Assembly (NCBI GenBank): GCA_963774325.1
Contig: CAVZEF010000006.1
Coordinates: 1,214,003 to 1,278,002, forward strand
Direction of reading: 5' to 3'
Source: an uncultured Pseudomonadota bacterium
GTDB lineage: Bacteria > Myxococcota_A > Polyangia > Fen-1088
Length of the DNA: 64,000 bases
The notes under the pieces were generated by a model. It was given only the letters and a program-made list of their open reading frames with translations. It ran no database searches and was not told where the DNA came from. Of this stretch, positions 1 to 64,000 are shown piece after piece (positions within the stretch are counted from its first letter, which is position 1; each line of letters starts with the position of its first letter). The position numbers and the translations under genes were made by a program.

Positions 1-3670
<3,670 letters not shown>

Positions 3671-3910
3671 CGCTCCTTCATCGTTTCTCCCCCCGATGCG
3701 CCCGCCGACATGACGGAGCGTGAGCATTCAAGGGACAGCACCCGTGGGCACGATCAGATGAGGCTCGCGGCCGATTAGATACCTCACCGTACACTTCGGC
3801 AAGGAACAAAAAGGATCTGCGATGGGTGATCAGCCGTGGGCAATGCGCGTCGTGCTGGAGTGCGCGGATGCGCCGCTTGGCTGCCGGGCCAAGCTGCATG
3901 CCATCTGGAA

Positions 3911-4318
3911 CTATTCCACGAGCCCCAGAGTCCGCTGGAGATTCCGGTACGCCTTCAGCTCGATCACGTTTCCACTTGGGTCGTGTAAGTAGAGCTTCCC
4001 CTGCTCGTCTTCCGTTCCCGCAAACTTGATCGCAGGGGGTTCGATGACGCCCACACCCGAGCTCTCGATCCGCGCGGCTTCTCGTTCCCACTCGGCCCAA
4101 GGAAGAATGACACCGAAGTGGCGGCTCCCTTGTTTGGCCAAAGGCAGGACGTCCTCCGGCCCCCGGTGAAGCGTGATCTGGTGCCCCCAGAGGAGGATGT
4201 CCAGCCACTCCTCATTCTCTCGCCCCACGGTGGCACCGAGCACGTCGACGTAGAACTCCTTCGCGCTCGTCAGATCAGACACCGGGATCGAGAGATGAAA
4301 GATGTACCGGTTCGTCAT
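3911..4318 (-). CDS. VOC/glyoxalase-bleomycin-resistance family protein
   Basis: Translation MTNRYIFHLSIPVSDLTSAKEFYVDVLGA...HDPSGNVIELK is a typical VOC fold. Start taken at the internal ATG of ORF 3911..4351. Confidence 0.7.
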   Translation of the reverse strand: MTNRYIFHLSIPVSDLTSAKEFYVDVLGATVGRENEEWLDILLWGHQITLHRGPEDVLPLAKQGSRHFGVILPWAEWEREAARIESSGVGVIEPPAIKFAGTEDEQGKLYLHDPSGNVIELKAYRNLQRTLGLVE

Positions 4319-4405
4319 TGTCGACCTCTGGATAGAACCTGGAGCCTGCACCGCTCATGATCCGGTCGAACGTCTTGCGGCTACCCAGCCACCCCGTAGA
4401 GCGCA

Positions 4406-4567
4406 TCAGCGTACTCTGCCGCGGTCCTCGACGCGGACCACTCCTGCCCGTTTCAGCTCGCGAACATGCCGCACCATCTCCGTCATCGGGATGCGCTTGG
4501 ACCCGAAGGACCGGACGAGAGTGTCGTCGACATCTACATACGCGACCACTTGCCCCGTGTCGGTCAT
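4406..4567 (-). CDS. Small hypothetical protein (54 aa) with a HAD-motif-I-like DVDDT. It may be a fragment.
   Basis: ATG overlaps the upstream stop (ATGA) at 4564-4567, suggesting translational coupling with the membrane protein. Local GC is lower. Confidence 0.3.
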   Translation of the reverse strand: MTDTGQVVAYVDVDDTLVRSFGSKRIPMTEMVRHVRELKRAGVVRVEDRGRVR

Positions 4568-4947
4568 CGCAGCTCCACCTGCTGCGCGGTCGCTGCCGAA
4601 GATGCTTCGATGTACACGGCGTACTTGCGACGAAGCCTCCAACCAAAGATCATCCAACCGAACCAGATCGCCGCGGCGAGGGCGTAAGTCACGGGCGCAG
4701 GCTTCTCGCCGTACAAGCCGAGTGCCTCGAGGCCGAAATAGAGTGGGAAGATCGGAGCCGTCGTCCAGAACAGGAACGATGCCGCATACGGCGACTTTCG
4801 CCGATACAGGACAAAAAGCACCGCCGATTCAACGGTGGCAGACAGGCTCAGAACGCGAATATTGCCGCGGCTCATCTCGTAGATGGTTGTGGCGCAGTTC
4901 AGCACCAGAAGTGTTGGACACAAGCGCGACAAGGGATTGTTGTTCAT
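4564..4947 (-). CDS. Hypothetical integral membrane protein (3-4 predicted TM helices)
   Basis: ORF 4564..4947 has hydrophobic stretches (LFVLY, FLFWTTAPIFPLYFGL, ALAAAIWFGWMIFGW). It sits in a low-GC pocket. Confidence 0.45.
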   Translation of the reverse strand: MNNNPLSRLCPTLLVLNCATTIYEMSRGNIRVLSLSATVESAVLFVLYRRKSPYAASFLFWTTAPIFPLYFGLEALGLYGEKPAPVTYALAAAIWFGWMIFGWRLRRKYAVYIEASSAATAQQVELR

Positions 4948-5117
4948 GGCTCTGGTTGTGGCGACGAGTCCGGCCGACGATACCTCGGCTCAGCGGCGCG
5001 GCGAAGCCCCCTCCCCTGCGACGGCGGGTTGGTCGGCCTTCCGCGCCGCCTCCTCCAGCGCCTGGACCACCTTCGTCCGTTTGGATTCTCGGCACAGATC
5101 GGCGGGGAGGCGCTCAC

Positions 5118-7055
5118 TCAGAGCACGGCGCTGTCCAGGATGTGATTGATCGCCATCTGCAGGCCGTCGAGCGTCTGCGTCGTCCCCGCCGGCCAGTCGC
5201 GCGTGTTGATGACGTAGGCCCAGTCGACGTCGTCGCCGCGGGACTGCGCCCAGGACGATGCGCCCGGCGTGCTGCCGGCGCGCGCGCCCGGAGCGCGCCG
5301 CCCGTTGCCCCAGACCGCGTGGCGGTGGATGAACTGCACCATCGCCATCGCCGACGCGCCCGTGCCGTCGTTGGGCGCGCCGACTTCGTTGATCTCGCCG
5401 TCGCCGCCGTACACCGACGGCACCAGCAGCGGCGACGTCAGCTCGAGAGGGCTCAGACCCAGCCCCTGGTCCTCGGCGATCGCCTCGTCGTCGGTGCGCC
5501 CCGCCGGTCGCGTCGAGATCACGCGCACCTGGGTGATGTCGGCGGGCGCCAGCAACGTCTGGCGCACATAGGTGAAGTACGGCGTGCCGGTCACGCGCTC
5601 GACCGCCGCGCCCGCCAGCAGGTAGCCGTAGTTCGAGTACTGGCTCTTTGCCCCCGGCGCGAAGTCGAGCGGGCGCCCGTACATGTACTTCGCGATCTCC
5701 AGCTTGGTCACTGGTTGCCCGAGCCCCAGCGCGAGCGCGATCGTGCGCATGCTGTACGTGGGATCGAAGCCCGATCCCGTGGGCGAATCGTCGTAGCCCG
5801 CCGTGTGGTCGAGGAGCTGCTGCACGGTGATGGTGTCGCTGCGCGGGTCGGCCGGGCGCGAAAACCCGAGCAGCGGATAGACCGCCGTCGTCGGTTTGAG
5901 CTTGCCCGCGTCGTAGAGCGATTGCACCGCCGCCGCCAGGAACATCTTGCTGCAGCTCGCGAGCAAGAACCGATCGCTCACCTTGGTCACGCGATAGCCC
6001 GGCTCCGCCCACGTGTACGCGCGCGCGAGCTCGAGCGCGCCGTTCTTGCCGACGGCGACCTGGGCGGCGCGCACGCCGTTCTCTTTCATGAAGGCTTGCA
6101 TCGCGTGGTCGAGCGCCGCCAGCGCCGGCACCGGCGTCCCCTCGACCGTCCAGTGGCGCGGCGACGGGACGTCCTGCTTCGCGAAGATCGCGGCGTAGCG
6201 CGTGTCGCCGCCCGCCCCGCCGCCCTGCACGCAGATCGGGTAGAAACCCTGCGCGCTCTGGATGTCGAATTCCTTCTGGTAGTCCGCCGCGGTCAGGCCG
6301 TGCCGCGCGACCCACGGGCCCACGACGTCGTCCTTGAACACCGAGCAGTAGTTCTGATCTCCGGAGAGCGCGACGTAGGCCAGCCGATACCCGGCGAGCC
6401 GATGGCCGGGCAGCTGCGTCTCAGCGTCGAACGTCGTCTGGTAGGCGGCCGCGGTGTCGGCCGCGTGCACGTGCCATTTGACGTAGTTGGGGTTCGCCTG
6501 CCAGACCGCCGCGTAGCGCTGGTCGCCGGCGGTGCCGTAGATCGCCACCGAGCGCAGCACCAGGCGCGCATCCGCCGCCGCGCGGTTCTGATACTGGAAG
6601 GTTCCGACCTGGGTCGGCAGCCCCGACGTCAATCCATGTCGCGCCACCCAGGGGCCCGCGACCCCTTGCTCGAACACCGCCGCGAAGATCGCATTGGCGC
6701 TGGCGCCGGTCGCCGACACCAGCACCGGCGCGTAGCCTTGCGCCGTGTGCGTGTTGAAGAAGGTCTGATACCCCGCGGCGTCGACGCCGTGAACGGCGAC
6801 CCACGCCGGCCCCGAGCGCACGACCCATACCGCCGCGTAGCGCGCATCCCCCGGCTCCCCGTAGACGCTGAGCGAGATCATTCGATAGCCCAGCCCGGAC
6901 AGCTTGTTGAAGCTCGCCTGATGCTCCGCCCCGGTCACCCCGTGATACGCCTGCACCGCCATCGTCGCCCCTCCCTCGAATCCCAACGCCACGCCCGTCG
7001 CGAGCCCGGCGCGGCAGGACACTAAACGAGGAAGGTACGCCGATCTTCCCGGCAA
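5118..7055 (-). CDS. Beta-lactamase-family serine hydrolase (SxxK motif SCSK) with four N-terminal ~55-aa repeats
   Basis: The C-terminal half reads ...DRFLLASCSKMFLAAAVQSLYDAG... (class C / EstB-like). The N-terminus has four repeats of the form YAAVW...PWVARHG...YQ..F...GY.P. Confidence 0.75.
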   Translation of the reverse strand: MPGRSAYLPRLVSCRAGLATGVALGFEGGATMAVQAYHGVTGAEHQASFNKLSGLGYRMISLSVYGEPGDARYAAVWVVRSGPAWVAVHGVDAAGYQTFFNTHTAQGYAPVLVSATGASANAIFAAVFEQGVAGPWVARHGLTSGLPTQVGTFQYQNRAAADARLVLRSVAIYGTAGDQRYAAVWQANPNYVKWHVHAADTAAAYQTTFDAETQLPGHRLAGYRLAYVALSGDQNYCSVFKDDVVGPWVARHGLTAADYQKEFDIQSAQGFYPICVQGGGAGGDTRYAAIFAKQDVPSPRHWTVEGTPVPALAALDHAMQAFMKENGVRAAQVAVGKNGALELARAYTWAEPGYRVTKVSDRFLLASCSKMFLAAAVQSLYDAGKLKPTTAVYPLLGFSRPADPRSDTITVQQLLDHTAGYDDSPTGSGFDPTYSMRTIALALGLGQPVTKLEIAKYMYGRPLDFAPGAKSQYSNYGYLLAGAAVERVTGTPYFTYVRQTLLAPADITQVRVISTRPAGRTDDEAIAEDQGLGLSPLELTSPLLVPSVYGGDGEINEVGAPNDGTGASAMAMVQFIHRHAVWGNGRRAPGARAGSTPGASSWAQSRGDDVDWAYVINTRDWPAGTTQTLDGLQMAINHILDSAVL

Positions 7056-7086
7056 GGCGCGAAGAACTCTCGCGCTTTGACCAGGC

Positions 7087-7908
7087 TCATGGAACGGGGA
7101 GAACGTCGATGACGACGCCGGCCTTCGAGGAGAGCAGCGTCACGGGATCGAGAACGATGACCTCCAGTTTGGCTGGACCTGGATCCGTTGCGCGGAACAC
7201 GACCGACGACTTCCGGTAGTCGATCGGGTCGAGCATCGGCCAGCTCGCCGGCCGAACATCGATCGTAGGGTTGTGAGCCAGGACGTCCTTCGGAACGTGA
7301 ACCTGCACTTCGAACGTGTCGCCCACCCGGACGGGACTCTTCGAGACCTCGATGCTCGCAATCCTGGGTACACGAGACGCAATATCGGGAACGAGGTGGG
7401 CGGCCAGAAAGGACTGAATGCGCCGGGCGAGCGGCATCACCTTGGGACCCCGGCGATGATTGTTCAGCGACACACACACATTTCGAAAGACCCAAAGAAT
7501 GTCGCCACCGTCGTGAGACTCGAACTCGACCGCCAGCTCGCCCACCTTCTCGAGCGCAAGAGCCATGTGATGCTTCTCGGTCGTCGTGTTCATGGCATTT
7601 TCGATCAGCCGCGCCCGGGCACCGGCGGGTCCGGTTCCCAAGACGTAAATCTCGACAGTGATCGAGTCGGCGCGACGCTGCCAGTCCCAGGTGGCCAACC
7701 CGACTCCCGACTCGAAAGGAAGGGCGTCGTGCTGGAGCAGGCGGAACCCCTGTAGATCCTCTGACAGGACTGACGTCAGAAGGCGCCAGTCGGCGAGAAC
7801 CCCGTCAGTCGCATCGAGCCCGCCCAGGGCGTCGATACCAACCAGCGCCTTGAAGTCCGTGACCTTCGCATCGGGGTCATACTCGTTCGAATCGTCACCT
7901 TCAGTCAT
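7087..7908 (-). CDS. Hypothetical protein (273 aa), downstream partner of the transglutaminase-like protein
   Basis: Start MTEGDDSNEY sits at an ATGA overlap (7905-7908) with the upstream gene stop. GC is ~60% against ~70% in the flanks. No recognisable motif. Confidence 0.55.
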   Translation of the reverse strand: MTEGDDSNEYDPDAKVTDFKALVGIDALGGLDATDGVLADWRLLTSVLSEDLQGFRLLQHDALPFESGVGLATWDWQRRADSITVEIYVLGTGPAGARARLIENAMNTTTEKHHMALALEKVGELAVEFESHDGGDILWVFRNVCVSLNNHRRGPKVMPLARRIQSFLAAHLVPDIASRVPRIASIEVSKSPVRVGDTFEVQVHVPKDVLAHNPTIDVRPASWPMLDPIDYRKSSVVFRATDPGPAKLEVIVLDPVTLLSSKAGVVIDVLPVP

Positions 7909-9068
7909 TTGACGACGAGAACTCCAATCTCCGGTTGCACGTCCTCCGGACGCCCGGGTCGACACCAGCGCTCGTACAGGGATGGCGTATCATCGATGCT
8001 GTCGGCCAGGTACTCTGGAACCGTTTCGGTCGCGAGGTGAGGCTTCGCACACGCATCGACAGCCTTCGCACCGTAGGTGACGGCAAATGCGTGATTGCCG
8101 AACGCGGTTCGCCTCACTGAATCGGGCGGCACCAACCTCAACGATTCATCGTCCCTGAAAAATGGATTGTTACACAGCCCAACACCCACCAGATTCGTGG
8201 GTCGAATGTACCCAAAAGGCTTGAGAAACAGCCACGCGGAAACAACGCCGACGGCGCCCGCCAGTGCTTGAACGGCCGCAGCCTGGTCGTAGCAGTTACA
8301 GACAGCGCTCCGCCTCAACATGTAGAGCCCCAGATTGAAAGTACCGCCACGAGCGTTCACGCCGTATTTAGCGGCACCACTATCTGTCTCGTAACGGAGC
8401 CCGTGCCCGCTGTGGCAGTAGGCGGCGATGGTCGCCATCACCGCCCATCGATTGTTCCCGGTCACACCGACATGCCCGAAAAGAAATCGGAGCACCTCGG
8501 CCCATACGCCGTACTTCCGGTACGGCACACTCGGGATGGCCAGGATGAAGTAGATCTCGGCGAACGTCGTGCCCAGGCTGGCGCTGATCGGAGTTGCCTC
8601 CACGTCCAGGCGCCACGCGATGCGTCCGCGGCAAGCGCGCAGCTCCTCGGGGGGATTCGCAATGCGGGCGCGGACCGTGTGTTCGCCGGCGCTCGAGGGG
8701 CAAGTGCCCTCGATCGACACGCCCGAAAGCGTGCCGACCAGGCGCGCCTCTCCGCTGACGTTCCGGGACTTGGTGATCCTCAACTTCACCTCGACGGCGT
8801 AGGGACCGCCGAGGCCTCCAGCGAGGAACACCGCCGGGCGCTTCGAATAAGGGTCGACCGGCAGGTGCAATAGCCTGGCGATCCGATTCCAGACGTCCTC
8901 GATCGCGTGCTCTTTCCCTATTTCCCAGTGCGGCCCCTCGACGGTCGTCCGACCGCGACTGACCTTGATCCCTGACTTGAAGGTGATCGACACCAGCTCG
9001 GCGGCGAGCTCCGCGTCCGGCGGCGGCGTCGCCGCCGGCACGACCGCGACGGGCTCACCGACCTGCAC
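7905..9068 (-). CDS. Hypothetical protein with a putative transglutaminase-like / papain-fold Cys-His-Asp core
   Basis: The C-terminal region reads ...SAVCNCYDQAAAVQALAGAVGV...(60 aa)...GNHAFAVTYGAKAVDAC. This resembles the TGc consensus C..FA...L....GIP...HAW.EVY...W..D. GC is low. Confidence 0.5.
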   Translation of the reverse strand: MQVGEPVAVVPAATPPPDAELAAELVSITFKSGIKVSRGRTTVEGPHWEIGKEHAIEDVWNRIARLLHLPVDPYSKRPAVFLAGGLGGPYAVEVKLRITKSRNVSGEARLVGTLSGVSIEGTCPSSAGEHTVRARIANPPEELRACRGRIAWRLDVEATPISASLGTTFAEIYFILAIPSVPYRKYGVWAEVLRFLFGHVGVTGNNRWAVMATIAAYCHSGHGLRYETDSGAAKYGVNARGGTFNLGLYMLRRSAVCNCYDQAAAVQALAGAVGVVSAWLFLKPFGYIRPTNLVGVGLCNNPFFRDDESLRLVPPDSVRRTAFGNHAFAVTYGAKAVDACAKPHLATETVPEYLADSIDDTPSLYERWCRPGRPEDVQPEIGVLVVK

Positions 9069-9147
9069 GACGGCGCTCCGGATGTGTCAACCCACGCACG
9101 GCTGACTTATCGCCGGAGCGCGAGGAAAGTTGCGTGCGGGCGCAACG

Positions 9148-11865
9148 CTAGTACGTATCGTGGATCGACGTCGCCTTCACGCGCGGCACCGGGCCGGTCC
9201 ACTCGACGGTGACGGCCTCGCCGGGGAGCAGATCGAAGTAGTTGTCCGAGAACATCTCCTCGCGCCGCGACGGCGCCGGATCGGCGTCGAGGTGCACCGC
9301 GCGCGCCAGGCGCCGCGCCGCGACCCGCACCGACGCACCCACGGTCGCGCCCGCGGGGTGCGGCGTCGACCGTGACCGACAGCTCGGGATCGGGCAGCAC
9401 CAGGTCCTTGGTCTTCTCGAAGTAGTAGAAGCCGCGCGCCAGCCGTTCGCCGTCCGGCGACGCCAGCTCCGCCACCAGCACGACGTGCGCGGGATTGGCG
9501 CCCTGCAACGCCGCCGCGCGCGGCCAGCTCGACAGCACCGCGCTCGCGTTCGGCGCCAGCGTGACGTCGCTGGCCTTGCGCCACAGCTCGCGCCCGTCGA
9601 AGTCGACCAGCCGCAACGTCAGCTGCGCGCGCGTCGGCGCGCGCAGATCGGAGACGCCGTAAACGCGAATCTCGCCGCTCTCCTCGACGGGGCTGAGCAG
9701 GATCGGCGCGAAGAAGCGCCGCGCGGCGTAGTGCAGCGCCTTCCAGCGGCCGAAGTAGTCGATGCCGGACCACGACGCCACCGGCCAGCAGTCGTCGAGC
9801 TGCCAGTACAGGCTGCCCTGGTTGTACGGCATGCGCCGGCGGTGCGCCTCGGCGGCGTAGCTGATCACCGTCGCCTGCAGCACCTGGCTCATGTACAGGA
9901 ACGACGCGAAGTCCTTCGGCTTGCGAAAGTCGCGGTCCATGTACGTGCGCACCAGCGGATTGCCGCGCGGGTGGCGCTGGTGCGACGAGCATGACCGGCG
10001 ACTCGATGTCGTAGTCGGCCGGCGTCGCGTAGCGCGCGACGCTGGCGAGCTCGGGGAACGACTGAAAGCCGTACTCGCTCATGAAGCGCGACGTGTTCGG
10101 GCCGTAGTCGCTGTACGGCGCCTCGGCGTGCCAGACGCCCCAGTAGTGCATGTCGCCGTAGCCGACCTTGTTGGCTGCGATCTTGTCGTCGTTGGCGCTG
10201 GGTGAGCTGCGCGTGTAAAAGCGGCCGGGGTCTTCCTCGGCGACGACCTTGGGCAGCACGTCGTAAAAGACGCGCTTGTACGCGCGCCAGATCTTGTCCT
10301 GCGCCGCCTTGTCGAGGTGGAACTTCTCCTGCCAGCCCCACCCCTTCCAGGCGACCTCCATCTCGTTGTTGCCGGCCCACAGCGCCAGGCTGGGATGGTT
10401 GCGCAGGCGGCGCACGTTCTCGATCGCCTCCTGGCGGACGTTCTCGATGAACGGCGCGTCGCCGGGATACATGCTGCAGGCGAACATGAAGTCCTGCCAC
10501 ACCAGGATCCCCAGCTCGTCGCAGAGGTCGTAGAAGCGATCGTCCTCGTAGATGCCGCCGCCCCAGACGCGCAGCATGTTCATGTGCGCGTCGGCGGCCG
10601 ACTGCACCAGGAAGCGATAGCGCTCCGGCGTCACGCGATCGAGGAAGCTGTCCGACGGGATGTAGTTCGCGCCCTTCATGAACACGGGCGCGCCGTTGAC
10701 CTCGACGGTGAAGCTCTTGCCGTCCTTGTCGCCGCGATGGACGACCTCGAGCGTGCGCAGGCCGACGCGCACCGAGCGCGTGTCGCGCACGATGCCGGCG
10801 ACCGACAGCTCGGCCGCGATGGTGTAAAGACGCGCCGGGCCGAGCCCGTTCGGCCACCAGCGCTCGGGCCGATCGATCGCGAGGTCGACCTCGATCGCGT
10901 TGCGGCCCGCCTTCAGCGTCGCGCCCGCCTCGGCCAGCGCGCGCGCCGCCCGCCAGCGACAGGCGCAGCTGCGCGCGGCCCGCGTGCGACGCCATCACGG
11001 TGGTGGTCACGCGCAGCGTCGCGCGCGCATCGGTGAGCGACGTCTGCAACGCGTGCACGTCGTCGATGCGCGCCGCGTCCCAGGCCTCGAGCCGCACCGG
11101 GCGCCAGACGCCGCTGGTCACGAAGCGCGGGCCCCAGTCCCAGCCGTAGTGATACGGCGCCTTGCGCGTGTACATGCTCACCATCGGCGTGGCCTGGTCG
11201 TTGCTGGCCGGAAGGATGTAGCCGAGCCGCTCGTACGCCGGCATCACGTGCTCGATCGGTGAGCGAAACCGAACCAGCAGCGTGTTCTCCCCCTTGTGCA
11301 GGTGCGATTTCACGGCGACGCGCCACGACCGGAACATGTTGTCGGCGCTCAGCACCGACGCGCCGTTGACGAAGACCTCGGCGTAGGTGTCGAGGCCCAG
11401 GAAGTCGAGCTCGATCCGCTCGCGCGCGAGGAGCGCGTCGTCAGCGACGAACGTCGTGCGGTACTCCCAGTCTTCCTTGTCGATCCACTGCTGGTCTTTC
11501 TCGTTCGTGCCGACGAACGGGTCGGCGATCTTGTGGTTCGCGAGCAGATCGGTGTGCACGCAGCCCGGCACCGTCGCCGGCAGCCAGCCGCTGGCGTCGG
11601 CGTGCGCGTGGGCGTCGGCGTGCGCGTGCGCGTGGGCGTCGACATCGGCGGCCGGTTTCCCCCCGTGCGGCGCCTGGCGGAACGTCCAGGGCCCGTGCAG
11701 CTCGGTCGAAAGGCGCGCCTCGGAGGTCGCCGCCGCCGCCGCCGCGCTGGCAGGGAACGCCGCTCCGACGTCACCCGGGGCGCCCAAGCTCATCCCGACC
11801 ATGACACCAGCCGCCAGGAGCCGCGTCGTCGGTGGAACCCCCGATCGCTCCATCGTCTGCGACAC
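9148..11865 (-). pseudogene. Glycoside hydrolase family 2 beta-mannosidase, interrupted by at least 4 frameshifts
   Basis: Four ORF pieces (9889..11865, 9177..10790, 9107..9952, 9148..9342) together reconstruct one beta-mannosidase. Residues seen include WGGGIYEDD, NEMEVAW, VRTYMDRDFRKPKDF and a C-terminus ...VTVEWTGPVPRVKATSIHDTY. Each piece decays into R/G-rich nonsense at a frame switch. Confidence 0.7.
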
Positions 11866-11992
11866 GCGGCGGAGAATGGCAGAAGGCGCCGCGGTGATCC
11901 ATCGGACAGATCAGCCTGGCAACGGCCCCCGCGTGCGCATTCTATTTGACGACCGCCGACCGAGGGCGCTAGCCTCAGCCTGTCTTCGTCAC

Positions 11993-12064
11993 GGGCGTTT
12001 AACTCAGCGGAAGAGTGCGACCTTCACACGGTCGAAGTCGCAGGTTCAATCCCTGCAACGCCCA
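11993..12064 (+). tRNA. tRNA-Val (anticodon CAC)
   Basis: The sequence folds as a cloverleaf: acceptor GGGCGTT/AACGCCC; D stem ACTC/GAGT; anticodon stem CGACC/GGTCG with loop TTCACAC; T arm GCAGG-TTCAATC-CCTGC; discriminator A. No CCA is encoded. Confidence 0.8.
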
Positions 12065-12070
12065 CAAAAA

Positions 12071-12104
12071 GGCGGCGGAATCGCAGATTCCTGCCGCCTT
12101 TTTC
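12071..12104 (+). terminator. Rho-independent terminator immediately 3' of tRNA-Val
   Basis: Stem GGCGGCGGAATC...GATTCCTGCCGCC (one bulge) followed by TTTTT. Confidence 0.65.
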
Positions 12105-12109
12105 TTGGC

Positions 12110-12481
12110 TGGGTACCGAATGTGCCTGTGCCTGTGGTGCTGACGCCCGCCGAGGTCGTGACCCTCCTGGCGGGCTTGACTGGGCCCACCGCCCTCGTGG
12201 GTTCCTTTACGGCGCCGGCCTGCGCCTGCTCGAGGCGCTTCGATTCCGCGTCAAGGACGTCGATTCCGAGCGGCGCGAGATCATTGTCCGGCGCGGAAGG
12301 GCCAGAAGGATCGGCACACCGAGCCGCCGTCGCCGCCAGAATTCCCAAGCACCTCACGCCCCATACGCTCCGCCACTCCTTCGCGACGCACCTCTTGGAA
12401 TCCGGCTACGACATCCGCACGATCCAAGAGCTCCTCGGTCACAAGGACGTCAGCACCACGATGATCTACCCCACGTCTTGA
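12110..12481 (+). pseudogene. Tyrosine recombinase (IntI/XerD-like integrase) remnant. The N-terminal half is missing, and it has an internal frameshift or deletion and a truncated C-terminus.
   Basis: The frame ending at 12481 reads ...[43 protein letters not shown]. An upstream frame reads ..[30 protein letters not shown](K)GQKDRHT... with one missing base. The R..H..Y C-terminal catalytic motifs are present but the gene is clearly not intact. Confidence 0.6.
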
Positions 12482-12704
12482 ATCGAGGCGCCGGTGGCAT
12501 TCGCAGCCCCCTCGATCGCTGACCAGCCTGCGACCTCTCGGCATACCTCTCGCGGCCCTGGCCGCGGCCCTTATCGAATCATTCAGCGAGGCCCTGCCTC
12601 GCAAGCCCGCGAGATCGCGCTGGAGCGGTGCTCGAGGCGACCTGGACATGCTGTGGCCAAGGATTATCCAACTGTGGAGAATACGAGTTATCCGGACGGG
12701 CGGC

Positions 12705-13037
12705 ATGCGATACGAAGTGCTTTCGGGCGATACCGAGATCGGCTGGTCCGAACTCGAGTTCGGTGACCCTCCAATGGGCGTCGCCCACGGTCGATTCCAT
12801 CCGTCCAAGTTCTATCGTTCCTCTAGCCACGCAGGCCCCAACAGAGACCTGCGGGCGCGTCCGGAGGGAAGCGGGGAGTTCTTCCAGCCCAGCGGCGGCG
12901 TGTTCATCGAGGATCTATCTGCCGACTTTGGACCCGAGGGAGTCGAGGTCAGCGTTCTCGGCGTAGACGGCGCGACCTACCTTCGGTTCTTCCCCCACCA
13001 CGTAAAGACCTACGAGGATCAGTTCCGCTCCAAGTGA
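12705..13037 (+). CDS. Cassette ORF 1: small hypothetical protein, immunity-protein-like
   Basis: Translation MRYEVLSGDTEIGWSELEFGDPPMGVAHGRF...YLRFFPHHVKTYEDQFRSK. It is preceded by a GTTATCC box at ~12687 and followed by an attC-like site. Confidence 0.5.
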   Translation: MRYEVLSGDTEIGWSELEFGDPPMGVAHGRFHPSKFYRSSSHAGPNRDLRARPEGSGEFFQPSGGVFIEDLSADFGPEGVEVSVLGVDGATYLRFFPHHVKTYEDQFRSK

Positions 13038-13042
13038 TCGCC

Positions 13043-13098
13043 GGCTAACATGGCGTTGCAGCGGTCGATCATCGCCGCTGAACACCAAGACGTTCGAC
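13043..13098 (+). repeat. attC-like site 1 (56 nt)
   Basis: Layout: GGCTAAC, 3 nt, GCGTTGCAGCGG, spacer, CCGCTGAACAC, spacer, GTTCGAC. The arms pair with one unpaired G. The GTT box lies 19 nt before the next ATG. Confidence 0.55.
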
Positions 13099-13116
13099 GG
13101 ACCGGGAAGTGCCTCA

Positions 13117-13578
13117 ATGAGGACCGTGGAGGAATTGACCGCCGCTCTCGCTTTGGCGCCTTTAGCGCACCGCGACGCCAGACGCCGCGGTCCCGCTGAT
13201 CCGACATCCTTCACTGATTTGGAGTCACGCTTTCAAGTCAAACTCCCTTTCGACGTTCGCGCCTTCTATTCCAGGATGGACGGGACCGACCTGCTGGACG
13301 CCGAGCACGGCCTGACGACACTTTGGCCACTGGATCGCTGGACTCGCCTCGACCAAGAGGCCCCGCAGTACGCCACGGATGCCCCCGCCGGCGCCATCGT
13401 CCTCGCGGACTATTCACTCTGGTGCTGGGCGTATGCGGCCGAATTCGAACCTGGGACTGAGCGGACGATCGTACACATTGTCGGAGGCCCTGGCGGCGTG
13501 CCAATCGCGGAGACCTTCACAGAATTCCTTGAGTTAGTGGTGACAAACAGTCCGCGCCTCTTTGGGGAGGCTGGCTAA
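13117..13578 (+). CDS. Cassette ORF 2: SMI1/KNR4 (SUKH-1) family immunity-like protein
   Basis: Translation ...FDVRAFYSRMDGTDLLD...TTLWPLDRW...IVLADYSLWCWAYAAEF...IVHIVGGPGGVPIAETFTEFLELVV matches SUKH hallmarks. Confidence 0.6.
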   Translation: MRTVEELTAALALAPLAHRDARRRGPADPTSFTDLESRFQVKLPFDVRAFYSRMDGTDLLDAEHGLTTLWPLDRWTRLDQEAPQYATDAPAGAIVLADYSLWCWAYAAEFEPGTERTIVHIVGGPGGVPIAETFTEFLELVVTNSPRLFGEAG

Positions 13579-13635
13579 CCGCGCGTTGCAGAGGACGGCG
13601 GTTCGCGCCGCTGCTGAACGCCAGTATCGTTGGGC
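13573..13635 (+). repeat. attC-like site 2 (63 nt)
   Basis: The stop codon is embedded in GGCTAAC. GCGTT-G-CAG pairs with CTG-AACGC with a bulged G. Then CAGTATC and GTTGGGC, 7 nt before ATG 13643. Confidence 0.6.
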
Positions 13636-13642
13636 AGACGAG

Positions 13643-13927
13643 ATGTCCTTGGGAGCTGGGCCTAAGGTCGAAGAATGGCGGCGGAGTTCTGCCGCCCTTC
13701 CGATCGAATGGAAGGGAAACCTTGGAGACGACTGCACGGCCACGTGGGCAGGCCTCACGTTGCGAGCCGAATCCATGAAGCGGGGCTCCTGGTGGTGGGC
13801 GGTCAACGATGATCGCAGCGGCGAGACGATCGATTCTTCGAACGAGTCCACCGAGCGGTTCACGAATGGAAAGCAGGCGCGCGCAGCTGCCGAGCGTGTC
13901 GCGAGGAAGTGGCTCGCGGGGCTGTAG
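13643..13927 (+). CDS. Cassette ORF 3: small hypothetical protein (94 aa), immunity-like
   Basis: Translation MSLGAGPKVEEWRRSSAALPIEWKGN...GSWWWAVNDDRSGETIDSSNESTERF... Start taken at the ATG just after the GTTGGGC box. The track ORF 13562 start lies inside the attC site. Confidence 0.5.
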   Translation: MSLGAGPKVEEWRRSSAALPIEWKGNLGDDCTATWAGLTLRAESMKRGSWWWAVNDDRSGETIDSSNESTERFTNGKQARAAAERVARKWLAGL

Positions 13928-13932
13928 CTGCC

Positions 13933-14020
13933 CAACAACGCGTTGCAGCTGTCGGCCGCCCTCGGTCGGCGCTTCGCGCCTCCCTCTAGCGTTTGCAGCT
14001 CAACGCCAGTAACGTTCGAC
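13933..14020 (+). repeat. attC-like site 3 (88 nt, with a duplicated GCGTTGCAG module)
   Basis: Elements in order: CAACAAC; GCGTTGCAGCTG; GCGTTTGCAGCTCAACGC; AACGCCAGTAAC; GTTCGAC, 10 nt before ATG 14031. Confidence 0.5.
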
Positions 14021-14030
14021 GGACGGCGAG

Positions 14031-14435
14031 ATGCGGTTCTCAGGAGTAGTGGCCTTTGTCGTACTCTTGGGGTGCGCCGGACCGGGAACGGTGACGGTCG
14101 GACGGAGTCTCGAGGGAGTCCAGTTCAGTTTCTCTCGCGGAGGCGCGGAGGGACTGGAGTTGATCGGGGTAGAGGTATTCGAATGGAATAGCGGTGTCCG
14201 GGGTAGCACCGTGTGCACGCTCGGTTTGAAGGCCGTTGTCCAGACGCATCCTTCGACTCTGGTTCGCTGGGTCTATGGCAACGCGCCTCCCGACGGTGAA
14301 TACCGGGTAAGCGGCTGCGTCGCTCTCGTCCCAGGCCGCGACTACGGTGTCGCAGGGTTTCGATACGACCACCGCATCGTATTGACCCGGTTCCGAGTCG
14401 TGAAAGACGGCTCAGTGATCGGAGACGCGAAGTAG
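14031..14435 (+). CDS. Cassette ORF 4: small lipoprotein (lipobox LLGC)
   Basis: Translation MRFSGVVAFVVLLGCAGPG... gives signal peptide plus Cys. It is a beta-rich 134-aa protein. Confidence 0.55.
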   Translation: MRFSGVVAFVVLLGCAGPGTVTVGRSLEGVQFSFSRGGAEGLELIGVEVFEWNSGVRGSTVCTLGLKAVVQTHPSTLVRWVYGNAPPDGEYRVSGCVALVPGRDYGVAGFRYDHRIVLTRFRVVKDGSVIGDAK

Positions 14436-14469
14436 GAGCAGCTTGTGTCCCCTCCGCGTCTCGCCTGCC

Positions 14470-14542
14470 CGTGGCGCCGTCCATCCCGGCGTTGAACCTG
14501 CCGGCGCTTGCGCGCCGCAGGTTAACGCCAGTAACGTTAGAC
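14470..14542 (+). repeat. attC-like site 4
   Basis: GGCGTT-G-AACCTGC pairs with GCAGGTT-AACGCC (one unpaired G). Then AGTAAC and GTTAGAC, 13 nt before GTG 14556. Confidence 0.5.
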
Positions 14543-14555
14543 TGAGAAGCGAACT

Positions 14556-14857
14556 GTGGCCCACTATCGAGTCTTTCTGCGCGGCGCGAACTTCCTAGTG
14601 AACGTCGACGCGAGGCGAGGCCGACGCGGATCGGCTTCTTCACGACGCGCTTCGTTCAGGCGAATAGTCGCGACGGAGCGGAGCTTCTGGCGGTAGATCT
14701 GATCCGAAGCGATAAATGGCTCAGAGGTGCCGTGTCCAACTCCCCATCGGACCCTCCGCGGATCTTCGCCGAGGAAATCGAGGTGGTCGAAGCCGACCAT
14801 GATCCTGGCTTAGGGTCCGGCTTCAGCCTCTTCCCGATGGACGCCTCCGACGCCTGA
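14556..14857 (+). CDS. Cassette ORF 5: hypothetical protein, disrupted by one frameshift near 14605
   Basis: Frame a gives VAHYRVFLRGANFLVNVD. It then shifts into the frame reading EARPTRIGFFTTRFVQANSRDGAELLAVDLIRSDKW...FPMDASDA*. GC3 favours the plus strand over the antisense ORF 14564..14800. Confidence 0.3.
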
Positions 14858-14869
14858 GCCGTGATCCCC

Positions 14870-14912
14870 GTCTAACCCCCCCGGTCCAACCCGGCGTTGC
14901 CGTCGGGCAAAG
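14870..14912 (+). repeat. Degenerate attC-like site 5
   Basis: GTCTAAC lies 13 nt after the stop codon, followed by GGCGTTGCCGTCGGGCAAAGC, a weak palindrome. Confidence 0.25.
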
Positions 14913-15082
14913 CATGACGATAGGCGTGCCGCGACCGCAGAAATCTGAGGGTCGTCGGGCGACAGCACCCCCATGCATTCGTTGGAAGCCCAGGAGAAGG
15001 GGGGACAATGAACAGTTCTGCGTTATCCTGGGCGTGGTCTTGGCGGGCACGAAAAATGCTCCGAGGGAGAGCCGGGGGATAG

Positions 15083-16183
15083 ATGAAGCCAGAACATCGC
15101 GATCGGACCAGGGCAACGATGGCTGTCGCTCTGGGGCTCGCGCTCTTCGCCGGCTGCGGCGACCAGGCGGGCGACAACGGAGTCGCTCCCGGAACAACCT
15201 CCAGCCCGGCTGGGGCAATTGCCATCGCGTCGGACGCGACCGGACAAAAGCTCGTGGTGGTGGGTGGTGGCATCTGGACATCGATCAACGGCGGCAAGAC
15301 GTGGATCGAGCGGGCGCCGTCCGGGCCGGCGCACATTCAGCAATGGACGTCGGTCGCGTCCGACGCGACGGGGACGAACCTCGTTGCGGTGGTCAATGGT
15401 TTTTATGATCGGCCCGATTCGAATCCGGCAGAGTTCAGCGGGGACGTTTGGGGTTCGGCCGACAGCGGCGCGACCTGGATCGACCGGACCGCGTCCAGCC
15501 CCGCCCATGGCCAAGCGTGGAGGTCCATCGCGTCGGATGCGTCGGGAACGAAGCTGGTCGCCGTGACGGCCGGCTTGGGTGCCTTTGGACCCGGCGCCAT
15601 CTGGACGTCGACCGACGCTGGCTCGACCTGGACCAACCGGACCGGGGCCAATGCTGCGATGAGCGGACAAAGTTGGTCGTCGGTCGCGTCAGATGCGACC
15701 GGGCAGAACCTGGTCGCCGCGGGCAGGGGCTCTGGCGTCTGGGCTTCGCTCGATGGCGGTATGACCTGGACGGACCGCACGCCTGCCGACCCCAAGTTCC
15801 AAGCTAGTTTCGGGGACCAGGTGCAAGGCTGGTCGTCCGTCGCATCCGACGCGACCGGGACCAAGCTCGTCTCGGCCGTCGACGTGGGGGACGTCTGGAC
15901 GTCGACCAACGGTGGCGTCACGTGGAGCGATACCGGCCCTGCGACGTCCTGGCAGGTTTGGTTTTCGGTGGCGTCGGATTCCACGGGGACGAACCTGGTT
16001 GCGGTCGATGGGCTCGTGAGCGGCGACAACGGGGACGTCTGGACGTCGACCAACGGCGGCCTGACCTGGACTGACCAGACTACCGGGAACCAAGCGGCAG
16101 GCGGGCCCTGGGACGCGGTCGCGTTGAACGCGGCCGGGGATCACGTGGTTGCCATCGGACGCGGCGCGATCTGGCGACAGTAA
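15083..16183 (+). CDS. Cassette ORF 6: lipoprotein with ~8 BNR/Asp-box (sialidase-like SxDxGxTW) repeats
   Basis: Translation MKPEHRDRTRATMAVALGLALFAGCG has a lipobox. Repeated motifs include SxNGGKTW, SADSGATW, STDAGSTW, SLDGGMTW, STNGGVTW and STNGGLTW. Confidence 0.75.
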   Translation: MKPEHRDRTRATMAVALGLALFAGCGDQAGDNGVAPGTTSSPAGAIAIASDATGQKLVVVGGGIWTSINGGKTWIERAPSGPAHIQQWTSVASDATGTNLVAVVNGFYDRPDSNPAEFSGDVWGSADSGATWIDRTASSPAHGQAWRSIASDASGTKLVAVTAGLGAFGPGAIWTSTDAGSTWTNRTGANAAMSGQSWSSVASDATGQNLVAAGRGSGVWASLDGGMTWTDRTPADPKFQASFGDQVQGWSSVASDATGTKLVSAVDVGDVWTSTNGGVTWSDTGPATSWQVWFSVASDSTGTNLVAVDGLVSGDNGDVWTSTNGGLTWTDQTTGNQAAGGPWDAVALNAAGDHVVAIGRGAIWRQ

Positions 16184-16373
16184 CCAAGCAGCGTGAATCA
16201 GCAAGTGCAGGGTTGCGCCCTGCCGCTGATCGGCAGATCGCTGGACGGACAAGGGAGCCAAGGTCGCCGAGTGTCCTTATCGAAATCCGGCGCGTGATTC
16301 TCGCCGCAGAAGAATCACACGTCATGGAGGCGATTCACTCCCCGCTACGAGAAGCCTCACGATATCCGGCGGC

Positions 16374-16769
16374 GTGCTTGCAGGTCCCGGGGCTCTGGCC
16401 TTGGCGAGCTCTGATTGGTACTTCGGATTCGCCGATCATCGGGCGCCACACGACGCGTGGCTGCTATCAGCCTCATTCGAAGAGACGGGGACTGGCACGC
16501 GTAGCGAGGAGCGACACGTCTCGTTGCGAGTGCGTCTGCTCGGCGCCTACCATGACTTTGAGCTGGAGTTCTTCTATCCGAAGGTCTTCTCGTACACGTT
16601 CCAGGCGGGTGCCCTGAACTCCGGCCACGGCGACTGGCGGTACGACGAGTTTCGCCTGAGCGACGACGGACACCTCGTACACGAGATCCAGTGGTGCCGA
16701 GAGGCACACGAACCGACGTGGCTGATTCACGCGGACGATGTCGTCTTCACGTCGCGCGCCGCCGGCTAA
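16374..16769 (+). CDS. Cassette ORF 7: hypothetical immunity-like protein. The N-terminus may extend to ATG 16322 with a frameshift.
   Basis: Translation ...SDWYFGFADHRAPHDAWLLSASFEE...HGDWRYDEFRLSDDGHLVHEIQWCREAHEPTWLIHADDVVF. The stop TAA is embedded in GGCTAAC. Confidence 0.45.
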   Translation: MLAGPGALALASSDWYFGFADHRAPHDAWLLSASFEETGTGTRSEERHVSLRVRLLGAYHDFELEFFYPKVFSYTFQAGALNSGHGDWRYDEFRLSDDGHLVHEIQWCREAHEPTWLIHADDVVFTSRAAG

Positions 16770-16838
16770 CCGCCGTTGCAGCGGGCGGAGATCGCACCGC
16801 GACTTCTATCCGACGCCGAGTACAAGGCGGCGTTTAGC
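16764..16838 (+). repeat. attC-like site 7 (last in the array)
   Basis: GGCTAAC-C-GCCGTTGCAGCGGG ... GGCGGCGTTTAGCGC, with a GTTTAGC box. Confidence 0.4.
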
Positions 16839-16929
16839 GCTCGCTCTTCGCCCGCTCCTTTTCAGCCATTGACGCCCCGGTGTTCCCCGAGGAATTAGCC
16901 GGCCGTGTTACCTTAAGCGCCACTTATCG

Positions 16930-17814
16930 ATGCAGGTCGCGCGGCTGGAGGGCTTTTACTGGGTGGCGCGCACCGGCGGCTATGCAGCGGCGGCGCGCGC
17001 GTTCCCCTACCCGCTGACCCAGCCCGCGGTGTTTCAGCAGGTGCGCAAGCTGGAGAACGAGCTGGGCGTTCGCCTGTTCGAGCGGGTGGGCAAGGCCGAG
17101 ATGCGACTGACCGCCGCGGGCCGACAGCTCTACGATCACGCCGCGCCGTTCTTCGAACGGTTGCCGGCCGTGGAGCGCGCGCTCAAGGCGGCGACGCCCG
17201 CGCGCGAGCTGCGCCTGGCGGCCGAGGCGCTGATCCTGCAGCAGGTGTTGCCGGGCTGGATCCGCCGCCTGCAGCGCCGCGAGCCCGATCTGCGCGTCGA
17301 CGTGCGCGAGCTGGCGGCGCCCGATCCAGAGGTGGTGCGCAACGGCGAGGTCGATCTGGCGGTCGCCTACTTCCCGAACGCCCTCCCCGCGGGTCTGGCC
17401 AGCCGGCCGGTCGCGACGCTGAGCTCGTTCCTGGTCTTGCCGGCGGGCGGGTTGCTCGCGCGGCGGCCGCGCGTCACGCTGCGCGACCTGGCGAGCGAGA
17501 CCTTCGTGACCTACAACCCGGGCACCATCCACCACGAGCTGCAGCGCCGCGCGCTGGCCCGCAGCGGCGCCGCGCCCGCGCGGCTCGTCTCGGCGAGCAC
17601 GACCGAGGCGATCCTGGGCCTGGTCGCCGTGGGCGTCGGCTGCTCGCTGGTCCCCTCGATCGACGAGGCGCTGCTGCGCCGGCGCGGCGTGGTCACGCGT
17701 CCGTTTGCTCCCGGGCGGGGCCGCTTCCCGGTGCGCGCGGTGTGGCGTGCGACCGGCCCCGCGAACCCAGCCGTCGATCTTGCGCTGGGGGCGCTCGGCG
17801 AGACGAACCGCTGA
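16930..17814 (+). CDS. LysR-family transcriptional regulator
   Basis: The N-terminal HTH reads MQVARLEGFYWVARTGGYAAAARAFPYPLTQPAVFQQVRKLENELGVRLFER, followed by a LysR substrate-binding domain. It is intact. Confidence 0.85.
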   Translation: MQVARLEGFYWVARTGGYAAAARAFPYPLTQPAVFQQVRKLENELGVRLFERVGKAEMRLTAAGRQLYDHAAPFFERLPAVERALKAATPARELRLAAEALILQQVLPGWIRRLQRREPDLRVDVRELAAPDPEVVRNGEVDLAVAYFPNALPAGLASRPVATLSSFLVLPAGGLLARRPRVTLRDLASETFVTYNPGTIHHELQRRALARSGAAPARLVSASTTEAILGLVAVGVGCSLVPSIDEALLRRRGVVTRPFAPGRGRFPVRAVWRATGPANPAVDLALGALGETNR

Positions 17815-17839
17815 AGCGGCGCTGGGGGCCGTCGGCTGA

Positions 17840-20800
17840 TCACTTCGTGGCCAGGTCCGGCACGGCCGACGCCGCAATCGTGAGGTGCGGCTCCCGGACG
17901 GGCTGCCTCCGCAGGCCCACGCCGCGAACCACCACGTAGAAGACCGGCGTCAGCACCAGACCGAAGAACGTCACGCCGAGCATGCCGGCGAAGACGGCGA
18001 CGCCCATGGCTTGCCGGATCTCGGCGCCGGCGCCCGTCGACATGACCAGCGGGATGACGCCCATGATGAAGGCGAACGACGTCATCAGGATCGGGCGCAG
18101 GCGGATGCGCGCGGCCTCGAGCGCCGCCTCGACGGGCGATCGGCCCTGATGCTCGAGCTCGCGCGCGAACTCGACGATCAGGATGGCGTTCTTGCAGGCG
18201 AGGCCGATCAGCACCAGGAAGCCGACCTGGGTGAAGACGTTGTTGTCCCCGCCGGTCAGCCAGATGCCGGCGGCCGCGCACAGCAGGCACATCGGCACGA
18301 TCAGGATCACCGCGACCGGCAGCGACCAGCTCTCGTACTGCGCGGCCAGCACCAGGAACACCAGCAGCACGCACAGCAGGAAGACCAGCCCGGTGGTGTT
18401 GCCCGCCAGCTGCTGCTGGTACGTGAGCTCGGTCCACTCGAAGCCGACGCCGTTGGGCAGGGTCTCGCGCGCGAGGCGCTCCATCACCGCGACCGCCTGC
18501 GCCCGAGCTGACGCCGGGCGCCGGCCCGCCGTTGATGTCGGCGGCGAGATAGGCGTTGTAGTGCAGTCTGCTGGTCGGGACCGCGCGACTGACTTCACGC
18601 GCAGCACCGATCCGAGCGGCACCATCGCGCCATCGGCGTTGCGCACCTTGAGCTGGGCGATGTTCTCGGCGGTGGCGCGGAATGTGCGCGTCGGCCTGCG
18701 ACGATCACCTGATAGGTGCGGCCGAAGCGGTTGAAGTCGTTGACGTAGACGCGAGCCCGAGGTAGATCTGCATCGTGCGGAAGACCTCGGTGAGCGACAG
18801 GCCCGCCTGCTTGACCTTCTCGCGGTCGACGTCGACGTCGAGCTGCGGCACGTCGATGCGACTAGCTCGAGAACAGGCCGGCCAGCTCCGGGGTCTGGTA
18901 CGCGCGCGACCGATCAGCGCTTGTGTCGCCTTGGCCAGCTCCTCCTCGCCGAGCCCGGCGCGATCCTCGATCTCCATCTTGAACCCACCGACGGTGCCGA
19001 GGCCCATGACCGGCGGTGGCGGGAAGACGGCGACGAACGCGTCCTGGATGCCCGCGAACTTCTGGTTCAGCGCCCCGGCGATCGCCGGGCCGTAGAGCTC
19101 CTTGGTCCGCCGCTCTTCGAACGGCGTCAGCGCAAAGAAGATGATGCCGGCGTTGGACGCGTTGACGAATCCGTTGATCGACAGGCCCGGGAACTGCACG
19201 GCGCCCGACGATGCCCGGCTGCTTGAGGCCGATCTCCGCCATCTTGCGCACCACGTCGTCGTGCGATCCAGCGTGGCGCGCGTCCGGGAGCTGGGCGAAG
19301 GCGACCAGGTAGCGCTTGTCCTGCGTCGGCACGAAGCCGCTCGGCAGGCGCGAGAACCCGAACGCCGTCACCGCCAGCAGCCCGCCGTAGACCAGCGAGC
19401 GCCACACCGCGCCGCCGGACGATCCGGCCCGCCGCGCGTCCGTAGGCATTCGGACGCGCGCACGAACAGGCGGTTGAAGCGGCGGAACAACCAGCCGAAC
19501 AGGAAGTCGAGCACGACGCGTCAGGCGGTCCGGCGTGGCGCCGTGCGAGCGCAGCAGGATCGCGCTCAGCGCCGGCGACAGCGTCAGCGAGTTGATGGCC
19601 GAGATCACCGTCGAGAACGCGATGGTCAGCGCGAACTGCCGGTAGAACTGTCCGGTCAGGCCGCTGACGAACGCCACCGGCACGAACACCGCGCACAGCA
19701 CCAGCGCGATGGCGATGATGGGCCGGCTCACTTCCTCCATCGCCTTGTAGCTGGCCTCGCGCGGCGACAGGCCGGCGGCGATGTTGCGCTCGACGTTCTC
19801 GACCACGACGATGGCGTCGTCGACGACGATGCCGATGGCCAGCACCAGGCCGAACAGCGACAGCGTGTTGATCGAGAAGCCGAACGCCAGCAGGACGGCG
19901 AACGTGCCGACGATCGAGACCGGCACCGCGACCAGCGGGATGATCGAGGCGCGCCAGGTCTGCAGGAACAGCACGACGACGATCACGACCAGCAGGATCG
20001 CCTCGAACAGCGTCTTGGCCACCTCGGCGATACCCTCGCGCACGTTGGTGGTCGGGTCGTAGACGACCTCGTATCCGATGCCCTGGGGGAAGTTGTGCGA
20101 CAGCTGCTCCATGGTCTCGCGCACCGTGCTCGACACCTTGAGCGCGTTCGAGCCCGGCGCCTGGAAGATGGCCATCGCCACCGCGTCCTTGTTGTCGAGC
20201 AGCGAGCGCAACGAGTAGCTGCCCGACCGCCAGCTCGACGCGCGCCACGTCGCCGAGGCGCGTGATCTGGCCGCCGGCGCCGGTCTTGACGACGATGTCG
20301 CGAAACTCGTCCTCGGTGGTCAGCCGCCCGCGCGCGTTGACGGTCAACGTGAAGTCGACCGGCTTGTCCATGGGCATGCCGCCCACCACGCCGGCCGCGA
20401 CCTGAACGTTCTGGTCGCGGATGGCGGCGACGACGTCGCGACGCGGACAGCCCGCGCGCCGCGACCTCGCTCGGGTCGAGCCACACGCGCATGGCGTAGT
20501 CGCCGGCGCCGAAGAGCACCACCTGCCCCACGCCGGGAATGCGAGCCAGAACGTCCTTCACTTGAAGCACGGCGTAGTTGCGCAGGTACACCATGTCGTA
20601 GCGGTTGTCGGGCGAGACCAGGTGCACGACCATCGTGATGTTGGGCGAGCTCTTGACCGTGGTGACGCCGAGCTGCCGCACCTCCTCGGGCAGGCGTGGC
20701 AGCGCCTGGCTGACGCGGTTTTGCACCTGCACCTGCGCGAGATCCGACGTCGGTGCCCACGCGGAAGGTCACGGTCAGCGTGCAGCGCGCCGTCCGACGT

Positions 20801-21052
20801 CGCCTGCGACGACATGTAGAGCATGTTCTCGACGCCGTTGATCTGCTCCTCGAGCGGCGCGGCGACGGCCTCGGCCAGCACGCGCGGGTTGGCGCCCGGA
20901 TAGACGGCGCGCACGACGATCGAGGGCGGCACGACCTCGGGGTACTCGCTGATCGGCAGCGCGAAGATGGAGATCGCGCCGGCGATGAAGATGACGATCG
21001 ACAGCGCGGCCGCGAAGATCGGACGATCGATGAAGAAGCGAGAGAAACGCAT
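17840..21052 (-). pseudogene. RND efflux transporter (AcrB/HAE1 family), interrupted by at least 6 frameshifts
   Basis: ORF fragments 20558..21052 (MRFSRFFIDRPIFAAALSIVIF...), 19983..20732, 19127..20389, 18862..20211, 18705..19199 and 17840..18646 each carry clean AcrB sequence, then switch frame. Confidence 0.75.
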
Positions 21053-21112
21053 GGCGGCTCCTGTGACTCTTCTCGGACCTTGGGGACGTTACGATTGAGG
21101 CTTGCGCGGCGA

Positions 21113-22287
21113 TCAGGGATTCGCGCCGGGCTCGCGCGCGTCGGCCAGCATGGGGACGGAGGTGGCGGTCACCCGCATGCCCGGCCGCACGCGCTGCAAG
21201 CCGTTGACGACGACCTTCTCGCCGGGCTTGAGACGCCGGCGGCCACGACGCGGTAGCCGTCGATGAGCCGGCCGAGCTGGACGGGACGGTACTCGACGGT
21301 GCTGTCGGGCTTGACGACCAGCACGAACTTCTTGTCCTGGTCGGTGCCCACGGCGCGGTCGCTCACCAGCGTGGCCGGGTAAGCGGCGCCGCCCACCAGC
21401 TTGAGGCGAGCGTAGAGGCCGGGCGTGAACTGGCGATCCTTGTTGGAGAAGATCGCGCGCGCCCGCACGGTGCCGGTGCGCGGATCCAGCTGATTGTCGA
21501 AGAACTCGACGTAGCCCTCGTGCGGGAACGCGTCGCCTTCACTGGCCGTGCCGAGCAGGATGCGCGCGCGCCGGTCGCGCGGGCCGCTCCCGGCCTTCGC
21601 CGCGTATCTGAGATAGCTGCGTTCGTCGGCGTCGAAGGATGCGTAGATCGGATCCTGCGACACCACCGTGGTCAGACGCGCGGCGCCTCCCGCCTGGACC
21701 AGGTTCCCGACCGTGACCTCGGCGCGCCCGACGCGCCCATGGATGGGTGAGCGCACCCGGGTCCACTCCAGATTCAGTCGCGCCATCGCCAGCGCGGCCT
21801 CGGCGGCGCGCACGGCCGCCGCCGCGCGCTCGGCGCCCGCCGTCCGGTTGTCCAGATCTTCACGCGAGATCGCTTCGCCGGCCGCGAGCTGCTTCGAGCG
21901 CTCGAGGGCGCGAGCGGCCAGCGCCGCGGCGCTGCGCGACTGGGCCAGCTCGGCTTCGACGCGCGCCATCTCCGCCTGATAGGGCCGGCGATCGATCTCG
22001 AACAGGACATCGTTCTTGCGGACCTCCTTGCCGGCGGCGAACACGACGCGCTCGATGTAGCCCGAGACGCGCGGGCGGATCTCGACGGACTCGACCGCCT
22101 CGAGGCGACCGATGAACTCATCCCAATCGGTGATCGTGCGTTGCTCGGCGGCGGCCACGGTCACGGCCGGCGGCGGCGGCGCCGCCGGCGCCGCCTGCGC
22201 GGCCCCGCGGCAACCCATCTGCAAAAGCGCCGCGCCCAGCATGGTGATGCTCGAGGCGCCGCGCGCGAGCTCTCTCATTCGTTTCAT
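21113..22287 (-). CDS. RND efflux membrane fusion protein (HlyD/AcrA family), with one frameshift near the 3' end (~21235)
   Basis: Translation MKRMRELARGASSITMLGAALLQMGC... shows coiled-coil and beta-barrel MFP domains. The C-terminus GLKPGEKVVVNGLQRVRPGMRV... sits in another frame. Confidence 0.7.
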
Positions 22288-22596
22288 GTCGCGCTCCATT
22301 TCTCGTTGTGCGGAATCGCTGTGCCTTTACGTCCGTCCGCACATTGCAACCGCCAGGCCGATCGCAGGAGCAGGCGGTGACGGCGGATCGTTCGACCTCG
22401 CGGCGAGAGGAGAGCCGCGTGTCGTCGGAGATCGGACAACAGCTGTCGGAAACGGGGCAAGCGTTTCGCCGTCGAAATGAAGACGCGCCGCGCTCGCCGA
22501 GGTCGGCACGACGCTCGCAATACAGGCGATCGTCGTCGAAGAAAGACGAAGAGAAGAAGAGAACAAGTAGCAAGTAGATCGAAAGGAAGGATCGTC

Positions 22597-23265
22597 ATGA
22601 AGAAAACGAGAACGATGATCGGGACTCTCATTCTGGCGGCGTCGGTCGCCGCCCCGGCGCTGGCCCAGAGCAATTCGACCGGCGAGGGCAGCACCGAGCA
22701 CGGCGTGTCCCGCTCGCTGGCGACCGTGCCCGTCGCGCCGACAGGGTTCGGGCTGCAGCTGGGCGGCGGCGTCACCGGCTTCACCCGGCAAGGCGCCCGC
22801 GACCAGTTCGGCACCGGCGGCTACTGGGATGTGCGCGCGCTGCTGGGCGCCGACAGCTTCATCGGAGCCGAGCTTGCGTACGTCGGCAGCGCGAGAGAGA
22901 TCAACGCCGCCGGCGTGACCGGCAACGCGGCGCTGCTCGGCAACGGCGCCGAAGCCGTGGCACGCGCCAACCTGCCGCTGTCGGCAGGCGCACTGCGCGT
23001 CGAACCATTCCTGTTCGGCGGCGTGGGGTGGACCTACTACAACATCGCCAACAGCGACTCCAACACCTCGAACATCAAGGATCACGCCAACGCTTTCACC
23101 ATCCCGTTCGGCGCCGGCGTCGGCCTCACCTACGCTCACTTCATCGTCGACGCGCGCTTCACCTACCGCGCGGTGTTCGACGACAAGCTGGTGCCGACCA
23201 GCGGCAGCGACAGCCTGGATCTCCAGAACTGGTCCGGAGGGCTGACGCTCGGTTACGAGCTGTGA
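22597..23265 (+). CDS. Outer-membrane beta-barrel protein (OmpA-like N-terminal barrel / OMP_b-brl family)
   Basis: Signal peptide MKKTRTMIGTLILAASVAAPALAQ; alternating beta-strand pattern; terminal aromatic ...GLTLGYEL. RBS GGAAGGA. Confidence 0.7.
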   Translation: MKKTRTMIGTLILAASVAAPALAQSNSTGEGSTEHGVSRSLATVPVAPTGFGLQLGGGVTGFTRQGARDQFGTGGYWDVRALLGADSFIGAELAYVGSAREINAAGVTGNAALLGNGAEAVARANLPLSAGALRVEPFLFGGVGWTYYNIANSDSNTSNIKDHANAFTIPFGAGVGLTYAHFIVDARFTYRAVFDDKLVPTSGSDSLDLQNWSGGLTLGYEL

Positions 23266-23289
23266 TCGGAGGAGCCCCCTCGACCCGCT

Positions 23290-23356
23290 CGAGGCCCCTT
23301 CATCCCGGACGGTCGCGCAACCGCGGCCGTCCGCGGACGAGGGGGCCTTCTTTATT
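23290..23356. terminator. Bidirectional intrinsic terminator between the convergent OMP and HK genes
   Basis: Nested stem GGCCCC..GGACGG...CCGTCC..GGGGCC, followed by TTCTTTATT. Confidence 0.5.
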
Positions 23357-23361
23357 GAGCG

Positions 23362-24111
23362 TCAGTGCTGGTGGCGAGGCAGGCGGATCGAGAACGTGGT
23401 GCCGAGGTCGCGGCTCGACTCCACCGAGATGGTGCCGCCGTGCGCGTCGACGATCTCTCGCACGATGAAGAGACCCAACCCCAACCCGCGCGGGCGCGGC
23501 TGGTCGGAGTCGCCGCGCGGACCCTGCGTGAACGGCTGGAACAACGATGCGACCTGCTCGGGCGGAATCACCGGGCCGCGGTTCTTCACCGCCAGCAGCG
23601 CCTCGTCCTCACGCACGTCGATCGCCACCTCGATGGGCGTGTCCGACGAGCCATGGACGATCGCGTTCCCGATCAGGTTCGCCAGCACCTGCTCCACGCG
23701 CGCCGGGTCCAGCTCGAACGGCCGCAGGCCGCGCACCTCGAGCGCGATGACGCGATCCGGGTAGGTGACGCGAAGCTCGTCGACGATGCGGCCCGCGATC
23801 TCGCCGGGCTCGGCGAGCACGGGGCGCGTCGGCAGCGCGCCGCGCCAGTGGCTCTCGCTGAAGTCGAGCAGCGACTGGACCATGGCCAGCGACCGTTGCG
23901 CCGCCCGGTCCATCTGGGCCAGGCGCTCGCGCACGTCCTCGGGCAAGTCCTCGCGCGACATGGTCACGCGGGCCAGCGCGGCGATCGCGCTCAGCGGATT
24001 GCGCAGCTCGTGGCCCAAGATGCCGGTGATGATGCCGGCGATACCGGCCATGCCGGGCGGCAGGTCTTGCATTCGTAGCGCCTGATCGGAGGTCACGCGA
24101 GAGGATGCCAT
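23362..24111 (-). CDS. Cytoplasmic sensor histidine kinase (HisKA + HATPase_c)
   Basis: H-box HELRNPLSAI; N, G1 and G2 boxes (GNAIVHG, RGLGLGL, GGTISVES). Confidence 0.8.
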   Translation of the reverse strand: MASSRVTSDQALRMQDLPPGMAGIAGIITGILGHELRNPLSAIAALARVTMSREDLPEDVRERLAQMDRAAQRSLAMVQSLLDFSESHWRGALPTRPVLAEPGEIAGRIVDELRVTYPDRVIALEVRGLRPFELDPARVEQVLANLIGNAIVHGSSDTPIEVAIDVREDEALLAVKNRGPVIPPEQVASLFQPFTQGPRGDSDQPRPRGLGLGLFIVREIVDAHGGTISVESSRDLGTTFSIRLPRHQH

Positions 24112-24293
24112 GGAGTCTCGACTGGTCAACCGCAACTGATGGTTTCACGACGCCTGTCGCTTTTCCGACAGGCGTCGAGGAGGCGCAAACGCGTCCCCTC
24201 CCCTTCAAGACGAATGAACAAGCCCGCGCGCGACATGAAATTCGATCTTTCGGCAGGTAGCGCTCGCGCACAAAGTTTGCTTCACTTTGACGG

Positions 24294-25668
24294 ATGCAGC
24301 CCCCGGCATCCGAAGTTCGACGGCGCGCCCGCTACCACGCGCTGCGCGGCGGCCCGCGGGAACTGGCGCAGGGGGTCGCGCGCACGCGTCGTTTTCTCGT
24401 GCTGTTCTTCCAGGTCGCGGCGCTCGGCTTCCTGGCCGTGCGCGGCTTCCCCTGGCCGCGGCTGGTGGCTCACGCGCTCATCTGTCTCTTTTACCTCGCG
24501 GTCTCGCGGTACCCGTCGCCTGCCACCGAGCGCGCCAAGATCCGGATGCTCATCGGCGGCTTGCTGTCTTTCGGCGCCTGGCTCGCCAACACCGGCGGCC
24601 TGTCGAGCCCGCTCATCCCGATCGGCCTCGGCATGCTGCTGCCGGCCATGCTGGTCTTCGAGACGCGCAAGCAGAAATGGCAGTTCGCCGTCGGCGGGCT
24701 GGCGGTGGTCCTGGCGGTGGCGCTGCTGTCGCTGTGGCCCGTCGGTGCGCTCGTCGCGCCGCTCGCTCCGCGCGGCGGACACCCCTCGCCGGAGTTCGTG
24801 GCACTTGTGGCCGGCTCGATCCTGGTCACCGCCAGCCAGGTGTCCGCCTTCTGGGCGCACGTGGCGGCCGCGTACGACCAGGTCGCCATCGAGCTCGGCG
24901 CGCGGCGCGAGGAGCTGTGCTCCGTCGGCGAGGACCGCACGCGCGAGCTCGAGGGCGCCGCCGCGCACCTGGCCCACGAGATGAAGAACCCGCTGGCATC
25001 GATCAAATGCCTGTCGACGCACCTGGCGCGCGGCTGCTCGCTGGACGCCAAGACGGTCGAGCGGCTCGAGGTCGTCTCGGCCGAGGCCGACCGCCTCGAG
25101 TCGATCGTCGACGGTTTCGTTTCACTGTCGCGCGGGCTCGGCGATCTGATCGTGCGGCGCCTGCGCCCCTTCGAGCTCGCGCGCGAGCTCAAGCTCCTGC
25201 TCGATGCGCGCGCCAACGACGCCGGCGTGACGCTCGAGGTTTCCGGGAAGCCCGAAGTCGAGGTGGACGGCGACGTCCGCAAGATCCACCGCGCGCTGTT
25301 CTGCCTGGTGATGAACGCCGTCGCAGGCCTCGCGCGCCGGTCAGACCGTGACCATCGACGTGACCGCGATGGCGGCGCCGGCCGCGGGCGCGCGCGTCCG
25401 CATCGTCGATCACGGCGAGGGCATGAGCCCCGAGGTGCTCGAGCGGCTGAAGCGGCCGCCCTTCACGCACGCGCAAGCAAGGGGCCGGACTGGGCGTGGC
25501 CGTGGCGCGCACGCTGATCGAGCAGCACGGTGGCCGCCTGTCGACTACGAGAGCGCGCCCGGCCAGGGAACCACCGTGATCGTCGAGCTGCCACGCGAGC
25601 CACCCAGCTGGGCGGCGGCGCCCAAGCTGTTCCCCGACTCCCTTCGCGAGCATCGCGAGGCCAGCTAA
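24294..25668 (+). CDS. Membrane sensor histidine kinase (multi-TM N-terminus, HisKA, HATPase_c), with two frameshifts in the ATPase region (~25300-25500)
   Basis: H-box [10 protein letters not shown]. The N-box LFCLVMNAV runs into nonsense. The frame of ORF 25348..25668 then restores [12 protein letters not shown]...[11 protein letters not shown]. Confidence 0.65.
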
Positions 25669-25685
25669 AGGATCGAGGCCCACTG

Positions 25686-27121
25686 ATGCAAGCCGTCGCG
25701 AAACAAACAGTCATGACACAAGCACTGGTCGAGCGCGCCACCGCGCGCATATCGGGCCGCGTCCTCGTGATCGACGACGACGCCTCGTTGCGCTTCGCGC
25801 TCGAAGCGGTGCTCGGCGATGCCGGGCTCACGGTCGTGAGCAGCGCCAGCGGCGCGGCCGGTCTGCAGGCCTTCGAGGCCAGCGGCGCCGACGCCGTCCT
25901 CACCGATCTGGCGATGCCGGAGATGGACGGGCTCGAGGTGCTGAGTCGCCTGCGCGCGCTCGATCCCGGCGTGCCCGTGATCATGCTGACCGCGCACGGC
26001 TCGGAGCGCGTCGCGGTCGCCGCGATGAAGGCGGGCGCGTACGACTACCTGCCCAAGCCGTTCGATCCCGACGAGATCGCGCTCGCCGTTCGGCGCGCGA
26101 TCGAGACGCGCGCCGTTGCGGCTGCAGAACGCGCTGCTGCGCACCGAGAGCGCGCTCGGCCGCGCCATCGTGGCGCCGAGTCCCGGCCATGCGGCGCGTG
26201 CTCGAGACCGTGGCACGGGTCGCGCCCAAGGACGTGACCGTGCTGTTCACCGGCCCGAGCGGCGCCGGCAAGGACGTCGTCGCCACGGCGCTGCACGCGC
26301 ACTCGCGGCGCGCCGACAAGCCGTTCATCCGCTTCAACGCCGCCGCGATCCCCACCGAGCTCGCCGAGGCCGAGCTGTTCGGTCACACCAAGGGCGCGTT
26401 CACCGGCGCCCAGATCGGCCAAGCTCGGGCTACTTTCAGCAGGCCGACGGCGGCACGCTGTTCATCGACGAGGTCGGCGAGCTGCCGCTGGCGATCCAGG
26501 CCAAGCTGCTGCGCGCGCTGCAGTCGGGCGAGGTGCAGCCGGTGGGCGGACGGCCCGAGAAGGTCGACGCGCGGCTGGTCGCGGCGACCAATCGCGATCT
26601 GGCCGGCGAAGCCAAGGCGGGGCGCTTCCGCGAAGACCTCTTCTATCGCCTGAACGTCGTGCCGATCCGCGTGCCGCCGCTGCGCGAGCGACCCGAGGAC
26701 ATCGAACCGCTGCTGCACGCGTTCGTGCGCCAGTACGTCGAGCGCTACGGAATGACCCAGGTCCAGGTCGAGCCGGCGCTGGTCGACGCGATGAAAGCGC
26801 ACGCCTGGCCGGGCAACGTTCGCGAGCTCGAGAACACGGTCGCGCGTCTGCTGGCGCTGGCGCCCGACGAACGCCTCTCGCTGGCGCTGTGGCGATCGCT
26901 GGCCGAGCCTCGCTCGCCCGGCGAAGGAGCGGAAGCCGGGCTATCCAGGGGCGATCCCGGGCCCGAACTACCCGCTGCGCACGCGGGTCGAGACGTTCGA
27001 GCGCGAGATCATCGCCGAGCAGTTCAGCGCCGCCAAGAACAACCAGAGCGAGACCGCCCGGCGCCTCGGCGTGTCGCGGCCCGCGCTGGTCGAGAAGCTG
27101 CACAAGTACGAGCTGCTCTGA
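25686..27121 (+). pseudogene. Sigma-54-dependent response regulator (NtrC family: REC + AAA+ sigma-54 interaction + Fis HTH), split over at least 4 frames
   Basis: REC: [12 protein letters not shown]...[12 protein letters not shown]+: [40 protein letters not shown]: ETARRLGVSRPALVEKLHKYELL*. Each block is in a different frame. Confidence 0.7.
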
Positions 27122-27287
27122 CCGTCGCCCCATTCCGGGTGGCAAAGTCCGGGTGCAAAGCCCCGACTGTAAAGTCCGACGACACACGACGGAAGCGCGA
27201 CAGGCGCCGGGGCCGGCGCACCGCGATTGAGCGCTGGCCGAACGCGACCGCTCGACCGGCGCGCCGGTTGCAGAAGCACGGCGCGCG

Positions 27288-28598
27288 ATGAAACAGCCTC
27301 TGCCGACCCTTCTCCGTTCAATTGCCCGTTCCTTTCGCGCGCGGTGCGCGCTGACCTGCGTCTCGCTCCTCGGCCTGCTGGCCTGGTCGCCGGCGGCGCG
27401 CGCGCTGCAACCGCTCGACGACTTCGTGCGTGGCGCTCGCGTGCAGAGCCCCGTGAACCGCGAGGCCGCGGCGAACAGCGCCGCCGCCGACGCGCGCGCC
27501 GCGGAGGCGTTCGGTCACGCGCTGCCGGGTTTGTCGGCGGCGGCCACCTACACGCGCAACCAGTGGAACGTGGAGTTCGGCGGGCTGGCGGTGTCACCGA
27601 CAGACCAGTTCGACGCCGCGGTCGCTCTCACGGTGCCGCTCGTCGATCTGGCGAAGTTCGCGCGCATCTCGGGCGCCGACCGGACGGCCGAAGCCGCCGC
27701 CAACCGCGAGGAGGCCGTCGCGCGTGAGACCGAAGCGCAGGTCGTGCAGCTCTACTACCAGCTCGCGGCGGATCTCGCGCTGGTCCAGGTCGCGCAGAGC
27801 GCGCTCGATGTGGTGCGGGTCAATCTCAAGCTGACCGACCAGGCGGCGCGCGCGGGTACCGTGACGGCGCTCGACGTGCAACGCGCCACCGTCGAGGTCG
27901 AACGCCAGATCCAGCAACTGACCAGCGCCGAGCTCGAAGTGAAGGTGGTCGCGCGCACGCTGGCGTCGCAGACCGGCGTCGTCGCCGACACCGCAGGCGG
28001 CGCACCGCTGACCGACGACCTTCACCCCGAGCCCGGGTTGAATGGGTTCGAAGCCACGGCTCCGTCCACGCCCGCGGTGCGGGCGGCGGCGCTGGATCGG
28101 GCGGCGGCCGAACGCGCCGCGACCGCGCAGCGCCTGTCGTTGCTGCCCGCGCTCAGCGCGGGCGCCAGCGAGCGCTACACCAACGCCACCGGCTTTCTCA
28201 ACGGCCATCACGAGGCGTACGCGGCCACGTTGTCGCTGGTCTGGGCGCTCGACTTCGCCACGGCGCCGGGCCTGCGCGCGCGCAACGCCGAGGCCGCCGC
28301 CGCGCGCGCGCGTGAAGATCAGCTCCGCCTCTCCATCGGTGACGCGATCTTCCGGACCTGGAGCGGCATCGACGCCGGCATCACGCGCAGCCGATCGGCC
28401 CGCACCCAGGCGGCGGTCAGCGCGCGCGCCGCCGAGGTCGCGCGCACCCGCTATCGCTCGGGCGTGGGCACGCAGCTCGAGCTGATCCAGGCCGATCGAG
28501 ACGCCTTCGCCGCCGAGGCCGGCCGCATTCAGGCGGACGCCGACCTGCTCAACGCACGCGCGCAGCTCCGCCTGCTCGCCGGTGCCGCCTCGAACTAG
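27288..28598 (+). CDS. TolC-family outer membrane efflux protein
   Basis: Signal peptide; two OEP repeats with long coiled-coil segments. Intact. Confidence 0.8.
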   Translation: MKQPLPTLLRSIARSFRARCALTCVSLLGLLAWSPAARALQPLDDFVRGARVQSPVNREAAANSAAADARAAEAFGHALPGLSAAATYTRNQWNVEFGGLAVSPTDQFDAAVALTVPLVDLAKFARISGADRTAEAAANREEAVARETEAQVVQLYYQLAADLALVQVAQSALDVVRVNLKLTDQAARAGTVTALDVQRATVEVERQIQQLTSAELEVKVVARTLASQTGVVADTAGGAPLTDDLHPEPGLNGFEATAPSTPAVRAAALDRAAAERAATAQRLSLLPALSAGASERYTNATGFLNGHHEAYAATLSLVWALDFATAPGLRARNAEAAAARAREDQLRLSIGDAIFRTWSGIDAGITRSRSARTQAAVSARAAEVARTRYRSGVGTQLELIQADRDAFAAEAGRIQADADLLNARAQLRLLAGAASN

Positions 28599-29622
28599 GC
28601 GTCACGCGCCGCGGGGCTATCTCGTCTCTCCTCGTGACGACATCATCGTCGTCATCGGAGACCCAACCGTGCTCATCGCGATCTCAGCTCTGGCCTTGCT
28701 CGCAGCCACGTACTGGCTCTTCCCGCGACCGTGGGCGCGGATCTTCATGGCCGCCGAACGGGCGCGCTGCGGCGTGCGCCGCAGGACCGTCGTCGTCGCG
28801 GGGCGTCCCTTCTCCTGCTGGGACGGCGGCCGGGGCACGGCCATCGTCATGCTCCACGGCTTCGGCGCCGACAAAGATCACTGGACGGGCGCTGCGCGCC
28901 ACCTCAGGCGCCGCTTCCGCGTCGTCGCGGTCGACCTGCCCGGCTTCGGCGAGACGCCGGTCGACGCCCACGAGCCGCTCGACGTGCGCAGCCAGGCCGC
29001 GCGCGTTCGCGCGTTCATCGACGCGCTCGGCATCCAGCGCTTTCATCTCGTCGGCAACTCGATGGGCGGGCACGTCGCCGGCGTGCTCGCGCACGACTTC
29101 CCCGGCGGCGTGCTGAGCTTGACGCTCGTCGAGACGCACGGCGTGCATTCGCCGACGCCGAGTCTGGTCGACCTCGAGATCGCGCGCGGCGAGTATCCGC
29201 TGGTGCCGGCCACGGCGCGCGAGTTCGCGCGACTCGCAGCGCTGGCATTCGTGCGTCGGCCGTTCATCCCCGGCGCCGTGCTGCGCGCCCTCTGCGCCGA
29301 CGCGCTGGCGAACCGTCCGCTGCGGCTGCGGCTCTGGGCCGATCTGTGGGGCAGCCAGGCTTACTTGCTCGAATCCCTGCTTCCGCGACTCACGCTCCCC
29401 ACGCTGATCCTCTGGGGCGACACCGATCGCTTCTTTCACCGCACGGCCGTCGAGACACTGCGCCACGGGCTGCCCCACGCGCGCGCCGTCGTGATGGACA
29501 GATGCGGCCATGTCCCGATGTTCGAGCGTCCCGCGGAGTTCGCGACGCACCTCGCTCACTTTTTCGCCGAGTCAGCGTTGCGTCCACCTTGCGGTGACCT
29601 TATCGAGAGAGGACGAACATGA
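28582..29622 (+). CDS. Alpha/beta-hydrolase-fold protein with an N-terminal TM segment (alternative start GTG ~28669)
   Basis: HGFGADKDHW and nucleophile elbow GNSMGG. It overlaps the TolC gene's 3' end. Confidence 0.65.
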   Translation: MPPRTRRHAPRGYLVSPRDDIIVVIGDPTVLIAISALALLAATYWLFPRPWARIFMAAERARCGVRRRTVVVAGRPFSCWDGGRGTAIVMLHGFGADKDHWTGAARHLRRRFRVVAVDLPGFGETPVDAHEPLDVRSQAARVRAFIDALGIQRFHLVGNSMGGHVAGVLAHDFPGGVLSLTLVETHGVHSPTPSLVDLEIARGEYPLVPATAREFARLAALAFVRRPFIPGAVLRALCADALANRPLRLRLWADLWGSQAYLLESLLPRLTLPTLILWGDTDRFFHRTAVETLRHGLPHARAVVMDRCGHVPMFERPAEFATHLAHFFAESALRPPCGDLIERGRT

Positions 29623-30416
29623 CGAAAGGGCGGCAGCCCACGAAGGCGAGCGCGAAATGGGCGGCGCTGGTGTTCGCGCTGCTCGCGATGGCTCTCTCCG
29701 CCGACAGGAGCCCTGCCGAGGCCGCCAGGCCGCCGCGCGCTCGCAACGTCGTTCTGGTGCACGGAGCCTGGGCCGACGGCTCGAGCTGGAGCGACGTCAT
29801 CGCGCGGCTTCAGGCGGCGGGCCTGCACGTCACGGCGGTGCAAAATCCGCTGACGTCTCTCGCCGATTCTGTCGCCGCGACCCGGCGGGTTCTGGCTCTC
29901 CAGGACGGGCCGACGGTCCTGGTCGCCCATTCCTGGGGCGGGACGGTCATCACCGAGGTTGGAACCGACCCGAAGGTCACCGCCCTGGTCTACGTCGCGG
30001 CGCGAGCGCCGGATGCGAACGAGGACTTCGTCGCCTTCTCCGCGAAGTTCCCGACGATGCCCTTGCGGGCAGGCGTCGAGACCCACGCTGGCTGGAGCAC
30101 CATCTCGCAGGCTGCCTTTCTCGACTTCTTCGCGAACGGCGTCCCGCCGGACAAGGCCAAGGTCCTCTACGCCGTTCAAGAGCCGACGGCCGTCTCCCTG
30201 TTCGGCGAGCGGACGTCCGTCGCCGCGTGGCGGTCCAGGCCGAGCTGGTACGCCGTCTCCAGGCTCGATCAAACGATCTCACCGGAGCTGGAACGAGCGC
30301 TGGCGGCGCGCATGAAGGCCACCACGATCGAGCTGCCCGCGGGCCACCTGTCGCTCGTCTCTCATCCTCGAGAGATCGCCGACCTGATCATGACCGCGGC
30401 AGGCCGCGTGCCCTAG
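29619..30416 (+). CDS. Secreted alpha/beta hydrolase
   Basis: Signal peptide MTKGRQPTKASAKWAALVFALLAMALSA. Motifs LVHGAWADGSSW and AHSWGG. ATGA overlap with the upstream gene. Confidence 0.75.
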   Translation: MTKGRQPTKASAKWAALVFALLAMALSADRSPAEAARPPRARNVVLVHGAWADGSSWSDVIARLQAAGLHVTAVQNPLTSLADSVAATRRVLALQDGPTVLVAHSWGGTVITEVGTDPKVTALVYVAARAPDANEDFVAFSAKFPTMPLRAGVETHAGWSTISQAAFLDFFANGVPPDKAKVLYAVQEPTAVSLFGERTSVAAWRSRPSWYAVSRLDQTISPELERALAARMKATTIELPAGHLSLVSHPREIADLIMTAAGRVP

Positions 30417-30423
30417 TGCCGAG

Positions 30424-31386
30424 TCAGATCTCCGGCGAACGCCGCTCCAGCAGCTGTCGATCCCACTTCGCAAGGTCGGCGGCTGCCTCGTAGGTGCTCT
30501 GCAGGAAGGCGAGAATCTCCGACGACGGATCCGCCGCGGAGCGCACAGCCGCATAAGGAAGCACGAACTCGCCCAATGACGGCTCGTAACGAGCAGCATC
30601 GGGGCGAACGGGGGCGTCCGAGAACCCGGCGGGCGTCGGATAGGCGTACGAGTAAAAGGCGGCCTCCGGAAACCTGGCGTCGCCGGCCCAGAACCCGGCG
30701 CTGCTCACTTCGTGTGAATAGGCCTCCCGCATCACCCAGTCGCCCACGTGGGGTATCCCCCCGGGGTGCGGCGGCGCGGGACGTCCGGAGAAGCGCGTGA
30801 CCGCCAGGTCGAAGGCGCCCCAAAACAAGTGGACCGGGCTGGCTTTCCCGACAAACCGGCCGCGAAACTCCTTGAGCACGCGATCTGCCTGAATGAGGAC
30901 GCGGAAGAATCGGTTCGCCCAGTCGCAATCGTAGCGACAGAGGCGCTGGTCCTGGTCCAGCGCCACCCGCTCGGGAACCTCGACCGCGACCGGGGAGATC
31001 GTGAGCGACACACCGAGCTCTCCCAGCAGCCGCATGTAATCGGCAAAGAAGCCGGCGAGCGATTGGTCGCAAAGGGCCATCGACCCGACGCCGCCGTCGC
31101 TGGTTCGCGCGACCAGCCGGTGGTCGATGAAGTCGAGCTCGATGTCGAGCAAACGATCCCCGACCGGCATGGCCGAGGTCGTCAGGCCGCGCGCCGTCAC
31201 CAGGAGCGGCACGTGCCACCAGTGGTTCACCGCCGGCGAGAGCGCCAGGCGAGTCTTGCCGAGCACCTGACTCCAGAGCAGCAGGGACTGACGGGTCTCG
31301 ACGCCTCTTCCAACATCGAGCCGCGGCCACGCCTCTGCGCTGCCCGGAGCTCGTGAATCGGCGGTTCCAAGGGAATTCGGTGACAC
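30424..31386 (-). CDS. Conserved hypothetical protein (DUF5996-like)
   Basis: Intact 320-aa ORF with normal composition. Confidence 0.6.
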   Translation of the reverse strand: MSPNSLGTADSRAPGSAEAWPRLDVGRGVETRQSLLLWSQVLGKTRLALSPAVNHWWHVPLLVTARGLTTSAMPVGDRLLDIELDFIDHRLVARTSDGGVGSMALCDQSLAGFFADYMRLLGELGVSLTISPVAVEVPERVALDQDQRLCRYDCDWANRFFRVLIQADRVLKEFRGRFVGKASPVHLFWGAFDLAVTRFSGRPAPPHPGGIPHVGDWVMREAYSHEVSSAGFWAGDARFPEAAFYSYAYPTPAGFSDAPVRPDAARYEPSLGEFVLPYAAVRSAADPSSEILAFLQSTYEAAADLAKWDRQLLERRSPEI

Positions 31387-31487
31387 GGCCAGCTCCTCTG
31401 CTGCGTCGGATTAGAGCACGATGGTGTCAGCTTGGCGGTCGGGTCGTCCCCTGGTTCGTCGCGCAACGACGGGACGACCGACCCCCG

Positions 31488-32033
31488 TCACCCCTCGCCC
31501 TCCGGTTTGCGACGCCGCATGAGCGCAATGTACGTGACCGCGTCCCAGGCGTTGTGGATCCCGACGAAGAGCAGGACCAGCGACGCCGCCGCGATGACGA
31601 ACAGCCAGGGCCCGGGATCGGAGGGCAAGCCGATCCCGCCCACCAGGAACGCGCTGTAAGCCACCAGCGGCAGCACGCTGTGAAAGATCCAATCCTCCAG
31701 CACCGGCTTGTAGTCGGTCTGCCGGCGCGCATGTCGCAGGACGACCAGCGTATAGATGACGCCGACCAGCGCGAACGCCACGATCGCGATCGCCGCGTTG
31801 CTGTACCGCCGCCAGGGCGCGCTCAAGATCGCGGCGTTGAGAAGGACCGCGCAGAAGTGCACGACCGTCGGCGTTCCGAACGCGCGCGTCGTGTGCACCG
31901 TCGCGGTAGTGCTGATCTCCGCGCCCAGGACGATCACCACGAACTGCAGCCCGGTCAGCGCGGCGGCCGACGACCCGACGATGACGTAGAAGCTCTCCCA
32001 GGCGGCGAACAGCGAATGTGTTGCTGATTCCAC
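31488..32033 (-). CDS. Hypothetical integral membrane protein (~181 aa, GTG start after GGAGG)
   Basis: Hydrophobic helices (FVVIVLGAEI, IAIVAFALVGVIYTLVVL, LFVIAAASLVLLFVGI). The upstream portion of ORF 31488..32486 is shadow-like. Confidence 0.5.
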   Translation of the reverse strand: MESATHSLFAAWESFYVIVGSSAAALTGLQFVVIVLGAEISTTATVHTTRAFGTPTVVHFCAVLLNAAILSAPWRRYSNAAIAIVAFALVGVIYTLVVLRHARRQTDYKPVLEDWIFHSVLPLVAYSAFLVGGIGLPSDPGPWLFVIAAASLVLLFVGIHNAWDAVTYIALMRRRKPEGEG

Positions 32034-32153
32034 GGTGGACCTCCGCCGTGATTCTAGTTCGGAACTCAGCCGTGCCGGCCGTTTCTGCACGTTGTCCGCA
32101 TACTGGCGCGATTGCGGGGACGACCCAACTTGCAGATGAAAGCGAGTCGCAAC

Positions 32154-32732
32154 ATGGTGAACATCGCGCCTCCGCCGCCCGCCTCGGGCGTCCTCTCCCA
32201 TGGGCTGTCGCCGGGCGGTCGCGCGCCAGAGCTCGACGTGCCCGTGACGCCCGGCGGCCGCCCGGTGCAGCTCGCGGACTATCGCGGCGCACCGCTCGTG
32301 CTGATCTTCTATCCCGGCGACTTCACGCCGGTCTGCACGAGCGAGCTCGGCCTCTTCAACGAGCTCCTGCCCGATCTGCAAGCGCTCGGCGCCAACGTTC
32401 TGGGGATCTCGTGCGACTCGCTCTGGGCACACGGCGCGTACGCCCGGGAGCTGAAGCTGCGCCTGGGGCTGGCCTCGGATTTTCACCCCAAGGGGGCGCT
32501 GTCGCGGCGCTACGACGTGTACCGCGACGACATCGGCACGTGTGAACGAGCGCTGTTCGTCGTCGACGGTGAGGGCTCGATCTTCTGGAGCGAGGTCTCG
32601 CCGATCGAGCTCAACCCGGGCGCGGATGGCGTTCTCGACGCGCTCGAGCGCCTGAGCGGCCGCGACGTGGCATTCGCGTCGACCTTGCGCTCGCCCGAGC
32701 CGCCGTCCGCTCAGCGGGAGGGCCAGCGATGA
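32154..32732 (+). CDS. Peroxiredoxin (AhpC/TSA, Bcp-like)
   Basis: Motif FYPGDFTPVCTSEL. Confidence 0.8.
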   Translation: MVNIAPPPPASGVLSHGLSPGGRAPELDVPVTPGGRPVQLADYRGAPLVLIFYPGDFTPVCTSELGLFNELLPDLQALGANVLGISCDSLWAHGAYARELKLRLGLASDFHPKGALSRRYDVYRDDIGTCERALFVVDGEGSIFWSEVSPIELNPGADGVLDALERLSGRDVAFASTLRSPEPPSAQREGQR

Positions 32733-33298
32733 GCCGCCTGCAACGCGCGGTCGACGCGCGCGACTGGACGCGCGGGCCGGCCGGCGCGCCGGTGACGCTG
32801 CTCGAGTACGCCGACTTCGAGTGCCCGTTTTGCGGGCGCGCGTTTCATGAGCTCAAGCGGCTGGAGCGGGGCCTGCGGGACCGCATCCGCTTCGTGTTCC
32901 GCCACTTTCCGTTGTCGCAGATGCACCCGCACGCCGCGCTGGCCGCGGAAGCCGCCGAAGCGGCAGGCGCCCAGGACAAGTTCTGGGAGATGCACGACAC
33001 GCTGTTCTCTCATCAAAGCGCGCTGACGCTCGATGCGTTGCTGTCCTACGCCCGCGACCTCCGGATCGATGTCCGGCGCTTCGCCCGCGACCTGGACGAG
33101 CACCTCTATCTGCCAAAGGTGCGGCGCGACTTCGTCGACGGCGTTCGCAGCGGCGTCAACGGCACGCCGACGCTGTTCATCAACAACACGCGCTGGGACG
33201 GCCCCTACACCGCCGAGGCGCTGCTGCGCGGGATGCGCGGCGACCCGAGCATGATCGTCGAGCCGCTGACCGGGCTCCCCTGGGGCGGGGACGCCTAG
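32729..33298 (+). CDS. DsbA-family thiol:disulfide oxidoreductase
   Basis: CPFC active site with a thioredoxin fold. ATGA overlap with the peroxiredoxin gene. Confidence 0.8.
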   Translation: MSRLQRAVDARDWTRGPAGAPVTLLEYADFECPFCGRAFHELKRLERGLRDRIRFVFRHFPLSQMHPHAALAAEAAEAAGAQDKFWEMHDTLFSHQSALTLDALLSYARDLRIDVRRFARDLDEHLYLPKVRRDFVDGVRSGVNGTPTLFINNTRWDGPYTAEALLRGMRGDPSMIVEPLTGLPWGGDA

Positions 33299-33354
33299 AC
33301 GAGACGAGACGAATCGCTACGAGCCGAGACCAGACGAATCGCTGGGAGGTCACC

Positions 33355-33948
33355 ATGTGGCTGAAGAACTGGGGGTGGACGGTCGCTCGCGGGGTCGCCG
33401 CGATCATTTTCGGGTTGCTCGCGCTGCTGATGCCCGGCATCACCTGGGTCGTCTTGATGGGGTTCTTCGCGGCCTATACGCTCATCGATGGTATCGCCGC
33501 GCTGGTGGCTGCGATGTCGAAGGAGAGGTCGCACGATCGGTCGCAAGATCGACCGTGGGGCCTGCTTTTCTTCAAGGGCGTCCTGGGAATCGCGCTCGCG
33601 TTCATTTGGGTGATCTGGCCCGCGCGCGTGAGCCTGGCGTTCCTGTACGTCATCGGAACGTGGGCAATCGTGAGCGGCCTGCTCGAGATCGGCTCGGCGA
33701 TCCGGCTGCGCCGGCTCATCCGGCACGAATGGCTGCTGGCATTCGCCGGCGCGCTCTCGATCGCGTTCGGCGTGCTCGTCTGGATGCAACCGCTGGCCGG
33801 CGCGCTGGCGCTGGTGTGGTGGATCGGGTCGTACGCGATCGTGTTCGGCGGACTCCTCATCGCGCTGGGATTCCGCATGCGGCGCCTCACGACCGACGGC
33901 CCCGCGCGAGCCATTCCGCTCGATGGCAGGCTCCGCCACCAAAGCTAG
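33355..33948 (+). CDS. HdeD-family (DUF308) membrane protein
   Basis: Six TM helices; the MWLKNWGW..AAIIFGLLAL pattern. Confidence 0.7.
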   Translation: MWLKNWGWTVARGVAAIIFGLLALLMPGITWVVLMGFFAAYTLIDGIAALVAAMSKERSHDRSQDRPWGLLFFKGVLGIALAFIWVIWPARVSLAFLYVIGTWAIVSGLLEIGSAIRLRRLIRHEWLLAFAGALSIAFGVLVWMQPLAGALALVWWIGSYAIVFGGLLIALGFRMRRLTTDGPARAIPLDGRLRHQS

Positions 33949-33998
33949 TGTCGAGCGGGAGACCGAACCGCCGAGCCAGCGAACGTAGAGCGCAAGCG

Positions 33999-36683
33999 TC
34001 AGCGCCGCCGTCGGCGGGCCGACATCAGCGCGACGGCGAGAAGCAGCGCCGCGCACCCGAGCGGATGTCCGCCGGGCGGCGCGGTCGCGCATCCGCAGCC
34101 GCCGGACTGCGTCTTCATTTTGCCCTCCCCTCCCGCGGCGCCGCTGTCGAGCGGGGGCGGATTGCCGGCCGCGCCACCGCCGGCGTCAGCCGACGCAGCG
34201 TCGGCGTGCGCGCCACCGCCGCCGCCGGTGCCGAGCGTCGCCGGCCCGTCGGTGCTGCCGCCGTCGCGTCCGCCGGTGCCGGCGCCACCGTTACCACCGG
34301 CGCCGCTCATGCCCCCCGCTCCGCCCGCACCGGCGTCGGGCGACGCGCCGCCGTCGGGGCTCGACCCGCCCGTGCACTGGTTGTCGATCACGCCGTCGCA
34401 GTCGTCGTCGCGCCCGTTGCACACTTCGACCTCGACCGGCGTGGTCTCGACGCACGTCACGTTGTTCAGGCCGTCGCACATGTAGACGCCTTCCTGGCAC
34501 AGGTCGGCGTCGGGACCGTCGCAGGGCGTGTAGACGTAGACCGGCAACTGGCAGACGCCGCCGCACGTGTTGCTGATGCCCTCGTCGACGACGCCGTCGC
34601 AGTTGTCATCCATGCCGTTGCAAACTTCGATCGCGGGCCCCACGGCGCCGCTGCAAGCGCTCCAGATGCCCGCCGACGTGCAGGTCCGCGTGCCCGGCGT
34701 GCAGAGCCCGACGTCGTAGCCGGCGCACCGGTGCGGCACACCGCCGTCGGGCGTGCAGGGAACAATCGTGAAGCTGTTCATGGCCGACGCCGTGGCCTGG
34801 CCGCAGGCGTCGAGCGCGCGCACGTACCAGGTGTGCGAGCCGCTGGACAGATCCGACGGAACCAGCCAGCTCGATGTCTGACCGTCGACGGTCTTGGCCA
34901 GCGTGCCGTCGACGTAGATCTCGTACTTGCTGACGCCGCCGGCGTCGCTGGCGGGCGTCCAGGTGAACAGCGGCGGGTCGGCGCTCGACGAAGCGTTCGC
35001 GGGCGCGACCAGCGCCGGCGCGCCCGGCGCGGTGTAGTCGACGAGCAGGTTGAACGTCTCGATCGACCGCCGCAGGTTGCCGGCGCGATCGATCGCGACC
35101 GCGTACCAGGTGTGCATCCCCGGCGCCAGCGCCACCGACGGCGTCCCGCAGGTGATGAGCGGGTTGTCGGTCGAGAACGCGAGAGCGCCGTCGATCCAGA
35201 GTTGATAGCCGCCGATGCCGCCCGGATCCGAAGCGACGTTCCAGCACAGGCTGGGCGTCGGCGTGATCGAGCAGGAGCTCATGGCCGGCATGCGCAGGCG
35301 AAACTGATCGGGCTTGGTCGTGTCGACGATGAACGTCCGGGTCGTCGAGGTGGTGACGTTGCCGACCGCGTCGAACGCCTGCACGTTCCAGGTGTGCATC
35401 CCGTCGGCGAGCCGATTGGGGATGGTATAGGTCGTCGTCGTGAGGACCGTTCCCACCGGGTTGGTGCTGGTCGATCCGGTGGAGGCGCCGTCGATGTTGA
35501 GCTCATAGGTCACGCCGCCCGACCCCTGATCGATCGCCGCCTGCCAGGAGAACGTCGGGAACTGCTGATTGATGGCCACGCCGTCGGCCGGGCTGAGCAG
35601 CCCGAACACGCGCCCGCCGGTCACCGTCGCGGTGACCGTCTTGTCGTTGCACCCGGCGGTCTCGGAGTTGCTGCCCAGCTCGAGGAGGCCGGTGTCATTG
35701 ATCCCGGCGGTGAACGTCGCCGACTTGCCGATGCACTTGAATTGCGAGCCGCCCCCGACGCGTGCGATCAACGTTCCGTTGTTGCAGCTCTGCGTCGGTA
35801 TGTTGACCTGATTGACGTAGCCGTTGGTGTCGAAGCAAGCGCTGGTGCAACCGAGAAAGCACCAGGTGCCGGTCGACGTCACCGAGATCTGATCGCCCGG
35901 CCGGACGTTGATGCCGGTGTTCACCATCTTGTCGGTCGGGAAAGTGGCAAAGTTCGGCGTGTTGTTGCTGTCCAGCTCGAAGACACCGCCGTTGCCGGCC
36001 GCGGGGCCGGTGTTGTCGGTGGTGAAGGCGCGACCGCCCACGCCGCCCGGCGCCTCGTTGCACCAGCGGATGTTGCCGGCCACGTCCTCGGCCGACACCG
36101 CCCAGGTATGCGGACCGTCGGTGGGATTGCAGGTGGCGGGAAAGAACGAGAAGAAGGCACCGGTCACGTCGCCGCACAGCGTGCCGTCGACGTAAAAGTG
36201 GTACTTCGAGATCCCGCTGCCACCGTCGGTGGCGGCGGCCCAGGTGAAGGCGGAGCTGCTGCCGCGCACGAAGCCGCCGGCCGCGGGCGCGGTCAAGCCG
36301 AACGCCGAGGGCGGCATGGTGTCGACGAAGAACGATGACGTGCTGCTATCGCCCGTGATGGTCCCGTCGGTGGCGCGAACGTGCCAGGTATAGGGGCTGC
36401 CGGCTTCCGACAGCGTCTCGCCGGCGGCGATCGTGTAGGCCGTCGCGGTCAGTCCCGTCTTCACCAGCGGCGTTCCGCTGGTCGGCGTGACGGTCAGGGT
36501 GTACGACGTCGCGCCCGAGGCCGCGGTCCAGTTCAAGGTCGGCGTCGCGTTCACGTACCCGCCGTTCGAGGGGCTGCTGAGGCTGAACGCGCCGACCGCG
36601 GCGCTCGCGGGCCGCGGCGCGAGCCAGAAGAACAGCGAGAATAGACCGACGGCAACCGCCCTGGCACGCGCCTGACTGGACAT
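33999..36683 (-). CDS. Large secreted surface protein with repeated Ig/FN3-like domains, three CxxxDDxCDGxxD cysteine-rich motifs and a C-terminal MYXO-CTERM sorting signal
   Basis: Signal peptide; repeated ...HTW.V.A.D... modules. The C-terminus reads GGCGCATAPPGGHPLGCAALLLAVALMSARRRRR. Confidence 0.8.
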   Translation of the reverse strand: MSSQARARAVAVGLFSLFFWLAPRPASAAVGAFSLSSPSNGGYVNATPTLNWTAASGATSYTLTVTPTSGTPLVKTGLTATAYTIAAGETLSEAGSPYTWHVRATDGTITGDSSTSSFFVDTMPPSAFGLTAPAAGGFVRGSSSAFTWAAATDGGSGISKYHFYVDGTLCGDVTGAFFSFFPATCNPTDGPHTWAVSAEDVAGNIRWCNEAPGGVGGRAFTTDNTGPAAGNGGVFELDSNNTPNFATFPTDKMVNTGINVRPGDQISVTSTGTWCFLGCTSACFDTNGYVNQVNIPTQSCNNGTLIARVGGGSQFKCIGKSATFTAGINDTGLLELGSNSETAGCNDKTVTATVTGGRVFGLLSPADGVAINQQFPTFSWQAAIDQGSGGVTYELNIDGASTGSTSTNPVGTVLTTTTYTIPNRLADGMHTWNVQAFDAVGNVTTSTTRTFIVDTTKPDQFRLRMPAMSSCSITPTPSLCWNVASDPGGIGGYQLWIDGALAFSTDNPLITCGTPSVALAPGMHTWYAVAIDRAGNLRRSIETFNLLVDYTAPGAPALVAPANASSSADPPLFTWTPASDAGGVSKYEIYVDGTLAKTVDGQTSSWLVPSDLSSGSHTWYVRALDACGQATASAMNSFTIVPCTPDGGVPHRCAGYDVGLCTPGTRTCTSAGIWSACSGAVGPAIEVCNGMDDNCDGVVDEGISNTCGGVCQLPVYVYTPCDGPDADLCQEGVYMCDGLNNVTCVETTPVEVEVCNGRDDDCDGVIDNQCTGGSSPDGGASPDAGAGGAGGMSGAGGNGGAGTGGRDGGSTDGPATLGTGGGGGAHADAASADAGGGAAGNPPPLDSGAAGGEGKMKTQSGGCGCATAPPGGHPLGCAALLLAVALMSARRRRR

Positions 36684-36710
36684 GGGGCCGCGAGTTTAAC
36701 GGAAACGCGG

Positions 36711-39701
36711 TCAGATGGCGTGCGCGGCCGACTCGGCGCTCGCCGCGCGGGCCGGCGTCGCGCGCACGAAGCGGAACTCGAAGCGCGTCCCCTGCCCCGG
36801 CCGGCTCTCGACGTGGATCGTGCCGCCCAGCTGGTGGCAGACCTGCTGCACCGCCGACAAACCCACGCCGCGGCCGGACAGATCCGATACGACATCGCGC
36901 GTGCTGATACCGTCGGTGAACAGCGCCTGGATGAGGTCGCGCTCGGTCGCGGCCGGCAGCGCGCGGCGGGCGGCGCGCTGTCGGATCGCCCCCCAGTCGA
37001 TGCCGCGGCCGTCGTCGGCGACTGCGATGACGAACTCGGCCCCCTCGACGCGGCTCTCGATCGTGACCTGGCCGGCGCGCGGCTTGCCGGCGCGCACACG
37101 CTCGTCCGCCGGCTCGATGCCGTGATCGACGGAGTTGCGCACGACGTGCACGAGCACGCCCAGGAACGAACGCATCTCGGCGCCCGGTAAGCGCAGCCGG
37201 TGATCGACGATGCGCGGCTCGACCTCCTTGTTGAGGCGCGCGCCGAGCTGGCGGATGGTGCGCGCGTAGATCGCCAGCGCCTGCGCCATCGGCGGTTCGC
37301 TCCAGCCGCGCGCCAGGCGCAGCAGCTCGGCGTGGTCCTCGCGCGACTCGAGCCGCTGCAGGAACTCGACGTGCTCGCTCTCCTCGAGCCGGATCGACGC
37401 CTGCGCCTCCCCTCCCAGGAACACGCTGAAGCTGCCAAGCATCACGTTCCAGTCGCGCGCCAGCGCCTCCACGCCCGTGGCGACGCGCGGCGACGTCAGG
37501 TCGCCGCCCTCGGACTCGAGCAGGTCTTCGAGATCGTGACACTGGGTCGCGAAGAGCTCGAAGCCGTAGGCCGCGGCGCTGCCCTTGAGCGTGTGCAGCA
37601 GGCGACGCCACTCGGCGCCGTCGCTCGACACGCCGAGGCGCGCCAGCATCTGCTCGGTCTCCTCGACGAACGCCTGGAACCCGTCGCGGTCGCGCAGCAG
37701 GTGCCGCACGATGAGCGGCAGCTCGCGGTGGAGCTGCTGCAGGCGATCCTGCTCCAGCTGCTGGGTCACGTCGGCGAGGGTGAACACCAGCTCGGCGAAC
37801 GCGCCGTCGCGCAACACTTGATGACAGGTCAGGCTGTAGGTCTGCCCGCCGCGCGTGAACCGGGCCGGCAGCTGCGCCACGGCGACGTCGAACGGCAGCA
37901 TCTCGTCGGTCACCTGTTCCAGCGCCGCGCGGAACCAGAGCTTGTCAGGGCTGTCTTGGCCGAAGAGATAGTCGGCCAGCTCGCCGCCCGCCGCCGGGGC
38001 TCCGAACCACTCCGCCGCCGTGCGCGAGTGGACCCGGGTCAGGCGGCCCTGGCGATCGCAGACCACCAGCCCCTCCTTCATGCTGTCGAGCACGCCCTGA
38101 AGATTTTGGTTGGCGTAGCCGAGCTCGACATTGCCCTCCTCGACGCGGCGTAACGCCCCGTGCAGCGCCAGCTCGGCGTCGCGGCGCGCGGTGATATCCT
38201 GGCCGACGGCCTGCACCTCGACGCGCGCGCCCGCCGGCGAGAACAGCGCGCGATAGGTCCAGAGCACCCAGCGCCGCTCGCCGGCGCCGGTGACGATCGC
38301 CTGCTCGCGCTCGGCAGTCGGCGCCTCCGGCGTCAGCGCGTCGACGCGGGCGCGCTCGGCGCCACCGGTGTCGCTCCCCGACAGCGCCCAGACCGAGCGC
38401 CCCACGAGCTCTGGTGCGGTGGTGCCGCAGAGGCGCGCGAGCGCGCCGTTGGCGAACACGATGCGGCCGGCGCCGTCGAAGCGGCAGATGAGCTGCGAGC
38501 CGTCCTCGACGATCGAGCGGTAGCGATCCTCGCTCTCGCGCAGGCGCGCGCGGCTCTTGCGCGTCAGCGTGCGGATGGCCGCGATGAGCGCCAGGATCAC
38601 CAGCGACTCGCCACCCATGCCACCGAGCGCCGCCCAGACGTAGGTGCGGTAGCGCTCGTAGAACGAGAACGGGCGATCGACCACGACCGCGCCCGGCGGC
38701 GGATGCTCCACGTCGAGGTGCCAGCGCACGAACGCCGGGTAGCTCAGCATGTAGACGTTGGGGCTGTCGCGCACGATCGGCACGTCGGCGGCGCGCGCGC
38801 CGTCGAGGATGCGCAGGCCCATGCGCGCCGCCGTCTCGCCCTGGCTGGTGCCGCTCACGACATAGCCGCCGGCGGCGCCGTGGCTGACCGACGTGTCGGT
38901 CAAGCCGAACAGCGGCACGGGCGCGGCGTCGAGGATGATCCGGTGCGACTCGCCCATCGACAGCGGCGTGCCGGCGCGATCGCGCATGAACATGCCCCAG
39001 AACACCACCGCGTCGTCGTGCAGCGCGCGTAGCCGCGCCTGCAGCTCGGCGACGGTGACGTTGGAGATCACGCGGAACGTGAAGCGGCTGCGCCAGCGCG
39101 CCTCGACGTCCTCCAGGCGGTGAATGTAGCCGGCGCTGGTCGCGCTCTGATCGAACACGAACACCAGCTCTCGCGTCGCCGGGCGCAGGTGAGCGATCCA
39201 GTCGATGTTCTTGTCGAGGTCACCCTCTTCGTTGACGCCGGTGACGTTGGAGAAACCGGCGATGCGCCCGTCGCGGAACCCGTTGACCCCGCAGAACACC
39301 ACCGGCACGCCGGGGAAGAGCTGGTCGCGATAGGCCTTGAGGAAGTCGAGCGCGTCATCGTCCGACGACACGATGAGGTCGAAGCGCAGGTTGTGGTACT
39401 TGCGCGCGTAGATCTCGGACAGCAGGCGCGCGTATTCGGGCGTGAACGCCTTCTTCGAATCCATGTATTCGATGAAGAGCTCGACGTCGTCCCGCGCCTC
39501 GAAGACCGCCTGCGCGCCGCGCACGATGTTGGCGGTCCAGCGGTAGGTCGGCTCGTACGAGTTGAGGATCAGGACGTTCTTGCGCGCCGCCGGGGCCGCT
39601 CGCGCGGGTGCGCCGCCCCCTCCGCCCGCCAGCAGGACCGAGGCAATCCCTGCCAGGGCGAGTGAGCGGAGGTACCGGGGTGGGTGGCGGCGTACAAACA
39701 T
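36711..39701 (-). CDS. Sensor-fused CheA-type kinase: periplasmic PBP/sugar-binding-like domain, TM, PAS, HPt, CheA-type HATPase, with no CheW-like domain
   Basis: Signal/TM segment MFVRRHPPRYLRSLALAGIASVLLAG. HPt: LHTLKGSAAAYGF. CheA N-box: HVVRNSVDHGIE, then GRGVGL...GQGTRFEFRF. Confidence 0.75.
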   Translation of the reverse strand: MFVRRHPPRYLRSLALAGIASVLLAGGGGGAPARAAPAARKNVLILNSYEPTYRWTANIVRGAQAVFEARDDVELFIEYMDSKKAFTPEYARLLSEIYARKYHNLRFDLIVSSDDDALDFLKAYRDQLFPGVPVVFCGVNGFRDGRIAGFSNVTGVNEEGDLDKNIDWIAHLRPATRELVFVFDQSATSAGYIHRLEDVEARWRSRFTFRVISNVTVAELQARLRALHDDAVVFWGMFMRDRAGTPLSMGESHRIILDAAPVPLFGLTDTSVSHGAAGGYVVSGTSQGETAARMGLRILDGARAADVPIVRDSPNVYMLSYPAFVRWHLDVEHPPPGAVVVDRPFSFYERYRTYVWAALGGMGGESLVILALIAAIRTLTRKSRARLRESEDRYRSIVEDGSQLICRFDGAGRIVFANGALARLCGTTAPELVGRSVWALSGSDTGGAERARVDALTPEAPTAEREQAIVTGAGERRWVLWTYRALFSPAGARVEVQAVGQDITARRDAELALHGALRRVEEGNVELGYANQNLQGVLDSMKEGLVVCDRQGRLTRVHSRTAAEWFGAPAAGGELADYLFGQDSPDKLWFRAALEQVTDEMLPFDVAVAQLPARFTRGGQTYSLTCHQVLRDGAFAELVFTLADVTQQLEQDRLQQLHRELPLIVRHLLRDRDGFQAFVEETEQMLARLGVSSDGAEWRRLLHTLKGSAAAYGFELFATQCHDLEDLLESEGGDLTSPRVATGVEALARDWNVMLGSFSVFLGGEAQASIRLEESEHVEFLQRLESREDHAELLRLARGWSEPPMAQALAIYARTIRQLGARLNKEVEPRIVDHRLRLPGAEMRSFLGVLVHVVRNSVDHGIEPADERVRAGKPRAGQVTIESRVEGAEFVIAVADDGRGIDWGAIRQRAARRALPAATERDLIQALFTDGISTRDVVSDLSGRGVGLSAVQQVCHQLGGTIHVESRPGQGTRFEFRFVRATPARAASAESAAHAI

Positions 39702-39931
39702 GGTGCGCGGGAGGGCTGATATCGCGTGGACGGAGCTCGGCTCGCCGAAGAAGTCCATCGTGGGAGGGTTCGGAGCCCTCCGAGGGTTCCCGTGAATGCG
39801 ATCGGATGATCGCTCGAAGACTTGATGGCCGGCGCCCAAGGCCGCACCAAGTCGGGCCATGACGGGCGATGACGGCGCGGCGCCAACGATGTGTGCGAAC
39901 ACGCACTCGCGGGCACGGCGACGCCCGCGCC

Positions 39932-40897
39932 TCAGCGGCCGGACAGCGGCGGGCGCGGCTCGCCGTGCCGGCGAACACCAGCGTGCACTTCGGCTTTGCG
40001 CTCCGGCGCGAGACCGGCGACCGTGCCGTGCGCGGGCACGTGCAGCGGCCAGTCGGCCATCCACGGCGCCGGGTCCCAGTAGATCTCCGAGAACTGGTGC
40101 GACGGCATGACCGACAGCGTGAACGTCACGTGCCGTGTCTGCCGGCCGCTCCCGGTATCACCGGCGAGGCCGATCACGTCGCCGGCCTTGACCACCGATC
40201 CGCGCGTCAGCCTGAGGGGAACGGCCGCGAGGTGAAAGTACTGCGTGAACACGTAGCCGCCGAAGTGCGCGAGCCGCACGTAGGCGCCGCCCGGATCGTC
40301 GGAGCCATCGCGCTGGACGCGATCGACCACGCCGTCCTGCGCGGCGTAGACGTGCTCGCCCCAGAGCTCACCACCGATATCCACGCCACAATGACCGGAC
40401 GGCCGGCAAGCGGCGGGGTGCTCGCGCGGCGGCGCCGGTCCGAAGATCCGGCGGTCGATCACCGGCGTACGTCGCACCGGCCCGGGCAGCGGGTAGACCC
40501 ACGCCGCGCGCCCGAAGAGCGCGATCCACTCCTCGTCGGACGGCGGCCAGAGCGGTCCGAACGCGGGCCCCGACATCGAGCGTATCGGCGGCGCGGTCGG
40601 GCGCAGCGGCTCCGGCGACGGCTCGAACGTGATCGTCTGCGGCTGCCAGCGCTGGTAGAGCTGCCACAGCGTCTTCCCGCCCGCGATCGCCAGCACCGCC
40701 AGCGCCACGCGCAGCAGCCAGCGCGTCTGGGTGGCCGCGTGCACCTTGTGCAGCTTTCGCACCGCGCGGCGCAGGCAGGCCTCCGAGCAGAAGAGATCGT
40801 GCGTGCCCCAGCCGCGCGCGAGCACCAGCCGTTCCTTCCCGTCCTCGAAGACGTGGCCGCAGGTCGCGCAGCCGATGGCGGGTCTGGTCTTTCTCAC
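39932..40897 (-). CDS. M23 (LytM) family metallopeptidase with an N-terminal zinc-ribbon-like CxxC...CxxxC and a TM segment
   Basis: Motifs HCGVDIGG, YFHL and GDTG. Confidence 0.75.
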   Translation of the reverse strand: MRKTRPAIGCATCGHVFEDGKERLVLARGWGTHDLFCSEACLRRAVRKLHKVHAATQTRWLLRVALAVLAIAGGKTLWQLYQRWQPQTITFEPSPEPLRPTAPPIRSMSGPAFGPLWPPSDEEWIALFGRAAWVYPLPGPVRRTPVIDRRIFGPAPPREHPAACRPSGHCGVDIGGELWGEHVYAAQDGVVDRVQRDGSDDPGGAYVRLAHFGGYVFTQYFHLAAVPLRLTRGSVVKAGDVIGLAGDTGSGRQTRHVTFTLSVMPSHQFSEIYWDPAPWMADWPLHVPAHGTVAGLAPERKAEVHAGVRRHGEPRPPLSGR

Positions 40898-40925
40898 GAC
40901 GTGCTCACGTTTGATCTCGCCCCGG

Positions 40926-42035
40926 TCACTCGTCGCTCGAGGGTTCGCCCGACTCGGATTCGCCTTCTCCGGCGGACGGCGGCGCCGCGCTCTCCTTGTC
41001 TTCGCCGTCCGACTCCGCCGCGTGCGTCTTGCCGCCCTTGCCGCCGCCGCGTTCCGCCTTCGCCAGCTTGCGCTTGTGCCCCGCGCCGAGCGGCGCCGAT
41101 CCCAGCGGCGCGCCCACGGGCGCGACGGTGTTGACCAACCCGACCTCGCTGCCGTCGACGGGCACGCGCAGCGGCCAGAGCGCGATCAGCGGCTCGGGGT
41201 CGATGTAGCGCTCGGGCCAGTCCTTGCCCGGCCGCACCGCGATCGTGAAGTGCAGGTGAGGCCCCGACTCCTTCACGCCGGTGTCACCGACCAGGCCGAT
41301 GACGTCGCCGCTCTTCACGACCGAGCCGCGTTCGAGGCCGCGCGGGATCGCGGCCAGGTGAAAGTACTGCGTGAACACCGTGCCACCGCGATGCGAGAGG
41401 CGCACGAACTGACCGCCGCGATCGGGGTTCACGCCGCGCTTGACCCAGTCGACGACGCCGTCGTGAACGGCGTGCACGTGTTCGCCCCAGATCTCTCCGC
41501 CCAGGTCGACACCGCAGTGGCCGTTGCGGCACTCGGCGGGGCGATCGCCGGGGCGCGCGGCGCCGAACACGCGCGAATCGCGGATCGGCATGCGGCGAAA
41601 CGGCCCGGCGAGTGGGTGAATCCAGGTGTCGCGGCCCAGTGCCGCGAGCGCGCTCGCATCGCTCTCCCAGTCGGGACCGAGCCAACCCTCGGGCAGCGGC
41701 GCGGCACCGGCGGAGCTGCCGGCGCCGCCGTCCGCGACCACCGCCGCGGCGGCGACGCGCGAAAGCTGGCGGGGCTTCGCGGCGCGCGGCGGCCCCTGGT
41801 GGGGCGCCAGGTAGGCGCCTGCGAAAATGATGCCGATCGTCAGCCGCCGCACCGAGAGCCGGCGCTCCGCCCAGCGCTCCCGACGATGCGCGCGCGCGAC
41901 CGCCTGGGAACACTCCCGGGAACACAGAACATAGAAAGACGACGCTTCGGCGCGTACGAACCGCCCCTCGCGGAGCGGACTTTGGCACAGGCCACAAGCG
42001 TCGGCTCCCTCGATCGTTGGTGAGGAGTCGACCAT
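40926..42035 (-). CDS. M23 family metallopeptidase, a paralog of the downstream gene with a Gly/Lys/Glu-rich C-terminal tail
   Basis: Same architecture: CGLCQS...CSREC, HCGVDLGG, YFHL, GDTG. Confidence 0.75.
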   Translation of the reverse strand: MVDSSPTIEGADACGLCQSPLREGRFVRAEASSFYVLCSRECSQAVARAHRRERWAERRLSVRRLTIGIIFAGAYLAPHQGPPRAAKPRQLSRVAAAAVVADGGAGSSAGAAPLPEGWLGPDWESDASALAALGRDTWIHPLAGPFRRMPIRDSRVFGAARPGDRPAECRNGHCGVDLGGEIWGEHVHAVHDGVVDWVKRGVNPDRGGQFVRLSHRGGTVFTQYFHLAAIPRGLERGSVVKSGDVIGLVGDTGVKESGPHLHFTIAVRPGKDWPERYIDPEPLIALWPLRVPVDGSEVGLVNTVAPVGAPLGSAPLGAGHKRKLAKAERGGGKGGKTHAAESDGEDKESAAPPSAGEGESESGEPSSDE

Positions 42036-42467
42036 GCCGTCGGAAACGCTCTCTCGGCAGCGCTGATGCGAAGCTTAGCAAGGGTCGGGCAGATCATCAC
42101 GCACCGATCTTCGAGTCGCGCAAAAGTCTGGGCGCGCCGCGTGCATAGATCCCCGGCCGGCGGGCGTTCACTTCCTCGAAGCATGATGCGTGCCGCCCGC
42201 CGGTCCGGCACTCGATCAGATTTGGGTGAACCAGAACACGCTGTCGAGCGCGCGTTCAGCTCGACTCGGCGAATCGCGTGCGGCGCAGACTCGAGACGCG
42301 AACGCGTATGAGCGAGCTCTGCGTGCGATGCACGCTGCCCGCGACCGACGAGAACAGCGCCTTCTGCGAGACAACGCGCAGCCCGTTTCGCATCGGAGAC
42401 GCGATCGTGCTCCCGCGCCATTGCACGTGGCGCGATCGATCGCCCGCCGGCGCGCACGACGTTCCCC

Positions 42468-42594
42468 GGCTAGCCGCAATGCCGGTCAGATAAAAACGCC
42501 AGGACGCGGGGAACGCCAGGATCCGGATTATTGAGAGTCCGGACTTGGCGTTCCTGGCGTCCTGGCGCTTCAGTGAACGGCATTGCGGCTAGCC
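42468..42594. repeat. 127-nt near-perfect nested palindrome (stems of 17 + 11 + 17 bp), followed by a T-run
   Basis: GGCTAGCCGCAATGCCG...CGCCAGGACGC...GGAACGCCAGGATCCGGA tTATTGAGAG TCCGGACTTGGCGTTCC...GCGTCCTGGCG...CGGCATTGCGGCTAGCC. Then gcccgcTTTTT at 42601. Confidence 0.7.
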
Positions 42595-42669
42595 GACAGG
42601 GCCCGCTTTTTAGTCCCCCGCCACCCCGGGCCGCTCCGTCCTTGAAAAGCGCGTTACCATGGCCGTCCC

Positions 42670-44655
42670 GTGCCATCTCAACCCCCACCCGAGTGGTACA
42701 CGCGCCTCAGCCGTGCCCTCGAGCTCGGGGACCCCGAGCAGGCGCGCAGCCAGGCGCGCGCGCTGCTCGATGAGATCCGCGAGGAGCAAGCGCGCGTGCG
42801 CGAACGCCTGGAGATGCTGTCGTCGGCCTCGTTCGAAGGGGTCATGGTGCACGTCGACGGCGTGGTGATCGACGTCAATCAGCGCCTCTGCGAGATGGTC
42901 GGCTACACGCGCGAGGAGATGCTCGGTCCGGCGCCGCTGCGCCGCTCCGTCGCGCCCGAGGACCTGCCGGCGGTGATCGAGCGCATCGCCAGCCAGTACG
43001 AGGGCGCCTACGTGATCACCGCCATCCGCAAGGACGGCTCACGCTTCCGCGCCGAGCTGCAGGCCAAGCAAGGTCACATCGGCGACCGTCCGGTGCGTGT
43101 CGCCGCGTTCCGCGACGTCACCGAACGCGAGCGCACGCACGCGCTGCTGCGCGAGAGCGAGCAGCGCTTCCGCGACCTGGCGCGCTCGGCGTTCGACTTC
43201 AGCGTCTTCAGCCGCGACGGCGTCATCGTCGACGTCGACGGCGATCCCGAGCCGATCCTCGGCGTCACCAGCGAGCAGATGATCGGGCGTCCCGTGCTGC
43301 AGTTCACGGCGCCGTCGGCGCAACCGCGCGTGCGCCAGCACATCGAGGGCGGTCACGTCGGGCCGTACGAGGCGGTCGCGATGCACGTCAGCGGCGACAT
43401 CGTGCCCGTGCTGTGCGTGGTGGCGTCGACGACGCTCGACGGCCAACCGGTGCGCGTCGCCGGCCTGCGCGACCTGCGGCCGGCGCAGCGTCTCGAGACC
43501 GAGCGGCGCGGTCTCGAGCAGCAGCTGCAGCGCGCGCAGCGGCTCGACAGCCTGGGCGTGCTCGCGGGCGGTATCGCGCACGACTTCAACAACCTGCTGG
43601 CCGGCGTGCTCGGCAACGCCGACCTGCTGCGCGAGATGGTGGTCGGGCACGAGGAGCGCGAGATCGCCGAGGCGATCGTCATCGCCGCGCAGCGCGCCGC
43701 CGCGCTGACGCGCCAGATGCTGGCCTACGCGGGCCAGCGCGATCTCGGGCGCCGCGAGCCGGTCGACATCGGTGAGCTCGTGGGCGAGCTGCGCACGCTG
43801 CTCGACGCCACGCTGTCGAAGAAGGCGCAGCTCGAGCTGGCGGTCGACGCGCGCAGCGTCGTGCTCGGCGATCGCGCGACGCTGACGCAGGTGCTGATGA
43901 ACCTGCTCACCAACGCGTCGGACTCGCTCGGCGATGGGGCGGGGATCATCCGCGTGCTGGCGCGCCGGGTCGCCGAGCCGGACGCGCGCTGGGAGAGCGC
44001 GCTCGGCGCCACGGTGCGGCCCGGCGAGTGGGTGCTCATCGAGGTCCGCGACACCGGCTGCGGCATGGACGAAGCGACGCGCGGGCGCGTGTTCGAGCCG
44101 TTCTTCTCGACCAAGGAGCGCGGCCACGGTCTGGGCCTCGCGGCCTGCCTGGGCATCGTGTCGGCGCACGGCGGCGCGGTGCTGGTCGAGAGCGAGGTCG
44201 GGCGCGGGAGCTGCTTCTCCGTGCTGCTGCCGGCGAGCGGCGGCGAACCGGCGGCCAGCGAGCGCCCTCCGGCCACGCGCCCGAGCCGAACATGCAAGGT
44301 GCTGATCGTCGACGACGAGCCGCTGGTGCGCACGCAGCTGCGCCGCACGCTGGAGCTGCGCGGCTACACCGTCGCCGAGGCGGTCGACGGCCGCAGCGCG
44401 CTGGCGACCGTCGACGAGGTGCGCCCCGACGTGATCATCCTCGACATGACGATGCCCGACATCGACGGCGCCGAGGTGCTGCAGCGCCTGCGCGCGTCCG
44501 GCTCGCGCGTGCCGGTCATCGTGTCGTCGGGCTACCTCGACGTCTCGGTCGAGCGAAAGCTCTCCCGCGGCGAGTTCCAGGGCTTCCTGGCCAAGCCCTA
44601 CGGCGCCAGCGACCTGGCGGCGGCGATCGAGCGCGCGCTGGCGTCGACCAAATGA
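42670..44655 (+). CDS. Hybrid sensor histidine kinase (2 PAS + HisKA + HATPase_c + C-terminal receiver)
   Basis: H-box HDFNNLL, G-boxes, REC domain (KVLIVDDEP...DMTMPDIDG). Confidence 0.85.
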   Translation: MPSQPPPEWYTRLSRALELGDPEQARSQARALLDEIREEQARVRERLEMLSSASFEGVMVHVDGVVIDVNQRLCEMVGYTREEMLGPAPLRRSVAPEDLPAVIERIASQYEGAYVITAIRKDGSRFRAELQAKQGHIGDRPVRVAAFRDVTERERTHALLRESEQRFRDLARSAFDFSVFSRDGVIVDVDGDPEPILGVTSEQMIGRPVLQFTAPSAQPRVRQHIEGGHVGPYEAVAMHVSGDIVPVLCVVASTTLDGQPVRVAGLRDLRPAQRLETERRGLEQQLQRAQRLDSLGVLAGGIAHDFNNLLAGVLGNADLLREMVVGHEEREIAEAIVIAAQRAAALTRQMLAYAGQRDLGRREPVDIGELVGELRTLLDATLSKKAQLELAVDARSVVLGDRATLTQVLMNLLTNASDSLGDGAGIIRVLARRVAEPDARWESALGATVRPGEWVLIEVRDTGCGMDEATRGRVFEPFFSTKERGHGLGLAACLGIVSAHGGAVLVESEVGRGSCFSVLLPASGGEPAASERPPATRPSRTCKVLIVDDEPLVRTQLRRTLELRGYTVAEAVDGRSALATVDEVRPDVIILDMTMPDIDGAEVLQRLRASGSRVPVIVSSGYLDVSVERKLSRGEFQGFLAKPYGASDLAAAIERALASTK

Positions 44656-44673
44656 CCGCGATCGACTGCTGAG

Positions 44674-46848
44674 CTACCGCCCCGAATCCGGAGCCGGCGC
44701 GCACCTGACGAGCTCGGTCGTGGGCGAGAACTCGTCGCTGAGCTTCTTGTCGTCGTACTTGTGCAGCTCCGACACGATCTTGCCGCGCAGGTCGTCGTAG
44801 CGCTCGTTGAGCAGATCCGACGACGCCGCGCCCGGCTGCGCGACGCAGGCGAACTTGTTGACGCCGCAGATGTCCAGCGAATCGCACGCCGGCGTCGACT
44901 GCGCCAGCGGCTTGAGCGCCATGTCGCCGTAGAGGATCTTGCCGCCCACGACCACCAGGCGCACGTCCTTGGGCGCCGCCGCGAGGATCGCGTCGTAGGG
45001 CCGCGCGCGATCGCCGCCGATGACCACCAGATCGGCCTTGTGTCCGTACGAGAGCTCGCCGAGCGCGGTCGCGAGGCCGATCACCTTGGCGGCGTTCTTC
45101 GTCGCCATCTGCACCAGCGTGCGCGGCGTGAGCACGTCACCCCACTGCGTGTTGTCGACCTGGTCGGCGAAGCGCAGCTCGTCGAGCAGGTTCTGCGACC
45201 CGGTGAGCGACCAGTCGGTGCCGATCGCGACCGTGATCCCCTTCTCGATCGCCGCCGGGATGTCGGCGGTCTTGGACAGGTCGACGCCGTGCCCGTACAG
45301 CGACACGTTCGACCGCGGCAGCCAGATCAGGTTCATCCCGTGCGCCACCATCTCGGTCAGCTCGCGGTCCTGCAGCGCGGCGCCGTTGACGATCGTCGTC
45401 CGCGGCGACAGCAGGCAGCCGCGGCTGCTGGTCGCGTCGGACAGGCGCTGGAACTCCTTGCGCGCGATGTCGTCGGTGCCGTCACCGATCTGCACCAGAT
45501 AGGCGTCGGTCTTGCCGCTGGCCTGATTGGCGCACACGCGGTCGGCCTCCGCCGTCTTGGGGAAGATGTCCGCGGTCTGGATCTTGTCGGCCGGCAAGCC
45601 GTTCGGCTTCTGGTCGATCGTGCGCGCCAGCGACGCGTAGCACTTCTGATCCTCGGGGAACGCCTGGCCGACGATCGACGTCGTGCCCGCGATCAGCCCC
45701 TTGAGCTCGCCGAACTTGACCAGGTCGCAGCCGATGTTGACGTGCGCGCCCTTGGATTCGCCGTTCAAGTATTGCTTGGCCGCGTCGACCGCGCGAAAGC
45801 GCTTGGTGTCGGCCCACTGATAGTGATTGGTGAAGTGGTCGTTGGCCTCGGGCGCCCAGTCGGTCTCGTCGAAGATGTCGTACTGCACGTGATTGCGCGC
45901 GTCGATCAAGCCGGGAAAAATGATGCCGTTGGTCTGCACGATCGACGCGGTCGCCACGGCGGGGTCGCCCTGGCACGAGGGCGCGACGCACCGGATCTCG
46001 TCGCCGACGATCAGGATCTCGCCGTCGACCACCTCGTCGGGCGTCACCAGCGTGCCGATCAGCAGGAGGCCGCCCGATCCCTGACCCAAGATCACCGAGC
46101 CGGTGCCCGTCTGCGCCGCCGTGCACGCGCCGAACTGGCAGACCTTGCCGGAGCCGCAGGGCGCGCCGTTGAGGGGCGTGCCGCCGCCGCACTGACAGGT
46201 CTGCGAGAAGACCTCGCCGCGCGTGCACGGGTTGCCGTCGTCGCAGGCGTTGCCCGCGACGCATTTTCCGTTGGAGGCGGCCGGCGTGCAGGCGATCGGC
46301 CCCGTCGACCAGCCGGCGCCGTCAGGCTGGCGGCCGAAGCATTGCCCCGCGGCGGTCGCGTGCGTCGCCACGCCGGTGCCCGAATCGCGCAGCAGCGCGC
46401 CGCAGACGCCCGACACGCGCGGCGTGCTGAGCAAGCGGCAGGCGTCGGGCGTGGTCGCGTTGACGAACGGGTACCGGATCCAGACCGCCTCGCCCGGCGC
46501 GATCGCCGCGCAGGTCGGCGTGCGTTCCAGCGCGCCGCACGACGTGGAGCCGGGCGCGTGGTTCACGTTGACGTCGCTGACCAGCTTGGCGCCGCCGCCA
46601 CCCGCGGCGTCGTCGATGAACCAGCAGGCTTCGGGGTCCTTCGCGAGATCGACGCGCTCGCTGCTGCGATTGAGGAGCTCGATCCAGCCGGTGGGACCGC
46701 TGGCGCACTCGTTGACGACCACGCTGGCCGACGCGCCGGACACGGGGGCATTCTGCGCGCGCGCGGTATCACCAGCCCAGAGACCCAGCGCCAGCACGCA
46801 GAAACCGCGGACCGGGCGCGACCACGCTCGAACGTGCGCGACCTTCAC
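44674..46848 (-). CDS. Secreted amidohydrolase-superfamily protein with an N-terminal cysteine-rich / lamin-tail-like domain
   Basis: Signal peptide. Metal-binding region FPGLIDARNHVQYD. The C-terminus is TIM-barrel-like. Confidence 0.7.
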   Translation of the reverse strand: MKVAHVRAWSRPVRGFCVLALGLWAGDTARAQNAPVSGASASVVVNECASGPTGWIELLNRSSERVDLAKDPEACWFIDDAAGGGGAKLVSDVNVNHAPGSTSCGALERTPTCAAIAPGEAVWIRYPFVNATTPDACRLLSTPRVSGVCGALLRDSGTGVATHATAAGQCFGRQPDGAGWSTGPIACTPAASNGKCVAGNACDDGNPCTRGEVFSQTCQCGGGTPLNGAPCGSGKVCQFGACTAAQTGTGSVILGQGSGGLLLIGTLVTPDEVVDGEILIVGDEIRCVAPSCQGDPAVATASIVQTNGIIFPGLIDARNHVQYDIFDETDWAPEANDHFTNHYQWADTKRFRAVDAAKQYLNGESKGAHVNIGCDLVKFGELKGLIAGTTSIVGQAFPEDQKCYASLARTIDQKPNGLPADKIQTADIFPKTAEADRVCANQASGKTDAYLVQIGDGTDDIARKEFQRLSDATSSRGCLLSPRTTIVNGAALQDRELTEMVAHGMNLIWLPRSNVSLYGHGVDLSKTADIPAAIEKGITVAIGTDWSLTGSQNLLDELRFADQVDNTQWGDVLTPRTLVQMATKNAAKVIGLATALGELSYGHKADLVVIGGDRARPYDAILAAAPKDVRLVVVGGKILYGDMALKPLAQSTPACDSLDICGVNKFACVAQPGAASSDLLNERYDDLRGKIVSELHKYDDKKLSDEFSPTTELVRCAPAPDSGR

Positions 46849-46940
46849 GAGTGAAGGCTATAGCGAAGATCGCGCAACGACAATGATCAGGCGCACTCGC
46901 CCGTCGGTGACGGCGTCGCGGGCGCGCCGGCTCGGGACGA

Positions 46941-48080
46941 CTATCGTTCCAGCAAATGACGCAGGCTGATGGCGGCGCCGGCCGCCGGCGCGGGCGCCGG
47001 CGAGCGCGGCACCGAGAAGAAGAACGACGAACCAAGGCCCAGGGTGCTGCGCACACCGATGTCGCCGCCGTGACCGCGCACGATGCTGCGCGCGATGTAG
47101 AGCCCGAGCCCGATGCCGCGCGAGTCGCCGCTCCAGTACCGATCGAAGAGGTGGCCGATGTGTTCGGGCGCGATGCCGGAGCCGGTGTCCTCGACGGTGA
47201 AGGCCACGCCGTTCTCGCGCTCCTCGGCGCTCACCGTGATGCGTCCACCCGACGGTGTGAACTTGAGCGCGTTGGCGATCAGGTTGCCCAGCACCTGCAG
47301 GATGCGCTGGCGATCGCAGGCCATCATCAGGTCGTGGCGCGTCGCCTTGGCCTCGAGGCTCACGCCCGCCTCCTCCGCCAGCGGCGCGTGCAGATCGATC
47401 GCCTCCTGCACCAGCGTGTCGACCCGCTCGGGCTTGATCGTCATCGGCAGCTCGCCGCGCTCGACGCCCGCGGCGTCGACGATGTCGCGGATCAGGCTGT
47501 CCATGCGCACGACGGCGCGGTCGATGGTCTTCACGCGGTTGCGCACCACCGCCGGGTCGGACGTGTCGCGCGACAGGGACGACGCCGACACCATGATCGT
47601 CGCCAGCGGCGCGCGCAGATCGTGAGCGACGACGGTGAGCACCTGCTCGCGCGACACGCGGGCCGCGTCGGCGCGGTCGCGGGCCCGCTGCAGCGAGCGG
47701 ACCAGCAGGCACACCGCGCCGCTCACCAGAAAGAACGACAGCAACTCGAACGGCACGCGCCCGGCGCCGGCGCCGCTCCAGAAGCAGGCGAGCGCCGCGA
47801 CGCTGATGATCGTGGCGACCATTCCCGGACCGAAGCCGAAGAGCCACGCCGTCAGCATCACCGCGGGTAGGAAGAAGAGGTGACGGTTCTGCTGGCGCCC
47901 CCACCACGGATCCATGGCCAGTCGTCCGGCGACAACGGCCAGAATCAGCGCAGCGCCACCGCCATACCTCTGCCACGACGGCCGACGCCCCGCGGCACTA
48001 AACCAACCCCGCACGTCTATCAGAGTACGGCCCCATCCCGACACGCGCAACCGCGTCACGCGTGGTTCTCCGGCTGCCAC
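46941..48080 (-). CDS. Membrane sensor histidine kinase (DUF4118-like TM domain + HisKA + HATPase_c). Start uncertain.
   Basis: H-box HDLRAPLATI. The TM region reads LFFLPAVMLTAWLFGFGPGMVATIISVAAL. Confidence 0.75.
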   Translation of the reverse strand: MAAGEPRVTRLRVSGWGRTLIDVRGWFSAAGRRPSWQRYGGGAALILAVVAGRLAMDPWWGRQQNRHLFFLPAVMLTAWLFGFGPGMVATIISVAALACFWSGAGAGRVPFELLSFFLVSGAVCLLVRSLQRARDRADAARVSREQVLTVVAHDLRAPLATIMVSASSLSRDTSDPAVVRNRVKTIDRAVVRMDSLIRDIVDAAGVERGELPMTIKPERVDTLVQEAIDLHAPLAEEAGVSLEAKATRHDLMMACDRQRILQVLGNLIANALKFTPSGGRITVSAEERENGVAFTVEDTGSGIAPEHIGHLFDRYWSGDSRGIGLGLYIARSIVRGHGGDIGVRSTLGLGSSFFFSVPRSPAPAPAAGAAISLRHLLER

Positions 48081-48140
48081 CCCCTCACCGACGGCGCCCG
48101 CGGACCGCGCACGACGACCTTCCAGCGCAAGGCCCGCGCG

Positions 48141-49313
48141 TCAGCGCGCCAGCGTTGCCGGAAGGCTGATTCGAAACGACGTCGCCCAGTCCTGCGTCGA
48201 CACGACGTCGATCTCGCCACCGTGCGCCTCGACGGCGCGCTTGCAGAAATAGAGGCCGAGCCCCGCGTTGCCGGCGACGACCCGCTCGCCCGAGCCGCGC
48301 TTGAACTTCTCGAAGATCCGATGCCGCTCCGGCGCCGGGATGACCGGACCGTCATTGGAGACGTTGATCTCGACGCCCGCGCTCGGGCGCACGCTGACCG
48401 CGATGCGCCCCTTGGCGGGCGTGTAGCGAAAGGCGTTGTCGAGGATGTTCTCGACGACGCGACGAAGGAGCCGCTGATCCGCCACCACCTCGACCGCCTC
48501 GTCGGAGGGAGGGGCCACGAGGACGATGTTGTTCTGTTGCGCACGCGCCGCGTAGCCCTGCACCACCGATCGCAGGAAGCGCGTCACGCCCAGCAACTCG
48601 CGCTGCAAAGGAAAATCCGCCTGCTCCATGCGCGAGATCGTCAAGAGATCCTCGATCATGGAACGCAGCCGCATCGTCGCCTCCCGCGAGTCGGCGATCG
48701 CCTGGCCGAGATCACCCTGTGACACGGGGATCTGCTCGCTGGCCCAGTCGAGCCCGGCGTACGCGATCGAGAGCGGGTTCTTGAGGTCGTGCACGATGAA
48801 CTCGGTCAGCTCGCGGTGATCACGCTGCGCCTGCTCCAGCGCCTGGTGCCGCCGCTCCAGCTCGTCACGCGACGCCTTGAGCTCGACCAGCGTCTTCTGG
48901 TGCGCGGCCAGGCCATCCGCCAGCTTGCGGCGTGTGTTGTAGAGGTCCAGGAACACGCGGACCTTGCTGCGCAGGATCATCGGGCTGAACGGCTTGTAGA
49001 GGATGTCGACGGCGCCCGACCCGTAGCCCTGGAGCAAATTATCCTCGGTCTGGTTCATCGCGGTGAGGAAGATGATGGGAACCTGGCGCGTCTCCGGGTT
49101 CTCGCGCGCGTAGTGCGCCATCTCGTAGCCGTCCATGTTCGGCATCTGCACGTCGAGCAGCATGACCGCGAACTCGCGCTTCAGGAGCTGGCGCAAACCT
49201 TCGTTCCCCGACTTGGCGCGCACCAGATCGCAGTCGACGTCGCCGAGGAGCGCCTCGAGCGCCACCAGGTTCGCCTCGACGTCGTCCACCAGAAGAATGC
49301 TCGGCCGGCTCAT
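48141..49313 (-). CDS. Hybrid response regulator / histidine kinase (N-terminal REC + HisKA + HATPase_c)
   Basis: REC: ILLVDDVEANL...DVQMPNMDG. H-box: HDLKNPLSI. Confidence 0.85.
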   Translation of the reverse strand: MSRPSILLVDDVEANLVALEALLGDVDCDLVRAKSGNEGLRQLLKREFAVMLLDVQMPNMDGYEMAHYARENPETRQVPIIFLTAMNQTEDNLLQGYGSGAVDILYKPFSPMILRSKVRVFLDLYNTRRKLADGLAAHQKTLVELKASRDELERRHQALEQAQRDHRELTEFIVHDLKNPLSIAYAGLDWASEQIPVSQGDLGQAIADSREATMRLRSMIEDLLTISRMEQADFPLQRELLGVTRFLRSVVQGYAARAQQNNIVLVAPPSDEAVEVVADQRLLRRVVENILDNAFRYTPAKGRIAVSVRPSAGVEINVSNDGPVIPAPERHRIFEKFKRGSGERVVAGNAGLGLYFCKRAVEAHGGEIDVVSTQDWATSFRISLPATLAR

Positions 49314-49381
49314 GAGTTTCCCGGCTCAATCGTAAGGTTGCGGTACGGATGCTGTCAAACCCCTACCGGGGCACCGTCGCC

Positions 49382-50689
49382 TCAGCGACGGAAGCGATCC
49401 GCGTATCGTTCCGCCTCCCCGCGCGCCCAGGGACGATACGCGTTCATGAAATCGACGCGTTCGCCGATGGGCGGATGGCTGGCGCGGAAGAGCTTGAACA
49501 GCCAGCCGGGCCGCGGCACCGCCAGGTTCTGGCGCTGCAGCGCCACGAATGCGCTGGCGCCGCCGTGGTTGTCGTGGGTCAGCTCGAGCGCGAAGCGGTC
49601 CGCCTCGTGCTCGTGATGGCGCGACAGGGCCAGCGTCGCCGGACCGATGAGCAACGAGAACACCGACAGCAGCAGCATGAGCAGCGGCAGCGAGGCCACG
49701 TCGGAGAGCTGCGTGAATCCGAAGCGATCGCCGAACCGAGAGAGCAGCAGGTCGGCGGTGCGGTGCGCGCCGTAGAGGCCGACCAAGATCAGCGCCCACG
49801 AGACGAAGATGCTGATGACGACGTGGCCGAGCACGTAGTGGCCTAGCTCGTGACCGACGACGAAGCGGATCTGGCGCGGCGACAGGCGCGCGAGCAGTGT
49901 GTCCCACAGCACGATGCGCTTGGTGTTGCCGACGCCGGTGACGTAGGCGTTGACCTTCTCGGTGTCGACGCTCTTGTCGACCTGATAGACGCGCGCACCC
50001 TCGACGCCCGCGTGCGACGCGGTCGCGAGCACGTCGGCTTCCAGGGCCTTGTCTTGCATGGCGCCGAACTTGTTGAACAGCGGCGCGATCCAGACCGGCG
50101 TCACCAGGAACATGATCACGATGAGGGGCAGCGACAGCCCGCCGGTCCACAGCCACCAGTACGCGGGGCTGCGCGCGAGCAGGACGTAGGGCAGCCAGAG
50201 GATCAGCGCGCCGATGACCAGGCCCACGAGCGCACCCTTGAGCTGGTCGCCGATCCACTTCGACAGGTGCTGCGTCGACAGGCCGAAGGCGTGCTCGCGC
50301 GCATAGCCGACGTAGTACGAGAGCGGCAGCTGGATCAGCGACATCAGCAGCGAGAAGGCGACGAGATAGATGAGCAGCGTCGGGTAGAAGCGCCCGCGCG
50401 CCAGCGACGACGCCAGCGTCCGCAGCTGCGCCGAGAACCCGCTCACGAGGAAGAGCGCCGGTAGCGCCAGCCCCAGGAGCTGCTCGACGATCCAGATGAC
50501 GTTGCCGCCGCGGTAGTAGCGCAGCGCCTTCTCCGACGGGGCGGGCACCAGCACCGGTCCGTCGTCGGCCGCGGCGGCGGCTTCGGGCGCGGGCGCGCGA
50601 TCGTCACCCGGGTCGGCGCCCGCCGCGCGGACGCCGACGGCGATCGCCGCCGCGACGCCCGCCATGAGCGCGATCACCTTCAGGTCCAC
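49382..50689 (-). CDS. M48-family zinc metallopeptidase (Ste24/HtpX-like)
   Basis: Multi-TM protein with the HELGH zinc motif. Confidence 0.8.
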   Translation of the reverse strand: MDLKVIALMAGVAAAIAVGVRAAGADPGDDRAPAPEAAAAADDGPVLVPAPSEKALRYYRGGNVIWIVEQLLGLALPALFLVSGFSAQLRTLASSLARGRFYPTLLIYLVAFSLLMSLIQLPLSYYVGYAREHAFGLSTQHLSKWIGDQLKGALVGLVIGALILWLPYVLLARSPAYWWLWTGGLSLPLIVIMFLVTPVWIAPLFNKFGAMQDKALEADVLATASHAGVEGARVYQVDKSVDTEKVNAYVTGVGNTKRIVLWDTLLARLSPRQIRFVVGHELGHYVLGHVVISIFVSWALILVGLYGAHRTADLLLSRFGDRFGFTQLSDVASLPLLMLLLSVFSLLIGPATLALSRHHEHEADRFALELTHDNHGGASAFVALQRQNLAVPRPGWLFKLFRASHPPIGERVDFMNAYRPWARGEAERYADRFRR

Positions 50690-50863
50690 GCGGGCGCCTC
50701 GCCGTGATCGCCATGGTCGCGGTGACCGCCGCGCGCGCCGCGACGGCTGCGTATTCGATTCTCCGCGCGTTTCATCGACGGTAGTCTAACCTGACGGCGC
50801 GCTCGCACCGGCTGTACGGTTGCCTTGACACCCTGTCGGGTTTGCGCGACAAGACGCGAGCGC

Positions 50864-52078
50864 ATGGCGGCCATCGGAAATTGCGTGGGGCGAAGGCGCG
50901 CCGCGGCTGGGCTGCGCCAGCAAGAGCTCGCCACGCGCGCCGGTGTGAGCCGTCAGAGCTTGAGCGCGCTCGAGGCAGGCCACAGCGTACCGTCGGCGGC
51001 GCTGGCGCTGCGCCTGGCTCGCGAGCTCGGGTGCCGTGTCGAAGACCTGTTCTGGATCGATGAGCGGCACGCACCCGTGCGTGTGGAGCTCGCGGACGAC
51101 GAGGTCGACGCTCGCCAGCAGCGACCCCCGTCCGGCGCGACCGGGGGACCCGCGCCGCGCGACGCGCGCGTGGTCATGGCATCGATCGATGGCCGCTGGG
51201 TCGCGCACCGCCTGACCACGAGCGATCCGAGCGCGCTGCTCACGCCGGCCGACGGCGCGCTCTCCGGTGGCGCTGCGCGCGGCGGCCGCGGCGCGCGCGT
51301 GACGCCCTTCGCGGATCTCGACGGCGCGCGCGACACCTTGCTGTGCGCCGGTTGCGCGCCGGCGGGCGGGCTCCTCGCGGCGCGCGCCACCGCCGCGCGC
51401 GCCGGTGATCGCGTGGTCTGGCTCGACCGTTCGAGCAGCGCCGCGCTGGAGCTGCTGGCGCGCGGCCAGGTTCACGTCGCGGGCGCGCACCTTTACGACG
51501 AGGACGCGCGCGAGTTCAACGTCCCCTTCGTTCAGCGCCGGCTGCCGGGACGATCGATGCTGATCTTCAATCTCGCGCGCTGGCAGGCCGGACTGGTCGT
51601 CGCGCCCGGCAATCCGCGGCGCATCCGCGGCGTGCGCGATCTCGCGCGCGCCGACGTGCGCTTCGTCCCGCGCCCGCGCGGCGCCGCCGCGCAGGATCTG
51701 ATCGAACGGCTGCTGCGCCGGGAAGGTTTGCACGTGGCCGCGTTGCCGGCGCCGCTGGTGGCGCGCGGCCACATGGACGTCGCCCGGCTGGTCGCCCTCG
51801 GCCTCGCCGACGCGGGCGTCGCGCTACCCGAAGCGGCGCGCGCCCACGATCTCACCTTCATCCCCCTCGTCGAGGAGCGCTTCGACCTGATCGTCGCCAA
51901 GGAGCACGCCGGTGACGCACGCGTCGTGCGTCTGCTCGATCTCCTGAGCGCGCGCAGCTTCCGCCGCGAGATGGAAGCTCTCGGCGGCCACGTGACCCGC
52001 GACGCCGGACGGCTCATCGCCGACACCGGCGCGCTCTCAACCACGACTCACAATAACGAGCCCGGGAGCCCCGCATGA
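50864..52078 (+). CDS. XRE-family HTH regulator fused to a periplasmic-binding-protein-like (PBP-like) domain
   Basis: HTH: GLRQQELATRAGVSRQSLSALEAGHSVPSAALALRLARELG. Confidence 0.65.
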   Translation: MAAIGNCVGRRRAAAGLRQQELATRAGVSRQSLSALEAGHSVPSAALALRLARELGCRVEDLFWIDERHAPVRVELADDEVDARQQRPPSGATGGPAPRDARVVMASIDGRWVAHRLTTSDPSALLTPADGALSGGAARGGRGARVTPFADLDGARDTLLCAGCAPAGGLLAARATAARAGDRVVWLDRSSSAALELLARGQVHVAGAHLYDEDAREFNVPFVQRRLPGRSMLIFNLARWQAGLVVAPGNPRRIRGVRDLARADVRFVPRPRGAAAQDLIERLLRREGLHVAALPAPLVARGHMDVARLVALGLADAGVALPEAARAHDLTFIPLVEERFDLIVAKEHAGDARVVRLLDLLSARSFRREMEALGGHVTRDAGRLIADTGALSTTTHNNEPGSPA

Positions 52079-53604
52079 CGCCAGCACACCGCCGATCTCT
52101 GTCCCGATTCCGTCGCGAACAATGGCTGTATGTGACCGGCCTGGCCGCCGCCGCGCTGGCCGCGCCGCTCGGTTGTAGCTCCTCCTCGGGCAGCCCGACC
52201 CCCATCACCGTCCCGGACGGCGGCAGCGATGCGCCCGCCGGCGGCGGCGACGCCGCGACCGCCGACACATCGACGGCCAGCGATGGCGCGGCCGACGCTT
52301 CCGCCGACGCGCCTCCGGCGGTCGCCTGCTCCACGCTCACCAACCCGCTCTACGTCATGTCGGGCGACACGCAGGTGCCGATCCTCAAGACGCTGGGCAA
52401 GGCGCTGCGCCAGGACAGCACGACCCCGACCACGCTGGTCTGGTTCGCCACCGGCTCGTGCACGATCATCGACGCGGTCTACAACAATACGCCGCTCAAG
52501 CAGAACCTGTCGTACATCCCGAGCGACGCGACCTGGGATCCGAACACCGGCACCGTTCCGACGTGCACGCCCGACGCCGCGGGCGTTCCGGTGCAGCTCG
52601 GCATCCCCATCGTCTTCCCCGCGAGCTGCATCGGCACGCCGCCGCCCACGACCGTCCAGGCGTACAAAGGTCCGATCCAGTCGTTCGTGCTCGTGGTCCC
52701 CAAGGCGAGCACCGCCACGGCGATCAGCGCCGAGGAGGCCTACCTGACCTTCGGCTTCGGCGCCGCCGGCATGGTGTCGCCGTGGCTCGACCCGACGTTC
52801 TACTTCGTGCGCCCCGCCACCAAGGGGACGCAGGTCAGCCTGGGCGCGGTGATCGGCGTACCGCCGGCGAAGTGGAAAGGGCAACCGATCGATCAATCGA
52901 CGGCCGTCGCGTCGATGGTGGCGGCGTCGAGCGCCCCCGACAAGACGATCGGCATTCTCGGCGCCGAGATCTACGACAGCACCGGCAACCGCGCCGCGCT
53001 CCGCTCGCTGTCGTTCCAGGGCTACACGCAGACCGGCGGCTATCTGCCCGACACCTCGGCGTCGGCGTTCGACAAGCGCAACGTGCGCGACGGGCACTAC
53101 CTGGGCTGGTCGCACGTTTTCTATCTCATCGGCGCCGACACGAACGGGATCCCGACCGACGTGCGCGCCGCGCGCGTGGTCGACATCCTGACCGGCTCGC
53201 CGACGGCGACGCCGCCCACCGGGCTGGATCCGCTGGCGCTGGTCGCGGGCAAGGGGCTGGTGCCGATCTGCGCGATGAACGTCGAGCGCAACATCGAGGG
53301 CGGGCCACTCACGACCTATCAGTCGGCCGACCCGTGCGGCTGCGCCTACGAGGCCGCGGTCGGCACGGCGCCATCGAGCTGCGTGACCTGCACCAGCGTC
53401 GCCAACTGCGCCACCGGGCAGCAGTGTCGCCACGGCTTCTGCGAGGCCGCTGACGGGCGCACGCCGCTGGTCGATTGCCCGACCGCGCCCGCCAACGACG
53501 CCGCCATCATCAACAATCCCTGCACCACGCGCGTCGTCGCGCCGGCGCGGCCGCAACCGTTGCTGCAGATGCAGAACGGCGGCGTGCTGCCCCCGCTGCC
53601 TTGA
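52075..53604 (+). CDS. Lipoprotein with a PBP-like (ABC substrate-binding-type) domain and a Cys-rich C-terminus
   Basis: Lipobox LGCSS; ...LVWFATGSCTIIDAV.... ATGA overlap with the upstream regulator. Confidence 0.6.
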   Translation: MTPAHRRSLSRFRREQWLYVTGLAAAALAAPLGCSSSSGSPTPITVPDGGSDAPAGGGDAATADTSTASDGAADASADAPPAVACSTLTNPLYVMSGDTQVPILKTLGKALRQDSTTPTTLVWFATGSCTIIDAVYNNTPLKQNLSYIPSDATWDPNTGTVPTCTPDAAGVPVQLGIPIVFPASCIGTPPPTTVQAYKGPIQSFVLVVPKASTATAISAEEAYLTFGFGAAGMVSPWLDPTFYFVRPATKGTQVSLGAVIGVPPAKWKGQPIDQSTAVASMVAASSAPDKTIGILGAEIYDSTGNRAALRSLSFQGYTQTGGYLPDTSASAFDKRNVRDGHYLGWSHVFYLIGADTNGIPTDVRAARVVDILTGSPTATPPTGLDPLALVAGKGLVPICAMNVERNIEGGPLTTYQSADPCGCAYEAAVGTAPSSCVTCTSVANCATGQQCRHGFCEAADGRTPLVDCPTAPANDAAIINNPCTTRVVAPARPQPLLQMQNGGVLPPLP

Positions 53605-54940
53605 TGCGGCGCTGGCCGGCTTCCGGCGTCGCCGCCAGCCTGGTCGCGACGCTGGCGGCGTCGTCCGCGGCGGCGAGCGACGGTCCGGCGGCGCCGCCAC
53701 CGCTGCCGGCGCCGCTCGGCGCCGTGCTGGCGACGCCCGCGGTCCCATCGCCGCTGCCGGCGTCACCGCTGCCGGTCGCCGTGCGCCTGTCGGGCTACAT
53801 CCAGGCTGACGGCGTGCTTCACGACGCGTCCTCGCAGGACGAGGTCGATCCGTCGACGGGCGCGCCGCTCAACCAGACGCGGTATCTGATCCGGCGCGCG
53901 CGCGTGCACCTGGACATCGACCACACGCGCATGTCGGGCAGCCTCGAGCTGGACGCCAACACCGTGAACGGACCCGCCGCCGGCTTGATCGACGCGGAAG
54001 TGACGGTGCGTGCGCGCACGCCCGACCCGTCGGGACGCGCGTGGGGCAACGCGACGATCGGGCTCCTGCGCACGCCCTGGGGATACGAGGTCAACCAGCG
54101 CGACCAGGATCGCTTCTTTCTCGAGCGCAGCAGCGTGAGCCGCGCCCTGTTTCCCGGCGTGTTCGATCTCGGCGTGCGCCTGCGCGGCGGCTGGCGTTTC
54201 GTCGACGTCCAGATCGCGCTCGTCAACGGCGACCCGCTCGGTGACCGCGCCTTCCCGGTCCAGGACCCGAACCACGCCAAGGACATCGTGGGACGCCTCG
54301 GCGTCAGCGGCGTGCGCGGGCGCGTCGCGTTCGCCGCCGGCGTCTCGGGGCTGACCGGGACCGGCTTTCACCGCGGCACGCCCGAGACCAAGGACGTGCT
54401 GGTCTGGCGCGATCAGAACGAAGACGGCCTGGTGCAGCTCTCCGAGATCCAGGTGATCTCGGGATCGGCCGCGACGCCGTCGGAGGACTTCCACCGCTTC
54501 GCGCTCGGCGCCGACGCGCGCCTGCGCATCACGTTGCCGCGCGCTGGGCGCGCTCGAGCTCGTCGGCGAGGCGATCTGGGCGACCAACCTCGACCGCGGC
54601 CTCGCTGCCCGCCGATCCCATCGCCACCGGACGCGACCTGCGCGAGCGCGGCTGGGTCGCGGGATTCGTGCAGGAGCTGGGCCCGCGGTTCGCGATCGGC
54701 GGCCGCTACGATCGCTACAATCCCGACGCCGACGCGTCCGAGCAGCGCGCGCTGGTGGTGGTTCCCGTCGACGCGCACTACGCGACCTGGACGGCGACCG
54801 CGGCCTGGCGCTGGGCGGAGCTGGATCGCATCGTCGTCGAGTATCAACACCTGACCAACCCTCTCGGGCGCAGCCCCGCGGGCCAACCCACGACGCTGGG
54901 CGGGGAGACCGTGCTCGTGCGCGGGCAGCTCGCGTGGTGA
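53604..54940 (+). CDS. Porin O/P-type outer membrane porin, with a frameshift around 54530-54600
   Basis: Signal peptide MRRWPASGVAASLVATLAASSAAA. Contains VRLSGYIQADGV. The C-terminal frame ends ...TVLVRGQLAW* (a terminal W, typical of porins). Confidence 0.6.
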
Positions 54941-55914
54941 CGGCGGCGCCGCAAGGTGCGATGCGCGCCACGATGCGTGCCGCGCCAACATCGCGCGCGG
55001 GCCGGGCGCTGCAACTGGCGCTCGCCGCGGCGGTGGCGGTGACCACCGCGATCGGATGCCGCTCGACCGCCGATGCCGATCTCGGGCTCGACGCGCAGCT
55101 TCGCGTCGAGGGTGCGCAGTTCGTCGCCGGCGATCTCGACGCCGCGATGCCGGGCGACGGACCCGCGGTGGTGAGCGTCTTCAACAGCCTGAACGCCGTG
55201 CAGCCCGGCGAGCGTGAAAAGCCGCTCAGCGGCACGCTCGACGCGACCGCGACCACCGTCGCGCTCGGCCTGCGCGGCGATCGCGGCTACTGGATCGTCG
55301 TCGCCGGGCCGCCGTCGCTCGACGCGCCGGAGCTGCCGACGTTCCAGGCGACGCTGTCGTTTTCGCCGGCGCTGGCGCTGGGGCCGTTGACGCTGGTGGC
55401 GCGCGCCGTCGACACGCAGGGGCGCTTCGGCGCGCCCGCGACCGTGCCCCTGGCCAGCGCCGCGCTGCCACCTCCCACCGGCACGCTGGTGGTGAGCCTG
55501 ACCTGGGACACCGAGGCCGACCTGGATCTGCACGTCGTGATCCCCGGCGGTGTCGAGGTCTGGGCGCGCAACATCAACTCGTATCGCATGCCGCCGCCGG
55601 GAACGCCGGTCGACGCGTCGGCGTGGCAGTCGGGCGGCATCCTCGACTTCGACTCCAACGCCGGCTGCGTGATCGACGGGCGGCGCCAGGAGAACGTCGT
55701 CTGGCAATCGCCGCCGCCGGCCGGCAGCTACCTGGTGCGCGTCGACACCGCCTCGCTGTGCGGCGCGGCGGCCGCGCGCTGGACCGTCGGCGTGATCCGC
55801 GACGGCACGTCGATCGGCACCGCGGCGGGCGAGAGCCTCCCCGGCGACGCGCGCTTCTCGAAAGGGCCCGGCAGCGGCATCCAGGCGCTGGCGTTCGATG
55901 TGCCGGCGTCGTGA
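54934..55914 (+). CDS. Hypothetical lipoprotein
   Basis: Lipobox TAIGC. Confidence 0.55.
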   Translation: MVTAAPQGAMRATMRAAPTSRAGRALQLALAAAVAVTTAIGCRSTADADLGLDAQLRVEGAQFVAGDLDAAMPGDGPAVVSVFNSLNAVQPGEREKPLSGTLDATATTVALGLRGDRGYWIVVAGPPSLDAPELPTFQATLSFSPALALGPLTLVARAVDTQGRFGAPATVPLASAALPPPTGTLVVSLTWDTEADLDLHVVIPGGVEVWARNINSYRMPPPGTPVDASAWQSGGILDFDSNAGCVIDGRRQENVVWQSPPPAGSYLVRVDTASLCGAAAARWTVGVIRDGTSIGTAAGESLPGDARFSKGPGSGIQALAFDVPAS

Positions 55915-58036
55915 CCGCGCCAGCCGCCGCGCGCTGGCGGCGATCGCAGTCATCTCGTTGCTCGCGCGGCGCGCCGACGCCGAGCCCGCACCGGCTGCGA
56001 GCGTACCCGCCGCGCCCACGCCGCCGCCCGCCCCCGCGCCGTCGTACACCACGGTCGTGCGCGTCCCGGGCGGGCCGCCACAGCCGGTCGGCACCGCCGT
56101 CGACGCCGAGACCGCGCGCCACCTGCCGGGGACCGGCGGCGATCCGGCGCTGGCGGCGCAGGATCTCCCGGGCGTCGCGCGCAGCGCGCCCGGCGCGACC
56201 GGTCTCGTCGTGTGGGGCGCCGCGCCCGCCGAGTCGCGCGTGCTCTTCGACGGCGTCGAGATCCCGGCGCTCACTCACTTCGGTGGCTTCCGCTCGACGG
56301 TCGGCGCCGAGCTCATCGGACGGATCGACGTCGTTCCCGGCGCGTACGGCGCCGACTACGGCCGCGCGCTCGGTGGCCTGGTGCGCATCGAGCCGCGCCC
56401 GCTCGACACCAGTGGATCGCACGTGGCGCTCGACGCCAACCTGCTCGACGGCGGCGCCGCGTGGCGCGGCGGCATCGGACGCCTGCGCATCGCCGCCGCC
56501 GCGCGCACGAGCTATCTCGACCAGACCTACGGCCGCGTGCTGCCGGCCTCGACGCTGGATTCGAGCTCGGCGCAGTCGCTGTTTCCCATCCCGCGCTACT
56601 CGGACGCTCAGCTCGAAGCGGCGCTGCCGCTCGGCGCGGGCGCCACGCTGCGCGCGTTCGCGCTGGCGTCGTTCGATCGCATCCGCCGCGATCTCGCCGC
56701 CGGCGCCGCCGGGCTTCCGTCGCGCACCGAGGATCAGCGCGCCGACTGGTGGCGCGCGGCGATCACCTATGAAGAGCGCGGTGACGACGACGGCCTCGGC
56801 GCGACGTTCTACGCGGGCGGCGACCGGACCAGCGACGACCAGCAGTTCGGCGCGGCGCCCGCGTCGCAGTCGATCTCCAGCCGCGAGCTCGGCCTGCGCG
56901 CACGCTATCGCGCTCGGCTCGGCGCCGCGTGGCGCCTGAGCCTGGGCCTCGACGGCTGGCTGCAATCCTCGGACGCGCGGCGGGCCGGCAGCCTGACCAT
57001 CCCGGCGCGCGAGGGCGATCGGGTGGTCTTCGGCCAGCCGCCGGGCGACGACGTCAACGCCGACCGCTGGTCGGCGACCGTCGGCGACGTCGCACCGTAC
57101 GCGAGCGTGACGTTCACGCACGGCTCCTGGAGCGTGACGCCCGGCGTACGCGCCGACGCCTTCCCCGTCGACGGCAGCCGCAAGCTGCCGCCGATCGGCG
57201 CCACCCCGGTCGTCGGCTACGCGCACCTCGACGGCGCGATCGATCCGCGCCTGTCGATCGCCTACGCGATCTCGCCGGCGGTGATCGCGACCGCGGCCGG
57301 CGGCGTCTATCACCAGCCAGTCGACGCCGCCGATCTGAGCGCGGTGTTCGGCTCGCCGGCGCTCGTGCCGGGACGCGCGGTTCACGCGACGCTCTCGCTC
57401 TGGGCGAAGCTGGCGGCGCACACCACCGTCGAGGGCCACGTGTTCTACCGGCGCCTCGACCACCTGGCGGTGCGCTCGCCGCTGGCGACGCCGGCGCTGG
57501 CCGCGGCGCTGATCTCCGACGGCCGCGGGCGCAGCGCCGGGTTCGATCTGATGCTGCGCCGCGAGCTTGCGCGCGGCACGCAGGGCTGGTTCACCTACAC
57601 GCTCGGCCGCAGCGAGCGCTGGAGCGGCGGCGGCCCGACGCGTCTGCTCGATTTCGATCAGACCCACGTGCTCACCGCGGTGGCCAGCCACCAGCGCGCC
57701 GCCTGGACGTTCAGCGGGCGCGCGCGCTACGCCACCGGCATGCCGCGCACGCCGGTGACCGGCAGCTTCACCGACCTGCGCGACGGCACGACGCAACCGA
57801 TCTTCCTCCTGGGCGCGCAGAACAGCGTGCGCCTGCCGCCGTTCTTTCAGCTCGATGCGCGCGTCGACCGCAGGCTGGTCGCCGGCCCCGTCGGCGTCAC
57901 GCTGTATCTCGACGCGCAGAACCTGACCGGCCGCCGCAACCCCGAGGAGATCGTCTACACGCGCGACTACACGTCGGCGGCGTACCTGACCGGGCCACCG
58001 TTGCTGGTGCTGCTGGGCGTGAGGATCGAGTCGTGA
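55898..58036 (+). CDS. TonB-dependent outer membrane receptor (plug + barrel)
   Basis: Signal peptide; plug-domain region DLPGVARSAPGATGLVVWGAAPAESRVLFDGVEI; long beta-barrel. Confidence 0.7.
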   Translation: MCRRRDRASRRALAAIAVISLLARRADAEPAPAASVPAAPTPPPAPAPSYTTVVRVPGGPPQPVGTAVDAETARHLPGTGGDPALAAQDLPGVARSAPGATGLVVWGAAPAESRVLFDGVEIPALTHFGGFRSTVGAELIGRIDVVPGAYGADYGRALGGLVRIEPRPLDTSGSHVALDANLLDGGAAWRGGIGRLRIAAAARTSYLDQTYGRVLPASTLDSSSAQSLFPIPRYSDAQLEAALPLGAGATLRAFALASFDRIRRDLAAGAAGLPSRTEDQRADWWRAAITYEERGDDDGLGATFYAGGDRTSDDQQFGAAPASQSISSRELGLRARYRARLGAAWRLSLGLDGWLQSSDARRAGSLTIPAREGDRVVFGQPPGDDVNADRWSATVGDVAPYASVTFTHGSWSVTPGVRADAFPVDGSRKLPPIGATPVVGYAHLDGAIDPRLSIAYAISPAVIATAAGGVYHQPVDAADLSAVFGSPALVPGRAVHATLSLWAKLAAHTTVEGHVFYRRLDHLAVRSPLATPALAAALISDGRGRSAGFDLMLRRELARGTQGWFTYTLGRSERWSGGGPTRLLDFDQTHVLTAVASHQRAAWTFSGRARYATGMPRTPVTGSFTDLRDGTTQPIFLLGAQNSVRLPPFFQLDARVDRRLVAGPVGVTLYLDAQNLTGRRNPEEIVYTRDYTSAAYLTGPPLLVLLGVRIES

Positions 58037-58968
58037 CCGGCCGGCGCGGGCTCGGCAGGCTCGGCCTCGCGAGCGCCGTCATCGCGGGCATCGCCTGCTC
58101 GCCGCCCCTGGATGACCGGCCGTGGCTGATCACGCGACCGACGATCGTCGGCTGGAAAGCTGACCCGCCCGAGGCCGCGCCCGGCGCCAGCGTCGTGCTC
58201 GAGGCCGTCGCGCTCGCGCCCGCGACCGCCGCCGTCGATCCAGCGGCGACGGCGTGGACGCTCTGCCACACGCCGAAGCCGCCGTCGGAGAACCGCGTCG
58301 CCGCAAGCGACTGCCTCGCGCCCGCCGCGCCGCCCGACGCGGTCGGCGATCCCGTATCGATCGCGATCCCGGCCGACGCTTGCCGCGTGTTCGGCCCCGA
58401 CGTGCCACAGCCGCAGCCCGGCCAGGCGACGACGCGCGCCCGCGACGCCGACGCGACCGGCGGCTATTTCCAGCCGGTGACCCTGGCGCTGGGCAGCGCC
58501 CTCGCGATCGGGCTCGAACGCGTCACCTGCGACCTGCCCGAGGCGTCGCTCGCCGACGCGCGCGCCTTCCAGGCCGCGTACCACGCCAACCAGAACCCGT
58601 CGCTGGTCGGGCTCACCTTCGCCGCCGGCGACGGCAGCCCGATCGACCCGGGCGCGATCACCGCCGGCGCGCGCGTCGCGATCCAGGCGAGCTGGCTCCC
58701 CGGCGCCATCGAGACCTTCCCGGTGTTCGATCGGCAGTCGCGGACGATCATCGCCACGGCGGAGACGCTGACGGCGTCGTGGTACGTGACCGGCGGCGTG
58801 CTCGACCAGCCCGCGACCGAGCTCACCGACCCCGCCGCGATCTCGACCGTGACCGGCTGGACCGCGCCGGCCGGCGCCACCACCGTCGAGCTCGCGCTCG
58901 TCCTGCGCGACAGCCGCGGCGGCAGCGACACCGCGCACGCCACGCTCATTGTCGTCGCCGGTCGCTAG
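58033..58968 (+). CDS. Hypothetical lipoprotein (GTG start overlapping the receptor stop, GTGA)
   Basis: Lipobox IAGIACS. Confidence 0.5.
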   Translation: MTGRRGLGRLGLASAVIAGIACSPPLDDRPWLITRPTIVGWKADPPEAAPGASVVLEAVALAPATAAVDPAATAWTLCHTPKPPSENRVAASDCLAPAAPPDAVGDPVSIAIPADACRVFGPDVPQPQPGQATTRARDADATGGYFQPVTLALGSALAIGLERVTCDLPEASLADARAFQAAYHANQNPSLVGLTFAAGDGSPIDPGAITAGARVAIQASWLPGAIETFPVFDRQSRTIIATAETLTASWYVTGGVLDQPATELTDPAAISTVTGWTAPAGATTVELALVLRDSRGGSDTAHATLIVVAGR

Positions 58969-59104
58969 GCCTCGGACCTCGGGCCTCGGGCCGAAGAGTC
59001 TCCTCCGGAACGCCGAAGCCCGAGCCTCGAAGCCGGAGGTCTTTCCGCCCAAATGGGAATAGCCGGCGTCCCGAGCGTTACCCAGATGGTCGTCCATCCG
59101 GAGG

Positions 59105-59974
59105 TTGCCCATGCCGTATCCCATCGTGCTCGCCCACGGAATCGCTCGTTTCGACGTGCTGCTCCGCGACTTGCTCAAGGACGAAGATCAGTTCGAGGAT
59201 CGCACCCACTACTTCCGCCGCATCCGCAGCACGCTGCAGGGCGCTGGCTTCCCGACCTATCACTCGTCGGTGCCGTGGGCCGAGGGCGTGGCCGTCCGCT
59301 CGCGCGCGCTGCGTGCCAACGTCGAGCAGGTGCTGGCCGCCACCGGCGCGCGCAAGGTGCACATCATCGCGCACAGCATGGGCGGCCTCGACGCGCGCCA
59401 CATGCTGTTCGACGGCCGCGCCGACGGCATTCACGAGCGCGTCGCCTCGCTGACCACGATCGGCACGCCGCACTGGGGCACGTCGTTCGCCGACTGGGGC
59501 ATCACGAGCGAGACGCTGCTGCTGGCCATCTTATCGACGCTGGGGATCACGGCGATCGACGGCTTTCGCGATCTGACGACCAAGTCCTGCGCGGCGTTCA
59601 ACGCGCAGGCGGAGTCGTTCGAGCTCCGCTGCGGCGTCGCGTTTCGCGCCTACGCCGGCGCACAGCAACTGCCTCACGTGTTCGAGCCGCTCAAGCTGTC
59701 GTGGCACGTGGTCCAGCATCACGAGGGCGCGAACGACGGCCTGGTGCCGGTGTCCTCGGCGCGCTGGCGCGACGAGTTCGCGGTCGCGACCGTGATCGAC
59801 GCGGACCATCTGAACGAGGTCGGCTGGTGGGAGCCGAACGACCTCGGGTTCGGCATCGACTTCGCGAAGTTTCCGCCGCGCCCGCGGCTGGCGGAGCTGC
59901 CGGCCAAGCTGGGCGAGCGCATGCGCGGCCTCTATCTGCAGATCGCGCGCGACCTCGACAAGAGCTTTCCGTAG
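59105..59974 (+). CDS. Secretable lipase/esterase of the alpha/beta-hydrolase fold (lipase class 2-like)
   Basis: Motifs PIVLAHG and AHSMGG. Confidence 0.75.
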   Translation: MPMPYPIVLAHGIARFDVLLRDLLKDEDQFEDRTHYFRRIRSTLQGAGFPTYHSSVPWAEGVAVRSRALRANVEQVLAATGARKVHIIAHSMGGLDARHMLFDGRADGIHERVASLTTIGTPHWGTSFADWGITSETLLLAILSTLGITAIDGFRDLTTKSCAAFNAQAESFELRCGVAFRAYAGAQQLPHVFEPLKLSWHVVQHHEGANDGLVPVSSARWRDEFAVATVIDADHLNEVGWWEPNDLGFGIDFAKFPPRPRLAELPAKLGERMRGLYLQIARDLDKSFP

Positions 59975-60093
59975 CCAAATCGAGACCCGCAAAAAGGAAA
60001 GATCCGGGACCCCCTCCGTTCTCTTCTTGCTGATCGGGCGGTGCCGTCGCGCTGACGGTTCGCGCGATCGCGTGGGACGAACAGGGGGAGTTC

Positions 60094-62841
60094 ATGCGCG
60101 AGCGATTCGATCGGTTGTGGTTTGTCGTTGGTTTGGTGGGCTCGATGGCGCTGGGCGGAGCAACGGCGTGCGATCGCGGACGCCCGCTCGGCGGACCGGA
60201 TTCCGAGGTGCTGGCGAGCTGGTCGTCGTATCTCGAGGACGGCGACGTCGGGAAGCTGGCGCCGGGCGCGATACCGGTGGCTCCGCCGGTGTCGCCGCCT
60301 TCCCTGCCGCCCCGCACGTGCGGCAGCGACTGCGCGAGCCAGCCGCTCGCGCTCTGGACCTTCGACGACTGCAACGCGCAATCGTCGGAGCTCGCCGACT
60401 CGGCGGGCTCGACGTTCGTCCACCACCCGGCCTTTCGATCGCTCGGCGTGACCTGCGTCAGCGGTCGCGTCGGTGAGGCCGTGCACCTGGCCAAGGCCGA
60501 CGACGTGGTCTACGCGCCCGACCAGCCGGACTTTCTGTTCAATCAGGGGCTGACGGTCGCAGCGTGGATCAACCCCGACCGTCTGGGGGGCGTGCAGAGC
60601 CTGGTGCGCAAGCGGCTCGACGGCACCAGCTCGTTCCTGCTGGCGCTCGACGGTAAGCAGCTGCTGTTCATTCTCAAGCTCACCAATGGGCGCGTGGTCG
60701 CGGTGGCGGCGCCGGTGCAAGCCGGGCGATTCACGCACGTCGCGGCCACCTACGATGGCGCGCAAGCGGTGCTCTATCTCGACGGCGCCGCCGTCGCGCG
60801 CGCGCAAGGCGCCGGAACGATCGCCCCGGGCGCGGGCCCGATCTTCCTCGGCAACGACGCCGACGGCCGCCGCTTCTCCGGCATGATCGACAGCGTCTGG
60901 CTGAACACGCTCGCGGCTCCTCCGGAGACGGTCCCGGTGATCGCGTGTGTGCACCACACGCCCACCCTCACGCTGACGCCCGGGACGAGCCCGGCGACGC
61001 CCCCGGGAACGCCGGCGACGTTCGATCTGGCGATCACCAACAACAACGACCCGATCTGTCCAGGCTCGGCCTCGTATCTCGTCTTTGGCGTGATCCCCTT
61101 TGGCGTGGACTCGAACTTTCCAGCCGGCGTCATACCGGTGCCGACGGGCGCGACTGTGCATCAAACCATCAACCTCACCCCCAACTTCCTCATAGCCGCC
61201 GGACCGACTCCCATCGCCTACGTTCTCGAAGACGTGGGCAACATCTTCGCCTTCGCCACCCTGGTCGTCGCGCCACCACCGCCGCCCGTGGCGACCGGCT
61301 GCGCGCCGTCACCGACTCAGCCGGTCGCGCCCGGTGGTTACTACGTCAACGGCAACACCGTGTGCACCGGCGACGGCCGCCTGCACGTCTTCCACGGCCT
61401 CGACCGGCCGTCGCTGGAGTGGTCGAACGTCGGCGTGAACATCACGCGCGGCGACTTCGCGTTGATGACGGCGTGGAACGCCAACGTCGTGCGCATCGCG
61501 CTCAACCAGGACTTCTGGCTGCCCGGCTCGGCGCTCTCGGACCCCAACTATCCGGCGCTGGTCGACGACGCCATCCGCTGGGCCGAGATGGCGGGGATGG
61601 ACGTGTTCCTCGATCTGCACTGGTCGGATCGCGGCGTGCTCGGGAGCTGCTCGCCCGCGAACGGATGCCAGCAGCTGATGCCCGACGCGAACTCGCTGAC
61701 CTTCTGGTCGCAGGTCGCCGCGCGCTACCAGAACGACGGGCGCGTCGCCTTCGAGCTCTACAACGAGCCCCACGACGTGAGCTGGGACGTGTGGCGCAAC
61801 GGCGGGACGACGTTCGAGGGCTGGCAAGCCGTCGGCATGCAGTCGCTCTACGATGCCGTGCGCGCAACCGGCGCGCAGAACCTGGTGGTGATCGGCGGGC
61901 TCGACTGGGCCTACGATCTCTCGGGGGTGCCCGCGAACCGCATCAGCGGTTACAACATCGTGTACGCGACTCACCCGTACACCTCGCCCGATCGCACCCT
62001 GCGACCGCCGTCGGACTGGGATCGCGCGTTCGGCTTCCTGACCAGCACCGACCCGGTCGTGGCGACCGAGTTCGGCGTGCTCAACGACTCCCAGTGCCGG
62101 TTCGACTACGACACCCAGCTGATCGACTACGCCGACGCTCACCTGGCCGGATGGACCGCCTGGGCGTGGTATCCGGGCGGCTGCACCTTCCCGGCCGTCG
62201 TCTACGACTGGGCGGGAACGCCCTCGCCCACGGGAACGTTGGTTCGATCGGCGCTGCTCGCCTATCAGGACCCGCCAGCGTCGCCGCCGCTGCCGTCGCC
62301 GGGACCGGCGCGCGCCGTCGAGTTCCTGTTCGACCACAGCACCCAGGGCTGGGGCTTCAACGGCTATGACAACCCGCCGCCGACCAACATCTTCGCGCGG
62401 CCGGGCGTTGCGCCGCCGAGCGTCTCGTTCGACGGCAGCGACGGCAGCCCCACGCCGGGCGCGCTGCGCGTGACGGCGCCGTTCACCGCGCTCGATCAGT
62501 TCGTCGACGCGATCGTCGGCGTCTCGCAGCCCGGGCTGAATCTGTCGGGCCAGCAACTCCACGTGATGGTCAAGCTGGTGTCGGGCACGTTCGGCGGACT
62601 GCAGCTCCATGCGAGCAGCGGCGCGACCTTCGCCTTCACCGCCGCGCCGTTCGTCGGCAGCTTGCCCGTCGGAGAGTGGGTGCCGATCACGCTCGACCTC
62701 ACCAGCGGCACCAGCCCCGGCTTCGATCCGTCGCAGGTCGTGCAACTTGGAGTGCAGTTCTTCTCCGGATTCTCCAGCAATGGAGGGACCTTTGTGAATG
62801 CGGGAACCACAATCCTGGAAATCGACACGCTGACCAATTGA
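60094..62841 (+). CDS. Secreted multidomain glycoside hydrolase: LamG/concanavalin-like domain + GH5 (cellulase-family) catalytic domain + C-terminal binding-like domain
   Basis: GH5 acid/base FELYNEPH and nucleophile region VATEFG. The LamG region reads ...GLTVAAWINPD...LYLDG. Confidence 0.75.
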   Translation: MRERFDRLWFVVGLVGSMALGGATACDRGRPLGGPDSEVLASWSSYLEDGDVGKLAPGAIPVAPPVSPPSLPPRTCGSDCASQPLALWTFDDCNAQSSELADSAGSTFVHHPAFRSLGVTCVSGRVGEAVHLAKADDVVYAPDQPDFLFNQGLTVAAWINPDRLGGVQSLVRKRLDGTSSFLLALDGKQLLFILKLTNGRVVAVAAPVQAGRFTHVAATYDGAQAVLYLDGAAVARAQGAGTIAPGAGPIFLGNDADGRRFSGMIDSVWLNTLAAPPETVPVIACVHHTPTLTLTPGTSPATPPGTPATFDLAITNNNDPICPGSASYLVFGVIPFGVDSNFPAGVIPVPTGATVHQTINLTPNFLIAAGPTPIAYVLEDVGNIFAFATLVVAPPPPPVATGCAPSPTQPVAPGGYYVNGNTVCTGDGRLHVFHGLDRPSLEWSNVGVNITRGDFALMTAWNANVVRIALNQDFWLPGSALSDPNYPALVDDAIRWAEMAGMDVFLDLHWSDRGVLGSCSPANGCQQLMPDANSLTFWSQVAARYQNDGRVAFELYNEPHDVSWDVWRNGGTTFEGWQAVGMQSLYDAVRATGAQNLVVIGGLDWAYDLSGVPANRISGYNIVYATHPYTSPDRTLRPPSDWDRAFGFLTSTDPVVATEFGVLNDSQCRFDYDTQLIDYADAHLAGWTAWAWYPGGCTFPAVVYDWAGTPSPTGTLVRSALLAYQDPPASPPLPSPGPARAVEFLFDHSTQGWGFNGYDNPPPTNIFARPGVAPPSVSFDGSDGSPTPGALRVTAPFTALDQFVDAIVGVSQPGLNLSGQQLHVMVKLVSGTFGGLQLHASSGATFAFTAAPFVGSLPVGEWVPITLDLTSGTSPGFDPSQVVQLGVQFFSGFSSNGGTFVNAGTTILEIDTLTN

Positions 62842-62862
62842 GGTGGGCTCGCCGGGCCTCGG

Positions 62863-63621
62863 TTGAACGACCCCGGCGAGCGTGACAAGGTTGGGGGCAT
62901 GGCGCGGCCCCCGGCCCAGGACGTAGGTTCGCCCGAGCGGCGCGTCTCGCCGGCGCTGGAGCCGCCGCACCTGCACCCGCCCTATCGCTCGACGGTGCTG
63001 CGCGCGCCAAGCCGCCCGCCTGTGCGCATTCCGTACGGCCCGGGCGAGCACGCGCGGCTCAACGCCGCGACCCTGCTCGACGGCGGCCGCACCGGCGCGC
63101 AGGCGGCGGACCTGACGCGCCAGCACGCCGGCGAGCCGATCGGCGAGCGCATCATCGTCGAGGGGCAGATCCTCGACGGCGCGGGCCGCCCGATCGCGGG
63201 CGCGCTGGTCGAGGTCTGGCAGGCCAACGCCGCCGGCCGCTACGCTCACGCCGTCGATCAGCATCCGGCTCCGCTGGACCCGAACTTCACCGGCGCCGGC
63301 GCCTGCATCACCAACGAGCAGGGGCGCTATCACTTCCTCACCATCAAGCCAGGCGCGTACCCGTGGGGAAACCACGCCAACGCGTGGCGGCCGGCGCACA
63401 TCCACTTCTCGGTGATCGGCAACGCGTTCGTCGAGCGCGTCGTGACCCAGATGTACTTCCCGGGCGATGCACTGCTGGAGCACGACCCGATCTACGGCGC
63501 GCTCGCCGACGAGCGGGCGCGCGCCAGCCTGATCGGACAGCTCGATCTTTCGGCGACGGTGCCGGCGTTCGCGCTCGCCTTCCACTTCGACATCATCGTC
63601 GGCGGACGGGCGTACGGATGA
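62863..63621 (+). CDS. pcaH: Protocatechuate 3,4-dioxygenase beta subunit (alternative start ATG 62899)
   Basis: ...LVEVWQANAAGRYAH...RPAHIHFSVIGNAF. Confidence 0.8.
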   Translation: MNDPGERDKVGGMARPPAQDVGSPERRVSPALEPPHLHPPYRSTVLRAPSRPPVRIPYGPGEHARLNAATLLDGGRTGAQAADLTRQHAGEPIGERIIVEGQILDGAGRPIAGALVEVWQANAAGRYAHAVDQHPAPLDPNFTGAGACITNEQGRYHFLTIKPGAYPWGNHANAWRPAHIHFSVIGNAFVERVVTQMYFPGDALLEHDPIYGALADERARASLIGQLDLSATVPAFALAFHFDIIVGGRAYG

Positions 63622-64000
63622 CGCCTTCGCAGACCATCGGGCCGTTCTTCGGCTTCGCGCTGCCCTGGCCGGCAGGCCCGCACGTCGTGTCCGAGGGGAC
63701 GCCGGGGACGCTCCGCGTCCACGGGCGCCTGCTCGACGGAAAAGGCGAGCCGGTCACCGACGCGCTCATCGAGAGCTGGCAGTGCGACGCGGAGGGCCGT
63801 TTCGCCGGTGGCGGCGCGGCGAGCTGGTTCCGCGGCTTCGGCCGCTGCGCGACCGACGGCGACGGCGCGTTCGCGATCCTGACGGTCAAGCCGGGCGCCG
63901 TCCGCAGCGGCGCGGGCGCCGTGCACGCGCCGCACATCCTGGTGTCCGTGCACGCGCGCGGCCTGCTCAAGCGCGTCTCGACGCGGATCTATTTTCCCGA
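63618..64000 (+). CDS. pcaG: Protocatechuate 3,4-dioxygenase alpha subunit; the 3' end lies beyond the window
   Basis: MTPSQTIGPFFGFALPW... ATGA overlap with pcaH. Confidence 0.75.
   Translation, partial: MTPSQTIGPFFGFALPWPAGPHVVSEGTPGTLRVHGRLLDGKGEPVTDALIESWQCDAEGRFAGGGAASWFRGFGRCATDGDGAFAILTVKPGAVRSGAGAVHAPHILVSVHARGLLKRVSTRIYFP

Follow-up and report, generated by a model that had tools for sequence, protein, structure and literature searches.

We consider it probable, with moderate confidence, that two overlapping genes (here A and B) in the 64-kb stretch of DNA analysed, hereafter the window, encode an effector and its immunity protein from an undescribed family of type VI secretion system (T6SS) toxins, and that the pair is an orphan, apart from the secretion genes. 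The first-pass annotation of this DNA had guessed at an effector/immunity module. At the level of the family this guess is supported by repeated linkage or fusion to T6SS spike proteins, but no secretion gene lies near the pair in the window itself.

Results

The locus

The coordinates of both genes and of their predicted elements are listed in Table 1. Both minus-strand reading frames and the ATGA stop/start overlap described earlier are present, and the two peptides quoted for the upstream protein, RSAVCNCYDQAAAVQALAGAVGV and GNHAFAVTYGAKAVDAC, are both found in A. The neighbours are also as stated: a gene for a BTRD1 plus beta-lactamase-fold serine hydrolase on one side (5118-7055) and a GH2 mannosidase gene on the other (9107-11865).

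Table 1. Genes, domains and predicted active-site codons of the A-B locus, in window positions
Feature	Position	Strand	Description
Gene A	7905..9068	-	387 aa; GTG start at 9068, TGA stop at 7907-7905; predicted thiol enzyme
Gene A start context			GGAG about 9 nt 5' of the GTG; start agrees with the conserved MQVGEP N-terminus of homologues
Gene B	7087..7908	-	273 aa; ATG at 7908-7906, stop at 7089-7087; predicted cognate partner (immunity/inhibitor)
ATGA overlap, A stop/B start	7905..7908	-	translational coupling (predicted)
A, N-terminal all-beta sandwich	8544..9011	-	residues ~20-175; model secondary structure and Foldseek
A, transglutaminase-like catalytic core (predicted)	7908..8531	-	residues ~180-387; alignments, model and Foldseek
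Cys259 codon (TGC)	8292..8294	-	predicted nucleophile; motif N-C-Y-D-Q-A, N-terminus of helix 259-272
His326 codon (CAC)	8091..8093	-	predicted general base; motif F-G-N-H-A-F, start of strand 326-331
Asp338 codon (GAT)	8055..8057	-	predicted third triad residue; motif L-D-A-C-A-G-P, strand 336-338
B, alpha/beta domain	7384..7881	-	residues ~10-175; unclassified; kept in every B homologue
B, C-terminal Ig-like/PKD-like beta-sandwich	7099..7356	-	residues ~185-270; dispensable in some homologues

With regard to base composition, the pair (7087-9068) has a GC content of 0.629 compared with a window mean of 0.695 (standard deviation of 2-kb windows 0.029), and only 1.4% of 2-kb windows are equally low. 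The dip is real, although the earlier figure of about 60% was slightly low for the pair as a whole; sub-windows reach down to 0.586. At third codon positions the GC content is 0.76 in A and 0.74 in B, versus 0.91 in the adjoining BTRD1/beta-lactamase gene. Relatives with an A of just 72% identity keep both the order GH2 - A - B - hydrolase and the drop in GC, so that the pair was acquired long ago and not recently. The locus had been described as a low-GC two-gene insert; the two genes and the low GC stand, a recent insertion does not.

A variable region adjoins the pair; in it are a cassette array that resembles an integron and a GH2 gene that may be frameshifted. The idea that A-B itself is an integron cassette was rejected, as attC-like repeats are confined to 13.0-16.8 kb and none occur around the pair.

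Fold and predicted active site of protein A

Alignments and structure prediction together establish A as a two-domain protein, with a beta-sandwich followed by a transglutaminase/papain-like core that carries an invariant, predicted catalytic triad Cys259-His326-Asp338. These residues, which correspond to the catalytic residues proposed earlier, do not vary in two alignments, of 37 and of 78 A homologues, and their conservation is 90% or higher in two sets of distant cluster representatives (122 and 58). In the AlphaFold model (pLDDT 93.9, pTM 0.91), Cys259 opens a helix and His326 and Asp338 lie on two adjacent strands, as the papain/transglutaminase fold requires. The long N-terminal region that had been called unrecognised does exist; in the model it is recognisable as a beta-sandwich that aligns with the transglutaminase N-domain. 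This domain is missing from giant Planctomycete-type homologues, which retain only profile positions ~165-380.

Comparison of the model with the PDB by Foldseek gave the animal transglutaminases TG3, TG2 and FXIIIa as top matches (E down to 1.4e-6, probability 1.0). The alignments with TG3 and FXIIIa span 380-440 columns and cover both sandwich and core, at a TM-score of only 0.35-0.42. All 45 matches at E < 1e-3 are transglutaminases or band 4.2, except for two GH-family beta-sandwich proteins. A has in common with these enzymes (TG2, TG3, factor XIIIa; PDB 8oxx, 9bc3, 4kty and others) an N-terminal beta-sandwich followed by a Cys-His-Asp core, whereas sequence identity amounts to 9-13% and the motif NCYDQ of A differs from the GQCW of the animal enzymes. 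Likewise, His and Asp are 12 residues apart in A and 23 residues apart in TG2 and FXIIIa.

At the sequence level, Pfam and NCBIfam scans at E <= 1 placed A in none of their families, Transglut_core (PF01841) and Transglut_N included, and scans of 37 or 58 family members gave nothing beyond N-terminal add-on domains. Single-sequence and profile searches of PDB sequences with A returned nothing relevant, just chance OspA-like matches. No family was found for B in Pfam and NCBIfam either, in agreement with the earlier statement that neither protein can be placed in a described family, and PADLOC defence-protein models matched neither A, B nor an A-B fusion (P0098).

Domains and export signals of protein B

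The model of B (AlphaFold, pLDDT 89.8) shows two domains. Neither Foldseek nor single-sequence and profile searches of the PDB matched the N-terminal alpha/beta domain, and the C-terminal domain gives generic Ig-like Foldseek matches (TM 0.5-0.7 on target) and a weak PKD profile match (E = 0.003). Animal four-domain transglutaminases carry two C-terminal beta-barrels that A does not have. B, an alpha/beta domain plus one Ig-like domain, was considered as a counterpart of these barrels; this was ruled out by the alpha/beta nature of its N-domain. The Ig-like domain is missing from four homologues (L078, L019, L020 and L023). In a T6SS cluster with ClpV, VgrG and DUF2169, the gene after a PIPY-A effector encodes 177 aa that correspond to the B N-domain alone.

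A signal peptide or lipobox was detected in about 26 of the 36 B proteins encoded separately from A, and in most of those that are T6SS-linked. Such signals are absent from B in the window clade and in L014, L018, L023 and others. A relation of B to Tli4 was considered and dropped: the lone Tli4_C match among 58 extended A homologues was not traceable to B, and a set of 45 B sequences gave no Tli4_C match.

The family and its fused forms

A word-index search with A found 98 homologues and one with B found 15; the A family comprises 1367 cluster representatives. It spreads over Myxococcota, Acidobacteriota, Proteobacteria, Desulfobacterota, Planctomycetota, Bacteroidota and Methanosarcina. Several members carry LysM, OmpA or PG_binding_1 domains fused to A.

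The question of whether the two genes co-occur had been raised in the first-pass annotation. A B homologue lies immediately 3' of A, or is fused with it, in 46 of 77 genome loci, and on this gene order B is established as the genomic partner of A. B may also be present in tandem copies; L026 has four of them, L006 two.

Single polypeptides of 630-790 aa that combine A and B were seen in at least 13 of the 77 loci and in many of the best 150 representatives. The loci include Methanosarcina, Clostridia, Archangium, Chitinophaga and Flavobacteriia. These fused proteins have no signal peptide, and no T6SS genes were found near any of the at least 13 loci. Nor did their neighbourhoods suggest a conserved pathway, as the neighbouring genes are heterogeneous (ATP-grasp, hybrid histidine kinases, subtilase, glutaminase and others).

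Linkage to T6SS in relatives

Of the approximately 33 loci with unfused A and B, 20 have T6SS markers within 10 kb. PIPY, a PAAR-like tip protein, makes up a T6SS spike complex together with DUF2169 and VgrG (PMC11883445), and the linkage to them takes several forms. Firstly, in eleven loci (L003-L006, L010, L013, L016, L025, L028, L031 and L033) PIPY is a gene of its own that stops 20-50 nt short of A, and these PIPY-adjacent loci carry DUF2169 and VgrG upstream. L005 and L006 are from Nannocystis (N. bainbridge, N. punicea). Secondly, PIPY (PF13665) is fused directly to A in P0038, P0081, P0084, L030, P0120 and others. Thirdly, a VgrG-A fusion precedes the four tandem B genes in L026. The order of the module in relatives can be summarised as VgrG - (DUF6484) - DUF2169 chaperone - (thiolase-like protein) - PIPY - A - B.

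Position and evolutionary rate of the window copy

Neighbour joining places the window A with L001 and L002, and this group is sister to the PIPY-adjacent L003 and L004. In this tree the window copy nests inside the PIPY/T6SS-linked group and outside the fusion clade. In the 64-kb window no homologue of VgrG, DUF2169 or PIPY was found, and the 2.36-Mb contig to which the window belongs is absent from the best 120 of 5684 PIPY matches. One clade-mate genome with the same GH2-A-B-hydrolase synteny has a DUF2169-PIPY module without adjacent effector on the contig that carries the pair, at a distance of about 220 kb.

Between the window and L079, the flanking proteins are 86-95% identical, A is 72% identical and B 53%. 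Values of dS are 1.2-1.6 for A and B compared with 0.45 for the flanks; dN/dS against relatives is 0.12-0.23 for A and 0.33-0.50 for B. B therefore evolves faster than A, by identity as well as by dN/dS. The divergence of both genes above their flanks may be read as the signature of an arms race, and we count it in favour of the effector-immunity reading.

Discussion

A possible mode of action

As an orphan effector-immunity pair, A and B could work as follows. A would be carried as cargo on a VgrG/PIPY spike and injected into neighbouring cells, where its putative thiol active site would cleave, deamidate or cross-link a substrate. This substrate probably lies in the cell envelope, as suggested by the export or lipidation of most B homologues together with the LysM, OmpA and PG_binding_1 domains of several A homologues. 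B would neutralise A one-to-one by means of its N-terminal alpha/beta domain, and the ATGA overlap would ensure that both are made together. The window copy would descend from a T6SS-linked lineage, having parted from the spike genes, and its B would have lost the signal peptide.

Several observations count against this explanation. Homologues of VgrG, DUF2169 and PIPY are missing from the window. Without a signal peptide, the window B would act in the cytoplasm, at least guarding the producer before export, and would leave the periplasm unprotected if the target is in the envelope. Moreover, the single-chain A-B proteins of at least 13 loci are unusual for a toxin and its antidote.

These single-chain proteins lead to a further, more tentative proposal on the origin of the pair. 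A and B may be the halves of an ancient and widespread self-regulating transglutaminase-like enzyme that was split in the T6SS lineage, its catalytic half turning into an injected toxin and its intramolecular regulatory half into the immunity protein. The single-chain form would persist in archaea, Clostridia, Bacteroidota and some Myxococcota, and the immunity half would have gained a signal peptide, possibly with an internal start codon kept for a cytoplasmic isoform. If true, this would document a route from one autoinhibited protein to a toxin-immunity pair, and no other prokaryotic family would be structurally closer to the beta-sandwich plus core of animal transglutaminases. Three forms coexist, namely T6SS-linked separate A and B, orphan pairs whose B is cytoplasmic, and single-chain A-B, which allows a direct test of how an immunity protein originates.

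Other explanations

A rather unlikely explanation is that A-B is no weapon but an intracellular enzyme with its regulator. A would modify or cleave an endogenous substrate, B would be a regulatory or substrate-recruiting subunit as the split form of the single-chain A-B of archaea, Firmicutes and Bacteroidota, and the T6SS-linked relatives would be a side branch that recruited the enzyme as a toxin. The frequency of the fusions is in line with this, as is their presence, with neither signal peptide nor T6SS neighbours, in organisms without T6SS such as Methanosarcina and Clostridia. In the window, B is predicted to be cytoplasmic, there is no T6SS gene, both genes are under purifying selection, and the pair is packed on one strand between two hydrolase genes, where a scan showed no terminator-like site in between. 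However, the window clade falls inside the PIPY-linked group and not in the fusion clade, and B diverges much faster than A and the flanks. Furthermore, the neighbours of the fusion genes share no pathway that would hint at housekeeping, and the clade-mate genome retains a PIPY module without effector.

It is improbable that the pair is merely a decaying or selfish remnant, i.e. an effector-immunity pair that once belonged to a T6SS but has lost its delivery and is kept in an addiction-like manner, the loss of B being lethal while A is present. Separation from the spike genes, the lost signal peptide of B, the atypical base composition and the adjoining variable region with its cassette array and possibly frameshifted GH2 gene would all agree with decay. 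Nevertheless, A is intact with all predicted catalytic residues, and its low dN/dS is held across at least 4 genomes that share the locus. In addition, organisms with a T6SS commonly have functional orphan effector-immunity pairs that lie outside their vgrG clusters.

Finally, although many long spurious ORFs arise in GC-rich DNA, the negligible notion that A and B are chance frames is already refuted by the numbers of homologues of both proteins and of A cluster representatives, the confident fold predictions, the conserved gene order and dN/dS values well below 1.

Comparison with known systems

T6SS effectors of the PIPY type (DUF4150, PAAR-like) with a DUF2169 chaperone, e.g. Tse7, PefE and VP1415, have been described (PMC11883445). 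Relatives of A resemble them in being fused to, or directly following, a PIPY domain with the P-I-P-Y motif, in their VgrG/DUF2169 modules and in the partner gene downstream. Unlike in these effectors, the toxin domain of A belongs to another, unannotated family, PIPY and toxin are separate genes in most A loci, and the 64 kb around the window A encode none of PIPY, DUF2169 and VgrG.

Tox-TGase is one of several papain-fold toxin domains of polymorphic toxin systems, with AvrPphE/HopX and RtxA as prototypes, both directed at hosts (Zhang et al. 2012, PMC3482391). By description, A is similar as a predicted thiol-enzyme toxin module of transglutaminase/papain fold with an adjacent, predicted immunity gene, and in the variety of delivery contexts of its family (PAAR-like, VgrG, giant multidomain proteins). 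Differences lie in the host-directed prototypes of Tox-TGase and in the lack of any Pfam match for A.

In the case of Cpe1-Cpi1, a papain-like cysteine protease toxin of T6SS/CDI cleaves GyrB and ParE and is countered by a cognate cytoplasmic immunity protein; this interbacterial Cys-His-Asp toxin, similar in this to what is proposed for A, is fused to or encoded downstream of PAAR, VgrG or Rhs (PMC12136450). Cpe1 is a small C39/ComA-like protease domain that acts in the cytoplasm, whereas A is larger and transglutaminase-like, with a beta-sandwich, and most of its partners are exported.

Tae/Tai amidase pairs (NlpC/P60 fold) and LapG-type transglutaminase-like proteases are thiol enzymes that act on periplasmic peptidoglycan or envelope proteins, and the Tai immunity proteins are periplasmic. 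They share the broad fold class of A, and Tai shares the periplasmic location of most B homologues. They have no known sequence relationship to A, and unlike Tai the window B is predicted not to be exported.

The T6SS effector-immunity family proposed here has no Pfam or NCBIfam model, and our literature search found no paper on such a family or on a transglutaminase-type T6SS/PIPY effector. The modelled fold of A suggests that a transglutaminase-type thiol centre deamidates, cross-links or cleaves its target, probably in the envelope; such chemistry is rare in interbacterial toxins. In terms of annotation, two ‘hypothetical proteins’ are turned into testable predictions on Cys259, on B and on the dependence on PIPY.

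Gene pair and genomic setting

Gene A, coding for a transglutaminase-like candidate enzyme, and its partner gene B are arranged head to tail, with overlapping stop and start codons (table). This overlap, as well as the flanking serine hydrolase and GH2 mannosidase genes, corresponds to what the first-pass annotation had described. The four genes (hydrolase, B, A and GH2) all lie on one strand at intervals of 31-38 bp, and no site resembling a terminator was found between them. The low-GC pocket claimed earlier was likewise recovered: the 1,982-bp A-B stretch has 62.9% GC compared to a window mean of 69.5%, and equally low values occur in just 1.4% of 2-kb windows (standard deviation 2.9% GC). 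GC at third codon positions reaches 0.76 in A and 0.74 in B, versus 0.91 in the neighbouring gene.

Positions of the A-B pair, its neighbours and the nearby cassette array in the window
Feature	Position	Strand	Details
A	7905-9068	minus	GTG at 9068, TGA at 7907-7905, 387 aa
B	7087-7908	minus	ATG at 7908-7906, TGA at 7089-7087, 273 aa
ATGA tetranucleotide	7905-7908	minus	common to A stop and B start
BTRD1-repeat and beta-lactamase-fold hydrolase	5118-7055	minus	neighbour of A-B pair
GH2 beta-mannosidase	9107-11865	minus	neighbour of A-B pair
Integron-like cassette array	12046-16800		GC 0.60-0.64
Phage_integrase match	12050-12481		tyrosine recombinase
attC-like palindromes	about 13043-13112, 13573-13638, 13930-14023, 14480-14545, 16754-16800
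SUKH-1/SMI1_KNR4 cassette	13117-13578
Predicted lipoprotein	15083-16183		366 aa, LFAGC

A and B are real genes. A had 98 homologues in the word-indexed database; in a set of 1.84 billion proteins it matched 1,367 cluster representatives at E <= 1e-3, and 486 of these reached 1e-30. For B, the word index gave 15 homologues and profile search many more. Compared to three relatives, A had a dN/dS of 0.12-0.23 and B one of 0.33-0.50.

Compared to its intact 868-aa orthologue in L079, a locus carrying a relative of A, the GH2 gene contains three single-base insertions (near 10943, 9987 and 9367), which break the reading frame into four segments. The gene is thus either a pseudogene or affected by assembly errors. 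Frameshifts in several genes were also seen in a related MAG (L015/L084).

Predicted fold and active site of A

Searches against Pfam, NCBIfam, PADLOC and PDB sequences gave no match for A, even with a 78-sequence profile. Every available sequence-model membership test of the A family failed, in line with the earlier statement that neither protein can be assigned to a described family. The proposed catalytic residues, in turn, held up: neither an alignment of 37 homologues nor one of 78 showed any variation at Cys259 (NCYDQA), His326 (FGNHAF) or Asp338 (LDACAGP), and conservation remained at 90% or more among 122 distant representatives.

The structure prediction suggested in the first-pass annotation was carried out with AlphaFold2 on the 78-sequence alignment and gave a confident model (pLDDT 93.9, pTM 0.91), in which residues ~20-175 form an all-beta domain and ~180-387 an alpha+beta domain. 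A helix begins at Cys259, and His326 and Asp338 lie on two adjacent strands, a predicted papain/transglutaminase arrangement. At E < 1e-3, Foldseek comparison to the PDB returned almost solely transglutaminases (transglutaminase 3, transglutaminase 2, factor XIIIa, fish transglutaminase) and band 4.2, with a best E of 1.4e-6 and probabilities up to 1.0. These matches span 380-440 aligned columns, therefore the N-terminal sandwich is matched as well as the core. With modest TM-scores of 0.35-0.42 and 9-13% identity, A would be a very divergent member of this fold and not an orthologue of the animal enzymes, which are its nearest solved folds.

Linkage to type VI secretion

An N-terminal Tox-PAAR-like domain (PF13665, DUF4150) is present in three of the A homologues from the word index. 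Among these, P0081 (locus L078) belongs to a cluster of ClpV - VgrG - DUF6484 - DUF2169 - unknown - PAAR-like+TsiV, and the 177-aa gene following it corresponds to the N-domain of B alone (E = 1e-12). When the L078 proteins were used as tblastn probes, type VI secretion system (T6SS) markers were detected within 10 kb in 20 of the ~33 loci having separate A and B genes. In L003-L006, L010, L013, L016, L025, L028, L031 and L033, a standalone A is preceded, after 20-50 nt, by a PAAR-like gene of its own, with DUF2169 and VgrG further upstream; the order in L003 is DUF2169, a 126-aa protein with a PIPIPY motif, A and B. Fusions were also found: L030 encodes a PAAR-like-A protein, and L026 an ‘evolved’ VgrG (Phage_GPD, Phage_base_V, Gp5_C) whose C-terminal domain is A.

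DUF4150 has been renamed PIPY domain, and with its chaperone DUF2169 it makes up a non-canonical, effector-carrying tip of the VgrG spike (PMC11883445). The spike linkage of A-B is the standard genomic signature of a putative T6SS effector and its immunity gene.

In L026 (7850-14900), VgrG-A is followed by four tandem B paralogues, each with its own signal peptide, and a few kb downstream there is another VgrG-DUF2169-PIPY set. The C-terminal domain of the Tle4 immunity protein (Tli4_C) was detected in one of 58 extended A homologues (E = 1e-7) and in none of the B sequences.

Partner protein and likely site of action

The model of B (pLDDT 89.8) consists of an alpha/beta domain (~10-175) and an Ig-like sandwich (~185-270). 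PDB matches were generic and confined to the Ig-like part, the N-domain having none. On the question raised earlier of whether the pair always co-occurs, six-frame ORFs of 77 loci encoding A relatives were searched with a B profile: in 46 loci, B follows A directly on the same strand or shares a stop-free frame with it. Tandem B genes occur in L026 (four) and L006 (two).

About 26 of the 36 B genes separate from A have an upstream-extended frame running into a hydrophobic signal peptide, including all four copies of L026. These often end in a lipobox: LAGC (L008, L025), APGC (L005, L010), LGGC (L028) or FGAC (L033). Several A homologues carry peptidoglycan-binding modules (LysM; OmpA with PG_binding_1). 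Both observations point to the cell envelope, so that the predicted target of A is perhaps peptidoglycan or an envelope protein, with hydrolysis, deamidation or cross-linking as candidate chemistries.

The B proteins with signal peptides or lipoboxes usually have a Met codon just before the conserved domain, at the start position of the window B (e.g. L005:11104-12045, L008:4231-5160 and L026:11107-14900, among loci L003-L038). Such a Met falls within a strict +/-3-residue window in 23 of 42 B ORFs, and in more by eye. This suggests two translation starts, possibly giving an exported and a cytoplasmic isoform.

The window copy as a probable orphan pair

A neighbour-joining tree of A catalytic domains groups the window A with L001 and L002, as sister to L003 and L004, which are PIPY-adjacent; a larger PIPY-linked group encloses them all. 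This position and the spike linkage of the relatives lend support to the effector/immunity reading offered in the first-pass annotation. Homologues of VgrG, DUF2169 and PIPY are absent from the 64-kb window, and B of this clade starts at the ATGA overlap and has no signal peptide.

The GH2 - A - B - hydrolase order recurs, along with the GC dip, in L079-L081 and L015, and partly in L001 and L002. Between the window and L079, flank proteins are 86-95% identical, A 72% and B 53%; at synonymous sites, A and B have diverged (1.2-1.6) about three times as far as the flank (0.45). This excess fits allele turnover at a conflict locus, though part of it may stem from weaker codon bias.

When PIPY of L003 served as query, the contig of the window was absent from the best 120 of 5,684 matches, while a contig from another genome in the window clade (L015) was matched. 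There, a module (L084:7400-11510) comprises DUF6484-like, unknown 365-aa, DUF2169 (frameshifted), PIPY and thiolase-like genes. It has no adjoining effector gene, is followed by cytochrome oxidase genes and lies ~220 kb from the A-B pair of the same genome, as expected if A is the orphan cargo of a spike module elsewhere. We regard an orphan T6SS effector-immunity pair as the probable identity of A-B.

Single-chain A-B proteins

A and B form a single chain of 630-790 aa in at least 13 loci and in many of the best 150 representatives, the sources being Methanosarcina (L034, L036, L039, L065), a Clostridia MAG, Archangium, Chitinophaga, Flavobacteriia and Aminicenantes (further entries: L046; L052; L043, L059, L063; L064, L067, L069; P0098). 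The fusions form their own clade in the neighbour-joining tree. Neither signal peptides nor T6SS neighbours were found for them, nor a shared theme among the neighbouring genes; two of the fusion genes (P0098 and L046) lie immediately behind genes for very large hybrid histidine kinases.

A toxin fused to its own antidote is unusual. Ancestral B may have served within one molecule as a regulatory or substrate-binding module, and in the window clade, the cytoplasmic B is nearer to such a state than to the exported B of T6SS loci. For these reasons we retain an intracellular enzyme-regulator pair as a substantial, though less likely, alternative.

Relation to known systems

As T6SS effector-immunity pairs, A-B would constitute a new family with a predicted thiol-enzyme toxin. 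The delivery context is common to the PIPY effectors Tse7, PefE and VP1415, and A can be likened to the papain-fold interbacterial toxins, namely Tox-TGase and Tox-PL (Zhang et al. 2012), Cpe1 and the Tae amidases. Our literature search found no description of a transglutaminase-type T6SS or PIPY effector. A would represent an unannotated effector family with unusual chemistry, of higher interest still if the relationship between split and fused forms reflects the origin of an immunity protein.

Nearby cassette array

Beyond the GH2 gene, the window contains an integron-like cassette array. Its tyrosine recombinase is truncated or frameshifted and is followed by small same-strand ORFs, set apart by attC-like imperfect palindromes (GGCTAAC..GCGTTGCAG ... 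AACGCCAGTAnCGTTrrrc). One cassette encodes a SUKH-1/SMI1_KNR4 protein, a known immunity-protein superfamily. The predicted lipoprotein in this low-GC region comprises six or seven BNR/sortilin-type repeats of ~50 aa (W-x-S-x-D-x-G-x-T-W), visible in the DNA as repeats of 129-174 nt.

Follow-up and report, generated by a model that had tools for sequence, protein, structure and literature searches.

A worn-out chromosomal integron beside a tRNA-Val gene, keeping a broken intI, an attI site and four to five recognisable cassettes

What kind of element lies between a tRNA-Val gene and a LysR-family regulator gene, where seven ORFs follow one another on a single strand? The window analysed here is a stretch of 64,000 nucleotides, and every feature described below lies on its + strand. 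A first-pass annotation of this DNA had placed seven back-to-back ORFs (12705-16769) between the two genes and read them as a chromosomal integron or CALIN (an array without integrase) in a Myxococcota genome. The ORF list, ARAGORN and Pfam bear out the arrangement (12705-13037, 13117-13578, 13643-13927, 14031-14435, 14557-14857, 15083-16183 and 16374-16769), although the fifth frame is shifted, and the reading itself is supported by an attC model, an attI site, an IntI remnant and related genomes. The DNA between about 12106 and 16880 is very probably what is left of a sedentary chromosomal integron in which the integrase is co-oriented with the cassettes (the "inverted integrase" type), with intI, attI and cassettes in that order on one strand. 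Integrons of this type are common in Polyangia/Myxococcota.

The left neighbour of the element is tRNA-Val(cac) (11993-12065; ARAGORN; Rfam RF00005, 64 bits), followed by a hairpin with a T-run at about 12070-12103. The tRNA was the only match in an Rfam scan of the window, and Rfam holds no attC family. On the right, outside the element, lies the core gene for the LysR-family regulator (16930-17814; Pfam HTH_1 and LysR_substrate), whose orthologues in Polyangia MAGs are 85-93% identical and occupy non-integron contexts; DNA homology to these relatives' loci starts at 16880-16904. The G+C content of the island, put earlier at about 60%, measures 63-66%, compared with about 70% for the flanking DNA.

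In integrons, the bottom strand of a cassette's attC folds into a hairpin, which IntI recombines either with attI or with a second attC. Cleavage falls within the AAC triplet (G|TT on the top strand); new, promoterless cassettes therefore enter at attI, and cassettes can also be excised in circular form. Directly after the tRNA-Val gene, three-frame translation and tblastn with the intact IntI of a related locus (L108) revealed an intI pseudogene (12106-12522). Its surviving residues correspond to about 136-196 (12140-12317) and 282-348 (12320-12519) of IntI, and a stop codon lies at 12520-12522. The gene has lost its N-terminal third and, internally, about 85 codons that include the IntI-specific domain, and the frame changes at least three times. 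The best match among solved structures is V. cholerae IntI4 (PDB 2a3v, E 9e-33, covering residues 102-167 and 261-319), compared with 1e-23 for a XerC-like protein. The best NCBIfam family is the integron integrase TIGR02249, at 187 bits versus 108 for XerC, a score that lies below the family cut-off of 265. The closest database homologues are annotated as integron integrases, one of them from a Polyangia bacterium. Since the IntI-specific domain is deleted, the assignment rests on the conserved parts that flank it. The intact L108 intI, an open frame of the same lineage, scores 447 bits against TIGR02249 and carries the motif LPEALRRKYP; an intI with its IntI-specific domain, the mark of a complete integron, is thus present in this relative and absent from the window. 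No other IntI was found within the 64-kb window by tblastn with the L108 protein, in keeping with the earlier view that the only integrase is a decayed remnant. Core genes elsewhere in the window are also frameshifted, so the single-base frameshifts in intI and in ORF5 could be assembly errors; the two large intI deletions are not explicable in this way. Judged by its sequence, with the N-terminal and IntI-specific domains gone and the frame broken, the resident intI is predicted to be dead.

The attI site (12640-12693) adjoins the intI remnant and is conserved as ...GGATTATCCAACTGTGGAGAATACGAG|TT, with its crossover between G12687 and T12688. Eight loci, the window and seven others, align up to GAATACGAG|TT (GAG|TT) and diverge straight afterwards (alignment A2), and BLAST homology of the window to other loci ends at 12689-12698. 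One related MAG carries, at locus L053, the same glycosidase gene (91% identity) and tRNA-Val, together with the truncated intI and the attI seen in the window. From the left flank through attI the two loci are 84-91% identical, and they have no cassette in common, which is the pattern of fixed flanks and variable cassettes that the first-pass annotation had proposed to look for. The L053 cassettes themselves obey the boundary rule described below. Many Polyangia MAGs contain intact co-oriented integrons whose attI and attC are of this type; intI and cassettes share a strand, with attI downstream of the intI stop, at L001, L013, L016, L044, L046, L052, L087 and L108. These comparisons and those that follow demonstrate what the parts are, how attC is built, where the crossover lies and that cassettes turn over between relatives.

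Whether the array is frozen is a separate matter. The earlier suggestion that it is probably immobile is reasonable as regards its own integrase; it does not extend to an integrase encoded elsewhere in the genome. Given the state of intI, rearrangement by the resident integrase would be ruled out, and any further change would need an IntI from another locus. That such an enzyme still inserts and excises cassettes in trans at this attI is a tentative proposal, which we hold to be possible but somewhat doubtful. In the window and in L053 alike, the truncated intI joins the tRNA-Val terminator at a shared junction (CTTGGCYGSGTACSGA, with 15 of the 19 bases identical), and beyond it the internal deletions differ, so the N-terminal truncation seems older than the split between the two loci. 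In each of them attI joins a different first cassette precisely at G|TT, and related genomes often hold several arrays together with an intact intI, as in MFD04967.bin.2.10 (L019, L040, L045, L077 and L108) and SMAG_U4931 (four loci). This argument from a shared junction, however, involves only about 19 bases; the two arrays could partly descend from different portions of one larger ancestral array, and the 64 kb available from this genome encode no second IntI. The distal attC sites are moreover degraded, and AAC or GTT has been lost from two sites described below, S4 and S6, all of which points to a long period without activity.

An integrase remnant immediately 3' of a tRNA gene, in an island of lower G+C content than its flanks, could also be what is left of a tRNA-targeting genomic island or prophage with an ordinary tyrosine integrase and the ORFs as cargo, and a related integron (L001) does sit between partial and intact copies of tRNA-Leu. 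We consider this origin very unlikely for the window. BLAST of 11961-12110 against the window found no direct repeat of the tRNA-Val 3' end near 16.8 kb or elsewhere, and Pfam and NCBIfam searches found no phage or conjugation genes in the island. The integrase belongs to the IntI lineage and turns its 3' end, not its 5' end, towards the cargo, which is itself organised by attC sites and a conserved attI. As the main explanation, a tRNA-targeting island is refuted by these features.

The integron reading depends further on the sites that follow the ORFs. A covariance model built from 83 attC-like sites of other genomes, with no window sequence included, and biased towards one attC sequence class, gave exactly four significant matches in the window. 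All are on the + strand and each lies directly after an ORF: S1 (13043-13098; 58.5 bits, E 3e-13), S2 (13573-13635; 44.8 bits, E 1.7e-9), S3 (13930-14020; 28.4 bits, E 5e-5) and S4 (14479-14542; 45 bits, E 1.5e-9). The next best match in the window has E >= 0.37. The attC-like sites had thus been located correctly from the sequence alone, as had the GGCTAAC boxes (13043, 13573 and 16764) and the GTT-type boxes (13092, 13629, 14014 and 14536). The four sites measure 56, 63, 91 and 64 nt, which replaces the earlier range of 56-88 nt, and successive sites are separated by gaps of 295-475 nt. The window thus contains the attC sites required of an integron or CALIN array: two or more of them, on a single strand, with less than 4 kb in between. 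Two other early statements need qualifying. A stop codon lies within the box (xxxTAAC) for ORF2, ORF6 and ORF7, but ORF1 ends in TGA (13035-13037), 6 nt upstream of GGCTAAC; and the module said to follow almost every ORF is complete after four of the seven, with only relics after ORF5, ORF6 and ORF7.

The motif does not behave as a dispersed repeat. It does not recur in the remaining ~59 kb of the window, and AACGCCAGTAWC occurs in exactly three copies in the 64 kb, all on the + strand inside the island (13617, 14002 and 14524), with 13 matches at up to two mismatches against 4.1 +/- 2.1 in shuffled sequence. Searching species-representative genomes with a pattern derived from the sites returned at least 119 loci, where about two would be expected by our own estimate. 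Sites on both strands were found at none of the 52 loci elsewhere that hold two or more; the median spacing of sites in these other arrays is 579 nt, and the arrays often adjoin intI, with which they are co-oriented in nearly all loci. At L001, an IS110-family element is inserted within one site. The IS1111-attC group likewise inserts within attC sites.

The sites have the layout of attC: AAC and GTT at the ends, L boxes, two unpaired bases of the bottom strand opposite AAC, and a variable tip, owing to which attC site lengths range across 46-168 nt. In the folded bottom strand the two unpaired bases are separated by a 6-bp stem. This agrees with the two to three extrahelical bases anticipated for a bottom-strand fold and corrects the description of arms differing by exactly one unpaired G. 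Published attC rules are matched by the sites (PMC5027507); the exceptions in the window are ATC for AAC in S4 and an imperfect 6-bp stem in S2 and S3. The unspecified inverse-core position reads G-N-C-N-A-A-C, each base of AAC being present in 88-90% of 146 sites. Covariation supports the stems: both sides had changed in 199 cells, where shuffles gave 96 +/- 7, and 89% of cells pair, a share that falls to 29-44% once the partners are shifted by 1-3 columns. For 62 of the 83 sites the bottom strand folds more stably than the top, with a mean difference of 1.4 kcal/mol, and the same holds for three of the four sites in the window; bottom-strand fold z-scores are -3.4 for S1 and -5.5 for S4.

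A further regularity concerns the boundaries. Because cassettes circularise at G|TT, the start of a cassette (TTNNNN) complements the inverse core of its own attC. Across 143 adjacent site pairs in related arrays, the inverse core complements the upstream R' at a mean of 3.55 of the four variable positions (exactly in 99 pairs), against 2.59 when a site is compared with its own R' and 2.44 +/- 0.06 when pairs are shuffled. In window cassettes 1-5 the inverse core matches the cassette's own start at 3, 2, 4, 3 and 4 of four positions, exactly only in cassettes 3 and 5. A generic intergenic palindrome (REP/BIME-like) or terminator with a superficial likeness to attC would account for G+C-rich imperfect palindromes immediately past stop codons, for the lack of enrichment of GCGTTGCAG alone across the window (40 matches with one mismatch allowed, 33 expected) and for S2 and S3 alone folding no better than shuffled sequence (z -0.75 and -0.48), but it is largely refuted, and extremely improbable, given that no significant model match falls outside 13043-14542, that arrays keep to a single strand throughout, that no T-run follows the hairpins and a terminator scan was negative on the + strand, and that boundary complementarity, adjacency to intI and attI and an IS within a site are not expected of such repeats.

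The integron thus delimited begins with cassette 1 (12688-13092), in which ORF1 (12705-13037), without a family match, is followed by S1; its start, TTATCC, is complementary to GGCTAAC at three of four variable positions. Cassette 2 (13093-13629) carries ORF2 (13117-13578), a SMI1/KNR4 family protein (Pfam PF09346, E 2e-9) with homologues in other arrays (L121, L111 and L088), and ends in S2. Cassette 3 (13630-14014), with ORF3 (13643-13927) and S3, opens with TTGGGC, the exact complement of its own inverse core GCCCAAC. In cassette 4 (14015-14536; ORF4, 14031-14435), the inner stem of S4 has AACCTG/CAGGTT in place of CAGCGG/CCGCTG, a compensated change, and its inverse core, GTCCATC, has lost the AAC triplet. 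Cassette 5 (14537-14876), whose 3' end is undefined, contains the frameshifted ORF5 (14557-14857) and an inverse-core box, GTCTAAC (14870-14876), exactly complementary to the cassette start TTAGAC. Downstream of this box, neither L boxes nor an R' can be recognised, the covariance model has no match up to E 10, and no fold is significant. An independent Logan contig, on which the genes follow in the same order, likewise has no gene called at ORF5.

Beyond this point (14870-16880) the array holds only degraded attC relics. ORF6 (15083-16183), probably the gene of cassette 6, encodes a predicted 366-aa lipoprotein with BNR/sortilin-like repeats, its family matches being weak and below cut-offs (PF15902, E 0.002; NF045728, E 3e-6). 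A probable degraded site, S6 (16178-16246), follows it: CAGTAAC contains the ORF6 stop, and the L'/R' half, CCGCTGATCGGCAGATCGCTGGAC, resembles the consensus except that GTT has become GCT. The model match here is marginal (16136-16246; 12.3 bits, E 0.047 in a 2.4-kb search), and the fold has a one-base bulge. ORF7 (16374-16769; 131 aa), without a Pfam or NCBIfam match, is probably the last cassette gene. Only the left half of its attC remains (S7, 16764-16790; GGCTAAC-CGC-CGTTGCAGCGGGCGG), giving a model match of 13.3 bits (E 0.025 in a 2.4-kb search) with a poor right half; as that half is missing, S7 represents the truncated end of the array.

The locus is a worn-out chromosomal integron that keeps a broken intI, an attI and four to five recognisable cassettes. 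Cassettes 1-4 retain foldable attC sites of standard architecture, and in the distal part the sites are all degraded or truncated. By analogy with the integron family, we infer the recombination chemistry at the window sites, and expression of the cassette genes is presumed. A complete integron has a cassette promoter (Pc) upstream of attI; a crude scan of the + strand from 11900 to 17000 found no sigma-70-like site for the array, and myxobacterial promoters may differ from that pattern. Integrons, CALINs, intI pseudogenes and same-orientation integrases have all been described previously, and the present integron is an ordinary further example of a well-known element type.

Like the sedentary chromosomal integrons of Vibrio cholerae (the superintegron) and Xanthomonas, the element occupies a fixed chromosomal position common to relatives, places attI before promoterless cassettes of mostly unknown function, and combines attC sites that are homogeneous within a lineage with cassette content that varies among relatives. 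Across Xanthomonas genomes, 93% are reported to harbour integrons (PMC12444791). The window array differs in being small (4-5 recognisable cassettes, about seven ORFs), in an integrase truncated N-terminally and internally, in distal attC sites that are degraded, the last one halved, and in an intI that points towards the cassettes rather than away. It also resembles a CALIN as defined for IntegronFinder: its attC sites number at least two and lie less than 4 kb from each other, it lacks a functional intI, and an IntI-like pseudogene is present within 10 kb. Of the 279 CALINs of Cury et al., 15 had such a pseudogene nearby (PMC4889954). In contrast to a CALIN, it keeps attI and the 3' end of intI in place, so that decay of the integrase can be seen directly as its origin and need not be deduced.

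With inverted-integrase integrons, a group that Cury et al. describe and find to be paraphyletic (PMC4889954), the window shares an intI on the cassette strand and an attI downstream of the intI stop; its host lineage differs, being Polyangia/Myxococcota, and the likeness to the originally described clade is one of layout. Compared with attC of mobile class 1 integrons, such as that of aadA7, the sites place their boxes in the same order (R'' as xxxxAAC, then L'', a variable tip, L' and R' as GTTxxxx) and likewise have the extra base on the L'' side. A 6-bp stem again separates two extrahelical bases of the bottom strand, the outer usually T, and the bottom strand is again the more stable. Two differences stand out: the bottom strand here has C, instead of the usual G, as its inner extrahelical base, and the unpaired central spacer is asymmetric (about 5-7 versus 2-3 nt, as opposed to 5-6 nt in each arm), because the L stem is longer by 2-3 bp.

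The element between the tRNA-Val(cac) gene (11993-12065), which is followed by a hairpin and T-run, and the LysR gene is a chromosomal integron of the sedentary kind, now decayed; under IntegronFinder's definitions it counts as a CALIN, next to which a pseudo-intI and a preserved attI remain. The first-pass annotation, which had proposed an integron or CALIN, was right in substance. Seven same-strand ORFs (ORF1-ORF7) lie between 12705 and 16769, ORF5 being frameshifted, in an island of 63-66% G+C against ~70% in the surroundings.

The exact motif AACGCCAGTAWC has three copies in the window, all within the island. L001, a locus from a Polyangia MAG with an integrase homologue, carries, in this order, an intI, an attI and small same-strand ORFs, with a closely similar repeat after every ORF. 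Public genomes, one per species, were scanned with the pattern TTGCAGCGG-N(10-40)-CCGCTGAAYRC-N6-GTT, yielding at least 119 loci against about two expected by chance by our own estimate. Among the matches listed, most are from Myxococcota (Polyangia, Haliangiales, Nannocystaceae and Byssovorax cruenta), with some under other phylum labels. Positions left unspecified, 13 bases upstream, read G-N-C-N-A-A-C, each AAC base being present in 88-90% of the 146 distinct sites listed; the inverse core there is canonical. The 3' box of the listed sites reads GTT-[AGC]-G-N-C.

A covariance model was built from 83 non-redundant sites, with those of the window left out, and comprises the R box, a 2-nt spacer, a 6-bp stem, a 1-nt bulge, a second 6-bp stem, a further 1-nt bulge and a tip stem. 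Within this alignment, pairs 10/72, 12/70 and 13/69 and the tip stem alternate between GC, CG, AU and UA; changes on both sides occur in 199 cells (96 +/- 7 in shuffles), and 89% of cells are paired, compared with 29-44% when partners are slid by 1-3 columns. This covariation supports the proposed stem structure. Searched with filters off, the entire 64-kb window gave exactly four significant matches, all on the + strand, following ORF1 to ORF4: S1 (13043-13098, E 3e-13), S2 (13573-13635, E 1.7e-9), S3 (13930-14020, E 5e-5) and S4 (14479-14542, E 1.5e-9), with the next best at E 0.37. They coincide with sites previously marked as attC-like. An Rfam scan returned tRNA and nothing else. S1, at 56 nt, resembles a common 84-nt attC class (ATGGTGTTGCAGCGGTCGATCATCC...GCTCGCCGCTGAACACCA...) that has lost most of its tip by internal deletion. 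GGAC or AGAC very often follows the R' box (GTTNGNC-RGAC), as at window positions 13099-13102, 14021-14024 and 12694-12697 and at the cassette starts of L001 and L053; conservation at cassette starts thus extends past the canonical 7-nt core.

Immediately 3' of the tRNA-Val hairpin and T-run, translation reveals pieces of a tyrosine recombinase spread over three reading frames. The stitched remnant best matches, among solved structures, V. cholerae IntI4 (2a3v; E 9e-33, residues 102-167 and 261-319), the runner-up being a XerC-like protein (1e-23). In NCBIfam it scores highest on TIGR02249, integron integrase (187 bits; XerC, 108 bits); the score falls below the cut-off of 265 because much of the gene is missing. 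The nearest database relatives carry integron integrase annotation, one of them from a Polyangia bacterium. These matches identify the remnant as integron-type. The intI of locus L108, by comparison, has an uninterrupted frame that scores 447 bits on TIGR02249 and contains LPEALRRKYP. Aligned with it, the window gene retains only residues ~136-196 and ~282-348, so it has lost its N-terminal domain as well as the IntI-specific one, and at least three frame changes are present. No second IntI-like sequence was found in the 64-kb window. The resident intI cannot encode an IntI enzyme that recombines the sites of the array.

The best 120 homologues of the remnant are all 135-233 aa long and start near ...AKRP..PVVLT. 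A naturally N-terminally truncated "short IntI", or a programmed frameshift, was considered and rejected: the DNA upstream of the calls in L001/L002, L003 and L004 encodes ordinary N-terminal domains, interrupted by differing frameshifts or a stop codon. Full-length uninterrupted intI frames occur in L108, L013, L016, L044 and L052. The short proteins are thus probably gene calls on broken or poorly assembled intI genes. In the three cases checked (L001-L004), the short homologues are C-terminal gene calls on interrupted intI, and interruptions of intI, whether real or due to indel errors, seem to be very frequent in these MAGs.

Core genes on the - strand of the window are also interrupted. 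A GH2/beta-mannosidase-like glycosidase gene (9177-11865) and an RND efflux transporter gene (17511-20211) are each split into overlapping ORFs, the former with one extra G relative to L053 at ~10943, within a GCGCGCGC run. Single-base frameshifts in the window may therefore be assembly errors; the two genes reflect either an error-prone assembly or real pseudogenes, and they weaken any pseudogene call in the window that rests on a one-base frameshift. The two large deletions in intI are not assembly errors of this single-base type.

Eight loci align through ...GGATTATCCAACTGTGGAGAATACGAG, and similarity vanishes directly after the next TT, which places the attI crossover in the window at 12687|12688. 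The window is syntenic with L053, a comparison locus in a Myxococcales MAG, through the glycosidase gene (91% identity), tRNA-Val, a truncated intI and attI. Where the tRNA terminator meets the truncated intI, 15 of 19 bases are the same in both, and the L053 remnant retains another internal part, residues ~252-348. None of the window ORFs was found in L053. The flanks are thus fixed while the cassettes differ, as the first-pass annotation had predicted.

The distal array is degraded. After ORF5, the inverse-core box GTCTAAC (14870) is the sole recognizable element; a full attC there (14870-14985, or from GTCCAAC at 14884) was ruled out, having no L' partner, significant fold or model match. 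ORF6 is followed by an attC-like sequence, S6 (16178-16246), in which GTT has become GCT (model E 0.047), and ORF7 by a left half-site only (16764-16790; E 0.025), both E values coming from a 2.4-kb search. A long terminal attC with R''/R' formed by GCCGGCTAA (16759) and TTAGCCGGC (16893), a 9-bp complement, was also rejected, because relatives that lack an integron there also have 16880-16929 conserved ahead of LysR. The element ends short of 16880-16904, where the DNA of the window begins to resemble the LysR loci of Polyangia relatives. The LysR gene of L124-L128 sits in another neighborhood, and this comparison gave the right-hand homology limit only, with no empty site. A repeat of the tRNA-Val end was not found at the far border, nor were promoter-like or terminator-like sites on the + strand.

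IntI enzymes fold attC bottom strands and recombine them with attI, and a functional IntI would be expected to act in this way on the attC sites of the window. An array with a dead intI might be served in trans by the IntI of another integron, an explanation we regard as possible but somewhat doubtful. The window and L053 share the truncation junction and have different first cassettes at precise G|TT positions; together, these features favor at least one IntI-mediated event later than the truncation, and many related genomes hold several arrays together with an intact intI. Against this, S4 has lost its AAC, S6 has lost its GTT and the distal sites are broken, which argues for long inactivity. 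Tentatively, the truncation of the integrase could predate the split of the window and L053 genomes, with the attI-proximal cassettes wholly replaced since and orphan attI-plus-array platforms routinely serviced in trans in multi-integron Polyangia. If true, such platforms would stay working gene-capture sites long after the death of their own intI. The window and L053, with the same locus and truncated intI and different cassettes, form a natural test case for whether arrays stay active after integrase loss, a question that bears on the origin and upkeep of the numerous CALINs.

The decayed integron retains a further signature at its cassette boundaries. G|TT is the point at which integron cassettes are cut and rejoined; the TTNNNN with which a cassette opens therefore belongs to its own attC and should complement its own inverse core. 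Among the 143 adjacent site pairs of the fetched loci, an inverse core and the R' of the site upstream are complementary at a mean of 3.55 of four variable positions (exactly in 99), whereas an inverse core scores 2.59/4 against its own in-situ R' and 2.44 +/- 0.06 in shuffled pairings (maximum 2.69 over 2000 shuffles). Window cassettes 3 (TTGGGC / GCCCAAC) and 5 (TTAGAC / GTCTAAC), numbered from attI, are exactly complementary; cassettes 1 and 4 score 3/4, and cassette 2 scores 2/4. The L053 cassettes follow the same rule. Were the repeats terminators or REP elements, this complementarity would not arise.

Among the cassette genes, only ORF2 is recognized by Pfam and NCBIfam (SMI1/KNR4, E 2e-9). 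ORF6 encodes a repeat lipoprotein with weak matches under the family cut-offs, and the others have no family match in these databases; no cassette gene has an evident function of special interest. ORF2 alone has homologues in the fetched loci. An independent 4393-nt Logan contig from run ERR12037367 encodes the exact ORF2 protein, and its gene calls, available without DNA, correspond to ORF1, ORF3, ORF4, a gap at ORF5, ORF6 and ORF7 in the same order and at similar sizes; the same cassette-gene order is thus present in another data set. Two more stretches of lower G+C lie upstream of the integron, at 4001-5000 and 7001-9000 (0.61-0.63 against ~0.70).

Elsewhere, one type of attC and attI is widespread in soil MAGs of Polyangia/Myxococcota, often with several arrays per genome. 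The same attC class appears in MAGs labeled Acidobacteriota (Thermoanaerobaculia, Blastocatellia), Binatia, Rokubacteria, Chloroflexota, Planctomycetota and Cyanobacteria (L006, L011, L020, L028, L032, L042, L059, L069, L071, L102, L119 and others), with some long arrays, that of L059 exceeding 15 attC sites. This distribution means either that cassettes are shared between phyla or that contigs were mis-binned. The whole L001 integron lies between a partial tRNA-Leu copy (5' part) and an intact tRNA-Leu(tag), with a second tyrosine-integrase fragment just ahead of the latter (172-215 and 7150-7511 of L001), which suggests that the integron rides on, or was trapped in, a tRNA-Leu island.

All features of the element have precedents, and knowledge of integrons is unchanged; the window provides a clearly documented case of integron decay in Polyangia/Myxococcota, a group that has been little studied. 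IS1111-attC elements insert into attC sites, and L001 shows behavior known for that group, with an IS110-family transposase gene (PF01548/PF02371), in the stretch 4390-6230, inside an attC whose halves lie at ~4396-4430 (left) and ~6200-6232 (right). Integrons in Myxococcota have been noted in surveys (PMC9668308), and intI pseudogenes beside CALINs, as well as same-orientation integrases, have been described (PMC4889954). In nearly all loci having both, intI and attC sites share one strand, the "inverted integrase" layout reported previously (PMC4889954).

Published attC rules place recombination within the AAC of the bottom-strand R box and extrahelical bases on the arm opposite AAC, near L'', with a 6-bp stem between the first and last, the outer being a conserved T; the unpaired spacer and tip are variable, and folding is better for the bottom strand than for the top (Nivina et al. 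2016, PMC5027507). In the present sites, the bottom-strand consensus is GNCNAAC - GANCTG - GCGTT-CAGCGG-CGG...CCG-[T]-CCGCTG-[C]-AACGC - CTT - GTTNGNC. Its 3' arm has two unpaired bases with six pairs between them, and the outer one is usually T. Site length ranges from 46 to 168 nt, varying via the tip. The bottom strand is stabler than the top in 62/83 sites, by a mean of 1.4 kcal/mol, as it is in S1, S3 and S4; in the last, the inner stem is another one (AACCTG/CAGGTT) but the structure is kept. The architecture fits these rules, but it departs from the textbook attC in two respects: the inner unpaired base is C, not G, and the central spacer is asymmetric.

Follow-up and report, generated by a model that had tools for sequence, protein, structure and literature searches.

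The element described here is a seven-cassette array in the genome of an uncultured soil bacterium of the Polyangia (Myxococcota), which adjoins a tRNA-Val gene and represents the decayed remnant of a chromosomal integron (Table 1). The whole stretch of DNA analyzed, referred to below as the window, is 64 kb long. The immediate flanks of the array are the tRNA-Val and GH2 genes on one side and LysR and RND genes on the other. The LysR gene starts at 16930 and is 83-92% identical to its counterparts in Polyangia MAGs, none of which carry the array there; from approximately 16885 onward the gene order is shared with related genomes of the Polyangia. Both GC and GC3 of the array are below those of the host genes (GC3 of 0.69-0.80 versus 0.8-0.94). 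The six intact open reading frames, all on the forward strand, lie where the preliminary description had placed them, and a scan for sigma-70-type consensus sites recognized no promoter-like site on that strand.

Table 1. Features of the integron remnant and its cassettes (C1 to C7) in the window. Boxes of the attC sites are given as R'' ... R'; D1 to D7 are repeat families, D6 and D7 being direct repeats.
Feature	Position	Strand	Description	Basis or remark
tRNA-Val(CAC)	11993..12065	+	followed by terminator-like hairpin; left boundary of element	ARAGORN
intI pseudogene	12110..12520	+	degraded integron-integrase gene	orientation same as cassettes
attI-like region	12557..12689	+	ends at recombination point G/TT (12687-12689)	93% identity to L012
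C1	12705..13037	+	110 aa, widespread uncharacterized family	
attC1	13043..13098	+	GGCTAAC ... GTTCGAC	bottom strand bulged hairpin, z=-3.1; motif match
C2	13117..13578	+	153 aa, SMI1/KNR4 (SUKH-1)	PF09346 full-length domain
attC2	13573..13635	+	GGCTAAC ... GTTGGGC	motif match; D6, D7; hairpin partly recovered
C3	13643..13927	+	94 aa, Trp-rich, small metagenome-only family	
attC3	13929..14018	+	GCCCAAC ... GTTCGAC	D6, D7; looser motif match; inner stem folds
C4	14031..14435	+	134 aa, predicted lipoprotein, small uncharacterized family	
attC4	14479..14542	+	GTCCATC ... GTTAGAC	best hairpin of set, -23.8 kcal/mol, z=-4.8
C5	14553..14857	+	no intact ORF; ~100 aa readable only across frame change near 14605	three-frame translation
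attC5	14884..14987	+	putative, degenerate; GTCCAAC ... GTTGGAA	read from sequence
C6	15083..16183	+	366 aa, lipoprotein, predicted beta-propeller	six Asp-box repeats; D1-D5
attC6	16178..16246	+	CAGTAAC ... GCTGGAC; R' box non-canonical	hairpin z=-2.5
C7	16374..16769	+	131 aa, N-terminally truncated, uncharacterized family	
attC7	16764..16838	+	GGCTAAC ... GTTTAGC; right array end	motif match; R''/R' pairing recovered in fold

The preliminary description had treated the reality of the array as conditional; the array is real, with an integrase in decay, an attI junction that is conserved, and hairpins resembling those of attC sites. In place of the intact IntI with an integron-specific extra domain that defines a complete integron there is a remnant of about 125 codons spread over several frames. 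Its C-terminal ~50 amino acids match the integron integrase profile TIGR02249 (E=6e-28, 98 bits, which is under the cut-off of 265), and the remnant matches Pfam Phage_integrase with E=1e-18; box I and the C-terminal tail are found in other frames, while the N-terminus and the middle are gone. The attI region is kept in five other contigs (L012 and L094-L097), in which the sequence is common up to GTT; directly after ...GAATACG[A/G]GTT the copies split into four different first cassettes. An attI insertion point with a variable first cassette, as expected of integrons and CALINs (attC clusters that have no integrase), is thus documented by these five related contigs. One of them, the sister array L012 from a related organism, has the same frame of GH2, tRNA-Val at the matching position, and attI, with other cassettes.

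Integrons and CALINs also carry at least two attC sites, imperfect palindromes of the form R''-L''...L'-R', spaced by single ORFs. Here seven such sites were read from the sequence, of which attC5 is doubtful, folding no better than its shuffled versions (z=-0.06). Hairpins were folded for attC1, attC4, attC6, and attC7. The core motif TAAC-N4-7-GTTGCAG occurs three times, always within the array, versus 0.02 occurrences expected, and therefore the array is more than a product of chance; a looser form of the motif has four copies in the 64 kb, and all four lie in the array.

The second cassette encodes a genuine member of the SUKH-1 family, as had been proposed from motifs which are indeed present in the protein. 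Residues 26-139 of C2 align to positions 1-124 of the 125 positions of the Pfam profile SMI1_KNR4 (PF09346), with E=2e-9 and 38.5 bits against a curated gathering score of 25.4. Like other members of the family C2 is small and acidic (pI 4.63), and it differs from SUKH-1 immunity proteins in that it is carried as an integron cassette and has no toxin gene upstream: C2 is an orphan, with no toxin gene in cis and with other cassettes as its neighbors. Genes of this family lie next to a polymorphic toxin gene, mostly downstream of it; orphan copies of SUKH-1 are already known, so that the absence of a toxin does not exclude C2 from the family. The sister array L012 also has divergent SUKH copies: one of its about 14 cassettes belongs to SMI1_KNR4, though it has diverged very far, and a SUKH-like fragment stays below the threshold. 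Taken together, about two to three SUKH-type genes in about 21 cassettes of the window and L012 hint at some enrichment in this integron lineage.

C1, C3, C4, and C7 belong to conserved families which carry no annotation. C1 has 171 homologues, all of them "hypothetical" and none with a Pfam domain. One homologue is a cassette in a Steroidobacter integron, another lies between lysis and terminase genes in a Pseudomonas protegens prophage, and others reside on plasmids of Pantoea, Kosakonia, and Eleftheria. A Pantoea homologue adjoins a gene annotated as "putative T6SS immunity periplasmic lipoprotein". The AF2 model of C1 (pLDDT 95) gave no fold match at E<0.04, either among PDB structures or in the viral BFVD. 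The eight homologues of C3 (63-85% identity) are unannotated; one is a cassette in L012, and another adjoins genes for DnaB, primase, and DNA polymerase A. For C7 there were five homologues at 51-63% identity and one more on an IMG/VR viral contig beside a tape-measure gene. Homology begins at 16386, and C7 lacks about 35-60 N-terminal residues found in all of its homologues, so that the N-terminal helices of the family are missing. The mobile elements in which relatives of C1, C3, and C7 reside comprise prophages, plasmids, conjugative elements, and further integrons, and no toxin was recognizable beside them in any of the homologue contexts examined. The characterization of these three products as small, acidic, and W-rich proteins holds in full for C7 (pI 5.19, 3.8% Trp) and in part for the other two, C1 being acidic with a single Trp (pI 5.25) and C3 rich in Trp (7.4%) but not acidic (pI 7.9).

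As proposed earlier, C4 and C6 are predicted lipoproteins, with lipoboxes ...VLLG/C and ...LFAG/C, respectively. An exhaustive search for the family of C4 gave 29 cluster representatives, each ~130 aa long; the lipobox residue Cys15 is invariant in 24 homologues, as are Cys62 and Cys96. C6 contains six Asp-box motifs (S-x-[DN]-x-G-x-T-W) and six repeats of the SDATG type, instead of the eight BNR/Asp-box repeats first counted, and at ~1.26 kb the cassette is large, though not exceptional as had been stated. C6 matches the PDB chain 6p2m_A with E=1e-7 and stays below Pfam thresholds (BNR PF02012, E=0.34; Sortilin-Vps10, 17.3 bits versus 33). In the region of C5 there is no forward-strand ORF of at least 50 aa, nor was a gene called there in the Logan contig; the reconstructed product had no match in Pfam, PADLOC, plasmid, phage, or viral-contig searches.

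The original proposal that the array is an immunity-only stockpile overreaches, because one cassette alone can clearly be placed in a toxin-immunity family already known; by family membership one of seven cassettes is of immunity type, C5 is broken and C7 truncated. The HMM comparison that had been suggested as a check succeeded for C2 and failed for C1, C3, C4, C6, and C7, none of which matched an Imm or SUKH family of Pfam even at E<=1; C1, C3, and C4 had no match in Pfam as a whole, NCBIfam, PADLOC, or PDB sequences either. The fold search, also suggested, left the C1 model without a match and gave for the C7 family model (pLDDT 68, medium confidence) a single outlying and weak top match, 8owu_E (E=0.011, TM 0.31/0.50). 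Entry 8OWU is the complex of PT7 and PIM7, in which chain E is taken as the immunity protein from sizes only. PT7 is a DNase toxin, and PIM7 is the protein that confers immunity to it (bioRxiv 10.1101/2021.10.19.465003). The C7 family model consists of helices followed by an antiparallel sheet. There is no sequence similarity to PIM7, the C7 of the window is truncated, and no PT7-like or LXG toxin is encoded in the window. This leaves one confirmed orphan SUKH cassette and one weak immunity lead, C7. The preliminary description had noted the absence of toxins, and a Pfam scan of the 30 largest ORFs of the window indeed gave no match to toxin, Rhs, CdiA, or T6SS domains. Of the two findings that it had named as refuting its reading, neither was made: no toxin gene lies directly upstream, where the tRNA-Val and GH2 genes are situated, and no cassette matched an enzyme family with confidence. 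The cassettes other than C2 are typical integron genes, to which family searches assign no function. Absence of an assigned function is not evidence of non-immunity, and C1, C3, and C4 may yet prove to be immunity proteins, since these evolve fast and many of their families are unnamed.

Among environmental integrons the locus is an ordinary one. As in sedentary chromosomal integrons and CALINs, the cassettes all point the same way, hold a single gene without a promoter, and end in an attC that forms an imperfect palindrome (R''...R'); the attI junction, the decay of the integrase, and a cargo whose function is mostly unknown are likewise common to both. It differs in that the intI remnant is oriented as the cassettes are ("inverted") and not divergently, in that the array abuts a tRNA gene, and in its host, an uncultured Polyangia bacterium. 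The rAID-1 clusters of the Bacteroidales, recombinase-associated acquired interbacterial defense clusters, are defined by a XerD-like, Bacteroidales-specific recombinase with at least 44% identity to BF9343_RS08045 (bioRxiv 10.1101/471110). They resemble the array in that a row of small genes, all in one direction, follows a tyrosine recombinase gene, and also in their skewed GC content, repetitive intergenic sequences, and orphan immunity genes without toxins. However, many rAID-1 genes belong to known immunity families, compared to one of seven here by Pfam, and a canonical integron serves as the platform here, with attI, attC, and an IntI remnant of the integron-integrase type.

We consider it probable that this is a sedentary chromosomal integron which has lost its integrase, i.e., of CALIN type plus an intI pseudogene, with mixed accessory cargo. 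Cassettes would have been inserted singly at attI (G/TT at 12687) by IntI-mediated attI x attC recombination, after which decay of the integrase would have frozen the array. The cargo would be the mixture of accessory genes usual for environmental integrons: the orphan SUKH-1 protein C2, the lipoproteins C4 and C6, the small proteins C1 and C3 travelling on many kinds of mobile elements, the broken C5, and the truncated C7, whose family may have a PIM7-like fold. If expressed, C2 may bind and block the toxic C-terminal domain of a polymorphic toxin from another cell; such neutralization, like the expression of any cassette, is inferred.

Other readings of the same data are less probable. That the array is non-functional as a unit, its remaining ORFs persisting only through slow decay, is unlikely, even though each related contig examined has either a degraded integrase or none, C5 has no ORF, C7 no N-terminus, attC5 and attC6 are degenerate, and no promoter-like site was recognized; C1-C4 and C6 are intact, the promoter scan was limited to the sigma-70-type consensus, and some of the apparent damage may be assembly indel error, because the conserved RND pump and GH2 genes of the window also show frame breaks. 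We also regard it as distinctly unlikely that most or all cassettes are orphan immunity proteins forming an acquired interbacterial defense island in a social, contact-dependent myxobacterium and protecting it against toxins which it does not itself make. Periplasmic immunity proteins are often small, disulfide-containing lipoproteins, which is what C4 is predicted to be, and the SUKH-1 membership of C2, the second, unrelated SUKH cassette and the fragment in L012, the PT7-PIM7 match of the C7 family, and the gene next to the Pantoea C1 homologue point in the same direction, as does the precedent of the integron-like rAID-1 arrays (bioRxiv 10.1101/471110). The family test was nevertheless passed by one cassette in seven, with no Imm or SUKH match for five others; no immunity protein of solved structure shares the fold of the C1 model, the homologue contexts lack adjacent toxins, C5 and C7 are damaged, and the 8owu match is weak. 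An extension of this idea, in which the Polyangia integron served as an interbacterial defense platform that collected SUKH, PIM7-like, and unnamed families (C1, C3, and C4), against contact-delivered toxins of neighboring myxobacteria, seems improbable to us; such a platform would be the proteobacterial-type equivalent of the rAID-1 arrays in Bacteroidales.

Finally, C1, C3, and C7 may be anti-phage or phage-derived accessory genes, which we judge very doubtful. Cassettes of chromosomal integrons often encode compact defense systems (bioRxiv 10.1101/2024.07.02.601686), a pattern that such genes would fit, and the homologues in the P. protegens prophage, next to the tape-measure gene, and by the replication genes are in line with it. 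Yet no cassette had a match in PADLOC or, by tblastn, in 50,697 phage genomes, C1 has no BFVD fold match, and an accessory position in a prophage fits immunity or other accessory roles equally well.

Existing knowledge of integrons or of immunity proteins is unchanged by the integron remnant described here. What the locus adds is a clearly resolved attI junction and an integrase-decay series in an uncultured lineage of the Polyangia, a SUKH cassette that is confirmed, and three conserved, mobile, uncharacterized small-protein families (C1, C3, and C7) that can be screened. If the integron cassettes of bacteria that are social and rich in toxins, such as myxobacteria, were to prove enriched for orphan immunity genes, then integrons, like the rAID-type arrays, would count as a general means of borrowing immunity, and the many cassette genes of unknown function would gain a testable role.

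The cassette observation holds in outline, with corrections needed, and the array at 12.1-16.9 kb, the reality of which the preliminary description had left conditional, is borne out by an integrase remnant, a shared attI stretch, diverging first cassettes, an attC motif and attC hairpins. The region has a G+C content of 63-65% compared with about 70% in the rest of the window, and GC3 of its ORFs is 0.69-0.80 against about 0.8-0.94 in host genes. Six of its seven cassettes (C1 to C7, numbered 5' to 3') contain intact plus-strand ORFs lying exactly where they had been placed; for C5, a plausible protein of about 100 aa is obtained only with a frame change near 14605. The last ~50 codons of the integron integrase remnant, which has the same orientation as the cassettes, match TIGR02249 (E=6e-28), but the score falls far under the family cut-off, as the gene has lost its N-terminus and middle and what remains is split over frames.

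The stretch at 12557-12689 is 93% identical to L012, a metagenome contig with a sister array which shares the GH2 gene and tRNA-Val, carries a different series of 13 or more cassettes and lacks the integrase altogether. Four more metagenome contigs were retrieved with a 20-mer from this stretch, and all six sequences are in agreement up to ...GAATACG[A/G]GTT and then enter four different first cassettes; such a divergence is the hallmark of attI x attC insertion. Each array ORF has on its 3' side an imperfect palindrome with ...YAAC and GTT... as its borders. Within the array there are three copies of the core motif TAAC-N4-7-GTTGCAG (0.02 expected from shuffles) and four of a looser attC motif, the latter absent from the rest of the 64 kb. 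Bottom strands gave the expected bulged hairpins for attC1 (z=-3.1), attC4 (z=-4.8), attC6 (z=-2.5) and attC7 (z=-1.6), while attC2 and attC3 folded partially and the expected hairpin was not recovered for attC5. In all the contigs sharing the attI region the integrase has decayed, its extent varying from a longer remnant in L095 to nothing left in L012 or L097. The presence of decayed integrases yet different first cassettes implies either repeated loss of the integrase or cassette exchange by an integrase acting in trans. In L095, the cassette that directly follows attI encodes a P-loop protein (…VIAGANGAGKTTFARELL…) which by eye resembles zeta-toxin/AAA-type kinases and may thus represent a toxin-antitoxin-type cassette.

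Coordinates of features in the window and in related sequences
Feature	Sequence	Coordinates (strand)	Remark
tRNA-Val(CAC)	window	11993-12065	upstream of integrase remnant
Integrase remnant	window	12110-12520	about 125 codons
C5	window	14553-14857	no intact plus-strand ORF of at least 50 aa
GH2 glycosidase gene	window	9177-11865 (-)	split over several frames
RND efflux pump gene	window	17840-20732 (-)	split across several overlapping frames
BTRD1/beta-lactamase-fold protein	window	5121-7139 (-)	673 aa
Second lower-GC stretch	window	7000-9100 (-), 4357-5142 (+)	G+C 61-63%
Integrase remnant	L095	1-930 (reverse)	longer remnant
P-loop protein cassette	L095	about 960-1322 (reverse)	first after attI
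Integrase-free region	L012	1440-1535	
C7 homologue	L098	1366-1878	viral contig
Recombinase and four small ORFs	L101	3238-6500	S. agaridevorans BLJN01000001.1
P0001	L004	6644-8167	C7 family, extended
P0004	L003	7001-8059	C7 family, extended

With the LysR neighbour of the array, which is 83-92% identical to its counterparts in Polyangia (Myxococcota) MAGs, as a synteny probe in named genomes, the array was found not to be present at the LysR locus of related Polyangia MAGs, similarity starting only at about 16885. In line with the claim that the window has no toxin, Rhs, CdiA or T6SS gene, a Pfam scan of 30 large window ORFs detected no Rhs, CdiA, PAAR, LXG, T6SS or toxin domains. It identified sensor kinases, response regulators, a beta-lactamase/BTRD1 protein, an Ig-like surface protein, an amidohydrolase, a TonB-dependent receptor, a GH5 cellulase, GH2, alpha/beta hydrolases, M48 and M23 peptidases, LysR, HlyD, an OEP outer-membrane efflux protein, redoxins and DUF5996. 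The BTRD1 protein has three BTRD1 repeats, a structural repeat of polyglycine hydrolases, and a beta-lactamase-fold domain. The second lower-GC stretch, whose ORFs of 292, 387 and 262 aa gave no Pfam match, may be another foreign island. The splitting of the RND and GH2 genes over several frames points to indel errors in the assembly, at about one per kb, or else to widespread pseudogenes, so that the interruption of the C5 frame, and possibly that of C7, may be non-biological. Gene calls identical to those of the window were obtained on a 4.4-kb contig from run ERR12037367, but this contig may not be independent of the assembly.

The reading of the cargo as an immunity-only stockpile is only partly supported. 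What stands is C2, an orphan member of an immunity family, whose assignment to SMI1/KNR4 was upheld by a Pfam SMI1_KNR4 (SUKH-1) match that spans the full domain and exceeds the curated threshold. What is not borne out is the extension of this reading to the other intact cassettes: C7 provides a weak structural lead in a damaged copy, and the rest have no detectable toxin tie. PADLOC gave no match for any cassette, a tblastn search of phage genomes with every unknown cassette was negative, a plasmid search matched C1 alone among the unknown cassettes and had no match for C2, and PDB profile searches with the C1, C3, C4 and C7 families returned nothing below E=0.1.

The weak immunity lead in C7 is structural. 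The family model (medium quality; pLDDT 68, pTM 0.68) has a sole outlying PDB match, 8owu_E (E=0.011, probability 0.99, TM 0.31/0.50), a weak lead to a chain of the PT7(Bc)-PIM7 toxin-immunity complex; the next fold matches have E>0.1. In that work the toxin domains are the last 133 residues, toxins were His-tagged and immunity proteins untagged, and the PT7 surface is larger than that of PIM7 (bioRxiv 10.1101/2021.10.19.465003), which makes it more likely that the 115-residue chain is PIM7. C7 has five homologues at 51-63% identity; a sixth (35%), from a viral contig, has a tape-measure gene as neighbour. All six have ~35-60 extra N-terminal residues, modelled as helices packed on a seven-stranded sheet. 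Homology in the window begins at 16386 with only a weak upstream trace in another frame, so this copy is truncated or damaged; a frameshifted N-terminus was considered, and since its collinear trace was weak (16357-16413, E=1.4) we report a truncation. An enzymatic role suggested by invariant DHR, HD, GH-DW and HEI motifs was rejected, DHR and HD being absent from the viral-contig homologue. The homologues occur in a conjugative-element-like region, in the vicinity of a DNA polymerase III alpha-type (DnaE-like) gene and among ordinary chromosomal genes, with no toxin nearby in these three kinds of context. In the viral contig the C7 homologue comes first, then a small secreted protein and a 170-aa ORF, shortly before the tape-measure gene; the group looks like an accessory-gene cluster of a phage tail region. 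Two family members, P0001 and P0004, are fused to long C-terminal extensions, that of P0001 with long hydrophobic stretches of membrane-spanning appearance; such extensions are unusual for a simple immunity protein.

C1 belongs to a widespread family, with 171 members about 104-120 aa long, none of which is annotated or has a Pfam domain, and homologues of both C1 and C3 reach 85-90% identity. The C1 AlphaFold model is confident (pLDDT 95), and its fold search gave nothing at E<0.1 in PDB or at E<0.04 in BFVD. One homologue, in Steroidobacter agaridevorans, is an attC-flanked cassette next to a tyrosine recombinase. A Pseudomonas protegens prophage has one between its lysis and terminase genes, others are carried by plasmids of Pantoea, Kosakonia and Eleftheria, and further copies lie at a variable site of the Pectobacterium chromosome and, together with a Macro-domain gene, in a series of cassette-like genes. 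No toxin gene adjoined C1 homologues in the integron, prophage, plasmid and chromosomal contexts examined, and a putative T6SS immunity lipoprotein is annotated next to the Pantoea copy only. In S. agaridevorans the 225-aa recombinase is divergent from four small ORFs with clear attC-like sites between them, and the locus is a small chromosomal integron with the C1 homologue as second cassette. C3 has eight unannotated metagenomic relatives (63-85% identity), one of them a cassette of L012 and another adjoining DnaB, primase and DNA polymerase A genes. C4 falls in a small family of ~130-aa lipoproteins (29 cluster representatives among 1.84 billion), all of which conserve the cysteine of the lipobox as well as two others. 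C6, a lipoprotein described as an eight-repeat BNR/Asp-box protein, has six Asp-box motifs and shows similarity to the propeller-type repeats in PDB chain 6p2m_A (E=1e-7); its Pfam BNR and Sortilin matches are both below threshold.

A recombinase-linked array of orphan immunity genes is already established in Bacteroidales as rAID-1, called integron-like by its own authors (bioRxiv 10.1101/471110), and immunity proteins are listed among the cassette functions of plant-microbiome integrons (PMC11089894). In our literature search, no paper connected SMI1/KNR4 with integron cassettes. The sister array in L012 contains another SMI1_KNR4 cassette, which has only a 20-residue local match in common with C2, and an ORF of 112 aa whose SUKH matches fall below threshold; SUKH cassettes are therefore recurrent and diverse in this integron lineage. 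The intact cassettes other than C2 and C7 are conserved mobile genes with no detectable toxin link, which is the usual cargo of environmental integrons.
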